Positions 1 to 46,651 of a DNA stretch of 46,651 nt are shown in pieces. Under the pieces are notes generated by a model. That model did no database searches. It was not told the origin of the DNA and saw only the letters and a list, made by a program, of their open reading frames with translations. Numbering within the stretch: position 1 is the stretch's first letter; the number at the start of each line of letters is the position of its first letter. Made by a program: the position numbers and the translations under genes. The stretch is from positions 1 to 46,651 of IMG/VR virus record IMGVR_UViG_3300016474_000913, one strand, 5' to 3'. The DNA is from a virus (Duplodnaviria > Caudoviricetes).

Positions 1-72
1 GCTAACCTGTATTTCAGAAGCTCGTCGGGTTGGATACAGGTAAACAGAATCTAAGTCATCTGACTTCCACAT
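1..72 (-). CDS. Hypothetical protein, partial (runs off the window start)
   Basis: GGAG upstream of the ATG at 72; open frame MWKSDDLDSVYLYPTRRASEIQVS to position 1. Confidence 0.5.
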   Translation of the reverse strand, partial: MWKSDDLDSVYLYPTRRASEIQVS

Positions 73-359
73 GTTTTTTCTCCTGTGGCTTTTTCGATAG
101 CGTCAAAGGCCATCGCAGCAGAGCTTGGTGGTATTTGGTAAGAGCCCGCCACGTGTGCTGCATGAAGGTCTTCCATTACTTCTTTAATTGCTGCCAATAA
201 ATCAGGGGCTGCGGCAATGAGGCGAGCATCTGCCTCAGCTTGCTCATTCAAGGAAGGATCTATTGTGCTTTTGAATACCTGACAAATGCGGTACTCATCT
301 GTCTTTACAAGGTATTTGCTTTTGGAAGATATTCTCCACGGTCCTGGTGTATGGCTCAT
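51..359 (-). CDS. Conserved phage hypothetical protein (HTPGPW...DARLIAAAP type)
   Basis: N-terminal HTPGPW and EADARLIAAAPDLL motifs, typical of a common phage family; GGAG RBS. Confidence 0.8.
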   Translation of the reverse strand: MSHTPGPWRISSKSKYLVKTDEYRICQVFKSTIDPSLNEQAEADARLIAAAPDLLAAIKEVMEDLHAAHVAGSYQIPPSSAAMAFDAIEKATGEKTCGSQMT

Positions 360-389
360 GATGGTTCTCCAAGGGTTAAAAGGTATTGC

Positions 390-827
390 CTATTCCTCAC
401 ACTCATCGGCATAGGCGTAATAGTGCTTTGTCTCATCCAATAGCACTTTCCCTGCCTTGCATTCGTATTTACCCTTGAAGCCTGCCCCCGCTTCCCAATA
501 GTTCAGGGTAAAGGTAAGCAGTGGAAACCGGGTACTGATCTCCTGTATTCCACTTACGGGGGGAGACCAGGCAGTGTCAAAGCAGTAAACAACCTTGGCA
601 GAGTCCTGTGTTGTGTCTGATTCCAGCACATCGGAAATTTGAGCATCCCATTTGGTGCCCCAGTTTGTAACACGCCAGTCGTACCAGTCCTCGGAATCAG
701 GACAGGGGTACAAGGATTCCAGACTAAAAGCCTGTTCCTCTTCCTTACCCCTGGCTTGTTCCATAAACCTCACCAAAGAATCTTTCTTACCTACCACCGT
801 CAGTTTGTTCTCGCACCAGTTTGGCAT
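390..827 (-). CDS. DUF1281/YubB-like ferredoxin-fold protein
   Basis: MPNWCEN, DWYDWRVTNWGTKWD and FDTAWSPP motifs. Confidence 0.8.
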   Translation of the reverse strand: MPNWCENKLTVVGKKDSLVRFMEQARGKEEEQAFSLESLYPCPDSEDWYDWRVTNWGTKWDAQISDVLESDTTQDSAKVVYCFDTAWSPPVSGIQEISTRFPLLTFTLNYWEAGAGFKGKYECKAGKVLLDETKHYYAYADECEE

Positions 828-836
828 AACCTTCTC

Positions 837-980
837 CTACCATTGGGTCTTGAGGTTCACCCCGAGATTGATCTTCTGCACCACCTGAGGATCGTGGGGG
901 TACACGTCCGTCCCGGCGTGGGTGTCCAGAGTCCTGGAACACCCTGCCAGGCAGAGGGTGAGCAGTAACACGCAGCGCAT
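837..980 (-). CDS. Small lipoprotein, 47 aa (not in the ORF track)
   Basis: MRCVLLLTLCLAGC lipobox; ends VNLKTQW; fills the gap between neighbouring genes. Confidence 0.65.
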   Translation of the reverse strand: MRCVLLLTLCLAGCSRTLDTHAGTDVYPHDPQVVQKINLGVNLKTQW

Positions 981-984
981 GTTC

Positions 985-1158
985 TTACTCCTGGTCGTTC
1001 ATAAAAGCATTGATTACTTGGCGCAATCGTTTCCACTCAGAGTCCGACATATCCATCTGATGGGCAAAGTAACTTGAAGCGGCCGGCTCTTTTAATACAG
1101 TCCTGGCAATCTCCAGGCACGTGACAAGGTCGCTGGAGGTCATGGAGTTAGACTTCAT
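985..1158 (-). CDS. Hypothetical protein, 57 aa
   Basis: C-terminal part of ORF 985..1323 from MKSNS; GGAGG upstream. Confidence 0.6.
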   Translation of the reverse strand: MKSNSMTSSDLVTCLEIARTVLKEPAASSYFAHQMDMSDSEWKRLRQVINAFMNDQE

Positions 1159-1597
1159 CCTTCGCCTCCATGTCGGTGGTGATGTCAAAGGAATGAGTAT
1201 TGACTTCGATGTAGCGCTTATTGATCTCCAGCTTAATTTCCACGGGGTCCAGGGTGATTTCCATATGCCCATACCCGCCGTCGTTGTTGTACCAGTCGAT
1301 GCCTGTTTCCTCGAGAACCTCATAGCAAAAGGTTTCGAGGGCTTCTGAGACGGGAAACATTTTGACTTTTACTTCCTCAATACGCTTGTTGCCTTCCCAA
1401 CGAGAAGAAGAGATTGCATAAGGAACTTCAAACGAGGGATCCACACGAGCGTGATCTTCTTTGTAAATGTATACCCCTTCAATGGCTCCATCATCTCCCG
1501 ACCCGTCAAACCAAATAAGAACTTCCTTTGCCCCTGCTTCCCTGAGCCGTTCCAGAATGTGTTTCAAATGCTTCTTGTTGTCTTCAATCTTGAACAT
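1148..1597 (-). CDS. DUF6878-like protein
   Basis: FDGSGDDGAIE and DWYNNDGGYG motifs. Confidence 0.7.
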   Translation of the reverse strand: MFKIEDNKKHLKHILERLREAGAKEVLIWFDGSGDDGAIEGVYIYKEDHARVDPSFEVPYAISSSRWEGNKRIEEVKVKMFPVSEALETFCYEVLEETGIDWYNNDGGYGHMEITLDPVEIKLEINKRYIEVNTHSFDITTDMEAKDEV

Positions 1598-1609
1598 TGG
1601 ACAATCCTT

Positions 1610-1825
1610 CTAGGAGGCTTCTTCCCCCGGTTCGTAGACACCGTTCCACGAACCCACGTTGGAACTTTTCAAGGTGCACTTGGGATCATTGGTCTCCAGC
1701 AGCCGGGCCCGTGTCCCGTCCTCGCAGTCCAGCAGAAAGGAAAAGTCTATCTGGTCCATGGCGTTCTGCATGTTAGGGGCGACAACTTCCACCCTGCGCA
1801 CAATCTCAAAGGAATACTTGTACAT
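1610..1825 (-). CDS. Hypothetical protein
   Basis: GGAG then ATG (MYKYSF); tightly packed in the operon. Confidence 0.55.
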   Translation of the reverse strand: MYKYSFEIVRRVEVVAPNMQNAMDQIDFSFLLDCEDGTRARLLETNDPKCTLKSSNVGSWNGVYEPGEEAS

Positions 1826-1916
1826 AAAGGACTCCAATCCGTGGTGTAGATTTTTTACATATTAGGCGATTAAAAAACTATTTCCAGCTTTGCAGTCTAA
1901 TTTTTCCAGCCCTGTC

Positions 1917-2276
1917 CTACTCTTCATCTTCCGTGTCTGCCAGCTCCAGCTTCTGGGGTGCACCCTTTTCTACGTTCACAACGTGCCACCACTCATCCGC
2001 TGTCACCGTCATCTTCTCCAGGTCATAGACCACCTTGTCCCCGTAGCGGCTTCCATCCCCTGCGCCGCTGTAGTCGTACGCATCCCAGACCCACTCTTCT
2101 ATCTTCTGTGCAAACCTTTCGTCGTATACCCGATCACCCTTTTGATCACAAAAATCTATTTGAAGGCAGCCCTCGTCATCCCCACCCTCGAACTCCAGCC
2201 TAATCACTTGGATCTTTTTCTGAAGCGCCTTGTCATACAGTTTCCTGGGCAGCGGCATCGGATCGTGTTTCAGCAT
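1917..2276 (-). CDS. Distant DUF6878-like protein
   Basis: LEFEGGDDEG and YDYSGAGDGSRYG resemble the motifs of 1148..1597; AGGAGG RBS. Confidence 0.7.
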   Translation of the reverse strand: MLKHDPMPLPRKLYDKALQKKIQVIRLEFEGGDDEGCLQIDFCDQKGDRVYDERFAQKIEEWVWDAYDYSGAGDGSRYGDKVVYDLEKMTVTADEWWHVVNVEKGAPQKLELADTEDEE

Positions 2277-2319
2277 GGTTTATTCCTCCTAAGGTTTTTA
2301 ATCCGCAAGGTTGTAAGAA

Positions 2320-2441
2320 GTGTCAGTTGGCAGGCCACAGGGGACGACCTTCCCCCGTTGGAGTTGGAGCGGGCTTGCGTTGAGTCTACTGTACGCCTCA
2401 GCCTGCCGGCAGAGCTTATGAACCACACTCCGCCCTGACAC
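2320..2441 (-). ncRNA. Candidate structured RNA (three-way junction), family unknown
   Basis: Three abutting 7-bp stems in an intergenic gap: GTGTCAG/CTGACAC, GGCGGAG/CTCTGCC, GGCAGGC/GCCTGCC. Confidence 0.45.
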
Positions 2442-2445
2442 GCCC

Positions 2446-2667
2446 CTAGTCCGGGAAGATCCGGATCGACCCTTCCCGAAAAGACACAAAGACGCTGAGG
2501 GAAATTTTCCCCACCATCGGCAGCGCCGGGTTGCTCCCCCGGCACCAGCAGTTGACCCGATACCGATCCCCCCAGAGGTGGTGCACGTCTGTGCGGATCA
2601 GACCCTCCGGCTTCTCCACCTGGGCAAAGACCTGGTTGACCAGCAGCTTCTCGACGTTGAGGGTCAT
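2446..2667 (-). CDS. Hypothetical protein (LWxDRYRVN type)
   Basis: AAGGAGG RBS; VHHLWGDRYRVNCW...ISLSVFV. Confidence 0.7.
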   Translation of the reverse strand: MTLNVEKLLVNQVFAQVEKPEGLIRTDVHHLWGDRYRVNCWCRGSNPALPMVGKISLSVFVSFREGSIRIFPD

Positions 2668-2692
2668 CACGTTGTCCTCCTTGACTTTTGTT

Positions 2693-3013
2693 TCAGTCAC
2701 CGCAGTCACCTCCGTCCCAGCCGCCATCCATCCCGTCATCGAAACCGTCCCAGTCCCCCTGCCCCTCCCAATCCATGTCCACGTTGCACATCCCGTCCCA
2801 CCCGTCCACCTCCGGAAAGCAGCTCTCCTCGAGCACCGCATCAAACCCATTGTCCTCAAAGACCCCGTGGCTCTCCTCGAAGTCTTCCGTCTCCACCTCC
2901 TCCGGTGCCCATCCCCTGCCGTCCCACAGCTTGCCCTTCTTCTTTTCCTCGCCCCCAAGGTTGAGGTTCAAACTTGTGGCGATGCTTCTCAGCCACCCGA
3001 ACAGTCCGCCCAT
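2693..3013 (-). CDS. Acidic D/G-rich hypothetical protein
   Basis: AAGGAG RBS before MGGLFG; low-complexity acidic C-terminus. Confidence 0.55.
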   Translation of the reverse strand: MGGLFGWLRSIATSLNLNLGGEEKKKGKLWDGRGWAPEEVETEDFEESHGVFEDNGFDAVLEESCFPEVDGWDGMCNVDMDWEGQGDWDGFDDGMDGGWDGGDCGD

Positions 3014-3195
3014 GGCTTCTCCTTTGCGTATGTATTGATCAGCTCCCACTCCACGTACCATTCCCCGTCCCTACCCCGGTACCAGGGGATCCTTTCCAGG
3101 ACCTCCCCGCCACCCCGCACCAGCCGCAGCCGCCTGACCGCCACCGTGCGCAACCTGTTTCCTTCCCTGTCCCGGAGCCCTGGCTCCTCCATCAT
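2989..3195 (-). CDS. Hypothetical protein
   Basis: ATGA overlap with the upstream gene; GGAGG RBS. Confidence 0.55.
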   Translation of the reverse strand: MMEEPGLRDREGNRLRTVAVRRLRLVRGGGEVLERIPWYRGRDGEWYVEWELINTYAKEKPWADCSGG

Positions 3196-3497
3196 GACTC
3201 CACCTCCCCCAGGTAGTCCTCGGCCTCGAGGCAGACCCAGCCCTTCTCCGGCGCTTCCAACTGCTCGTAGGCCCGGCTGCCCTCAGCCACCACGACCTCC
3301 ACCAGCTCCGCCTCCTGCCAGTCCACCTTGGCGTTCTTGCGGGCCAGGTACTCGAGGATCACCTGCTCGGCCTCCCCGTCCACCAGCGCCTTGCCCTTCG
3401 CCATCGGGAACCGGATCTTGTAGAACTGGAACTCCTGTCCCACGTCGTCCCCGTTGCCATCCGTCCGTGTCACCAGTGCCGCATACTTGGTAGTCAT
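3192..3497 (-). CDS. Hypothetical protein
   Basis: AAGGAG RBS; GC-biased third codon positions. Confidence 0.65.
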   Translation of the reverse strand: MTTKYAALVTRTDGNGDDVGQEFQFYKIRFPMAKGKALVDGEAEQVILEYLARKNAKVDWQEAELVEVVVAEGSRAYEQLEAPEKGWVCLEAEDYLGEVES

Positions 3498-3512
3498 CCC
3501 TGACTCCTTTCG

Positions 3513-3860
3513 TTAGAAGGTTACAACCCGCACGGGTTTGTGCATCTTGTTCATCTTGTCGATCATGTCCTTGGTGCCCCGGCTCTTGCCGTCCCAGAAC
3601 GCCACCAGCGCATCGGCGATCATGGCCATCTCCCCGTTGCGGATGAAGCCTGCCGCCTTGCCCTGCCGTTCCCAGTCCGCCGGCTTCTCAATGACCCCGT
3701 GGCCCCTGGCCAGCGCCCACTCCTTCCCGATCAAGTCGGCTCCCGTGGCCATGCCACAGACCACCGTGACCGTTTGACGATGGGCCGTAAAAAAGTCCAG
3801 TCTCTCGAACGCCATTTCCCGGTCCGCAAACGACCGGCTTCCCGCAACAATGAGTTTCAT
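3513..3860 (-). CDS. SLOG superfamily (DUF2493/YspA-like) nucleotide-binding protein
   Basis: MKLIVAGSR, VCGMATGAD, ADW..GKAAGFIRN and AFWDGKSRGT motifs. Confidence 0.85.
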   Translation of the reverse strand: MKLIVAGSRSFADREMAFERLDFFTAHRQTVTVVCGMATGADLIGKEWALARGHGVIEKPADWERQGKAAGFIRNGEMAMIADALVAFWDGKSRGTKDMIDKMNKMHKPVRVVTF

Positions 3861-3927
3861 TGCCAAGTCCTCCCTTGGTATACTCTATTGTAGATCCCAA
3901 TTGTAGCAAGCATAGATCGGAGCGCCC

Positions 3928-4290
3928 ATGGGATACCTACGTGACCTGATTCAGGGAACCCCTGCCCGTTCTCCGCACTGGCCCAAGGCCCGTGCCGAGC
4001 ATCTCAAGCGCCAGCCTGCCTGCGCCGCCTGCGGTGGCACCTCGAAGCTTGAAGTGCACCACATCATCCCGTTCTCCAGTCCCCACGGAAGGGACCACGA
4101 GCTGGATCCCCTGAACCTCCTGACCCTGTGTGAGGCCGGACCCAACTGCCACCTCACCTTCGGTCACCTGCGGGACTGGAAGAAGTGCAACCCCATGGTG
4201 GTCAAGGACTCCGCCCTGTACCTTTCCCGCTTGCAACAGTACCGCTATCCCCCCGCCGCTTCTCCATCACCCGCACCACCGGCAAAGTAA
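3928..4290 (+). CDS. HNH endonuclease
   Basis: CAAC...LEVHHIIP...NLLTLC...CH pattern. Confidence 0.85.
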   Translation: MGYLRDLIQGTPARSPHWPKARAEHLKRQPACAACGGTSKLEVHHIIPFSSPHGRDHELDPLNLLTLCEAGPNCHLTFGHLRDWKKCNPMVVKDSALYLSRLQQYRYPPAASPSPAPPAK

Positions 4291-4585
4291 ACCCCTCGTA
4301 CTCGATCCCCCGCTTGGTGGAGATCTCCAGGTGCTGTCCCTCCAAGGTCTTGGCTAGTCCCTTGGTGCAGCCCCAGTCCCTTGCCGCAAACATTCCCCGG
4401 GGCATCATCACCTCGGGGATGTCCACGCTCAGGTGGGCGAACGGTTCCCACGCCTTGAAGGAGTCGCGCACCTCCACGTCCACCCGGTCATTGCCGGACG
4501 GGTAGGAGCTGCGCACCAGCCTTCCCTGGTACGTGACTCCCAGGTAGCGGAACCGGACGTTGCCAATCTTAGAACGCTGGCTCAT
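4202..4585 (-). CDS. Hypothetical protein (possibly DUF4313-like)
   Basis: GGAG RBS; EPFAHLSVDIP motif; convergent overlap with the HNH gene. Confidence 0.55.
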   Translation of the reverse strand: MSQRSKIGNVRFRYLGVTYQGRLVRSSYPSGNDRVDVEVRDSFKAWEPFAHLSVDIPEVMMPRGMFAARDWGCTKGLAKTLEGQHLEISTKRGIEYEGFTLPVVRVMEKRRGDSGTVASGKGTGRSP

Positions 4586-5015
4586 CAGGATACTCCCCGT
4601 CTTTTTGTTTTCGATTCCTGACTGCCATGAGAACACTCTGGTCGGTAAGCACCCATCTGTTGATGGATTTCAGCAGGCTGGCAATCAGTTCGGGCGGATG
4701 GTTGTGCAGGAGGGCATGGTAAAGCAGCCGAATCCGGTTGAGAGACTTGACCCTTGAATGCACAAGGATGGCCCTTTCATCCTCGGACATTCCGTCCACA
4801 TTAATCTTGCAGATGCTTTCCAGTACCCTGTTGCAGGGAAGACAGACCATGGCGGTTCCCGTCTCGCTGCTTGGCCATTCGTGTACCATCAACCTTTTCT
4901 TTTTCATGCAGCACAGGGCGCACTTGCCCCGTACCTTCTCCTGTCCTTTCAACGCCCCCACGCTTTCCCTGACCCACTCAAGAAACATTGGGTGGTTCAT
5001 CAAGTCCTCCGTCAT
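4569..5015 (-). CDS. Zn-binding hypothetical protein
   Basis: CALC...H...CLPC; AAAGGA RBS; start uncertain. Confidence 0.6.
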   Translation of the reverse strand: MTEDLMNHPMFLEWVRESVGALKGQEKVRGKCALCCMKKKRLMVHEWPSSETGTAMVCLPCNRVLESICKINVDGMSEDERAILVHSRVKSLNRIRLLYHALLHNHPPELIASLLKSINRWVLTDQSVLMAVRNRKQKDGEYPDEPAF

Positions 5016-5232
5016 AGTCCATGTCCTTTCGGTTTCGGGTGTGCCGTCGTTCCAAGTCCACGGCTTCCCGAAGGGCCGCATGAACTTTTCTACGCCCCTC
5101 CTTGACCAGCTTTTCGACCTGCTTGCACAGCTCTGGCTTCCTGCGGTTCTTCTCGCAGATCAGGATCTTGAGCGTGAGCAGCACATCATCCGCTGTCTCC
5201 AGTCCCTCGAGTATGGTGCGTGCGTTGGCCAT
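4978..5232 (-). CDS. Hypothetical protein
   Basis: AGGAGG RBS; helical and basic. Confidence 0.6.
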   Translation of the reverse strand: MANARTILEGLETADDVLLTLKILICEKNRRKPELCKQVEKLVKEGRRKVHAALREAVDLERRHTRNRKDMDYDGGLDEPPNVS

Positions 5233-5241
5233 CCCTGCCTC

Positions 5242-5439
5242 CTATGCCACGATGCTGGCGAAGTCCCATGCCCTCGCCACCTTGTCCAGTCCCACCAGGG
5301 TCCCGTACAGTTCCCGGACAATGTCTTCCTCCGCTGGCAGCCCCACCAGACCCCGGGCCCGCAGCTTCCGTACCATCCGCTTGGTGGCGATCTCCAGAAC
5401 CCTGCGGGCTTTCTCCTGCCGGCTACGCTTCCTGCGCAT
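5242..5439 (-). CDS. Hypothetical protein
   Basis: AGGAG RBS; basic. Confidence 0.55.
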   Translation of the reverse strand: MRRKRSRQEKARRVLEIATKRMVRKLRARGLVGLPAEEDIVRELYGTLVGLDKVARAWDFASIVA

Positions 5440-5449
5440 GGTTGTTCTC

Positions 5450-5659
5450 CTAGTCCCGTTTGCCTTTGAGAGGCAGGATCTTCTTGCGCCCCTCTTCCCT
5501 CACGATCTCCCGCAGCTTGTCCCGCACCCGGTCGGCCTGCGGGTCAAGGTCCTTGTAGCGGTCCAGCGTGTTGAGGATATGCACCCAGTGAATCATGGGC
5601 AGGGAGAGTTGCATCTTGATCTTGCGGTCTTGCATAAGGCTGTTCATCAAAGTTAACAT
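5450..5659 (-). CDS. Hypothetical protein
   Basis: GGAG before MLTLMN; start uncertain. Confidence 0.45.
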   Translation of the reverse strand: MLTLMNSLMQDRKIKMQLSLPMIHWVHILNTLDRYKDLDPQADRVRDKLREIVREEGRKKILPLKGKRD

Positions 5660-5779
5660 TTGGAATCTCCATAATATTAAACGGAATTTGTTCCCTGTCA
5701 AACACCTCTTGCCTCGCCTCCGAGATGTCCCGGGCGCAGACATCCCAGAGCGAGCCGTCCCACTCGTAGCGGTAGTGCC

Positions 5780-6094
5780 TCAGTCCACGCATGGCAGCAC
5801 CTCCCACGCCAACTGTCCCATCTTCTCCAGGAAGCCGTTGAGCTTCTCGGGCACCTGGTCCGGGTTGAAGTGGTACTGGAATTTCAGGATCTCCCCCTGC
5901 CAGTGGTACATGCGAAACACGTACTGGCTTTCCCCGTCGTGGTACTCCACCTCGATATAAGGATCCTTGATCAGGTCGGGTCCGCTGGCCGTGTTTTTCT
6001 CCACGGGCTCACGCACAGGCTCCAGCTTGCCTTCCCCTTCCAGTTGGGGTTCTTGCGCACCTTGATCCAGCCCAGTCCAATCATGCCTGTCCAT
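5780..6094 (-). CDS. Hypothetical protein (true start may be further downstream)
   Basis: C-terminal half has globular-like composition; overlaps the next ORF. Confidence 0.45.
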   Translation of the reverse strand: MDRHDWTGLDQGAQEPQLEGEGKLEPVREPVEKNTASGPDLIKDPYIEVEYHDGESQYVFRMYHWQGEILKFQYHFNPDQVPEKLNGFLEKMGQLAWEVLPCVD

Positions 6095-6318
6095 CCCTCA
6101 TCTCCTTCCTCGTCGAGTTCGCAAAGTGTGGTGAATGTGACATCCTCCCGGCTCATGAACGCCAGCCGGGCTTTCTTGAGACCCTGAATGCCGGGGAAGA
6201 CGAAGACCCGCACGGTCTCCGTCAACGCCCCCCAAAGGTTGCCCTTCGGGGAGCGTCGCAGCGTGGTCAGGGGAACCATCTCCTCCCGGGGATAGACCCC
6301 GTGTTCTACGCATAGCAT
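5971..6318 (-). CDS. Hypothetical protein
   Basis: AAGGAG RBS before MLCVEH. Confidence 0.55.
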   Translation of the reverse strand: MLCVEHGVYPREEMVPLTTLRRSPKGNLWGALTETVRVFVFPGIQGLKKARLAFMSREDVTFTTLCELDEEGDEGWTGMIGLGWIKVRKNPNWKGKASWSLCVSPWRKTRPADPT

Positions 6319-8042
6319 GGGAGAGCGCTCCTTCTCTTCCGAGGTTGGGGATTCTGGGTCTTGGCATAGAGGATGGCGTGCTTCAGGTTCACCGTGGCTC
6401 CCTTGGGAACCCGCAGGATCTCCATGGACTCCCATCCCAATGCCGGACACTCGTCCCTCACCTTGCGAAGGTGCTGCTCCCTTGCGACCTTCGGAGCCTG
6501 GCTGAGCATGAACTCCTCCACGATCCTGTCGGTCTCTTCCCGTGTTTCCTCGTAGACCTCGACGGCCTTGCTGGGCATGCGTTCCCTGGCCTTGTCTAGA
6601 GCCGCCTTCATGCCCCACTCCCGTGGCAGCACTTGCCACCAGCCTTTGAAGATCGCCTTGTACTCGAGCGAGATCTGCTCCAGCAGGAAACGGTGCTCGG
6701 TCCATTCCTCCTCCAGGGCCTGCATGTCCCGCTCGCTCCTGTCCTTTGTCCACTCCCGGCACAGCCAGTCCATGTGAAGGTTCCAGCTCTCGAGCCTCTG
6801 GTGATTGGCGAACAGCCGCTCGTACGCCTGCTCCAAAGTGTAGGGGGTTACGAGCATTCCCCGACGATCCCTGAGAGGTCTCCAGCCGAGGTTGATCTTC
6901 TCCACCGGCTGCCACTTTTCCTGGCGCTCAAATTCGCTGAGCCCGTTCTGAAGGTGCGCTGGCATCGGGTCGCTGTCACTCTGACCTTCCCGCTCGAGCC
7001 ACACGGGAGTGCCGTGGTTCTCGAAGCGCACATGGCTGGAGGTGCCGCAGGCCACGAAGGTGTCCACGTTCCAGTAGCCGAAGGTGCAGAAGTCCCTGCT
7101 TTCCAAGTCTCGTTTCTGGAAGTCCATGGTGACGGACTGCTTGCGGATCTGGCGGGTGCATTCGGGGTCCGTGGAAAAGTCCCCCTCGTAGTTCTCGTCC
7201 TCTTCGTAGCGCACGACACCCGGCCTTACACAGCGGGCGAGCTTGGTCGAGTCCAGGTAGTAGAGGATGGAGTCCCTGAGCGAGTTGGGCTTGGGCCTGC
7301 CGTCCTTCTCCCAGAGCTGCTCGAGTGCCGTCTCCATGACCGTCTCGATGTCCACCAGATTGCGGCGGGTCTTTACCCGTCCATCGGTGACGAGCCAGAG
7401 CAGGTAGCTGCGTGGCACCATCTCGAAGGGGAAGCCGGCAATCGTGGCCATGACACTGGCGTCGTAGGGCAGGAGCTCGAAGCACTGGCGCAGCGTGACC
7501 TTGGGGTTGCCGTTATTGTCCATGGCATACTTGCGCTGGAACCTTCCGTTGCCCATGTGCTGGGTGCCCATAATTTGCGACCAAGTTTGTCTCAAATAGT
7601 GCATCACGTCCGTGGGTCGGACGAAGCTCTCGTCGAGCAGGTTGCTGTATCTTCCGTACTGCCAATGCCTTACCTCGGAGAGTCGGAACCATGTCCTGCC
7701 CGGCCAGGTGTTTGGCATCGTAAACCATAGCCTAGAACCGTTGTCGTAAACCCTTTTCCGCAAAGACCTTAGGACGACACAACCATTTGCCTCGGAAATA
7801 CTTACGTTCCGGTTGAGCGTATGCACCCGTCCCCTGTGGCCCTCGGGGAGCAAGACCTGGATCGTGTGCCGGGTCTCGTCGGTGATGCTGGCCGCCGCCT
7901 TCTCGAGGTCGTCCCAGCCCACCACGAGGGTGTCCTCCCTGCGTACGGGCGATCCCCTTGTGACCATCCGCCACGGCACCGTGAGCTTTGCGATCCGCTC
8001 GGGTGCCATCCTCATTGCGCTTTCATGAATCAAGAGTGCCAT
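6306..8042 (-). CDS. Large hypothetical protein, 578 aa
   Basis: Long ORF; GGAGG RBS before MALLIH; no family recognised. Confidence 0.8.
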   Translation of the reverse strand: MALLIHESAMRMAPERIAKLTVPWRMVTRGSPVRREDTLVVGWDDLEKAAASITDETRHTIQVLLPEGHRGRVHTLNRNVSISEANGCVVLRSLRKRVYDNGSRLWFTMPNTWPGRTWFRLSEVRHWQYGRYSNLLDESFVRPTDVMHYLRQTWSQIMGTQHMGNGRFQRKYAMDNNGNPKVTLRQCFELLPYDASVMATIAGFPFEMVPRSYLLWLVTDGRVKTRRNLVDIETVMETALEQLWEKDGRPKPNSLRDSILYYLDSTKLARCVRPGVVRYEEDENYEGDFSTDPECTRQIRKQSVTMDFQKRDLESRDFCTFGYWNVDTFVACGTSSHVRFENHGTPVWLEREGQSDSDPMPAHLQNGLSEFERQEKWQPVEKINLGWRPLRDRRGMLVTPYTLEQAYERLFANHQRLESWNLHMDWLCREWTKDRSERDMQALEEEWTEHRFLLEQISLEYKAIFKGWWQVLPREWGMKAALDKARERMPSKAVEVYEETREETDRIVEEFMLSQAPKVAREQHLRKVRDECPALGWESMEILRVPKGATVNLKHAILYAKTQNPQPRKRRSALPCYA

Positions 8043-8105
8043 GAGTCCCTCCGTGTGTGTGAGTAGAGTGTGTGATCCCCTTGGCGAAACCCCTCGCCCC
8101 AACGA

Positions 8106-8195
8106 TCACACTTTTCCAGCGAGCCAGAACGAGCCGATCAGCAGGGTGACCTCGACCAGTCCGATCCCCGCCACAAAGAATGTGTTGATAGCCAT
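8106..8195 (-). CDS. Small hydrophobic peptide, 29 aa
   Basis: AAAGGA RBS; MAINTFFVAGIGLVEVTLLIGSFWLAGKV. Confidence 0.4.
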   Translation of the reverse strand: MAINTFFVAGIGLVEVTLLIGSFWLAGKV

Positions 8196-8227
8196 GATGC
8201 CGTGTCCTTTCTTGGGAGTGAGTGAAG

Positions 8228-8274
8228 AAAAAAAAGTCCCCTAGTCTGGCTGCTTGCGCAGAGACTAGAGGACT
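8228..8274 (-). terminator. Intrinsic terminator
   Basis: AGTCCTCTAGTCT...AGACTAGGGGACT stem followed by a T run. Confidence 0.7.
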
Positions 8275-8301
8275 GGTTTGGTTACTTAAGGGAAGCGGTT
8301 C

Positions 8302-8778
8302 CTAGAACTCGACTTCCTCGCTGGGCATGTCGGGCACTTCCGAACTTTCAGCATTCGGCTTGTTGGTCAAGTCGTAGCTGAAGATCTGGATGTAGATGTC
8401 AGGCATGGTCGCCACGCTGGCGTTTGCCCTGCCTTCTTCCTGTGCCTTCTTGACACGCTCCTGCTTCTGGGCAAGGGTGTTGACCCGCACCAGAATCTCG
8501 GAGCTGCCGTACATGCCCCTGAGAACCGGCACGATCTCGCCAGTGCCGTACTCGGTGAGCGTTCCCTCTTTGAGGTCAGCTACCGGTGAGCACTTGTCAA
8601 GGGTCAGGTTGACGCCATCGCCCTTGAGCAGTTTGCCGCCGGACACCCAGTAGGTGGCTCCCTTGGAGCTGTTGCCGCTGGTGAATCCCGAGCCACGTTG
8701 CCAGAGCCGGCACAAGGTATCTTTCTTGCGTACCTTGGCAGCGTTGTTGCTCTTGGCGAAGGTTAAGAAGTCAGACAT
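8302..8778 (-). CDS. Hypothetical protein with an SSB-like acidic tail
   Basis: AAAGGA RBS; ends EVPDMPSEEVEF. Confidence 0.65.
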   Translation of the reverse strand: MSDFLTFAKSNNAAKVRKKDTLCRLWQRGSGFTSGNSSKGATYWVSGGKLLKGDGVNLTLDKCSPVADLKEGTLTEYGTGEIVPVLRGMYGSSEILVRVNTLAQKQERVKKAQEEGRANASVATMPDIYIQIFSYDLTNKPNAESSEVPDMPSEEVEF

Positions 8779-8801
8779 GGTAAATTCCTTTCTGTTACTG
8801 G

Positions 8802-9230
8802 TTAGTTGATCTTGATCTGGTCTGCGGAAGTCACCTTGATCTCGGGAGTACTCTTCCCGGTCTTGGTGTTCTTCCATTCGTTGACGACGCCGGACACGGT
8901 GATGGTCTTGCCTTGCAGGCTTGCAAAGCTGTGACCGGGGCACCTTGCCCTGTCGATGTAGATGGTCATGCTGGACTGCTTGTAGTCAGCGGTGTTGTTG
9001 AGCACCGTGCTCTTGGGCTGCTTGGTCTTGGGATCCAAGAAGTCCTTGCCGCTGAGCACTGTGAACTTCACGCTGGCGTTCTGGTGCATGTTGTGACTGA
9101 CCGCTTGTTCCGGTGTCACCGGTGCGCCGTGCAGGTAGTAGTACCCGCCGCCTGCCAGAGCCGCTGAGGTCAGAGCTGCCGCTACACGTTGCTTGAAGTT
9201 CAAGCCGTTTACAAAGCCTTTGATATCCAT
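8802..9230 (-). CDS. Membrane-anchored OB-fold-like protein
   Basis: N-terminal hydrophobic helix; GKTITVSGVV...PEIKVTSADQI motif. Confidence 0.65.
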   Translation of the reverse strand: MDIKGFVNGLNFKQRVAAALTSAALAGGGYYYLHGAPVTPEQAVSHNMHQNASVKFTVLSGKDFLDPKTKQPKSTVLNNTADYKQSSMTIYIDRARCPGHSFASLQGKTITVSGVVNEWKNTKTGKSTPEIKVTSADQIKIN

Positions 9231-9258
9231 GAGAGTATCTCCTTGTGTGTTGCCTAGG

Positions 9259-9459
9259 TTAAGCGGCCTTGGCTTCCGCTGGTTTGGTTTCGGACTCGGG
9301 CTTCGACGGTGAAGCCAGAAGGTCTTTGATCTTGGAAGCCACGAACTCGATCACGATGAACGAGATCGGTGTCACCTCCAGATTGGTTTTGCCGTATTCC
9401 CGGTTCAGCTTGATGCTGCCGGGGATGAATGAAATCACAAGCAGTTCTAGCCAGCCCAT
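9259..9459 (-). CDS. Hypothetical protein
   Basis: Packed in the operon; overlaps the upstream stop. Confidence 0.45.
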   Translation of the reverse strand: MGWLELLVISFIPGSIKLNREYGKTNLEVTPISFIVIEFVASKIKDLLASPSKPESETKPAEAKAA

Positions 9460-9674
9460 GAGTACCCCTTTCTTTTGCTGATGCGAGCGCCTGCGACAGT
9501 CGCCGCATGCTTGAGGTCTTCCTCTTTGAAACGCATGCGATTGCCCTCACGCTCTTGGTTCTTCAGTAGGCGCACCGCCTTGCGGTAGGCGGTTGCAAAC
9601 TCTTGTTCGCTGGTGGACTTTGCCACCGTCTCGATCAGAGTTACGATCCGATCCCGAACGGTCTTCACTTGCAT
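9447..9674 (-). CDS. Hypothetical protein
   Basis: AGGAG RBS before MQVKTV. Confidence 0.65.
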   Translation of the reverse strand: MQVKTVRDRIVTLIETVAKSTSEQEFATAYRKAVRLLKNQEREGNRMRFKEEDLKHAATVAGARISKRKGYSWAG

Positions 9675-9729
9675 AGTTCTCTCCTGTGTGTCTGGCTGAG
9701 ACTGACCCGAGCGCATGCCCGGACTGCCA

Positions 9730-9748
9730 ATCCCCCCGCCACCCAAGG
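9730..9748 (-). promoter_or_regulatory. Repeated upstream motif, copy A
   Basis: CCTTGGGTGGCGGGGGGAT, 55 nt before the ATG. Confidence 0.55.
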
Positions 9749-9819
9749 CACCCATGCCAAACGCCACACCCACCCCCACCGCAAACCTTTTCACGGCGTA
9801 GCCGGTGGAGATGTACGCC

Positions 9820-9861
9820 AAAGAAAAAACCCCACACCACCTTGGGAAGGTGATGCGGGGT
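9820..9861 (-). terminator. Intrinsic terminator
   Basis: ACCCCGCATCACCTT/AAGGTGGTGTGGGGT stem followed by TTTTTCTTT. Confidence 0.7.
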
Positions 9862-9883
9862 CGAGGAGCGTAAGCGGTTAGTG

Positions 9884-10114
9884 TCAGTCCGTTACGTGCA
9901 CTTGGGTGTCGGGAAGACCTCGGATGCCCTCGGCCTCCACCGTCCATTCCCTGTCCTTGTACTTCACGTCGGTCATGATGCGGTGCACTGTGGCCTCAAA
10001 GGGATCGACACGGCCGTGGGTTCTTTCCCACGCTCCGTAGACGATGAGCCCTGAGAGACTGACGCACCAGCCCATGAGCACGAAGGCCACAAACCGAAAG
10101 ATTCTAGGGCTCAT
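9884..10114 (-). CDS. Small membrane protein
   Basis: AAGGAG RBS; N-terminal TM helix. Confidence 0.6.
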   Translation of the reverse strand: MSPRIFRFVAFVLMGWCVSLSGLIVYGAWERTHGRVDPFEATVHRIMTDVKYKDREWTVEAEGIRGLPDTQVHVTD

Positions 10115-10488
10115 TACTTGCTCCTTTCTTTGGATTTTTCCACTCGCTTGCGTACCTTTTCCAGAGCCTCACTCTCGACGTTGGCGTCGTAGGTGGGCAT
10201 GGTCAGGTCAAAGTGGAACAGGCTTCTGCCATTGGTGAACAGCAGGTAGTTTGCTGCCTTGTACTTGGCGGGAATGTTAACCCGCTGTTCGTCCATGGGA
10301 TCCAGAAACCAGATCGGTTCGTGCTGGACTTCCCGTTCCTCCATTGAGGCACAGCAGACCTGCTCCGTGGCCGGAGTGTCAGGCAGCTCGGGGATGTTCT
10401 CCCCCTGCTGGGATGCCATCCCAATCAACGTGCCAAGGGCAAATGAGGACAAGCCCCAGACCAATGCCGTCTTTGCGTAGTGCTTCAT
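10114..10488 (-). CDS. Membrane-anchored hypothetical protein
   Basis: GGAGG RBS before MKHYAK; hydrophobic N-terminus. Confidence 0.6.
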   Translation of the reverse strand: MKHYAKTALVWGLSSFALGTLIGMASQQGENIPELPDTPATEQVCCASMEEREVQHEPIWFLDPMDEQRVNIPAKYKAANYLLFTNGRSLFHFDLTMPTYDANVESEALEKVRKRVEKSKERSK

Positions 10489-10561
10489 CGTGAACCTCCC
10501 GTGGGTATAGTTGCTGCGCTGCCGGAGCCAGTTGCTCTTGCAACTCGGTGATGATCTCCAT
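10379..10561 (-). CDS. Possible small protein (MEIITELQ...)
   Basis: Strong AAAGGAG RBS, but a 110-nt overlap with the next gene. Confidence 0.35.
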   Translation of the reverse strand: MEIITELQEQLAPAAQQLYPREVHDEALRKDGIGLGLVLICPWHVDWDGIPAGGEHPRAA

Positions 10562-10607
10562 GACGCTCTCCTTTCCAAAAGACTTTGACAGCTCCAACAG
10601 CGGAGCC

Positions 10608-10626
10608 ATCCCCACGCCACCTCGGG
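10608..10626 (-). promoter_or_regulatory. Repeated upstream motif, copy B
   Basis: CCCGAGGTGGCGTGGGGAT, 46 nt before the ATG. Confidence 0.55.
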
Positions 10627-10658
10627 AACCACGGGCTGGGACTCCCTGTGTCCGAGGC

Positions 10659-10685
10659 AAAAAGAAAAGCCCCCTTGCGGGGGCT
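10659..10685 (-). terminator. Intrinsic terminator
   Basis: AGCCCCC-GCAA-GGGGGCT followed by TTTCTTTTT. Confidence 0.8.
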
Positions 10686-10689
10686 GAGG

Positions 10690-11064
10690 TTAACGCTGTA
10701 CCTCGGCAAGCTTTTGCTTGAGGGCTTCCACTTCCCTCTCAAGTTTGCCAAGCTTTTCCAGAAGGGGTGAGACCCTCTTTGCTTCCGTGGGCAGTTCCAC
10801 CGCCTCACGAATCAGGTTCCAGTAGGTCGGGAACACGTTGCCCCGACCCTTGAGTACCTGATCCCTGAGCACCTTCTGCTGCTCGGGGTAGTTCACGAGC
10901 CTTGCGTACTCGCTCCGGACTAGGGCAGCCAACTCCCTGAGGGCAGCGGCAGTGCCCTTGAGTTCGTCGGCACTCGCCCTCTGTACCCCTCCCAAGAGGT
11001 ACAGAATCCGAAACGAGCAATGGAAGTCTTGTCGAATAGGGGTAGCGGTGATAGTGGCGGTCAT
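10690..11064 (-). CDS. Hypothetical protein with a C-terminal coiled coil
   Basis: AGGAG RBS; lies between a motif copy and a terminator. Confidence 0.7.
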   Translation of the reverse strand: MTATITATPIRQDFHCSFRILYLLGGVQRASADELKGTAAALRELAALVRSEYARLVNYPEQQKVLRDQVLKGRGNVFPTYWNLIREAVELPTEAKRVSPLLEKLGKLEREVEALKQKLAEVQR

Positions 11065-11107
11065 AGCAGTCTCCTGTTTGAGGGACTCCCAGCCATGTGC
11101 TGGGGCA

Positions 11108-11126
11108 ATCCCCCCGCCACCTGAGG
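11108..11126 (-). promoter_or_regulatory. Repeated upstream motif, copy C
   Basis: CCTCAGGTGGCGGGGGGAT, 43 nt before the ATG. Confidence 0.55.
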
Positions 11127-11198
11127 TAGATAGGTTCAGGGAGTCTCCGAGTCCGTGGACGCCACCGATTCCAAGCGAGCGCAGCGAGCGCCATGATG

Positions 11199-11234
11199 AA
11201 AAAAAAAGAAAGCCCTCCCCGAAGGGAAGGCTTT
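11199..11234 (-). terminator. Intrinsic terminator
   Basis: AAGCCTTCCC-TTCG-GGGAGGGCTT followed by a long T run. Confidence 0.8.
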
Positions 11235-11238
11235 AGGT

Positions 11239-11994
11239 TTAATCTACTAGCGGCAAGTTTTTGGCAACCGCCTCGGGCGGCACCTGCCTTTGGTACGTTG
11301 GCCGGTTGGCCTTTTCCCAACAGGCTGCCACCTCCTCTTCTGCCCGGACATAGTCGTCCGGAGTTAAGAGGTCTGAACCCCACTGCTCCTCGTCGAGAAG
11401 CAGTATCTCCCGCATCACCTTCAGAGCTTCTTCTTTGGTACCTCCACAGAGGGTACCGTTGTATACATGACCGCACACTGCGGCCACGTATATTGCCGGG
11501 GTTAACTGGCTGAGCCCGCCATAGGCGGATCCTAAGTGGTTGCGTATTCTGTACGCCAGGTCTTTTGCCCTTAGCTTGCCGGATGTTTCAGCCACCGAGC
11601 TTTCAAAGAGCTCGGTTAAGAACGTGGAAGCTTTCCCCGTTCCGGTGTTAAACCGGACGAGGGCCACGTTTTCTTGTGGATATACATCCACTTCTACTTT
11701 CCTTCCGGGAGTCCACGTTCCTTCCCACTGTAGGGTGAAGCTTGATTCACCATCCACGATACAAGTAGAAGGAGCGTTTTCTCTTTCAAGAAAGAAAGCG
11801 TGTCTTTGTATCATGACAGCCCACTCTAGATTACTAAGACCCTTTAGGTCTCTAGGAGCCATAGAGTGTCTGAAGTTTTCATTCCAACGGTACTCAGCAT
11901 TGGCAAGACGAGCCCATATATCGAGACCTGTTCCCACACTTACGTGGAAAGAAAACCAACCGTCTTCGCAATCGTTTACAATTATATTTTCCAT
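11239..11994 (-). CDS. Hypothetical protein, 251 aa
   Basis: GAGGAG RBS before MENIIV. Confidence 0.7.
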   Translation of the reverse strand: MENIIVNDCEDGWFSFHVSVGTGLDIWARLANAEYRWNENFRHSMAPRDLKGLSNLEWAVMIQRHAFFLERENAPSTCIVDGESSFTLQWEGTWTPGRKVEVDVYPQENVALVRFNTGTGKASTFLTELFESSVAETSGKLRAKDLAYRIRNHLGSAYGGLSQLTPAIYVAAVCGHVYNGTLCGGTKEEALKVMREILLLDEEQWGSDLLTPDDYVRAEEEVAACWEKANRPTYQRQVPPEAVAKNLPLVD

Positions 11995-12036
11995 GGTACT
12001 CTCCTCAACAGAGGGACTCCTGCAACATGCAGGTAT

Positions 12037-12055
12037 ATCCCCACGCCATTTGAGG
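12037..12055 (-). promoter_or_regulatory. Repeated upstream motif, copy D
   Basis: CCTCAAATGGCGTGGGGAT, 42 nt before the ATG. Confidence 0.55.
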
Positions 12056-12192
12056 TAGATAGTCCGTGGGTACAGGTAGCGCACCCACACCGCCGTCGCA
12101 TCCGGTGAGCGCAGCGAACGCCAGGGGAAACCTGCCAGCCGGCAGAGGTGTCCGCATCAGAATGTCCCCAGTTCCGAGCGGGTGATGTACCC

Positions 12193-12262
12193 TGACGGAC
12201 TTGGAACCGTCACGTCCCGTGGGGACGGCGCATTACACCCCCGATGAAGGGGTGTCCTCTGC
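12193..12262 (-). ncRNA. Twister self-cleaving ribozyme (type-P5 permutation)
   Basis: GCA-GA-GGA-[CACCCC/GGGGTG]-TAA-TGC-GC-[CGTCCC/GGGACG]-[TGACGG TTCCAAGT CCGTCA]; both pseudoknots can pair. Confidence 0.85.
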
Positions 12263-12759
12263 TAGATGGAAGAGTTCCATGCGTCATGGAGAGGCTTTAG
12301 ATCCAATTTTGCCCTGAACAATTCATAATCGTTTTGTCCCTCATACCTTTCAGAAACTTTAAGATCTCTTTCCAAAAACTTTTCCAATTCGTACATTTTA
12401 TTTATGCACCTCTGGCAAAGCTTTCTGGAAACAACCTGATGGTTTTTGCAAGCACTACACATAGCTTTCATGGCAGGGCTTTCCAGGATCGCCCCGTTCT
12501 CTTCCCATCCCTGAGGAGGATTCTTGTGAACATACCACCGAACCCTTCGAGCGGCAGCCTCTTTGGTAAAGAACTGAGGAGCCATCAGCCGCAGAGCTTC
12601 GGTCTCTGCGTCTTCGTAACTCTTAAACCCTCTTCCAGATTCCAAGCCGACCGACTCTTTCCATCGAAGCCTTAGCCTGTACTCGCCGTTACCAGCGTGT
12701 ACATAGATGTCCAAACCGCTCAATGATTCATTCACTAAAACCAATTCATTCTTCAACAT
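12262..12759 (-). CDS. Hypothetical protein with CxxC...CxxC
   Basis: AGGAG RBS; CSAC and CQRC. Confidence 0.75.
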   Translation of the reverse strand: MLKNELVLVNESLSGLDIYVHAGNGEYRLRLRWKESVGLESGRGFKSYEDAETEALRLMAPQFFTKEAAARRVRWYVHKNPPQGWEENGAILESPAMKAMCSACKNHQVVSRKLCQRCINKMYELEKFLERDLKVSERYEGQNDYELFRAKLDLKPLHDAWNSSI

Positions 12760-12795
12760 GTCCTATCTCCTAATTAAAAGTTCTCAAAACCAAAA

Positions 12796-12820
12796 CAGCC
12801 CCTGGAACACCCAGAGGCTG
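12796..12820 (-). promoter_or_regulatory. Conserved bulged hairpin plus U-rich tract before the RBS
   Basis: CAGCCTCTGGGTGTTCCAGGGGCTG-TTTTGGTTTT; near-identical to 15502..15528. Confidence 0.5.
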
Positions 12821-12840
12821 TACTAAAAAGCTCAACAAAC

Positions 12841-15075
12841 TTACTTGCCCTGAAGCTTGGCATACATCTTCAGGTAGGTATCAAACATCTCCTTGCGACA
12901 GAGGATATGATCCGTCTTCTCCTCCGTGTGGCTGCCCACATGGGCGAGGACAACCATAACCTTGTGCCAGGGATTGCCATACTTGGCCTCGGTGAAGTAG
13001 TTGACCAAGTAATCCAGATGACCCTGGACCTCCTGACGGATCCACTCATGACCTTCCGTGGTGATGACACCCTTCTTGCCGGTCCGGTGTGGGCACTTGC
13101 CATAGACAGCGCACATCTTGAGGTACCGTTTCTGGACCAGGTCGATGTGCTCCTGGCTCACTGGACTCGACAGGAGACTGAGATAGTCCTGACGGTTCCA
13201 GGCGACGAGGATGCGATCCTCAATCTCCTTGCGCACAACCTGAACCATCCCGGCAAGTTCGTCCACCAACCTGGTGTAGAAGGAATCCCGCAGGCGTCCC
13301 TCCCCCTCCAGCTTGGAGCAGATTGAATCAAACTGACCCTTAAAGAAGCCACGGCACTTGGCCAGCAGCCGTTGATCTATCGGGAGTGTCGTCTCGTAGA
13401 TCAAGTGGCCGACCATGGCCCTGGCTCTCTTGATAATAAACTCGATGTCCCGGGGGTCCCGAGTCTGCATCATGGCATCCACGATGCTTTCCATCTGAGG
13501 CATGTGCTGATTGCGCTCGCCCCTGGGATGGCTGGCATTCCAGAGGGTCACAAGGTTGATAATCCCGCCGGGGTTGCTGCCGGCAAGGGAGAGGTCCAAC
13601 AAGGCATCCTGAAGCCCATACTCACCTGCAAGCGGTGGAACTGGGTGGGTCTTGCTGGGCAGCTCGACCATTGGACAAGTCTTGTCCAGCTCCGTTGCCT
13701 GCGCAGGCAGCGCAGGAAGCTCTAGGTCTGGAACCTCCACCGGTGGTGTGCCGATAAACTTGTAGACCGAGTACTCACCTCGGTCCGAAGGATTCCTCTG
13801 CATCCAGACCATCGTGTCGGATCCCCGCTTGCGGAAGATCTGACACAGTTTGTCATCCGCATCCATGCCGCCATGGTTGCGTAGGTTGGACACGTAGTCA
13901 AAGTTGCTGACCACGTACACCATATACTCAGGGTCATAGACACAGCAGCCATCTGGCACGGTGATGTCCTTGCCAAGCATGCGCAGGACATCCACGGACA
14001 CCAGTTGACAGTAGGTTGCACCGGGTATGCGAACCCGAATGCTGAAATCCTCCGAGTCTACCATCCGGTCAATCCCGGGCAGGATTGCCTGGCGCATGAG
14101 CGCCGCTGAATCCCGGATGGAACCATAACTGTGGAACTGCGCCGCCTTGAGGCGGCTGAAAGTCGACTCGGACTCCTCCAGCCTGCCGTGGATAAGGTCC
14201 TCAAGGAGCTCTTCGTAGGTCTCCTCGAGCATCCCTTCCTGGACCATCTCCCGCTTGCGATCCAGCTCGGCAAGCAGCCAAGCATAGACCTGCGTGGACT
14301 TGGGATCCACTCCGACACCAATTCCAAACATCTGCGGAAAATTCCGCATGGCCTGACGGTTGGTATACGCCTTTAGCTTGCCAGGCTGAGGGTCGAGGCC
14401 GATGTAAAACGCATCCGTGCCAAGGGTCAGTTCACTCTTGATGTTGGTGCCGTGCAAGAGCACGTCACACCCTGTCAGCTTGTCGCTGACAAACACTTGT
14501 CCCTTGGCATGCTTGCCTTGGAACCAGAGCCTGCCATTGAACACTTTAGTCCCTGCAAACATGTGCAAGGCCTCGTTGTCGTCGCAGTTTGAGACTCGAT
14601 TCAAGGATTGCTCCTTGACCGCCTCCCAAAGCCGGGCACTGATGACAATGGCACCGTCGGTGGTCTTGGACCGGCGAGGTCCGTAGAAAACCTTGGTTCG
14701 GAAGTTGCTATTGCTGAAGACCCCGAAGTAGGTGTAGGGACGCAGCAACTGCGCCCCACGCTTTCCTGACTTGGCTCCCCTGCGCAGGGAGAAACCCAAT
14801 TCCTTAAACCAGCCAAGGAACTTGGTTTCGGTGTTGGTCAGGGCAAATATGACCGAGTCACCTTTATTGATCATATACACAAGGTTCTTAAGTCCCTTGA
14901 AGAACTGATTAAGAACACTAGGCTTCAACTCTTTGCGATCCAAAGACAAAGAGTAAACCTTATAGGATCTACCTTTGCTGGCTATCTCCAGCAGATGGTA
15001 CCAACGGCCGTAACGGCCCTTGAACTCATTGGAAGCCAATAACTTTGCAAACGCCATAACATTGATCTGACTCAT
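12841..15075 (-). CDS. Putative single-chain two-barrel RNA polymerase (QDE-1/RDR/YonO-like) with a permuted catalytic region
   Basis: Motifs in order: TDGAIVIS, FNGRL...AKGQV, AYTNRQ, RVRIP, HGGMDADD, RNP, NPGGIIN, SIVDA; GAGGAG RBS before MSQINV. Confidence 0.75.
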   Translation of the reverse strand: MSQINVMAFAKLLASNEFKGRYGRWYHLLEIASKGRSYKVYSLSLDRKELKPSVLNQFFKGLKNLVYMINKGDSVIFALTNTETKFLGWFKELGFSLRRGAKSGKRGAQLLRPYTYFGVFSNSNFRTKVFYGPRRSKTTDGAIVISARLWEAVKEQSLNRVSNCDDNEALHMFAGTKVFNGRLWFQGKHAKGQVFVSDKLTGCDVLLHGTNIKSELTLGTDAFYIGLDPQPGKLKAYTNRQAMRNFPQMFGIGVGVDPKSTQVYAWLLAELDRKREMVQEGMLEETYEELLEDLIHGRLEESESTFSRLKAAQFHSYGSIRDSAALMRQAILPGIDRMVDSEDFSIRVRIPGATYCQLVSVDVLRMLGKDITVPDGCCVYDPEYMVYVVSNFDYVSNLRNHGGMDADDKLCQIFRKRGSDTMVWMQRNPSDRGEYSVYKFIGTPPVEVPDLELPALPAQATELDKTCPMVELPSKTHPVPPLAGEYGLQDALLDLSLAGSNPGGIINLVTLWNASHPRGERNQHMPQMESIVDAMMQTRDPRDIEFIIKRARAMVGHLIYETTLPIDQRLLAKCRGFFKGQFDSICSKLEGEGRLRDSFYTRLVDELAGMVQVVRKEIEDRILVAWNRQDYLSLLSSPVSQEHIDLVQKRYLKMCAVYGKCPHRTGKKGVITTEGHEWIRQEVQGHLDYLVNYFTEAKYGNPWHKVMVVLAHVGSHTEEKTDHILCRKEMFDTYLKMYAKLQGK

Positions 15076-15100
15076 ACTATACTCCTCTAGAAACACAAAA

Positions 15101-15129
15101 ACCCGCCGATCCAACGTGGACCAGCGGGT
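15101..15129 (-). promoter_or_regulatory. Hairpin plus U-rich tract before the polymerase RBS
   Basis: ACCCGCTGGTCCA-CGT-TGGATCGGCGGGT followed by TTTTGTGTTT. Confidence 0.5.
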
Positions 15130-15206
15130 CAAACACAAGTAAAACCAAACGATCTACTCTGCCCCTGACTCAGCGGCAGATGGGGTTAACGGAAACATTC
15201 GATTGA

Positions 15207-15473
15207 TTATCGACTAGAAAACTTCCTCGCCTCCTCATCGGGCAAGGTTTCAAATACTTTGTAGTCCCACGTGGACCAGGTATCCGTGTGGTCCGGCTCC
15301 ACACATTCGATCACTTTCTCCTCCTCCTCGATCTCATAAAAGTTATCCGACTCGTCCTCGTGTCGAAGCTTGAGAATCCTTGCTTCCATATCAATCCACT
15401 GTTGGCACTTGTTGCAATAACGACCATCCTTGATGGATACGCCGCATTCGCCACAGAAATCTAAACTGTTCAT
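15207..15473 (-). CDS. Small Cys-rich protein (paralogue 1)
   Basis: CGEC...CNKC; C-terminus shared with 15607..15843. Confidence 0.7.
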   Translation of the reverse strand: MNSLDFCGECGVSIKDGRYCNKCQQWIDMEARILKLRHEDESDNFYEIEEEEKVIECVEPDHTDTWSTWDYKVFETLPDEEARKFSSR

Positions 15474-15501
15474 ACTCAATCTCCTGTGCCATAAACACAA
15501 A

Positions 15502-15528
15502 CAGCCACCTGGAACACCCAGATGGCTG
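15502..15528 (-). promoter_or_regulatory. Conserved bulged hairpin before the RBS
   Basis: CAGCCATCTGGGTGTTCCAGGTGGCTG-TTTGTGTTT. Confidence 0.5.
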
Positions 15529-15555
15529 CACGATCCGCTATGGCCACGGATCAAA

Positions 15556-15601
15556 GACCTAGTGGGGGCATCGAACCCCCAAGTCGCCTATCGACTAGGT
15601 C
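15556..15601 (-). ncRNA. Mini tRNA-like element (acceptor-like stem plus T-arm)
   Basis: GACCTAGT-CGATAGGCGACTT-GGGGG TTCGATG CCCCC-ACTAGGTC. Confidence 0.5.
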
Positions 15602-15606
15602 AAAGG

Positions 15607-15843
15607 TTAGATAATCTTTGAGAACTTCTTTGCCTCCTCATCAGGTAAGCTGTCAAACACTTTACGATCCCACGCAGACCAGGTATCTTCGTAATCGGGC
15701 TCCACGCACTCGTGATCCTTTGGGTAGCAAAAGATTGGATCTGAGTCAGGGGTTATTGGTTCATGAAGGTACACATGCTCACAGTGGAGCACCTCTGTGA
15801 ACCCATCGCCCATCAACTTGCCGCCACAATGTTTGCAATTCAT
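15607..15843 (-). CDS. Small Cys-rich protein (paralogue 2)
   Basis: CKHC...HCEH; ECVEPDxxDTWSxWDxKVF..LPDEEAxKFS shared with paralogue 1. Confidence 0.7.
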   Translation of the reverse strand: MNCKHCGGKLMGDGFTEVLHCEHVYLHEPITPDSDPIFCYPKDHECVEPDYEDTWSAWDRKVFDSLPDEEAKKFSKII

Positions 15844-15870
15844 ACTCAACTCCTGTGCCATAAATGAAAT

Positions 15871-15897
15871 CAGCCACCCACAACGTGTGGATGGCTG
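15871..15897 (-). promoter_or_regulatory. Conserved bulged hairpin before the RBS
   Basis: CAGCCATCCACAC-GTT-GTGGGTGGCTG; same base of stem as 15502..15528. Confidence 0.45.
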
Positions 15898-15902
15898 CAA
15901 TG

Positions 15903-15971
15903 CCGGACTTGGGACCGGTTACCGCTATGGCCTCGGTAAGTGCATTACTCCCCTGTCGGGGAGCCCTCTGC
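15903..15971 (-). ncRNA. Twister self-cleaving ribozyme (type-P5 permutation)
   Basis: GCA-GA-GGG-[CTCCCC/GGGGAG]-TAA-TGC-AC-[TTACCG/CGGTAA]-[CCGG TCCCAAGT CCGG]. Confidence 0.85.
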
Positions 15972-16201
15972 TACTTGATCTTTTTTCTTTTGTAAATTTC
16001 CTCCTTCACGGTTGTTATAAAATTTCTAATAGCCTTGATTTCAAGGCTAAGAGAGGTGTTTACTATCTTGGCGTAATGGAGGTCCACCCCCCATAATCCG
16101 TTTTCATCTATCATTTGTTCTTGCAACTCTGAAATTTCTGCAAGCTTGTCATAAACCATGTCATCAAGTTTCATACAGCCAACCTTAGAAAAATCGTACA
16201 T
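15971..16201 (-). CDS. Hypothetical protein, first gene of the leftward block
   Basis: TAAGGAG RBS before MYDFSK. Confidence 0.6.
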   Translation of the reverse strand: MYDFSKVGCMKLDDMVYDKLAEISELQEQMIDENGLWGVDLHYAKIVNTSLSLEIKAIRNFITTVKEEIYKRKKIK

Positions 16202-16264
16202 AACCAACTCCTTATGATCGAGTGATTGATCCGTACCGTCCGGGCACAACACAAACATGTGTTG

Positions 16265-16292
16265 TAACAATACCTGGGGGTAGGGGTGTCAA
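16265..16292 (-). promoter_or_regulatory. Possible host sigma70-type promoter for the leftward block
   Basis: Perfect TTGACA at 16292-16287, but no good -10 at canonical spacing. Confidence 0.25.
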
Positions 16293-16381
16293 ATCACCTG
16301 ACGCCTCAGGTGAAATACATACAGGGGGCCTGCCCTTGATACGGGGACCCAAAAAAGTTTGGTAGGAAAAAGTAGGAACGA

Positions 16382-19336
16382 CTACGGTTGAATGGGAGTG
16401 GTGCCAGGCGTATTGGCCTGTCCCATCCTCTCCTGAATCCTAACCCTGTGAAAAGAAATGAACTTTTGCAAATACTGTGTTTTTGGAATTCTTTCTTCTG
16501 GAACTCCCTCAAAGTCTTGACTGGTCGAATGTCTCAGCACATATCCTTGTCCGCCCTGGCGCCTTTCAATGTCTTTTAAATATCGCATTGGAATAACTTC
16601 CGAAACGTACCTTTCAACCTCTTCCAACTCCTCAATGGTCTGTGCATTTTCAATCATGTTTGGGATAGTCCTGAACACACTGCGGGTCATGTAGTCCCCA
16701 ACGTTTTCCTGACCCTTACCTGCCATTTGACGGCCAAAGTGCAGCAGGTGCGTTAAGTCTTCCTCAGGAACTGATTGACTAACCTCAAAGTTCATGAGCT
16801 TGGCAGCAGACTCCCGTGCCACAGTCTCTTGGTACAAACCTGTGTTTCTAGTTGGACCCGACGTTCCAAACTGATGAGTAAACAATCTTTGAAGCTGTTC
16901 ATATCGAGTTGAGTACATTTGAAACTGTGCCATCTCTTTAGCCTTGATATACTCCGGGTCCTGATACAATTTGCGATTCACTTCCTGCTGCAAAATGTTG
17001 TAAAACATCTGGTTGATGGCTGCATGCTCTTGATACAACCTTCGTCCCTTCAAGGGTACTTCCTTGATATTTCCCATCTCATCCTTGATCAAAATAGTAT
17101 CTTGTTTTCTCAACTGTCGAAAAATTTCCAATTGTGCTGCACGCAGCGGCTTGTTCAACTCTTTTCCAAGTTTTCCCAGAGTGGTCTTTTTCATAGCGTA
17201 GATCCTGGCCAACTTGGGATTGTTTTGAACAAACTGATTGACCATTTTGAATATATTTGCGTTTTCTTCTTTTCGCAACTTATCTGGATCAATCCCCTTG
17301 CGTTCTCGAAGATATACTCTGCGTTTTCTTTCCAAAGCTCCTTTTGCTCTACCCTCCTCATATTTTTTCCCTGCTTCCCTGTCTCCTGGATGCGTATCAT
17401 CGTCCATTCCGGCCAGGTACAGTTTGATTTCATCATCATAGTTATCAAGAATGTTATTCAGTCTTTCAAGGATCCCAAGATTTTCTAACTTTCCAGGACC
17501 ACGAAAATCCCGCATCCACAAAGCAAACCTCAAATACTTAGACGCCTTTGATCCTCTGTTGGCCATGTCCCTGAGCTCTTTCATAATTTCCCCGTCCAGT
17601 TCTTGCAAAGTAGTAACCCCTATCTTCTTTGCATACTTGCCAAACAAACGATTCTTAGTCAAATCCACGGTCAGTGGGTTAAACTCAAACTTGTCTTTCA
17701 CTTCATTAAAAACCACCGACTGAATCGAAGACTTTAATGAAGATTTGTAGTAAACAATCACCGTGCCGTTTACGAGCCTCTTGAACATGTCTTTTCCCAC
17801 CACGTTTTCCACCATGGAACCAAACCTCTCCTGAATCCGTTTTTCCAGACCCAACCTTTGGTTTTCCACCTCCTCGTGCATCACCTTGGCAATAAGCCGA
17901 TTTAGTTCCAGTTTGTTTAAATCTCCTCCTTGAGCCCTCATGTACTTTTTAATCTTTTTGTTTTTGAGCATGGACCGGACCAAAGAGTTTTTATCCTCGG
18001 CAAGGTTCTCCACAATATCTTGGCGTATCTTGCGCATGACCTCCGGCGTAATATGTTTCTTAGGATCAAATCCTTTTTTGATCATGGCATTCATATGAAT
18101 AGGATTTTTGATTGCATCTATAATCTTATTTTCATCTGCGGCAAACGCCTCAACTTCCTTTCTTTGCAGTTCCCCGTCATAAGCTTTTTTAAACGCCTCC
18201 ACGTTCTTGACCTCTCCCTTGTACACCAAAGTCCGCAGCAAGTTGGCCAAGACAACGCTACTTTTTCCCAGCTCCTTGATCAAACGTCCCTGATCTTTTT
18301 TGTTGACCTTTTCCTGAATCAGTTTGTTCAGGTCTCTTGCCGATCCGGATTTCAAAAGATTTACAATCTCTGTCTCAAGCGTACTTGCACTATGAATCTC
18401 AAAAGCTTTTGTCGAAGTATCCTCAATCTTTAGGAAACGATCTTTAACTTCAATTAGCCAGCTAACCTTTACCCGAAAATTATTAAGCATTGTGCCCATT
18501 TCCGAAACTGCCAACGATACGTCCCCCTTAATGGCTCCTTTTGGCAAGGCCTCTGCAAGCGAATTCAAGTGGTCTTGCATCTTTGATTTTTGGTCATAAG
18601 TGATCAAAGACCTCAAAGGCTCCGGAAGCCGAAGAATCCCCTTGAAAAGGTTTTTGATATAAACCTTGTTTTTGGCCAGCCTTTCTTTTTCAGTCAAATA
18701 AGTTCCGTGTCCTACCTCCGACAACATTTTTTCCAACGTGGATATTTCCGGAAGCCGTGTGAAATTGTTCAGTTTGATCTTTGCCCCTGAGGCTCCCAGC
18801 TTGAAAAGCTTGGTCATAACGCTTTCGGTGCGGTAAGCCTTGGCAAATTTTTCCCGTGTCTCCTTCGGAATCTTCTTGGCTTCTGCAACTTTGTCAAAGT
18901 ACTCCTGGTAAGATCCCAAAACCGCTGTCAAAGTTGCTTTGTACTCCTTGGAAAATTTACCAATAGTATCATTTGCCATACGTATGATGTCTTTTTTGTC
19001 GGCACTTGGATTACCCTTTTCCAATTCCCCGACCACGTTTTCATAGACCCGGTTCTCAATCTCTCCCCTGTCTTTATGCAAAAGATTTTTAATGTTTGCA
19101 AAGTTCCCACTTTTGGACAAAAAAGAGTACAAACTTTTGTTCTTGCCTTTGAGTTTGGCAGCCCATTTGAAAAGGTCCATGGGGTCTTCAGAGACTGGAA
19201 GATCAACCTGCTGAAAGACGCTGCCGATGGCGTTTTTTCGTAAACTGGCCAAGTCCGTAATTTTCAAAGTTCCGCTGCTCTTCTTCAGCAAAAGTCCGCC
19301 CAGAGCCTTTGTAAACGTGTGGTGTATGTAGGGCAT
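16382..19336 (-). CDS. Large Lys-rich helical protein (about 984 aa), function unknown
   Basis: Long AT-rich ORF; ATG at MPYIHH avoids overlap with the portal gene. Confidence 0.8.
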   Translation of the reverse strand: MPYIHHTFTKALGGLLLKKSSGTLKITDLASLRKNAIGSVFQQVDLPVSEDPMDLFKWAAKLKGKNKSLYSFLSKSGNFANIKNLLHKDRGEIENRVYENVVGELEKGNPSADKKDIIRMANDTIGKFSKEYKATLTAVLGSYQEYFDKVAEAKKIPKETREKFAKAYRTESVMTKLFKLGASGAKIKLNNFTRLPEISTLEKMLSEVGHGTYLTEKERLAKNKVYIKNLFKGILRLPEPLRSLITYDQKSKMQDHLNSLAEALPKGAIKGDVSLAVSEMGTMLNNFRVKVSWLIEVKDRFLKIEDTSTKAFEIHSASTLETEIVNLLKSGSARDLNKLIQEKVNKKDQGRLIKELGKSSVVLANLLRTLVYKGEVKNVEAFKKAYDGELQRKEVEAFAADENKIIDAIKNPIHMNAMIKKGFDPKKHITPEVMRKIRQDIVENLAEDKNSLVRSMLKNKKIKKYMRAQGGDLNKLELNRLIAKVMHEEVENQRLGLEKRIQERFGSMVENVVGKDMFKRLVNGTVIVYYKSSLKSSIQSVVFNEVKDKFEFNPLTVDLTKNRLFGKYAKKIGVTTLQELDGEIMKELRDMANRGSKASKYLRFALWMRDFRGPGKLENLGILERLNNILDNYDDEIKLYLAGMDDDTHPGDREAGKKYEEGRAKGALERKRRVYLRERKGIDPDKLRKEENANIFKMVNQFVQNNPKLARIYAMKKTTLGKLGKELNKPLRAAQLEIFRQLRKQDTILIKDEMGNIKEVPLKGRRLYQEHAAINQMFYNILQQEVNRKLYQDPEYIKAKEMAQFQMYSTRYEQLQRLFTHQFGTSGPTRNTGLYQETVARESAAKLMNFEVSQSVPEEDLTHLLHFGRQMAGKGQENVGDYMTRSVFRTIPNMIENAQTIEELEEVERYVSEVIPMRYLKDIERRQGGQGYVLRHSTSQDFEGVPEERIPKTQYLQKFISFHRVRIQERMGQANTPGTTPIQP

Positions 19337-19426
19337 TTGCGGAAGCCTCCCATCTTTCCCTATTGAACCAGTCCCCAATATACCGCATAATAAGAACATT
19401 AAGGATCCTAAAAATAAGGTATCGCT

Positions 19427-20776
19427 ATGGCCAAGCGTAAGCCGAAGCTCCAAATCCCTCCTGACCAAGCCTCAGACAGGGACCTCTCCACCCTTCTCTC
19501 TTACGGGCCCTCCTTCCTTCCCTACGTCGCCGCCTGGACCGACTCCCGCATCGAGCAGGTCCGAAACTTCAAACACTGGATCTACATCGCCATCCGCACC
19601 ATCGCCCGCCAGGTTGCCAGCCAGATCCCCAACATCTCCTGGGTCGAGCACAACACCTACGCCACGCCCCGCTCGAACTACCTGCGCTCCAAGGCCCTAA
19701 TCCCGCTCCTGTCCCACGAGGACCTCAAGCCCGTCCCGAACAACCACCCCCTGATGCGGCTCATGAAGGATCCCAATGATCCCGACACCAGCTACGACCT
19801 CTGGTATGAGACCATCCTCTTCCACCACCTGACCGGTTCCGCCTACTGGTGGATGCCCCGCAACGCCCTCGGCCTGCCCGCCGCCATCTGGGTCGTGCCC
19901 TCCCACTGGATGTGGCCCATTGTCGGTACCGACAAACTCATCGAAGGCTACGAGATCCGTCCCATCGAGGGCAACTACTTCCGCAAGTTCCTGCCCATCG
20001 AGGAAATCGTCGTCTTCAAGGACAAGTCCCCGATCTCCAAGATCGACGGCTACTCGCCCCTGACCGCCGGTGCCCAGTGGGGGGACACCGCCGAAATGAT
20101 CAACCGCTCCCGGTGGCACGCCTACCGCAACGGCACCTTCCCCACCGTGGCCGTGCAGTTTGACGGCAAGTACCAGGATCCCTCCGACGAGGACCTGCGC
20201 CGCATCGAGTCCAAGTTCATGTCCCGCTACACCGGCGAGACCCGCACCAACAAACCGATGTTCCTGCCTCCGGGCGTGTCCGTGAATCCCCTGTCCCTCG
20301 GCATCAACCAGATGCTCTTCGGCGAGACCTCCCAGGAGGTCCGAGACAACATCCTCGCCCTCTTCGGCGTCCCCGCCTCCGCCGCCGGACTCACCAAGGA
20401 CATGACCTACGGCTCCGTGATGGCCTCGCACGCCGCCTTCATGCAGCAGACCATCAACCCAATCCTCCGCTACTTTGGCCAGGTCATCACCGAGAAGATC
20501 GCCAAGCGCTACGACGACACCCTGAAGGTCTGGTGGGAAGACATCACCCCGCACGACCCCGAGCTCACCGAGAAACAGATCCAGACCGACCTCATGTGCG
20601 GCGCCATCACGCCCAACGAGGTCCGCATCATGCGAGGCCGTGAGCCCTACCCGAACACTTGGGGCGACAACCCCATCCTGCCCGTCAACGTGGCCTCCAC
20701 CCCCATGGGCGGAACCCACCTGCCTTCCACGCAACCCCTGTCTTCTCCCAACGACAACAAGGAGATCCAGCCGTGA
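19427..20776 (+). CDS. Portal protein (HK97 family)
   Basis: LTGSAYWW, DGYSPL, NGTFP, ILALFGVP, TINP and ITPNEVR motifs; first gene of the head module. Confidence 0.9.
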   Translation: MAKRKPKLQIPPDQASDRDLSTLLSYGPSFLPYVAAWTDSRIEQVRNFKHWIYIAIRTIARQVASQIPNISWVEHNTYATPRSNYLRSKALIPLLSHEDLKPVPNNHPLMRLMKDPNDPDTSYDLWYETILFHHLTGSAYWWMPRNALGLPAAIWVVPSHWMWPIVGTDKLIEGYEIRPIEGNYFRKFLPIEEIVVFKDKSPISKIDGYSPLTAGAQWGDTAEMINRSRWHAYRNGTFPTVAVQFDGKYQDPSDEDLRRIESKFMSRYTGETRTNKPMFLPPGVSVNPLSLGINQMLFGETSQEVRDNILALFGVPASAAGLTKDMTYGSVMASHAAFMQQTINPILRYFGQVITEKIAKRYDDTLKVWWEDITPHDPELTEKQIQTDLMCGAITPNEVRIMRGREPYPNTWGDNPILPVNVASTPMGGTHLPSTQPLSSPNDNKEIQP

Positions 20777-23418
20777 GCGACAAGTTCACCCCCTCCGCCC
20801 AGGACCTCCTGAGCGCCGACCTCATCCAATCCTTCCTCCGGGACCGCCGCCGCCACATGCAGGAGACCATTGCCAAGTCCGGTGTCTCCCCCTACCCTAC
20901 CCAATACCTCCGCAACATGGCCCGGACCCTCTCGAACTCCGCTTCCTCGCCCCTGGCCCTGGACGCCGACGACACCGAGCCACCCGTGGTCGACACCTCG
21001 AAGATGACCGCCAAGTTTGTCATCACGACCTCCGACCGGGACCGCCACGGTGACATCGTCATCCCCCGTGGCTGTGTGAACCACCTCAAGAACTACACCC
21101 GCAATCCCCGGGTCTTCTTCGCCCACAACACCAATGACCTCCCCATCGCCTCGGCCCGGGACCCCGAGGGCAACCTCGCCCTGGACATCCTCGATGACAA
21201 GATCTACTCCACCGCCTACTTCCACGGCGAGACCCGGGAGTCTGAGATCATCTTTCGCCTCATCGCCCGCAAGGAACTCCAGGCCAGCTCCATCGGTTTT
21301 CTTCCCATCCGAGCCACGATCCTTTCCCTCGACGATGAAGAAGACCTCGTGGACCTGGAGACCGGTGAGGAGATCCTTGACTTCCGTGGCAACCAGACCC
21401 GGTCCACTCCCGCCCTCCGTTTCCTCGAATGGGACATGATCGAATGGTCGGTTGTCCCGATTCCCGCCAATCAGGAAGCCCTGGCCGCTCACCTGTCCCG
21501 GGGCCACGTCGAGGGCGAAAAGCTTTCCGCTTCGATCAAGCGCACCCTGTCCGCCTACCTTCCTGTAAGAAAAAGTACCACGTTTTCGTTACACGTCACC
21601 TCAAACGATCCCGAAGAATCCGCCATTGAGGCCCTGGAAAACGAGATCGAAAAGGAATTGGACGCCGAAAGCCATGCCGAGGACTCCGGCAAACCCGACC
21701 CCGAAGAACTCGACGAGGTCTACAAGAAGTACAAAGAAGAAACCAACATGTCCTACTCGGCCCTCAAGAAGTGGTCCGAGAACCCCTGCGCCAAGCGGGC
21801 CTCCCTGGACAGCGGTCCCCTGAAGCGCAACCTGGAACTCCTCTCCACGGCCAAGTCCTCCTGGACCAAGAAGCACGTGAAGTGGGCCAACAAGACCATC
21901 TCCTTCAACTCCCGCATGCGGGGCATGCCCCGGGGCAAACCCCTCTCCCAGGAATGCCCCTGGTCGAAGCGGGACATCAGCCTCAAAAATTGGGCGTGGG
22001 ACCCCGGTCAGACGCCCAAACCCAAGAAAGACCTCGACGAGGAAATCATCCACGCCCTGCCCGCAGGCCCGACCCCTGGCGTGGACCTGCCTCTCCTGGA
22101 CAAGGGCGACGCCCCGGCACCCCCGAAGGACCAGATCACCGGCAGTGACACGAACAAGCCGGGTTCCGCCTCAGACGACAAAAATAAGATCGAGATCAGC
22201 AAGGAAACCGAAAAGGCGTTGAAGAACAAACTCGAAGAACACAATGAGAAGATGAGCGGCAAACCTGCCTGGGCCAAGACAACCTTGGGCGCTCTCAAGG
22301 CGGTCTACCGCCGTGGCGCCGGGGCTTTCTCCACATCGCACCGTCCGAAGATGACTCGTGCGCAGTGGGCCCTTGCCCGGGTGAACGCTTTCCTCTACCT
22401 CTGCAAAAACGGCAAACCGGAGAACGAAAAGTACGTCAGCGACAACGACCTCCTGCACCACGACCACCCAAAGTACTCCAAGGAGAAAAAATCCCTGGAT
22501 ACCCTCGAAACCCGTGGCGTGATTCCCTTCCACGCCTATCCCCTGGCTTCGGAAACAACAGCGTGGGACGGACCGAAGGCCCGTGCCTCCGCCGACACAG
22601 AAACGCTCCAGAAAATCTGCGCCTGGTACGACGACAGCAACGCCGACAGCAAGTCCGCCTACAAGCTGCCGCACCATGACGCCAAGACCCTCAAGACCGT
22701 ATGGAATGGAGTCAGGGCAGCGATGGCCGCTCTCCTGGGCTCGCGAGGCGGCGTGGACATCCCTGAAAAAGACAAATTGGGTGTTTACAATCACCTCGCA
22801 AAACATTATAAAGAATTCAACAAACCGACTCCGGAATATCGCAAATTGTACACCCTTGAGGAACTGAAGGCGATCTTCCCGGACCTTGACCTTAAGGAGC
22901 TTACCGCCGTGAGCATCAACGAAGAACTCGAACTCAAGAGCGCCCTTGACGCACTCCAGTCCCCTCCCTCCCAGGGCAAACCCAAAAAGAAAACCGAAGA
23001 CGAGGAAGACGAGGACAAGGCAGCGGCTCCTGAGGAAGAAGAAGCCAAGGCCGAGGACGAAGCCGAGGAAGAAAAAGCCTCCGATGAAAACGATGAGGAA
23101 AACGAAAAGTCCATGGACGACGAAGAGGAAACCAAGGAAGGCGACGAGGAAGAAGACGCCGACCACCATAAGATCCTCAAGTCCATGAGCGAGATCCTCA
23201 ACTCGATGCACGAGTGCTCCACCGCCCACACCGACCTGCTCAAGGGCATCCACGACAAACTCGACAAGTGCATGAAGGCCCTCGAGCCCAAGCAAGACGA
23301 GGAAAAGGCACCCGAGAAGGAAGACGAGATGAAGACCCTTCTTGGCGCCCTGACCACCCTGAAGTCAAACCAAGACGCTTTAAACCGTCGGCTGTTTGAG
23401 GTGACCGGCAAGAAGTAA
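20773..23418 (+). CDS. Prohead protease (HK97-type) fused to accessory domains and an acidic scaffold-like tail
   Basis: DRDRHGD, NPRVFFAH, SSIGF and EWSVVPIPAN; GTG start overlapping the portal stop. Confidence 0.85.
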   Translation: MSDKFTPSAQDLLSADLIQSFLRDRRRHMQETIAKSGVSPYPTQYLRNMARTLSNSASSPLALDADDTEPPVVDTSKMTAKFVITTSDRDRHGDIVIPRGCVNHLKNYTRNPRVFFAHNTNDLPIASARDPEGNLALDILDDKIYSTAYFHGETRESEIIFRLIARKELQASSIGFLPIRATILSLDDEEDLVDLETGEEILDFRGNQTRSTPALRFLEWDMIEWSVVPIPANQEALAAHLSRGHVEGEKLSASIKRTLSAYLPVRKSTTFSLHVTSNDPEESAIEALENEIEKELDAESHAEDSGKPDPEELDEVYKKYKEETNMSYSALKKWSENPCAKRASLDSGPLKRNLELLSTAKSSWTKKHVKWANKTISFNSRMRGMPRGKPLSQECPWSKRDISLKNWAWDPGQTPKPKKDLDEEIIHALPAGPTPGVDLPLLDKGDAPAPPKDQITGSDTNKPGSASDDKNKIEISKETEKALKNKLEEHNEKMSGKPAWAKTTLGALKAVYRRGAGAFSTSHRPKMTRAQWALARVNAFLYLCKNGKPENEKYVSDNDLLHHDHPKYSKEKKSLDTLETRGVIPFHAYPLASETTAWDGPKARASADTETLQKICAWYDDSNADSKSAYKLPHHDAKTLKTVWNGVRAAMAALLGSRGGVDIPEKDKLGVYNHLAKHYKEFNKPTPEYRKLYTLEELKAIFPDLDLKELTAVSINEELELKSALDALQSPPSQGKPKKKTEDEEDEDKAAAPEEEEAKAEDEAEEEKASDENDEENEKSMDDEEETKEGDEEEDADHHKILKSMSEILNSMHECSTAHTDLLKGIHDKLDKCMKALEPKQDEEKAPEKEDEMKTLLGALTTLKSNQDALNRRLFEVTGKK

Positions 23419-23759
23419 TGACCAAGATCAAGGAGAGCATGACCTCCGAACCGTCCTGCCAGACCTGCCAATTCTGGAAAACCCGGGAACCGCACTCTAC
23501 CCGTGAAAAGGCAGATACAGGAAGTTGCAGGAGGTATCCTCCCACCCTGATCCAGTCAACACCAGGCAGTCACCTGATACCCGGAGGGGCACTCGGAGTG
23601 TTCCCCGAAACAGATGCGAAAAACCTCTGTGGCGAATTTAAGCTTTACACACCCCTGTCAAAAGGAAACCAACATGGCAGAGAAAAACCTCAAGCCAGTT
23701 CTGGACGCAATCCAGAACATCCAGGAAACCCAAAACCAGTTTCAGAGCAAGCTGAGTGA
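23418..23759 (+). CDS. Small Cys-rich phage protein
   Basis: CQTCQFW...GSCRRYPP...FPET...CGEF. Confidence 0.65.
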   Translation: MTKIKESMTSEPSCQTCQFWKTREPHSTREKADTGSCRRYPPTLIQSTPGSHLIPGGALGVFPETDAKNLCGEFKLYTPLSKGNQHGREKPQASSGRNPEHPGNPKPVSEQAE

Positions 23760-25086
23760 GATCGAGACCAACAGCAAGTCCGCAAGGAACAGCTCGGTCC
23801 TGAACGCTCCCTCGGTGCGCAAGGGCGAAAGCTCCATGAGCTCCCGAGGCTACAGCTTCGTGAAGCTCTTTGGTCTTCTCCGTGGCGAACTTGCCCCTGA
23901 GAATGCCCGTGTGGAATGGGACATGGCCCAAAACCTCCAGAAGCTCTACGTGGATCGCCTTGGCTTCAACAAGGCCCACACGAACACCGTGATGGCTCCC
24001 TTCGGTTCCGACTACATCGCTGAAATCCCAGGCGAAGAAGGCTTTGCCAAGGAAGTTCGTGAAGTCGTGAACGCAGGCATCACCGGCTTTGACCGTGAAG
24101 AAGTTCGTGCGCTGCGAGCCAAACAGTGGGGCGTTTCCAAGGCTTTGTCTTGGATCGACGAATCCCAAGGCGGCGCTTTGGTGGCTCCTCCTGTCCAAGG
24201 CGAGCTCATCGAACTCCTCAGAAACAACGAAGTGTTCATGGCAGCCGGTGCCCGCACCATTGCCATGCCACCCAACGGCCGCATTACCTTCCCACGCCAG
24301 ACGAACGCTGGCACCGCTTACTGGGTTGGCGAAAGCTCCGCAGTAACGGACAGCACACCCGCCACCGGCGACGTGCTGTTGCAGGCCAAGAAGCTGGGCA
24401 TCCTCTGCAAGGTGCCCAACGAACTCTTCCGCTTCTCCTCGGTGAGCGTGGAAATGTTCCTGCGTGAAGACATCAGCCGTGTCTTGGCCCTGCGCCTGGA
24501 CAAGTCCTTGCTCGAAGCCACTGGCTCCAGCAACGAACCCAAGGGCTTGATCAACTACGCTGGCATCAGCAAGCACACCGCCACCACCACGGGCACCAAT
24601 GGCAACACCATCGAACCCGAAGACGTGGCCAAGATGATCGGCATCGTTGAGGAACAGAACGCACAGTTCAAGTCCTTCGTGATGCGCCCTCTGATGTACG
24701 CAGCGATCGCCAACAGGCGAGCCGATGCCGTCACCGCAGGCGACAAAAAGGGCCCGTTTGTGTTCAACATGTTCCGTGAGATGAACGCCAACATCGACGT
24801 GAGCCGTTCTACCCCTGGCAACCTCTATGGACACCCTGTGTTCAAGAGCACCCAGATCTCCGGCACACGCAGCAAGGGCAGCTCTTCCAACCTGAGCTAC
24901 ATCCTTGGCGGCGACTTCAGCGATTACTTGATCGCCATGTCCGGAGCCATCGAGTTCCAGATCAGCACCCAGGGCGACACACCGTTCACGACGGACCAAA
25001 CCTGGTACCGAGGCATCATGTACTGCGACGGCGCACCACGTCACGAAGCCAGCTTCGTCCTGTGCGACCAGCTCAACGTAGCGTAA
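23674..25086 (+). CDS. Major capsid protein (HK97 fold)
   Basis: GGALVAP, AYWVGE, KKLG, G..NEPKGL and GDFSDY; AAGGA RBS before MAEKNL. Confidence 0.92.
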   Translation: MAEKNLKPVLDAIQNIQETQNQFQSKLSEIETNSKSARNSSVLNAPSVRKGESSMSSRGYSFVKLFGLLRGELAPENARVEWDMAQNLQKLYVDRLGFNKAHTNTVMAPFGSDYIAEIPGEEGFAKEVREVVNAGITGFDREEVRALRAKQWGVSKALSWIDESQGGALVAPPVQGELIELLRNNEVFMAAGARTIAMPPNGRITFPRQTNAGTAYWVGESSAVTDSTPATGDVLLQAKKLGILCKVPNELFRFSSVSVEMFLREDISRVLALRLDKSLLEATGSSNEPKGLINYAGISKHTATTTGTNGNTIEPEDVAKMIGIVEEQNAQFKSFVMRPLMYAAIANRRADAVTAGDKKGPFVFNMFREMNANIDVSRSTPGNLYGHPVFKSTQISGTRSKGSSSNLSYILGGDFSDYLIAMSGAIEFQISTQGDTPFTTDQTWYRGIMYCDGAPRHEASFVLCDQLNVA

Positions 25087-25100
25087 TAACCACCCATAAC

Positions 25101-25124
25101 GCCCCGGGGCAGCCGCTCCGGGGC
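25101..25124 (+). other. GC-rich hairpin after the capsid gene
   Basis: GCCCCGGGGC-AGCC-GCTCCGGGGC; no U tract. Confidence 0.4.
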
Positions 25125-25156
25125 AACCTAAACCTCCATATAAGGAAACATTCACC

Positions 25157-25576
25157 ATGCCAGCAACTTTCATCGCTGACCTGAAAAACCAGGGAATGGG
25201 AGCCGCTTCCATCGCCCCTGTGACCGCTCCCGCTTCCAGCGTGACGGGTTCTTCCGTAGACCTCCAGCTTGCTGACGGCCCTGTCAACGTGCTCCTGATC
25301 ACCGGCACCCTGTCCGGCGGCACAAGCCCGACATTGGCAGTGTCTGTGCAGGAATCCGATGACAACAGCACTTGGACCACGGTAAAGAGCTTCGACACGA
25401 TCTCCGGATCGGACCTCAGCGGCCAGTTCCAGTTCTTGGGCAAGTACCTCCGTGGCGCACGCTACGTCAGGGCAACCGCAGCCGTAACCGGCTCACCAAC
25501 CGCCCTGCCCTTGTCCGTGATCATCCTCGCCAGCAAGAAGATTGCCGGCAGCGGAAACGGCGCTTTGGCTTCCTAA
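25157..25576 (+). CDS. Putative capsid decoration/cement protein
   Basis: Position after the capsid gene; beta-rich, VQESDDNSTWT and RYVR. Confidence 0.6.
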   Translation: MPATFIADLKNQGMGAASIAPVTAPASSVTGSSVDLQLADGPVNVLLITGTLSGGTSPTLAVSVQESDDNSTWTTVKSFDTISGSDLSGQFQFLGKYLRGARYVRATAAVTGSPTALPLSVIILASKKIAGSGNGALAS

Positions 25577-25601
25577 CCAACCTCGTAACTTGGGATAAGC
25601 C

Positions 25602-26264
25602 ATGCTGACAAGCCTGGACCAGATCAAGACCTTCTTGAACATCCCGAGTTCCGATACCACGCAAGACCGTCAACTTTCCGGGCTCCAGATTGCCGCCGAG
25701 GCGCTGATACTCTCTCGCCTCAAACGCAACCTGGAGCCTGCCACTTACACCGAGTATTATTCCGGAAACTCCCAAAAATACCTGACCCTGCGTAACCGTC
25801 CCGTGACCTCCGTCACCGCTGTCTACGAGGACTTCCAGGCCTTCGACGGCTCCAACCCCTCCGCCTTCGGACCCGCCACGCTCCTCCAGCCCGGCATCCA
25901 CTACTCCCTGGACATCGACGAATCCACCAGCACCTCAAAGTCCGGCCTCCTGGTCCGCCTCAACGGCGTGTGGCAAGAGATAGGACGGGTTTACTTCCCG
26001 GGCAAACTGTCCGCCGAGGTTGGTCCCACCCACGGCAACATCAAGGTGGTCTACACCGCCGGCTACGAGACCATTCCCTCGGACATCGAATTTGCCGTCT
26101 GCCTTGCTGTCTCCTCGATGCGCCGCAACGTCGGCAGCGGCGGCAACGTGACCTCCGAGAAGATCGGGGACTACCAGTACACCCTGTCCGACCGCAACGG
26201 CTCTGATCCCCTGATTGCCTCCATCAACCAGATCCTCAGCCGCTATGCGGAGGTCGGACTCTAA
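25602..26264 (+). CDS. Head-tail adaptor (gp6/gp15-like)
   Basis: LTSLDQIKTFL, RPVTSV, VVYTAGY..IP.DI, SEKIGDY. Confidence 0.8.
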   Translation: MLTSLDQIKTFLNIPSSDTTQDRQLSGLQIAAEALILSRLKRNLEPATYTEYYSGNSQKYLTLRNRPVTSVTAVYEDFQAFDGSNPSAFGPATLLQPGIHYSLDIDESTSTSKSGLLVRLNGVWQEIGRVYFPGKLSAEVGPTHGNIKVVYTAGYETIPSDIEFAVCLAVSSMRRNVGSGGNVTSEKIGDYQYTLSDRNGSDPLIASINQILSRYAEVGL

Positions 26265-26602
26265 TGCTCGCCAACCACCTACTGAACACCACCGTGACGC
26301 TCGAAAGGCCCGCCGTCACCATCGACGAGTCCTCCGGCGCCAAGCGGGAGACCTGGAACCCGGTCACCGGCAGCACCAACGTCCCTGCCTCTGTTCAGCC
26401 CGTGAACTCCCAGGTCCGTTATGCCCTGGCTTCCCGCCAGATCACCATCACGCACCGCATCTTTACAAACAGGGACCTCGGACCCAAGCGAGGCGACCGC
26501 ATCCTCACCGCTTCCGGAACCTATTACCTGGTCACCGGCTTCTTCAACCAGGCCGGACGCAACCAGGTTTACATGATTGAGGGAAGGGAGGTCACCGCCT
26601 AA
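26264..26602 (+). CDS. Head-closure protein (gp16-like)
   Basis: Size, gene order, THRIF...GDRI. Confidence 0.65.
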   Translation: MLANHLLNTTVTLERPAVTIDESSGAKRETWNPVTGSTNVPASVQPVNSQVRYALASRQITITHRIFTNRDLGPKRGDRILTASGTYYLVTGFFNQAGRNQVYMIEGREVTA

Positions 26603-27309
26603 TGCCTCTTGCATCCCCTGGCATGACCCTGTCCCGTACCAGCCGCACCTCCTTCACGGCCAACCTGACCGTGCCCAACGGCATCCTGGCCGACCTGTAT
26701 GTCCGCAACACGGTTTCCGACCTGGACGGATACTCCTTTTACGCCAGCCGCACCGGTCCCGGCCAGATTGTGGTTTCTTCTCGAATCCCCTACTCCTACC
26801 AGTTTGCGTACGCTGTGGCCCGGGACAACAATGGCGGTCTATCCCTGCCCACCTTTGGTTCCGTAGACCTTAATGTTTCGGATTCCCTGAACAGCGCCAT
26901 TCGCAAGTACTGGTACTCAACACCCGATCTCACCGCCAAGTTTAAGGGAGGACTCTTTGTCAACGAGGTGCCCGAGAACGTCGACAACAAGCCGCTGGTC
27001 ATGCCCTACTGCATGTTCCGCAACGACCAGTCCGACTTCACCTTTACCATGAGCTTTCAGTACTTTGAATCCAGCGAGGTGGAATTCACGGTGTTTGCGC
27101 CGGGAGCCGCCCTCATCGACGAATGCTTGGACCTGATCCAGAAAAAGTTTGACTTTGTCCAGCTCCCTTTTGCCCAGGAGCAGGAAAGCACCCTGTCCAT
27201 CATGCCGACCAGCCGGTCCATGACCAGCGAAAATTTTCGCTACAAAGACGGCAATTTAATCTTTCGTGGATCGCTAATGTACGATATAGTTATCTCTAGA
27301 GTGCGGTAA
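26602..27309 (+). CDS. Putative tail terminator/neck protein
   Basis: Gene order; C-terminal VPE..MPY..F domain. Confidence 0.5.
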   Translation: MPLASPGMTLSRTSRTSFTANLTVPNGILADLYVRNTVSDLDGYSFYASRTGPGQIVVSSRIPYSYQFAYAVARDNNGGLSLPTFGSVDLNVSDSLNSAIRKYWYSTPDLTAKFKGGLFVNEVPENVDNKPLVMPYCMFRNDQSDFTFTMSFQYFESSEVEFTVFAPGAALIDECLDLIQKKFDFVQLPFAQEQESTLSIMPTSRSMTSENFRYKDGNLIFRGSLMYDIVISRVR

Positions 27310-27313
27310 TCTT

Positions 27314-27913
27314 ATGGCTACAACGGAGCAAACAATGCCAACAACATCAGCTATTGCGGGAGTCCGTGCAGGTTTTAGCTGGGACACCCAAAAAACCACA
27401 AACGTAGGCGTTAATTCCACCAACTCGGGCGGTTTTTCCTACAGTAAATCTTTTCCAAACGGTGGCAACACTCCAGCAGTTGGAACGGTCACAAAATTTT
27501 ACGTGGATCAGTTTGAGCTGGATATTGCAGGATCTGGATCAGGAGCTTCCAAAACTATTGACTTGGTAAGCACCACCCTTTTGGATCCTTTTGGTGACGC
27601 CATTAGCTTTACCAAAATTCGTTATATTTATATCGAATTGGTCTTGGATGACACCAACGTTAGTGACGCCATTTCAGTTGACCTGACAGGCACCAACGTA
27701 TTTGGTTTAAACACTTCAGCCGTAACTTCGGGAAGCACCGCAGTTATGACAATTCAAAAAGGTGGATGTTTCCAGCTTAGCGTTGGAAACGGTCCTGGTA
27801 TTGATACTGCGGATAGCGGTACCACTCCTGGTGGTGACAAAATCATCATCAAGAATACCGACTCCGTAACAGCTCACAAGGCAACGGTACGTATCTGCGT
27901 TGCCGGCATATAA
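27314..27913 (+). CDS. Virion structural protein, function unknown
   Basis: T/G/S-rich beta protein in the tail module. Confidence 0.55.
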   Translation: MATTEQTMPTTSAIAGVRAGFSWDTQKTTNVGVNSTNSGGFSYSKSFPNGGNTPAVGTVTKFYVDQFELDIAGSGSGASKTIDLVSTTLLDPFGDAISFTKIRYIYIELVLDDTNVSDAISVDLTGTNVFGLNTSAVTSGSTAVMTIQKGGCFQLSVGNGPGIDTADSGTTPGGDKIIIKNTDSVTAHKATVRICVAGI

Positions 27914-27949
27914 CTCATTCCCTCCCCAAGCAACTAGGAGTATTTACTC

Positions 27950-28459
27950 ATGGCTCAAATTCAAAATCAGAAAGCCCTTTCCGGTTATCGTGGGCGCGTA
28001 ATGGTTCAAAGTACAGCGGATCAGACAGTTGCCGACACTTCGATTTTGGCCACCAAGTGGTCCCTGACCTACAAGACCGAGCTGCAAGACTGCTCGACCT
28101 TTGAGGAAGTGACTGGTACTGGCAATGGCGCTACTGGAGCTAACACACCCATTAGCCGCTACGTGGCCTCCATGACCGACATGGACGTGTCCATTGACGC
28201 TTTCTACGACGTGAACAATGGCTGGATGCCAACACTTCGTCCCGGCACCGAAATGAAAGCGGTATTGTACATCAACAAGCCTGCTAGTGAAGCTAGTGGC
28301 AATAAAGCCACCACCAACGTGGCAGATACCAGCCCGCCAAGGTACGTGTCCGTCAACTTCATCATCGAAAACGTGACCTACGACGTGGAAGTCCGTGGCG
28401 TGGTGAAGTTCAGTCTGACCGGAAAAGTTTCCGGCGGTACTGCTCTCAGCTTTGTCTAA
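27950..28459 (+). CDS. Major tail tube-like protein 1
   Basis: SGYRGRV, KWSL, IDAFYD, RGVVKFSLTGK. Confidence 0.6.
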   Translation: MAQIQNQKALSGYRGRVMVQSTADQTVADTSILATKWSLTYKTELQDCSTFEEVTGTGNGATGANTPISRYVASMTDMDVSIDAFYDVNNGWMPTLRPGTEMKAVLYINKPASEASGNKATTNVADTSPPRYVSVNFIIENVTYDVEVRGVVKFSLTGKVSGGTALSFV

Positions 28460-28472
28460 CCGTCCTTTTTGG

Positions 28473-28502
28473 CAGAAGCCCCCTGAACCTCAGGGGGTTT
28501 CT
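28473..28502 (+). other. Hairpin between the tail-tube paralogues
   Basis: AGAAGCCCCCTGA-ACC-TCAGGGGGTTTCT. Confidence 0.4.
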
Positions 28503-28521
28503 CCGTATCTAGGGGTTCTAT

Positions 28522-29037
28522 ATGCCTGCCGTTTCCGGTTACCGAGGACGTGTGGAGGTCGACGGCAAAGTATTCCGGGCCAACCGCTGGACCGTGGAGT
28601 ACAGCGTCGAGACCGACGACGCTACTGGAACTTTCGGAGTTCCTGACAGCCCTTTTGATATGTCCGTCAACAGTGGCAAACATCGCTTGCCCGCCAAAAC
28701 CTACTACGCCAAACTGGTGGACATTAGCGTCACCATCGACGCATTCTACGATACTCATCACGGCTACTTCAAAGCTTCCGGTGCAACAGAAGGCTCTGTA
28801 GCCCCGGTTAATGTTTACATGGTTCCCGGAAGAGAAATAAACCTGAAGCTCTATCCTGCTCACGACAAGGGAGGTGGCCTTGTTCAGGGCCCCAGCCTGA
28901 ACCGGGACGGCAGCTACTGGCATTTTCCTACGTTTTTGATACTTACCTGCTCCCATGTTACGGAGGCAAGAGGGGTTGGCAAAATCTCCTTTACAGGTAA
29001 AAATAATAGCAAGGACTACGATTTCGTCAATCTGTAG
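28522..29037 (+). CDS. Tail tube-like protein 2 (paralogue)
   Basis: SGYRGRV, RWTV, IDAFYD, RGVGKISFTGK. Confidence 0.6.
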   Translation: MPAVSGYRGRVEVDGKVFRANRWTVEYSVETDDATGTFGVPDSPFDMSVNSGKHRLPAKTYYAKLVDISVTIDAFYDTHHGYFKASGATEGSVAPVNVYMVPGREINLKLYPAHDKGGGLVQGPSLNRDGSYWHFPTFLILTCSHVTEARGVGKISFTGKNNSKDYDFVNL

Positions 29038-29071
29038 GTTCACTGGGTTCACATTACTCTAGGAGGTTTGA

Positions 29072-29521
29072 ATGGCTGAGATTTCCAAAGCTCTGGGTCT
29101 GGGAAGCACCTTTGAGTTTAACGGCAAGACATACACCTGCTCCCCCTGGACGTACAAGATCCAGGGCGAGTTCGAAAAGTACCTTGAGGACTACGCCATG
29201 CGCACCGCCAAGAAGATGCGCCAGTACCTCACCGAACCCGAGTATGCCGACCTGATCTCCAAAACCCACAAGGACATCGCCGAAGGGTACTATGCCTTTG
29301 GCTCCGAGCCGTGCATGCGGGCCATGCAGACCCTGACGCACTTCAAGAAGATCCTGCACCTCTGTCTCCTGCCGAAGCATCCCGACATGGAAATGCAGAC
29401 GGTGGACGAGCTGGTGCAGAACCGCCTTGAAGAGATGATGGCAAAGATGGGCGAGGCCAATGCGGACCCAAACCAGAATGGTCCGGAGGCGGAGACAGCT
29501 CAGGCCGACGGACAACAGTAA
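29072..29521 (+). CDS. Tail assembly chaperone (gpG-like)
   Basis: Lies between the tail tube and tape measure genes; slippery site near its end. Confidence 0.7.
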   Translation: MAEISKALGLGSTFEFNGKTYTCSPWTYKIQGEFEKYLEDYAMRTAKKMRQYLTEPEYADLISKTHKDIAEGYYAFGSEPCMRAMQTLTHFKKILHLCLLPKHPDMEMQTVDELVQNRLEEMMAKMGEANADPNQNGPEAETAQADGQQ

Positions 29522-29766
29522 CCGGAATATTTGCAGCGCTTGCGAGGGAACCCTTTCTCCTCACCCCTGAGGAGATCGGGAACCTTACGCCGTACCAGGT
29601 CAAAAACATTTACTTCCGTCCCAAAGAAGCGGACGAGCCCGTCGGGCAATACATCGAAGAAAAGGAACTGTTCTGGAAAGTCCACCGGGACTGGAAGAGT
29701 CTTTCCGAAGAGGAGACTCAAGCCCTGTGGGACAAGGAAATGAAGAAACGAGACGCCGGCAACTGA
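29467..29766 (+). CDS. -1 frameshift extension of the tail chaperone (gpGT-like)
   Basis: C CCA AAC heptamer at 29467-29473; -1 frame open to TGA at 29764 (...FAALAREPFLLTPEEIGNLTPYQV...). Confidence 0.7.
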   Translation, partial: PKPEWSGGGDSSGRRTTVTGIFAALAREPFLLTPEEIGNLTPYQVKNIYFRPKEADEPVGQYIEEKELFWKVHRDWKSLSEEETQALWDKEMKKRDAGN

Positions 29767-29779
29767 GAGGAATCTAACC

Positions 29780-32700
29780 ATGGCCGCCCAAGATCCCTAC
29801 GGAGCATCCCACAAGCGTGAACGCCTGATGCAGACCCCCTACACAGGCGTCGAAGCAGTCCGCAAGATCTTGGAAAACTTTGGAGCTATTAACTCCTGGA
29901 TAACACGTTTGGGGGATACACTTTTTTCTGTTTCGGAAGCAGCAACCCGAATTGACTATCAATTTCGTTCGCTGGCAAACTTTATTCAGATGAGCCGTTC
30001 TTCCGGTTCAGGAAGGGGAGCCTCCGGCGGATACAACACTTCTTTTTTCAAAAAAGGCTCTAAAAGCAATCTGGACTCCATGCAAGAGCGTCTGGACGCT
30101 TATGACCTTGAACAGTCCAAGAAAAAAGAAATTCGAGACAAATACTTTCAAAAACAGACCAATGCAGAAAAGCTCAAGGAATACAAATCTTTCCTGAAGC
30201 TTAAGGAAGACTACCAGAAACAAAGCCTCCAAAAAATGCGCATTACTCTCATGGGTTCCTTTGCCTATGAGGAGTTAGCTCGCAAAAAAATTCGTCAGGC
30301 TATTAACGCAAATTCTTCCAGTACTTCCCGTCCTAAGGCTGGAAAAGATTCTTCTGATAAACCTGCCGCTTCTGAATACGTAGCCCAGTATGACAAGGCG
30401 ATGGAAGAATCCCGTAACCGGGGTACAGCAGCCACCGCCACCTTTGATATGGAAACAGCGGCCCCTGAGGGCGTTGATGTCCGCACAGAAGAGTACAAAA
30501 AAGCCGCCGAGATCATTCAGCTTGGAATCGAACTGGGATTTGCCGACGGCAGCAAGAACATCAGCAAGGTTTGGAATTTGCCCAAGGACGTGGCCACCAA
30601 CATGCCCCAGGACTTTGAGGGCACGGGCAAAGACTTTTTTGAAGTTTTGGAAAAAGCTTACAACGCTGCCAACAAGGCGATGCCAGAAGACGTGGCCAAG
30701 GAAATTGCTGAGCTTTCCAAACAGATTGGGGAATTTACCCTGATTGTTGGAAAAAACGCCAAAGGTTTTGACACGGAAATTCTTAACAGCTCCACCTCCA
30801 ATAAGTCCCGCACCCTGGGTGAAGCTATGGAACCCTTTACGGGATCCAAGAATACCCAGCATGACATCGGGGAGATGTACGCGGAGATTTTCAAGAAAGA
30901 GCGTTACCTTTCCGGTGCGAACAATGAGAGCCCCACTTTTCAAAAAATGTGGGCCATGTTGCCCGATGACAAGGCGGCCAACACACCTAGCGATGACTAC
31001 AGCTTTGGGTTGGAGACCATAGCGCAGGCAATGGCTCCCCAGCTTATGGAAAAATTTGGCGTAGATGTCAACAAGGTTGGCTTTCATCAAGCAGACGAAG
31101 ACAACAAGATCTCGGCCATGTTGCACATTCTTGGCGTTGAGATGTTGCGCAACTTGGATAAATCCATTGGAGCCGAGCCACCAGAAACTCCTGCTTCAAA
31201 CTTGGCGGAAGACCCTGAGAAATATGCCAATGCTGTTCAAAACGTTTTAGAAGAGCTCAATAAGAATCTGACTGAACAATTCAAACCCAAAACAAAAAAG
31301 AAGCGCAGAAAGAAAGCCGCTCCTAAGCCTGAGCCAAAAACTCCTCCAGAGGATATCAAACCCGAGCCGGAACCAGAAACAAAACCGGAATCAGAAACAA
31401 AACCAGAGCCTGAAACTAAACCCGAAGAAAAACCAACGGTCGATTCTTCTTCAACCTTAGATACTCCCGCCCCTGTTGCTGAAAAACCAGCTCCTGTAGA
31501 AACTCCAAAAGCGGTTCAAGTTAAACCTAAAGCAAAAAAGTTTAGCTTTGAAAAAGCAATCGAAGATTTTGAAACAGCTTTTGAAAGTTTGTTTGGAGAT
31601 TTTTCTAAACAGTTTAAAGCGTTTGAAGGAAAAGCTCCTTCCAAAAAAGTATCTATTGGTGCCGAGACAACTAAAGAATTTTTGGGATTCCCGAAAGGTT
31701 ATCAGGAAATAATCAGAAAATTTCAAAGACAGTTTAATATTGATCTTTCTAAAATTTCTGATTTTTCTAAATTTCAACTCAAAAAGTTTAAAGAAGGAGA
31801 GACACCTGGCGGAACTTACAACCCTGGTACTAAAGGCATATCTTTATATAGCGGCAAAGATAGATATGAAGAAGAGGTTTTAACTACTTTATTTCATGAA
31901 AGTATACATGCTTTATTTGATAAATTGCGTAAAAGTAGCGGATTAAAAGATATTGGTGGTTTTGCAGAAAGTATGCCTTCTGAGGATTTATTAACAGAGC
32001 CTCAAAAAGAAATTGTCAAAAAATACAAAGAACTTGTTAAAGCTTCTCGTCGTGCAATGATAGCGGCAGTTTCTAAACAAAACTATTTTGGATTTAATGC
32101 GGATACTTTAAGAGCAGCAATAAAAGATTTTAAAAATTTTGGCGACTATTTAAAAAAACCTGAAGAGCAAATTGCATCACTTTTATCTATTCAAGAGTCT
32201 GGTCAGCTTACGCAAACAAATGTTTTTAAAGACATAGATAAAAATAAAAAAGAAAGGGATGCTAAAAATAAAGGAAAAAGTACTGATATAGAAGAAAAAC
32301 AAGAGTATGTAAAACCAGAAGGCTATGCCTCAAAACTTAAAACATTTATCCAAAAAATCCTTCGCCCTGTTCTTTTAGCAGGAACCCTGGCCAGCGGCAT
32401 AGCCATGGGCATGCCTGCCGCCGCTCAGGCAGAGATGCAAAATCAACCTACCCAGTCTCAAAGCGTACAGTCCGAAAAAGGAGGGTACAAGCCTTACGTC
32501 CCTTCCAATAAACCAAGTCCTTATACTACCTCGGAAGAGCAAGACAAAGGATTAACTCATGAAGATAAAGCTTGGAAACATTTTGAACAGTTTGGGTACA
32601 AACAGGGATTTAAAAAACAACCGGCAACCTTGGCCCGATATCTAGTCTCCTTGCAACAGGCGGGTATAGGACAAGATCAAATTAAAGAGATTGAGAAAGA

Positions 32701-35700
32701 ATTTTATCGAATTACCGAATTGTACAAACAAAATGGACAAATAACATCTTCTTCTTATCCCCGAGCAGGCAGAAAAGATGGATTTAACCGTAAGTTAAGT
32801 ACAGGCGAATCAATAGAAGCGAATGCAAACTGGTCAGGGAAACATACCCCTAGCGTGCATTTTCAAAAATATTTGAGTGAAAAGCATCCAAATGTTTCCA
32901 GAAGTATGCCTGTTTATGAGGATAGTGATCATGAGTCTTTTGAAAAGGATTTTAAAGATCAAACTTTCAAAAAAGCAGATACTCTTAAAAGGTCGAGTGA
33001 CGCTGCAACTTGGGACAATCAGTGGTATTCCAACAAAAAATTATCGGACTTTGAAGCTCCGTTTACCAAACCTTCTGTAGCAGAACCACCAAAAGTCGAG
33101 CCTTCTCAACCTACGCCTCCAAAGATGGAAGCTCCCAAGGCGGAAACCCCAAAATCAGCAAATCCGTCTCAGTACAATCGTTCAAGCCTTGAGCCCGGAA
33201 AAGACTACAGCGTCAAAAACTACCGTTTGATAGATGCTGACACGCTGGAAGTTGAGGTTAACGAAAAACCAGGTAAACATTCCATCCGACTTGAAGGTAT
33301 TGACGCTCTGGAAAAAGACCAAGCGGGCGGAACTGAAGCCACCGAAGCTTTACGTCAAATTCTCAAAGGCAAGTCTCAAACCTTCAGAGCTCAAAAGTTT
33401 GATCGTTACGGAAGAACAGTTGCTGGCAATCTGACCGCTGGTGGTCAAGACGTAGAAGCTGAAATGTTACGCCAAGGCCATGCCGTGGTCTACCGTGGCA
33501 AAGGCTTTAACCCCGAAAGAGCTGCTCAGTTAGCTCCGTTAGAGCAACAAGCTAGGGCAGCTAAGTTAGGAATGCACGCTTCCGGAAATGCCATTGACCC
33601 TTTTCAGTTTCGAAGAAACAAAGACAAATCCCAAGCTCAGATACAAGCTGCTGAAACTGGTCATATGCCCGGGATAATTTCCCAACAAGCGGGAACGGTT
33701 ACTGGGAATGCACGAGCAGAAATGGAACAAGTTGCAAATGCCGTGCAGTCCCTAATCAAAGATGTGGTTCAAACAACAGTAGAGGTTCAAAACACCCTAT
33801 CCACTGCCCCTCCAGACTTTATTAAAGACCAAGAAGCTTCCCAACCTTCTACGCCAAGCACTTCAACAGCCGCTCCTCAACTTGCCAAGGATCAAGAGTC
33901 CCTTGAAGAAACCAGTAGAGGGTTTTCCAAAACCTTAAAAACTCTTTTGGGAAATCTTCTTCTAGCCCTTGGCGGAGCAGGCTTAACAGCGGGAGGCATG
34001 ATAATTGCCGGAAGTAAAAAAGACGAAGAGGAAGAAGAAGAGACGGAAAAGTCTCGAAGAGCCCGTGGAATTTTTCCAAGTCGCAAAGAGATTCAAGATC
34101 GCTGGGATAAACGCAAAGCTGACCGACAAAAGCAGTCCGAAGAAGCCAAACCTGAAGAGACCCCACCTCCTGATTTTTACGGACCTAGTCGTCAAGACAA
34201 ATTAAGAGATTTGGCCTTCAAGGATCTTCGCAGAGAAAAACTTGATGAAGATGAAGAAAAGTTTTTAAACGAAGGAAATAATTTTGATGAAGTTTGGAAA
34301 ATTATTGATTCGATAACCGAATTTGAAAAAGATCAAGATTTTAATCAAAAAGCTGCATATACGAAAAATTTAGACATCCAAGCCCTTGGTTTTTCCCACA
34401 ATAGTAAAAACTTTCCTTGGGAAATGACATCTCAAGATTATGTCAGCCAGGAACAAGGCAAATTTTCCGAGGCTATGAAAAGGGGCATGAGTCCTGATCT
34501 AAAGCCTTCTAATAACAAACTTGCGGCAGAGCACTTTGAAATAGTTAAGGAAGCACTTGGCAAGGGATTCCAAGTTCCAGATAACGTTAAAAAAGAGTTT
34601 GAGGAATTTCGCCAAAGGTTGGCAAACATTGTTCAGGAACCCCCTGTTAATCCTGACAGCGCTAAACTTGTCGAAGCAACCAAGGAAGAGGTAAAGCAGA
34701 AAAAACTTCTGAATACCGAAACTAAAAAACAGATCAAAACCATCAAGGAAGGAAACAAGTTAGACCAAGACGCCAATAAGGAAACTAAAAAGGAAATTGA
34801 CCTTAAGGCTGCCGGTTCCAAATCAGCAAGTGACAGTGATCAACCCATCAGCTTCAAGGACGCTATCAAGCAGACCCTGGAAAGAATCACCGGCGCTGCC
34901 TACGTCCCTGAACGAGAGGGTGGTTTAGTCTCCGAGTATGCCGGCAAGGCCAAAGACCTTATGGCCAACTTCTTCAAACCCGGCAAAGAGTTTGATCCTT
35001 ATCTGAAAGCCCGTTTTGGAAAAGGCAAGGAGGAGTCTACCCCATCCGAAGAAAAAACAACTGTCCCTTCAGAGAGCTCAGCTTCTTCGGAAACCATAGG
35101 CTCAGAAGCCTCCCCAACCAGGGAAAACAAAGCCAGCTTTATGCAAAAAGCCAAAGGCAAATACCTTCGCTTTTTAGCCAAAGCCCGGAACACTTACAAC
35201 ACCGTTGATCAAAAAACCTCTTCTTGGGATGAAGCTTTGACCTCAATGGTCGAAAACTTCTTTGGAGGCGGAAAGCCCAAGGAAGATTCCAAGCCCACCG
35301 CAACTTCCAATCCCATGGACGTTGCTTCTGTTAAACGAGATTTAACCAGCGGCAAGGACAACAAGCTGGCCGCCGTGCAAGACGGCGAAGCCATTATCAA
35401 CCCCAAAGCTACTGCCGAAAATAAAGAAGTTTTGGGTGCTATAAATTCTGGTAAGCCTAAAGGATCTTGGGTTAAAAGATTGTTTGGAGGTCGTTTTGCT
35501 AAAGGCGGTATCGTAGGCAGTGTTTTTGGTTCAACCACAGGACGCTCCATCACCGGTGGCAGCGCCCGTCCCACCACCTTTGGAGGACAGTTTTCCGCCG
35601 GCGATCCCCTGGCACCCCTGAAGCTGTGGGTCAAGGACTTTGCCAAGAACACTCAGACCGGATTCCTGGTCAAGAGTTTCATGAACCTGGGCAACGCCGC

Positions 35701-37564
35701 CTCAAACGCCATGAACGTCCTGGCCGGATTCACCAAGGGATCCGACACCTTTGGCACCCTGATGGGCTCCATCGAACTCCTGACCGGGGAAATCGGCATT
35801 GCCCTGACCCCCATCATCCTGCGCATCTCTGCCCTACTGCAAGGCATGGCCCGAGAGATCCAGCACGGCACTGGGTTCTTTGGTGGACTGGTCAAGAGCG
35901 TCACCGACTTTATCAACAGCATCTCCGCCGGGGACCTCAAGCTGCTGGTCTCCATCGGCGCCCTGGCCTCCGGAATCACCGCCCTGATGCCGCTTTTTGG
36001 AATCTTTTCCAGCGTCATCGGTATCTTTGCCACTGGCATTTCCATGGCGATGGGTCTCCTGACAAGCCCGATCATCCTGCTGGTGGGCGGCATCATTGGA
36101 CTCATCGGCTACTTTGGCGGACTCAATGCAATCATCAAGACCGCCCAGGTCCTTTGGAACAACCTGGGAACGGTCCTTACCGCCGTTGCCGTGGGCATTG
36201 CCGGTTGGATGGCAATGATGATTGCTCCAATGATTCCCTACATTGCCGTGATTGGTGCGGTGGCCCTGGCCTTTGGCGTGGTCATCAAGGTGATCGACAT
36301 TGTCACCGGAGCCTTCTCCAAGCTGGCCGACTGGGCCAAGAGCATCTTTGGCATCAAGAGCAAGGATGAAAAGCAGAAAGAGTCCAGCCAGTCCTACGCT
36401 GAAAAGATTGCCGGGAAGGGCGGCGAGAACAAGGAGGAACGCCAGAAAGCCCTGGAAGCCGCCAAGCAAGAGCAGGTGAAGAAGATCAAGAGCCTTGAAA
36501 AAGAAGCCAATGACGACCTTGCCCAGGCCAGCACCATGACGGACAAGCAGGGCAAGGAAAGCTTTCGGGCAAGCGCCCGGGACATTCGCAACAACAAGCT
36601 GCCCGAGGAAAAGGCCAAGCTCAAGGCGTTGGAAGAGCAATCTGCCAAGGAGAAACAAGCAGACTTCAAACCACCCGCCGCAGCCCCTGAGGGCACAGGG
36701 ACCGGACTCAACATCCCTGGCCTTGGCCAGATCAAGATGCCAGACATCTCCGGCATGCTTACCAACATGGCCGGAAACATCCCAGGCGGTGACAAACTCA
36801 AGGAGATGCTGGGATCCATGGCGCCCTCGGGAGCCCCTAAGCCTACCACAAAGGCCGAACCGGGTTCTGTAAAGTCCGCCACCGGCAAGGTCTACAAGGA
36901 CGAGATCGTCGACACCACGGGAAACACCCAGTACCGCATGAATGAAAAGTACAAGGGCGAGGCAGCCGAACACCGCAAACAGGCGGAAAGCTACCGCAAA
37001 GATGCCGAAAACTATGCCCCAGACACCCGTACGCACCAGGACCGCATGGCCAAGGCGGAGTACTTTGAGAACCAAGCCAAGGAAAAAGAAAGCTTCATCA
37101 AGAACCAGACCACCGGCAAGATGGCCGCCAAAGACGTGCAGTTTGTGGATGAGCACGAGGCACGGGACAACACCCTGCACGAGGAGAATCAGGCCAAGAT
37201 CAAAGCGGGTCGCAAGATGGAAGTCCTTCAGCACATGAAGGCCAACCCGGAGATGTACCAGAAAACCTATGCCTCCGAGGTTGCTGAGAAAAAGAAAGCG
37301 GCGGCTGACAAAGAGGAAAAGAAAAAAAACCTGAGCGACTCTTTGGCTGTCTCCCTAAAAGCCAACCGTGCGCAGCCTGCTTACTCTTCCATCGAAGAGG
37401 CCTACAAGAAAATCCAAGTATCCGCCCTGGGAACAGATTCCATGGATGCCGCCAAAAACGAACAACTAGAACGTGGCACCAACAAGATGCTGGGAGAACT
37501 CAACGGCATCCAGCAGGCCGTAAACGGTGTGACCCAGGAAATTCGTCAAACCCGCATGAAGTAA
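29780..37564 (+). CDS. Tape-measure-like polyvalent protein with DEDDh exonuclease, HExxH metallopeptidase and thermonuclease domains
   Basis: Position after the chaperone; FDMET/GKNAKGFD/HQADED; LFHESIH; IDADT..IRLEGIDALE..DRYGR; hydrophobic helices near the C-terminus. Confidence 0.85.
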   Translation: MAAQDPYGASHKRERLMQTPYTGVEAVRKILENFGAINSWITRLGDTLFSVSEAATRIDYQFRSLANFIQMSRSSGSGRGASGGYNTSFFKKGSKSNLDSMQERLDAYDLEQSKKKEIRDKYFQKQTNAEKLKEYKSFLKLKEDYQKQSLQKMRITLMGSFAYEELARKKIRQAINANSSSTSRPKAGKDSSDKPAASEYVAQYDKAMEESRNRGTAATATFDMETAAPEGVDVRTEEYKKAAEIIQLGIELGFADGSKNISKVWNLPKDVATNMPQDFEGTGKDFFEVLEKAYNAANKAMPEDVAKEIAELSKQIGEFTLIVGKNAKGFDTEILNSSTSNKSRTLGEAMEPFTGSKNTQHDIGEMYAEIFKKERYLSGANNESPTFQKMWAMLPDDKAANTPSDDYSFGLETIAQAMAPQLMEKFGVDVNKVGFHQADEDNKISAMLHILGVEMLRNLDKSIGAEPPETPASNLAEDPEKYANAVQNVLEELNKNLTEQFKPKTKKKRRKKAAPKPEPKTPPEDIKPEPEPETKPESETKPEPETKPEEKPTVDSSSTLDTPAPVAEKPAPVETPKAVQVKPKAKKFSFEKAIEDFETAFESLFGDFSKQFKAFEGKAPSKKVSIGAETTKEFLGFPKGYQEIIRKFQRQFNIDLSKISDFSKFQLKKFKEGETPGGTYNPGTKGISLYSGKDRYEEEVLTTLFHESIHALFDKLRKSSGLKDIGGFAESMPSEDLLTEPQKEIVKKYKELVKASRRAMIAAVSKQNYFGFNADTLRAAIKDFKNFGDYLKKPEEQIASLLSIQESGQLTQTNVFKDIDKNKKERDAKNKGKSTDIEEKQEYVKPEGYASKLKTFIQKILRPVLLAGTLASGIAMGMPAAAQAEMQNQPTQSQSVQSEKGGYKPYVPSNKPSPYTTSEEQDKGLTHEDKAWKHFEQFGYKQGFKKQPATLARYLVSLQQAGIGQDQIKEIEKEFYRITELYKQNGQITSSSYPRAGRKDGFNRKLSTGESIEANANWSGKHTPSVHFQKYLSEKHPNVSRSMPVYEDSDHESFEKDFKDQTFKKADTLKRSSDAATWDNQWYSNKKLSDFEAPFTKPSVAEPPKVEPSQPTPPKMEAPKAETPKSANPSQYNRSSLEPGKDYSVKNYRLIDADTLEVEVNEKPGKHSIRLEGIDALEKDQAGGTEATEALRQILKGKSQTFRAQKFDRYGRTVAGNLTAGGQDVEAEMLRQGHAVVYRGKGFNPERAAQLAPLEQQARAAKLGMHASGNAIDPFQFRRNKDKSQAQIQAAETGHMPGIISQQAGTVTGNARAEMEQVANAVQSLIKDVVQTTVEVQNTLSTAPPDFIKDQEASQPSTPSTSTAAPQLAKDQESLEETSRGFSKTLKTLLGNLLLALGGAGLTAGGMIIAGSKKDEEEEEETEKSRRARGIFPSRKEIQDRWDKRKADRQKQSEEAKPEETPPPDFYGPSRQDKLRDLAFKDLRREKLDEDEEKFLNEGNNFDEVWKIIDSITEFEKDQDFNQKAAYTKNLDIQALGFSHNSKNFPWEMTSQDYVSQEQGKFSEAMKRGMSPDLKPSNNKLAAEHFEIVKEALGKGFQVPDNVKKEFEEFRQRLANIVQEPPVNPDSAKLVEATKEEVKQKKLLNTETKKQIKTIKEGNKLDQDANKETKKEIDLKAAGSKSASDSDQPISFKDAIKQTLERITGAAYVPEREGGLVSEYAGKAKDLMANFFKPGKEFDPYLKARFGKGKEESTPSEEKTTVPSESSASSETIGSEASPTRENKASFMQKAKGKYLRFLAKARNTYNTVDQKTSSWDEALTSMVENFFGGGKPKEDSKPTATSNPMDVASVKRDLTSGKDNKLAAVQDGEAIINPKATAENKEVLGAINSGKPKGSWVKRLFGGRFAKGGIVGSVFGSTTGRSITGGSARPTTFGGQFSAGDPLAPLKLWVKDFAKNTQTGFLVKSFMNLGNAASNAMNVLAGFTKGSDTFGTLMGSIELLTGEIGIALTPIILRISALLQGMAREIQHGTGFFGGLVKSVTDFINSISAGDLKLLVSIGALASGITALMPLFGIFSSVIGIFATGISMAMGLLTSPIILLVGGIIGLIGYFGGLNAIIKTAQVLWNNLGTVLTAVAVGIAGWMAMMIAPMIPYIAVIGAVALAFGVVIKVIDIVTGAFSKLADWAKSIFGIKSKDEKQKESSQSYAEKIAGKGGENKEERQKALEAAKQEQVKKIKSLEKEANDDLAQASTMTDKQGKESFRASARDIRNNKLPEEKAKLKALEEQSAKEKQADFKPPAAAPEGTGTGLNIPGLGQIKMPDISGMLTNMAGNIPGGDKLKEMLGSMAPSGAPKPTTKAEPGSVKSATGKVYKDEIVDTTGNTQYRMNEKYKGEAAEHRKQAESYRKDAENYAPDTRTHQDRMAKAEYFENQAKEKESFIKNQTTGKMAAKDVQFVDEHEARDNTLHEENQAKIKAGRKMEVLQHMKANPEMYQKTYASEVAEKKKAAADKEEKKKNLSDSLAVSLKANRAQPAYSSIEEAYKKIQVSALGTDSMDAAKNEQLERGTNKMLGELNGIQQAVNGVTQEIRQTRMK
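31320..31435 (+). repeat. Coding Pro/Glu/Lys tandem repeat linker (PEPETK)
   Basis: PEPETKPESETKPEPETKPEEKP. Confidence 0.6.
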
Positions 37565-37574
37565 CGGAGAAGTT

Positions 37575-38627
37575 ATGCCGACGATCAAGACCGGTGGATA
37601 TGAGTTTGTCTATCATGAGAAGCAAGGCTCGCCTAAGGAAATGTGCTCCGGCGACGTGTTCCGTGCCCAGCGCACCTTTGATGTGCCCTATGACTTTCGC
37701 TGGGTGTTTATCAAGGCCATGCTGGGTACCGCAGCTATCAAAGGGGCAGGAACCAGCAGCAGTATTACTAGGGAGCTTCCCGACCAGTACTACGTCTTTT
37801 ATGGAAAAGCAACTCCCAAGGCGTTCATGGTGGCCACCACCCTGGAATCTCTGGAAAACATCGGGGAGCAGAAAATCTACGCCGATGACAACCTAGCAGG
37901 TTCCAAACTGATCACCTCCGGTTACAAGGTGGCCCGAATCACCATTGGCTATGAGTCCGTGACCTACGATGTCAAGACCGATGCCGAAATGGGATCTGAA
38001 ACCGAGTACGGTCTCAAGCGCTTTGTTACTGTGTTTCGTCAACCCACCGCTGAATTTCTTACCCTGCCTCAAGGAGCTTTCCGATGGGTTGAGGAAGATG
38101 ACTTTGGCAATGCAAAGTTGGACTCGTCTGGAAACCCCTGCGGTGTCAAGGTGGTTGGATCCAATGGCAAAATCATATCCGCCCAGGAGATTATCGTGGT
38201 TCATCACCGTGTGCCCGGGATTCCCAAGGCGGTCAACACGCACATCGGTTCCGTGAACAAGGAGGACTGGCCAGGACTGCGAGCATTGAAAGGCCAGTTG
38301 CTTTTGGCAAATATTGAGCTCAAACCGTACCGTTGGCTGGACGAAACCCGCCTCTACGACATCACCTACAAGTTCAAGTTCTTTGATCCAGACCCTGAAG
38401 CCTCAAAGAAAAACCCAACCAAACCCCGGGGGCACAACTGGTTTATGCAGTATTTTCCCGGAAACCTTTGTGACGTTTCCGGTGGAATCACTTCCCTGGA
38501 TGCCATTATTCCCAAGTACAAACTGATGACTCACAACGGCAAGTACGATGGACGAACCGTGTACGAGGAAAAAAGCATGAAAGACTTATTTACTGATTTC
38601 GTGAACACTCAGGACGGGCAGTACTAA
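37575..38627 (+). CDS. Tail tip/distal tail-like protein
   Basis: Immediately follows the tape measure gene. Confidence 0.5.
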   Translation: MPTIKTGGYEFVYHEKQGSPKEMCSGDVFRAQRTFDVPYDFRWVFIKAMLGTAAIKGAGTSSSITRELPDQYYVFYGKATPKAFMVATTLESLENIGEQKIYADDNLAGSKLITSGYKVARITIGYESVTYDVKTDAEMGSETEYGLKRFVTVFRQPTAEFLTLPQGAFRWVEEDDFGNAKLDSSGNPCGVKVVGSNGKIISAQEIIVVHHRVPGIPKAVNTHIGSVNKEDWPGLRALKGQLLLANIELKPYRWLDETRLYDITYKFKFFDPDPEASKKNPTKPRGHNWFMQYFPGNLCDVSGGITSLDAIIPKYKLMTHNGKYDGRTVYEEKSMKDLFTDFVNTQDGQY

Positions 38628-38690
38628 AACCTCTGGAATCCCCCGCTGGTTTGGATTAAGATACATAAAACCTACGAAAAGGTGCAAACC

Positions 38691-39038
38691 ATGGCCGAAA
38701 CGTACGAGCTGCCTATCGACCAGGGAGGTACCCTTCAGGTCCCCTTTTTCCTGAAGGACGAGAACGGAACCGCCCTGAACCTGACCGGATACTCCGCCCG
38801 CATGCAGATGCGCACCTCTTACACCGCCGCCACCCCCTCCCTGAGCCTCTCCACCACGGACGGCTCCATTACCATCGACCCTACCCTGGGCAAGCTAACC
38901 CTGAACGCATCAGCCACCACCACCGCCGCCCTGGCCGCTCGCCGATACGTCTATGACATCGAGATCGTTTCCCCCTCGGGGTATGTCACTCGCATCGTCC
39001 AAGGCAACGCCGTTGTCTCGCCGGAGGTCACCCGCTAA
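38691..39038 (+). CDS. Baseplate-upper (BppU-like) adaptor domain protein
   Basis: IDQG, NLTGYSARMQMR, YVYDIEI, RIVQG..VSPEVTR. Confidence 0.65.
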   Translation: MAETYELPIDQGGTLQVPFFLKDENGTALNLTGYSARMQMRTSYTAATPSLSLSTTDGSITIDPTLGKLTLNASATTTAALAARRYVYDIEIVSPSGYVTRIVQGNAVVSPEVTR

Positions 39039-39292
39039 TGCCCAATATCACCGTTCAGACCACGCAGTCCCCGATCACGGTCACCACGAACCGCATCTCC
39101 GTGACCGCATCCACCACCGGGATCCAAGGAGTCCCTGGACCCCAGGGACCCGCAGGACTCAACGGGGCTGTCTACATCCAAGACATGCTGGACGCCATCA
39201 TCATCAACCCGCAGAACGATCAGTTCTTGAAATACATCAACGGGGCCTGGACCAACGTGAACACCCAAGTCATTGACGGAGGAAACTGGTAA
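39038..39292 (+). CDS. Short collagen-like fibre adaptor
   Basis: GIQGVPGPQGPAG; ends IDGGNW. Confidence 0.6.
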   Translation: MPNITVQTTQSPITVTTNRISVTASTTGIQGVPGPQGPAGLNGAVYIQDMLDAIIINPQNDQFLKYINGAWTNVNTQVIDGGNW

Positions 39293-40506
39293 TGGCAAAC
39301 ACGATCCGCATCAAACGCCGCTCAAGCTCCGGTTCCGCCGGCGCTCCTGCCTCCCTGGCCTCCGCTGAGCTGGCCTTCAACGAAAACGACAACACGCTCT
39401 ACTACGGCTACGGGGACTCCAGCGGCATCGCTACATCGATCACCGCCATAGCCGGCTCGGGTGCCTACGCTACCCTGGGCACGACCCAGACCATCTCCGG
39501 CGCCAAGACCTTCTCCAACACCGTTACCTTCACGAACACCTCGGTTACATTCCCCACGGGCTTCACCCTCCCCGTGAACCGAGGAGGCACAGGGGCGGAT
39601 ACTGCCTCCGGGGCCCGAACCTCCCTCGGCGCAGCCGCCTCTGGTGCCAATTCTGACATCACCAGCATCACCGGCCTGACCACCATGTTGGCCGTCAACC
39701 AAGGCGGAACCGGCGCCAGCACCGCCTCCACTGCCCGAACCAACCTCGGCCTTGGTAGCATCGCCACGCAGGACTCCAGCAACGTTTCCATCACGGGCGG
39801 GAGCATTTCTGGGATCACGGATCTGGCGATTGCCGACGGCGGCACCGGAGCTTCCACCGCATCCGCAGCCAGAGTCAACCTCTTGCCCTCCTACACCGGC
39901 AACGGCAGCAAGCTCCTGGCCTTGAACTCTGGGGCCACGGACGTGGAGTGGATCACCGCTCCTGTCACCGGGGTCACCAGCGTAGCCCTGTCCGCACCCG
40001 CCATCTTCAGCGTCTCGGGATCCCCGGTAACCTCCACGGGCACCCTGGCCCTGAGCCTTGCCACCCAGACCGCGAACTACGTTTGGGCCGGACCGACCAC
40101 CGGCGCTGCGGCCACTCCGACTTTCCGGGCCCTGGTTGCTGCGGACATCCCCGCTCTCAGTTATCTCTCGTCTTCCGGTGGCACCGTGTCCGGCAACCTG
40201 GTCGTGACCGGCGACCTCACCATCCAGGGAACCACGACCACCGTGGACTCCACTGTCCTCAACGTGGCGGACAAGAACATCACCATGGCCAACGTGGCCT
40301 CTCCCACCAACACCACGGCAGACGGGGGCGGTATCACGGTCAAGGGCACCACAGACAAGACCTTCAACTGGGTCAACGCCAGTTCTTCGTGGACCAGCTC
40401 GGAGCATTTGGATTTGGCCTCGGGCAAGGCATTCAAGATCAACGGCACCACGGTGCTCAGTGGCACCAACCTCGACAACGTGACCATCGACGGAGGCACG
40501 TTCTAG
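39292..40506 (+). CDS. Tail fibre protein 1
   Basis: MANTIRIKR..ELAF N-terminus; repeated GGTGA motifs; ends IDGGTF. Confidence 0.75.
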   Translation: MANTIRIKRRSSSGSAGAPASLASAELAFNENDNTLYYGYGDSSGIATSITAIAGSGAYATLGTTQTISGAKTFSNTVTFTNTSVTFPTGFTLPVNRGGTGADTASGARTSLGAAASGANSDITSITGLTTMLAVNQGGTGASTASTARTNLGLGSIATQDSSNVSITGGSISGITDLAIADGGTGASTASAARVNLLPSYTGNGSKLLALNSGATDVEWITAPVTGVTSVALSAPAIFSVSGSPVTSTGTLALSLATQTANYVWAGPTTGAAATPTFRALVAADIPALSYLSSSGGTVSGNLVVTGDLTIQGTTTTVDSTVLNVADKNITMANVASPTNTTADGGGITVKGTTDKTFNWVNASSSWTSSEHLDLASGKAFKINGTTVLSGTNLDNVTIDGGTF

Positions 40507-40509
40507 TCT

Positions 40510-42771
40510 ATGGCCAATACCTTCAAGCCCAAGCGCAGTTACACCGCCAGCAACACCCCGACCCTAGCGGCCGGGGAACTGGGCATTAACGCCGCTGATG
40601 GGAAGATGTGGATTGGCAACGCCGCCGGAACCGCTAATGTGCTGGTTTCCTCTCTATCCCTGGCGGATCTCACGGGAACTTTAGCCATTAGCAAGGGTGG
40701 CACTAACATTACCACCTACACCACCGGGGACCTGCTCTACTCCTCGGCCACCAACACGCTTGCCAAACTTTCCGGCAACACCACCACGACCAAACAGTTT
40801 TTATCCCAGACAGGAACCGGGTCTGCCTCTCAGGCCCCGGCATGGTCCACGGTGTCCAAGTCCGACGTGGGACTAGGGAGTGTGGAAAACACCGCTCTCA
40901 GTACCTGGGCAGGCAGTACCAACGTGACCACCTTGGGAACCGTGGGCACCGGAACGTGGAATGCAACTACGATTGGATTGTCCAAAGGTGGCACCAATGC
41001 TGCCCTCACGGCGGTCAACGGAGGCGTTGCCTACAGCACGGCTTCCGCTTTGGCCCTGACCGCTGCCGGCACCAGTGGCCAGATCCTCAAGTCCAACGGA
41101 GCCGGAGCTCCCACCTGGATGAGCACGAGCTCCATCACCAGTGTGGGAACCTTGAGCGATCTTACTATCACTTCCACAAGCACTACCACTTGTCCGCTGA
41201 ATATCAATGCAGCGTTAAACCAAACAGGACTTTTATTTTCTATAAAAGATTCTGGGAGCAATTACCTCTTCTATGTCAATGTTTATGGTTCAATATACGG
41301 TAATAATATAGACTGTAAATCGTTGACAGTAGGACCCCTAACTTATCCCAATTATCACAACTCTATGGGGGGTCAGGTTTTAACCATTGATGCGACCGGA
41401 ACAATAACCTGGGCCACACCATCCTCTTCAACCCCCACGACTGCCGCTGGTGCATATGGCGACATTCAATGGAACGATGGAAGTGGTGGATTTACTGCAA
41501 GTAGTTCTTTTTCCTACTTGTCAAGTGCGTATGATCAGTTGGCACTTTATAGTTCTGGTGGTGGATTAGGTGTGTTTGGGATTTTTGCATCTAATGTGCA
41601 AACTTATCCACTACTTGAATTTAGGAATTATTTAGGCACAACGGTATATAGTTATTTTGATGCTACTGGAAATCTTTATCTCAATGCACAAGGAAATATA
41701 AAGTTTGCTGATGCTGACAGTAGCAATTACGCTGCAATTCAAGCGCCAGCAACCATACCTTCAAACTATACGCTTACTCTTCCTACCACCGCAGGAACTT
41801 CCAATTACGTTTTAAAGACAGACGGATCCGGAAACTTATCTTGGACCAACGGCATATCGAATTTGCTAGGCGGTGGTGCAGGACAGATTCCCTACAACAC
41901 CTCCTCAGGTGCCACGTCTTTTTTGATGGCAGGTACCAGCGGTCAAGTTCTTCGCAGCAACGGTGTCATAGGGCTTATGTGGGAGGCGCAAGGACTTTTT
42001 TCCGGTGGTCGTTTGACCCTAACCTCGGCTACACCAATTACGACAGCAGACGTAACAGGAGCCACTACCCTGTACTACACGCCTTACAATAGTGACAAAA
42101 TTAGTGTTTATGATGGCTCCAACTGGGCAACCTACACCTTTACGGAAAGATCTTTGGCTTTAGGTACTTTAACATCGGGTAAAAATTACGATGTGTTTAT
42201 TTACAATAATGCAGGAACATTGACATTAGAAGCATTAGCGTGGTCAACTGATACTGCAAGAGCAACTGCACTTGTTTTGACTAATGGCATATATCTAAAG
42301 TCAGGTCAAACAACTAGAAGATATCTTGGTACTTTTAGAACTACTTCCACTACTACTACAGAAGACTCCATTGCCAAACGATTTGTTTGGAATTTTAATA
42401 ACCGTGTCGAAAAGCCGCTGTATAAAAACGGCACCACCAGCCACACCTACACCACCGCCTCATGGCGCAACTGGAATAATGACGCTACCCTTCGAGTGGA
42501 GTTTGTGTTGGGCATCGACGCCGCCCAGGTAATTCATTTTGGCGGGGCTGCTACCGGAACAGGTATTGACATAGGCGCAGGGTTTGACGGAGGAACGCCG
42601 GGCTATGATTCGGTTAATTCCACCGGCACTGGCGTTTCCCAAGTGCGTGCCGGTCGGGCTTATTCTTCCAGGGGAACTTTCTTGGGCTACCACTACTGCC
42701 AGATGCACGAATATGGCGTATCAGGCACAACCTTTTTAGACGCACGACTGGAAGGAACCATATGGTGTTAG
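40510..42771 (+). CDS. Tail fibre protein 2
   Basis: MANTFKPKRS..GELGIN; T/G/S-rich repeats; GRLTLTS..P C-terminal domain. Confidence 0.75.
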   Translation: MANTFKPKRSYTASNTPTLAAGELGINAADGKMWIGNAAGTANVLVSSLSLADLTGTLAISKGGTNITTYTTGDLLYSSATNTLAKLSGNTTTTKQFLSQTGTGSASQAPAWSTVSKSDVGLGSVENTALSTWAGSTNVTTLGTVGTGTWNATTIGLSKGGTNAALTAVNGGVAYSTASALALTAAGTSGQILKSNGAGAPTWMSTSSITSVGTLSDLTITSTSTTTCPLNINAALNQTGLLFSIKDSGSNYLFYVNVYGSIYGNNIDCKSLTVGPLTYPNYHNSMGGQVLTIDATGTITWATPSSSTPTTAAGAYGDIQWNDGSGGFTASSSFSYLSSAYDQLALYSSGGGLGVFGIFASNVQTYPLLEFRNYLGTTVYSYFDATGNLYLNAQGNIKFADADSSNYAAIQAPATIPSNYTLTLPTTAGTSNYVLKTDGSGNLSWTNGISNLLGGGAGQIPYNTSSGATSFLMAGTSGQVLRSNGVIGLMWEAQGLFSGGRLTLTSATPITTADVTGATTLYYTPYNSDKISVYDGSNWATYTFTERSLALGTLTSGKNYDVFIYNNAGTLTLEALAWSTDTARATALVLTNGIYLKSGQTTRRYLGTFRTTSTTTTEDSIAKRFVWNFNNRVEKPLYKNGTTSHTYTTASWRNWNNDATLRVEFVLGIDAAQVIHFGGAATGTGIDIGAGFDGGTPGYDSVNSTGTGVSQVRAGRAYSSRGTFLGYHYCQMHEYGVSGTTFLDARLEGTIWC

Positions 42772-43262
42772 ATTATCTTCACACCTTGATCTCCAAAGTT
42801 TGCCCGATTGAAGGACTGGCCTTTTTGGAAAACGGAAGTTTTCGTTTGGATTTTGCTGCGCAAGCAACAGAAGAACAAAAAAATCAAGCTTTATCTGTAC
42901 TAGAGCAATGGCCTTTACTACAAGCTAAAGAAGAAAAACTTTTGAACATTGCCGCTGAATGGGGTCTTCAACTTAAACAGGGCTGGGACTCTGGCCAAGG
43001 ACGCTTAGGTCTAACTGCCGAGGATGTGGCTTTGTTATCCGGAGCCTTTACCCTGGCCAAGGAAGCCGCTGCCTTAGGTTTGCCCCTGCCCAAGCTGATT
43101 ACGTTGGATGACACCACCATACCCTTTGCCACGATCCAGGAAATGACCACCCTGCTCCTGCGCTACGGCGCCGCACGGGCCGAGCTTTCCGAGACCTTTG
43201 CCGCCCGCCGCAAAGCCGTGGAGTCCGCCACCACCCTGGAAGAGCTCAACGCCCTCCCTTAA
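42762..43262 (+). CDS. Tail fibre assembly-like protein (DUF4376-like)
   Basis: Follows the fibre gene; ends AVESATTLEELNAL. Confidence 0.55.
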   Translation: MVLDYLHTLISKVCPIEGLAFLENGSFRLDFAAQATEEQKNQALSVLEQWPLLQAKEEKLLNIAAEWGLQLKQGWDSGQGRLGLTAEDVALLSGAFTLAKEAAALGLPLPKLITLDDTTIPFATIQEMTTLLLRYGAARAELSETFAARRKAVESATTLEELNALP

Positions 43263-43327
43263 AAGGAGTTGCCCTACCCCTAATGTCCTTGGTATGATTA
43301 GGTGTCAGGAATTCAGGGGGAGTAGGA

Positions 43328-43513
43328 ATGGCTTCCGCAGACTCTTGCACCGTGACCACGGACCCGATGTATTTCTACCTGCCGGTCTTCAGCACCGAGA
43401 CCGGTGACATCTCCGTCCGGACCTGCCGTGTCATTTCCTCCCTGGAGCTCGGGATCCTCCCTCAGGTCACCGAGTCCTACTACGAAAAACAAATCGTCGA
43501 GTACGTGGACTGA
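43328..43513 (+). CDS. Small hypothetical protein
   Basis: GGAG RBS; GC-biased third codon positions. Confidence 0.5.
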   Translation: MASADSCTVTTDPMYFYLPVFSTETGDISVRTCRVISSLELGILPQVTESYYEKQIVEYVD

Positions 43514-43522
43514 GAGGGAACC

Positions 43523-44641
43523 ATGCCGCACTCCGCACCCAACATACCCGAATCCTCGCCGCACCACGTCAAGTCGGAAACCCTGAACGGAATACTGAAT
43601 GCAGTAAAAGGAGCGGCTACTAATTTTTTTAGTGGAGGTATTAATGCGAACTCCACATCAAGTGGAAACTCTGTTAACGCAAGCGATCTTGAAAGTGAAA
43701 GATCTTTTTGGGCAGTGATTACCAGAAGGCTAAGGTACTTTAGTAAACCTTCTTTATCTTACCTAAGAATTTCCAAGTCAGAAAGAATTCGAAAGTTTTC
43801 TAGTCCTACCACCCCCTACGACATTCCAGGATGGTACAAAGTTTCCAACGGACTCTGGATCACGGATCAGGAAAAATCTCCAGACTCCACGGCAATTCAG
43901 CTTTGGAGAAATCCCTGGGACAGTTACGACGGATACGTTCGAGAAGATGGAAAATGGGATGAAGATTTGCAGCAGCCTTTTTTTGAAAGGCGTGGAACCA
44001 GTGAATCACGAAGGCATTACTACGCCCCAAAAGAAAATCGTTATGTGGAGTATGGACCGTGGAAAGGAACGTACCCCGGAGTTGCAGCCGGAGGAAATAA
44101 TTCAAATGCCGGTACTCCTGAGTGGGAATATTTTTGCGGATATTGTCCTCAATTTATCTGGTGCTATGGATGGGCAGAAATTATTGATGCTTTGGATCTA
44201 ACCCGAAGAGACTCTATTATAGCTCCTATTAACAATTATCAAGGAAGGCCGACTCCAGATCCACGGTATTTATCCAGACATCCAGCACCCTGGCAACAAG
44301 ATCCAAACATTCAGTTTGAAGATACGGTGCCTAAACCAAAAAGGTATTATTGCTATTTAAACTGTGCCCCTGCTTTATACATGAGTCACGGAGGAGAGTT
44401 TGGAAATGCTATGGCAGAAAATAGAGCTCATGAAGTTAATAATGGGATGTCTGTAACAGGATCAGTAGTTCGCATGTGGAAAGGTAAAGGAAGCTATCAC
44501 CTATTTTCTGAACCCCAATACCCAAAGGGATCTAATTTTTACATGCCTGTAGGAGGAGATGGAAGTTTTGGAACGTCAGGGGTTGAAAATGCTCCATATC
44601 ATTTTTGGAAATATGCTCACAACCCGTTTCACATGTGGTAA
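43523..44641 (+). CDS. Tail-associated paralogue 1
   Basis: Shares motifs with the next two genes. Confidence 0.65.
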   Translation: MPHSAPNIPESSPHHVKSETLNGILNAVKGAATNFFSGGINANSTSSGNSVNASDLESERSFWAVITRRLRYFSKPSLSYLRISKSERIRKFSSPTTPYDIPGWYKVSNGLWITDQEKSPDSTAIQLWRNPWDSYDGYVREDGKWDEDLQQPFFERRGTSESRRHYYAPKENRYVEYGPWKGTYPGVAAGGNNSNAGTPEWEYFCGYCPQFIWCYGWAEIIDALDLTRRDSIIAPINNYQGRPTPDPRYLSRHPAPWQQDPNIQFEDTVPKPKRYYCYLNCAPALYMSHGGEFGNAMAENRAHEVNNGMSVTGSVVRMWKGKGSYHLFSEPQYPKGSNFYMPVGGDGSFGTSGVENAPYHFWKYAHNPFHMW

Positions 44642-44643
44642 TT

Positions 44644-45429
44644 ATGCCAAACTCAACACCTTCTAATTTTCCAAATAAATATTCTCCTGGAGAAAAACCA
44701 CATCCTCGTAGCATTTCTACGGTTGCAAATACTTTAAAAGGTATATCAAACAGCAACTCTGCTGATGGAATACAAAGAAACTCTAGTTCCGGTGGAAATT
44801 TTAATGCTTTGGATCAAAGAAGTTTGAAACCTCCCATATGGGCCATGATAACCGGAGTTGGATTTATTTGGGTTCCCAAAGACCTTTCTGGATTAAATGC
44901 AGGAAGAGTTCCAAAAGGAAGTCTTTGTTATGGAATATATGGAGATGTAAAAGACGAGTATGGAAATATATTGGATAGTATGTTTGCAGAAACAGACTAC
45001 TTAGCTTTAGCTTGCTCCTGGGTTGAACTAACCGAAGATTTAAAATTTGGCAGGGTGTCGGATATCAACAAACGCCTTGGGAATGATGTTTTTGCAATTC
45101 CAAACGCATTTGTTCCAAAACCAGGAGACGGTGTAGCTCTTCCTGCTTGCTACCGAGTTGCCCCAATCTATCAGCCTAATACCAACTTTGGGACCATCCG
45201 AAAGAACCCTGCCTTTGATGTCAACATCATGCGAGCAGGAACCGGGTCTGAAGTTGGTCCTGGAAAAATTGTAAAGCTGTACTACGGAAATGGAAACTAC
45301 ATGCTTTTTAGCACAAGAACTCAAACTACAATGTTTGAACAAGGAATTAGTTACACTTCTCCTATGTTTCAAATTGGTCTTGAGCATGATGACGAACAGC
45401 CATGGCTTGAAAGCGAAGATCATCCTTAA
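44644..45429 (+). CDS. Tail-associated paralogue 2
   Basis: MPNSTPSNFP start; WAMITG, CSWVEL, GNGNYMLF. Confidence 0.65.
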   Translation: MPNSTPSNFPNKYSPGEKPHPRSISTVANTLKGISNSNSADGIQRNSSSGGNFNALDQRSLKPPIWAMITGVGFIWVPKDLSGLNAGRVPKGSLCYGIYGDVKDEYGNILDSMFAETDYLALACSWVELTEDLKFGRVSDINKRLGNDVFAIPNAFVPKPGDGVALPACYRVAPIYQPNTNFGTIRKNPAFDVNIMRAGTGSEVGPGKIVKLYYGNGNYMLFSTRTQTTMFEQGISYTSPMFQIGLEHDDEQPWLESEDHP

Positions 45430-45438
45430 GGAAACATC

Positions 45439-46275
45439 ATGCACTCGACCCCGACAAATATTCCACAATTTGATGCCGGAGATTCTATAAAAGCAAGAAC
45501 CTTAAATCATCTTGCTGAAATCACTAAGTCTAACTCTACCCAGACTAGCAGTCCGGGAATGCACGCACATAGCACATCTTCAGGAAATTCCATAAGCCTT
45601 GATATCAATCTTCAAAGTAAATCTATATGGGTACAGATAACAGGAGTTCGAAAAAAATACGCATTGGGAGCGTATCCAAGCTTAAGTGATCCTGATTGTC
45701 CAGACATAGCCGGACAGTTTGAATACTGTTTTCCACCTTTTAATCCGGCAACATGCCCCAACTACTGGTACGCCTACTCCTGGGTTGAGCTTATCGAAGA
45801 CTACGATTTAAAAAGACACGGGTCAGAAATTTTTAGAGTGTTTCCAGATACCAAACTACCTACATACACTCAACCTTTCAATAACATCAACCATCTTACT
45901 TCTGGAGAACCTTTAGAAATTTACAAAAGATCCTGTCGAGACATTTCCGCAGAGTATCAATCCGCAGGAGGCATGTTTGGTTACATCAATAATGTTCCTT
46001 TACTTGAGGTTCAAAATCAAATACTGCCCAAAGGTTTTATAACTCGAGCTTATTTTGGAAAAGGCAACTACTTACTAACGGTTTCTCCTAGCACATTTGC
46101 CACTTACAACACAAAAGCTTTTCCTCTTTTTTCCTACCCTGACAAATGTCAAACCGTTGACAGTAAAATTTTTGGATACTTAGGAGATTTTAGCAAAGAT
46201 TCTGTGGATGGATATTTTTCCAGCTCGTTTGTTCAGCCTGAAAAAGTAACCTATAGCAGTCAAAGGCCAGCTTAA
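45439..46275 (+). CDS. Tail-associated paralogue 3
   Basis: MHSTPTNIP start; WVQITG, YSWVEL, GKGNYLL. Confidence 0.65.
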   Translation: MHSTPTNIPQFDAGDSIKARTLNHLAEITKSNSTQTSSPGMHAHSTSSGNSISLDINLQSKSIWVQITGVRKKYALGAYPSLSDPDCPDIAGQFEYCFPPFNPATCPNYWYAYSWVELIEDYDLKRHGSEIFRVFPDTKLPTYTQPFNNINHLTSGEPLEIYKRSCRDISAEYQSAGGMFGYINNVPLLEVQNQILPKGFITRAYFGKGNYLLTVSPSTFATYNTKAFPLFSYPDKCQTVDSKIFGYLGDFSKDSVDGYFSSSFVQPEKVTYSSQRPA

Positions 46276-46277
46276 TA

Positions 46278-46651
46278 ATGAAAATTTTTGAATCTCGCCC
46301 CTGTGTTTGCAACCGAGTTACCACTGGAAAATACTACAACTTGAACGATTGCATCGACTGCTGGTCCTACTACTTTGACCCTGTGTGGTCCGAGCGCTGG
46401 GGAAAACCTGCGGACAAAAAACCTCCCCATCCTCTCTTGGAAGACTTAAATCCCGAGTTTGACAAAGAGCTTCGTAAACAACTTCAGGAATCTTTTACCC
46501 CCGATAAAACTGTAACTAACGCTTCTCAAGAACTTAAGGATCAAAAACCGTTTAGTCGATCCCTGGCCTGCATCAACCTGGGCACCATTGTCTCCCGTGC
46601 CAACTGCAACTGCCCTTTCAAGTTTGTGCACAAGTGCGACAAGCACGAATT
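46278..46651 (+). CDS. Cys-rich protein, partial (runs off the window end)
   Basis: MKIFESRPCVC...CIDCW...CINLG...CNC...CDKH; open to the window end. Confidence 0.6.
   Translation, partial: MKIFESRPCVCNRVTTGKYYNLNDCIDCWSYYFDPVWSERWGKPADKKPPHPLLEDLNPEFDKELRKQLQESFTPDKTVTNASQELKDQKPFSRSLACINLGTIVSRANCNCPFKFVHKCDKHE

Follow-up and report, generated by a model that had tools for sequence, protein, structure and literature searches.

Two type-P5 twister ribozymes overlapping the stop codons of small genes in a tailed phage

Genes and elements around the ribozymes

The window analysed here is a 46,651-nt contig of a tailed phage. Its minus strand carries two elements assigned by sequence to the type-P5 twister ribozymes, at 12194..12262 (twister 1) and 15903..15971 (twister 2), each directly behind a small gene. 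Upstream of twister 2 lies a 76-aa ORF (15971..16201, minus strand) with an ATG and a Shine-Dalgarno sequence (listed with 99 aa if the start is taken at a TTG further up), and upstream of twister 1 a 165-aa ORF (12262..12759, minus strand). The former has no PHROG match and the latter no Pfam or PHROG match; PHROG and Pfam searches with the flanking proteins as a whole returned nothing informative. The strain comparisons (X2, X3, X7 and X10) were made on DNA contigs. The 76-aa gene is missing together with twister 2 from X2 and X3 (joint 15476-16206), and the 165-aa ORF is missing in X7 and is 73 codons shorter, in frame and with the same UAG, in X2.

Twister 2 is followed on the same strand by a unit (15843..15897) composed of a long hairpin, an imperfect U tract, a Shine-Dalgarno sequence and an ATG. 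Similar units begin at 15529, 15130 and 12821, and a unit of this type also follows the twisters of related phages, which were collected via their capsid protein. Downstream of twister 2 lies a 78-aa ORF (15607..15843, minus strand) that is paralogous to 15473-15207 (93-nt repeat, 76%). A free-standing hairpin at 15532..15552 (minus strand) has the same inner stem as P3 of twister 2 and a loop identical at 8/9 bases, and these are the only two close copies in the window. Four terminator-like hairpins and a 744-aa protein of unknown function (12841..15075, minus strand) lie between the ribozymes; the protein is conserved in related phages, and its search against viral contigs returned no match. 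Twister 1 is followed by a conserved non-coding stretch of 200 nt (11994..12193, minus strand), whose 3' part is a repeated cassette of promoter-like or regulatory character; further copies lie behind intrinsic terminators at 11234, 10685 and 9862. The region 11992-12265 has 6-7 differences over about 270 nt in X2 and X7.

A further structured element starts 5 nt past the UAA of the 78-aa ORF, in a slot like that of the twisters. This is an anticodon-less tRNA-like fold (15556..15601, minus strand) with a 7-bp acceptor-like stem, a short D-like arm with GG and a T arm. We found 18 other distinct copies, and strain contigs switch upstream sequence at 15600/15601. Neither ARAGORN nor Rfam calls a tRNA cloverleaf at 15601-15556, and the window copy has no Rfam match at E values up to 5. 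By its modelled fold, the mini-tRNA is a candidate RNase P/Z cutting signal; no literature on phage mini-tRNA processing signals was found. It resembles mascRNA/menRNA (RF01684) in its acceptor-like stem, short D-like arm, T arm and want of a usable anticodon arm, and differs in lying between phage genes rather than in a vertebrate long non-coding RNA. Matches to RF01684 at 3/13 relative loci are weak (25-30 bits, E 0.018-0.47; gathering score 42.5 bits).

Several other candidates were set aside. Six further Rfam matches in 1-21,000 all fall far under their cut-offs, and no hammerhead or HDV-like ribozyme could be fitted by eye to the 200 nt after twister 1 or to the repeated cassette. An ARAGORN tRNA-Leu at 11567-11665 is antisense within a gene, lacks Rfam support and was taken as false. 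A Gemmataceae host was likewise not adopted: a MAG contig (L246) has a clade-like ribozyme-plus-hairpin unit, but its genome yields only a capsid match at 24% (E 3.8e-4) and no portal match.

Fold and family membership

The original prediction that the window holds two P5 twisters was borne out by the Rfam Twister-P5 model (RF02684, gathering score 37.6 bits), which matches the minus strand twice, with 47.2 bits at 15972-15903 (E 7.6e-07) and with 40.0 bits at 12263-12195 (E 5.5e-05). These are the only gathering-level matches to the model across the window. On re-reading of the sequence and alignment, the stems, both pseudoknots, the compensatory differences and the predicted cut positions agree with those first proposed. 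In twister 1, the first P2 strand (12262-12260) and the conserved GA (12259-12258) are followed by the T1 strand (12257-12255, paired with 12205-12203), P1 (12254-12236), the predicted cleavage step U12235^A12234, the second P2 strand (12232-12230), the T2 strand (12229-12228, paired with 12200-12199), P3 (12227-12213) and P4 (12211-12194). In twister 2, the corresponding elements are a P2 strand (15971-15969), T1 (15966-15964 paired with 15913-15911), P1 (15963-15948), the predicted step U15947^A15946, T2 (15941-15940 paired with 15908-15907), P3 (15939-15919) and P4 (15918-15903). The predicted cuts lie 27 nt (12235/12234) and 24 nt (15947/15946) past the stop codons. Both copies present P1, P2 and P4 in the P5 order, with the ends open at P5.

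Across eight clade sequences the predicted pairs are paired in 128/128 cells, with two-sided changes in 4 cells, a count that 0/500 shuffles reached. T1 and T2, which reach into loop L4, are 100% paired in the same sequences, with one two-sided change in T1 and one one-sided change in T2. The core bases (the UAA at the cut, the GA before T1 and the L4 core) occupy invariant columns of this alignment. These bases have known roles in the twister core, and the U^A step is cut with formation of 2',3'-cyclic-phosphate and 5'-OH ends. Twisters were reportedly described as a ribozyme class by Roth et al. in 2014. The window copies share the element order, core bases and both pseudoknots of RF02684 and score above its gathering level, while departing from the model in a P2 of just 3 bp (the outermost of the model's 4 pairs is missing), in hairpin inserts at P3 and in a first base that lies within a stop codon. 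All three features are common among phage copies. By sequence, both elements are ordinary members of a known family, with cleavage as a prediction.

Position relative to the stop codon

The first G of each twister is the final base of the upstream UAG (12264-12262 for twister 1 and 15973-15971 for twister 2), as originally noted, the ORFs running 12759-12262 and 16201-15971. To place this overlap in context, we compiled 89 distinct non-array P5 junctions other than those of the window, counting ORFs of at least 40 aa. An upstream ORF ends at -6..+1 of the ribozyme's first base at 67/89 of these junctions, compared with 103/3,560 random positions (2.9%), and stop triplets within this interval close an ORF in 61/68 cases at P5 junctions and in 186/1,480 at random positions. 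The offsets are concentrated, with 22 stops at 0 (the exact UAG overlap seen in the window), 3 at -1 and 24 at -2. Stop-codon overlap is thus general among phage P5 twisters and not peculiar to the window phage. A single twister is present in 46/65 P5 loci, and a Shine-Dalgarno sequence with a start follows within 120 nt in 68/89 junctions. P1 begins a median of 9 nt from the stop, compared with 20 nt for terminator-like hairpins at the same loci (n=30). No paper on stop-codon-overlapping twisters was found in our literature search, and it may be that this location is already visible in the genome-context supplements of Roth 2014 and Weinberg 2015.

The P1-type twisters provide a comparison; P3-type twisters, intended as a control, yielded 0 calls. 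Only 2/39 P1-type twisters start within -6..+1 of the stop. Their median stop-to-cut distance is 30.5 nt, compared with 29 nt for P5, and a significant hairpin occupies the final 40 nt before the cut in 22/32.

The overlap is not retained in all close homologues. Twister 1 sits 26 nt after the UAA of a different gene in X7, and the stop lies at -7 relative to the twister at a related locus (L367). Contigs of X10 diverge from twister 2 at 15971 into UAG-less sequence, although this case comprises two records with a weak consensus. Two further loci (L364 and L366) have the gene and UAG in common and the twister in L364 only. The overlap is therefore dispensable. Its frequency among phage twisters and its loss in some close strains make tight packing, rather than a switch, the probable explanation.

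Readings of the ribozyme pair and its placement

Coupling of cleavage to termination is geometrically possible, since P2, T1 and the catalytic G would all be covered while a ribosome terminates at the UAG; cleavage would then proceed only once the stop is free, reporting translation of the upstream gene. We regard this gating as a tentative and rather improbable alternative. With the stop codon at +4..+6, the catalytic G falls at +9 and P1 runs from +14 in both copies, and the catalytic G falls at or before +13 in 63/81 further P5 twisters that are preceded by an ORF. The edge of the ribosome's mRNA channel lies at +13. The sharp peaks of stop offset in the P5 set are consistent with gating, and there is a precedent for shielding, an RNase E site 10 nt past the rpsO stop that terminating ribosomes protect (PMC3997798). 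Against this stand the overlap-free versions in X7 and, more weakly, X10, the occurrence of the L364/L366 gene and its UAG without a ribozyme in L366, and the P1-type twisters, which cut equally far from the stop with a core beyond the ribosome's reach. A lower spacing limit set by the ribosome was rejected, as the core sequence itself excludes stops deeper in and fixes the nearest limit (+14); a ribosomal origin of this limit would be conjecture. The original prediction of mRNA processing possibly coupled to termination is supported in part: the P5 identity and the predicted cut sites are supported, and coupling as a selected function is unsupported.

The repeated ribozymes might instead serve mainly as conserved DNA at which gene cassettes, each running from ribosome-binding site to stop, recombine, with cleavage merely insulating the incoming gene. 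Junctions in strain contigs do fall at the first base of twister 1, of twister 2 and of the mini-tRNA or no more than 3 nt away, twister-2-like and twister-1-like halves are fused in one minor contig, and upstream genes vary between related phages. Recombination needs neither invariant catalytic bases nor covarying pseudoknots, however, and cassettes swap at ribozyme-less Shine-Dalgarno repeats too (joints 15476-16206 and 11238-11992). We consider shuffling unlikely to be the main role, and it is compatible with mRNA processing rather than exclusive of it. It is very unlikely that the twisters are inactive or slow relics retained solely as hairpins. Their 3-bp P2, the scores of the nearest relatives (27-32 bits, E 0.0025-0.034, with no gathering-level Rfam match at seven related-phage loci) and the openness of the twister 1 P2 to competition from upstream sequence (pairing probability 0.38 with 40 nt of upstream sequence, pseudoknots not modelled) would suit such a reading; yet all core positions are invariant in the clade, a 3-bp P2 is the majority form (72/89 other P5 calls, with many such copies above the cut-off), and the differences listed for four runs include just one in twister 2, in the P1 loop, against many in the upstream gene. 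Hardly credible is the excision by the pair of a 3,712-nt RNA (15946-12235, four genes) with ligated ends. The twisters share an orientation and, given the chemistry of twister cleavage, would have compatible ends, but four terminator-like hairpins intervene, the DNA examined from several relatives holds a single twister, twister 2 is missing from the X2 and X3 contigs, and no circle was detected for tandem prophage hammerheads (PMC3088659).

The best reading, from context and from the prophage-hammerhead precedent, is mRNA processing, to which we assign a probability of roughly 0.6: twisters behind small-gene stops would cut a multi-gene transcript in cis, giving the upstream piece a hairpin end and the downstream block ends of its own. 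Sequence establishes the fold, with covariation in the stems and pseudoknots, as well as where it lies and that this location recurs across phages. Once transcribed, the RNA would fold and cleave at U^A to leave the cyclic phosphate and 5'-OH. As P1 stays upstream of the cut in the P5 permutation, this hairpin, which starts 7 nt past the stop, would be retained by the upstream message and would give it an end resembling that of terminated RNA, with RNA polymerase still transcribing. The downstream piece would carry the 5'-OH, P3, P4 and, for twister 2, the long hairpin ahead of the next ribosome-binding site, and each gene block would thereby gain its own ends and half-life. The UAG overlap would represent a packing limit, with 8 nt of core before P1 and no stop codon deeper in the core; a UAA directly before the core, minus one A, would give it. 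The location of twister 1 supports processing: it comes after a gene end and before a repeated cassette whose other copies are preceded by intrinsic terminators. On the other side, contact with the ribosome could have been selected for, given offsets sharper than mere proximity would produce and the nearness of P1 to the stop; X2 holds the same UAG despite its in-frame loss of 73 codons, and the transcript may already be divided at the terminator-like hairpins between the ribozymes.

Self-cleaving RNAs between short variable phage genes have a close parallel in the tandem hammerheads that flank prophage genes and cleave within 2-kb transcripts, proposed, in the portion of the paper available, to split long transcripts into single-gene or operon-length mRNAs (Perreault et al. 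2011, PMC3088659). The ribozyme class differs, and in the P5 twister its own P1 forms the upstream 3' hairpin; the phrase "stop codon" is absent from the main text of PMC3088659. Processing of polycistronic mRNA has been proposed for twisters as well, in a paper that treats the biological function of bacterial and phage self-cleaving ribozymes as an open question (PMC6765202). A 5'-OH end is not always stabilising, as the glmS mRNA is degraded by RNase J1 after ribozyme cleavage (PMC3997798), so the sign of the effect would depend on the host. The arrangement also recalls two classical phage systems. The T7 early transcript is split gene by gene at intergenic structured sites by RNase III, and in T4-type phages small genes swap at repeated intergenic modules, the early promoter/stem-loop cassettes. 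Where T7 uses a host nuclease and T4-type cassettes act as promoters, the window RNA would cut itself to leave 5'-OH and cyclic-phosphate ends.

These comparisons add a testable rule: in both twister permutations the cut falls some 30 nt past the stop and the upstream message keeps a hairpin, a pattern suggesting that 3' ends are formed without termination. The natural pairs described here (a gene with and without a ribozyme, a ribozyme with and without the overlap) are ready controls. In a broader and doubtful proposal, early operons would consist of swappable cassettes with interchangeable ends behind the stop (terminator, twister or RNase P/Z-cut mini-tRNA), with the P5 twister gated by translation. 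Should terminating ribosomes indeed gate cleavage, or should the mini-tRNA prove to be the host-enzyme equivalent of the twister, phage genes would be subject to a new level of control.

Fold and identity of the two ribozymes

The two minus-strand elements score 40.0 (twister 1, 12262-12194) and 47.2 bits (twister 2, 15971-15903) against the Rfam Twister-P5 model, above the curated value of 37.6 and with no other such matches in the window, which bears out the original prediction. Every element it listed could be read off the sequence in place, and the first G of each ribozyme doubles as the final base of an in-frame UAG, closing ORFs of 165 aa (12759-12262, minus strand) and 76 aa (16201-15971, minus strand), each with a Shine-Dalgarno sequence. 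P2 is 3 bp in both. Aligned with six further copies, taken from other phage contigs, both keep all core bases. Across 16 tested pairs, 128/128 cells pair and 4 are changed on both sides (0/500 shuffles as high), with 20-48% pairing in slid controls; these controls lean in favor of the structure because it was derived from the first of a set of related sequences. The twisters are real, were accurately described, and are new members of a known family with a layout common in phages.

The small-gene block and its mini-tRNA

The window is a whole virus record of 46,651 nt. Its plus strand carries the portal, head protease, capsid, head-tail, and tail genes from 19427 on, and both twisters lie inside a minus-strand block whose genes are mostly small and match no family; from this layout the block is taken to be an early region. 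Upstream of the first small gene, a candidate promoter of the block at ~16293-16275 (minus strand) has a conserved hexamer resembling a -35 box and, after it, a C-rich tract, with no canonical -10 box, and also occurs in two related phages (loci L364 and L366). A repeated 14-nt G-rich motif precedes four genes (12050, 11121, 10621, and 9743, minus strand), lying within a longer cassette that is itself duplicated (12125-11995 and 11195-11065), and is probably an early promoter or regulator site of the phage. At 11121 its spacing is sigma-54-like. Long hairpins with imperfect U tracts at 15897, 15529, 15130, and 12821 (minus strand), directly before ribosome-binding sites, are candidate weak terminators or 5' protecting stems, and related phages have the same unit 3' of their twisters. 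An ARAGORN tRNA-Leu call at 11567-11665 (plus strand), antisense inside a gene and lacking Rfam support, is probably false.

Among the larger genes, 19468-16382 (minus strand) encodes a lysine-rich protein of 1,028 aa, divergent from the portal gene and matching no family; phages with an 88% identical portal have it at only ~23% identity. Long acidic stretches plus a DUF5824 segment lengthen the head maturation protease ORF (20659-23418, plus strand; 919 aa from TTG). A 2,594-aa tail-region protein (29780-37564, plus strand), likely the tape measure, contains an SNase-like (staphylococcal nuclease) domain at residues 1169-1265 (Pfam SNase, E 6e-14).

At 15601-15556 (minus strand), 5 nt after the UAA at 15609-15607, lies a tRNA-like fold of 46 nt that lacks an anticodon arm. 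Next comes a hairpin that almost matches P3 of twister 2, and then the same series of long hairpin, U tract, and ribosome-binding site as behind twister 2. The common hairpin (15939-15919 in twister 2 and 15552-15532, minus strand) shares the inner stem and 8/9 loop bases, differs from the P3 loops of related phages, and could be either a protein-binding site or the remnant of a duplicated ribozyme. Pattern scans for the mini-tRNA gave at least 209 matches in at least 207 sequences and at least 125 after clustering, 25 of which are parts of real tRNAs. The fold closes with differing stem sequences in at least 19, window copy included (relatives at L382, L383, L388, L394, L402, L408, L413, L428, L431, L462, L467, L483, L498, L541, L556, L569, and L587); conservation of the D-like arm is no evidence because the scan pattern fixed that arm. 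Three relatives weakly match mascRNA. Of the other 18, 8 begin no more than 12 nt from an ORF end (58/1,080 at random) and 4 have no ORF end nearby; the family often lies directly behind stops of small phage genes. The twister loop motif was absent from the mini-tRNA strand of these 18 loci. In strain contigs the upstream sequence switches at 15600/15601. The mini-tRNA may be an RNase P/Z processing signal, a candidate host-enzyme stand-in for the job of the twister.

Stop-codon placement among twisters

Twister loci were collected by pattern from IMG/VR (117, and at least 124 in a second scan), GTDB (at least 120), and related phages (19). A calling script demanding P1, P2, P4, T1, and T2 found 112 P5 twisters in 380 loci plus the window; of 20 chosen loci checked by Rfam, 15 had matches above cut-off (48 matches in all) and the other 5 reached 27-32 bits. 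Excluding one twister without upstream sequence and three near-duplicates left 108 junctions, and excluding the window's two and 17 from two array-bearing phages left 89. With mechanically called ORFs, the longest ORF of at least 40 aa ends at -6 to +1 of the first P2 base in 67/89 junctions, as compared to 103/3,560 random positions; 22 ends fall at offset 0 (all UAG), 3 at -1, 24 at -2, and 11 at -3, and 5/89 junctions have no ORF end nearby. Stop triplets at -3 to +1 close an ORF in 61/68 cases versus 186/1,480 at random. The proportion is 78/106 with arrays included and 46/65 with one junction per locus (13 at offset 0), and 10 of 43 clusters at 85% similarity contain an offset-0 member. 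P5 twisters in these collections therefore normally sit next to a stop codon.

On two IMG/VR contigs (L022-L025, L063, L085) and at L058, L068/L069, L074, L252, and L028, P5 twisters form arrays of 4 to 11 or more copies, with one following almost every small gene; in the two large arrays a UGA stop is often inside P2. On a Gemmataceae MAG contig (L246, 1482-1523, plus strand), the first P2 pair of a twister is broken, and this twister contains a mini-ORF of 13 codons ending on the UAA of the cut site.

Among 39 P1-type twisters (one, L011, called as both types), only 2 start within -6 to +1 of a stop, and for 6 there is no ORF end close by. With those 6 and one with a stop inside left out, the median stop-to-cut distance is 30.5 nt (32 P1-type) versus 29 nt (83 P5), and in 22/32 P1-type twisters the final 40 nt ahead of the cut contain a hairpin at z < -2. 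Both permutations therefore leave a hairpin-ended upstream message close behind the stop; the P5 type uses its own P1 as that hairpin, so that its 8-nt lead segment lies against the stop codon. This P1 begins a median 9 nt after the stop, and terminator-like hairpins at the same loci a median 20 nt (n = 30). In the window, twister 1 is preceded by a gene end and followed by a repeated cassette, which three other times stands behind an intrinsic terminator.

The overlap is dispensable. Among strain contigs from public DNA runs, those of X7 lack the 165-aa gene and have twister 1, joined at its first G, 26 nt behind the UAA of the 744-aa gene. Some contigs of X2 and X3 lack the 76-aa gene and twister 2, and two X10 records, of weak consensus, depart from twister 2 at 15971 into UAG-free sequence. 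The related phages L364 and L366 have a gene and its UAG in common, with a twister behind it only in L364, and L367 has its stop at -7. As counter-cases, X2 retains the UAG of twister 1 after losing 73 codons in frame (228 skipped, 9 between), and an X1 joint, with a short side of just 24 letters, suggests that the UAG of twister 2 also closes a different gene.

Message processing and translation termination

The fold, position, and recurrence of the layout are established. Twisters cleave between U and A, leaving cyclic-phosphate and 5'-OH ends. The transcript would be cut 24 nt (twister 2; 15947/15946) and 27 nt (twister 1; 12235/12234) behind the stops, P1 would stay on the upstream message as a 3' cap, and the downstream piece would begin with structured 5'-OH RNA, 103 nt (twister 2) or 240 nt (twister 1) before the next ATG. 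The effect of the 5'-OH on stability, in either direction, would be set by the host: in PMC3997798, glmS mRNA with this kind of end is degraded by RNase J1.

We favor mRNA processing with an incidental stop overlap (probability roughly 0.6). The pile-up at offset 0 and the dip at -1 could be neutral in origin, because a UAA directly before the core that lost one A would become an overlapping UAG, with no further loss possible. Gating of cleavage by a ribosome terminating on the UAG, as a selected function, is unlikely. The catalytic G lies at +9 in both copies, where a terminating ribosome would cover it, and at +13 or nearer in 63/81 others. On this geometry cleavage is probably slowed to some extent.

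In PMC3088659, hammerheads flank variable prophage genes, with activity both within 2-kb transcripts and in E. coli, and no circles were detected; PMC6765202 suggests polycistronic mRNA processing for bacterial hammerheads and twisters, with the role unresolved. The available portions of PMC5052635, PMC5737381, and PMC13725137 contain nothing on stop-codon placement of natural twisters. In a search whose scope excluded Roth 2014, Weinberg 2015, and their supplements, no paper on twister/stop-codon overlap was found, and we could not find it in print as a family-wide trait. The stop overlap is such a trait, and packing is a more likely explanation for it than regulation.
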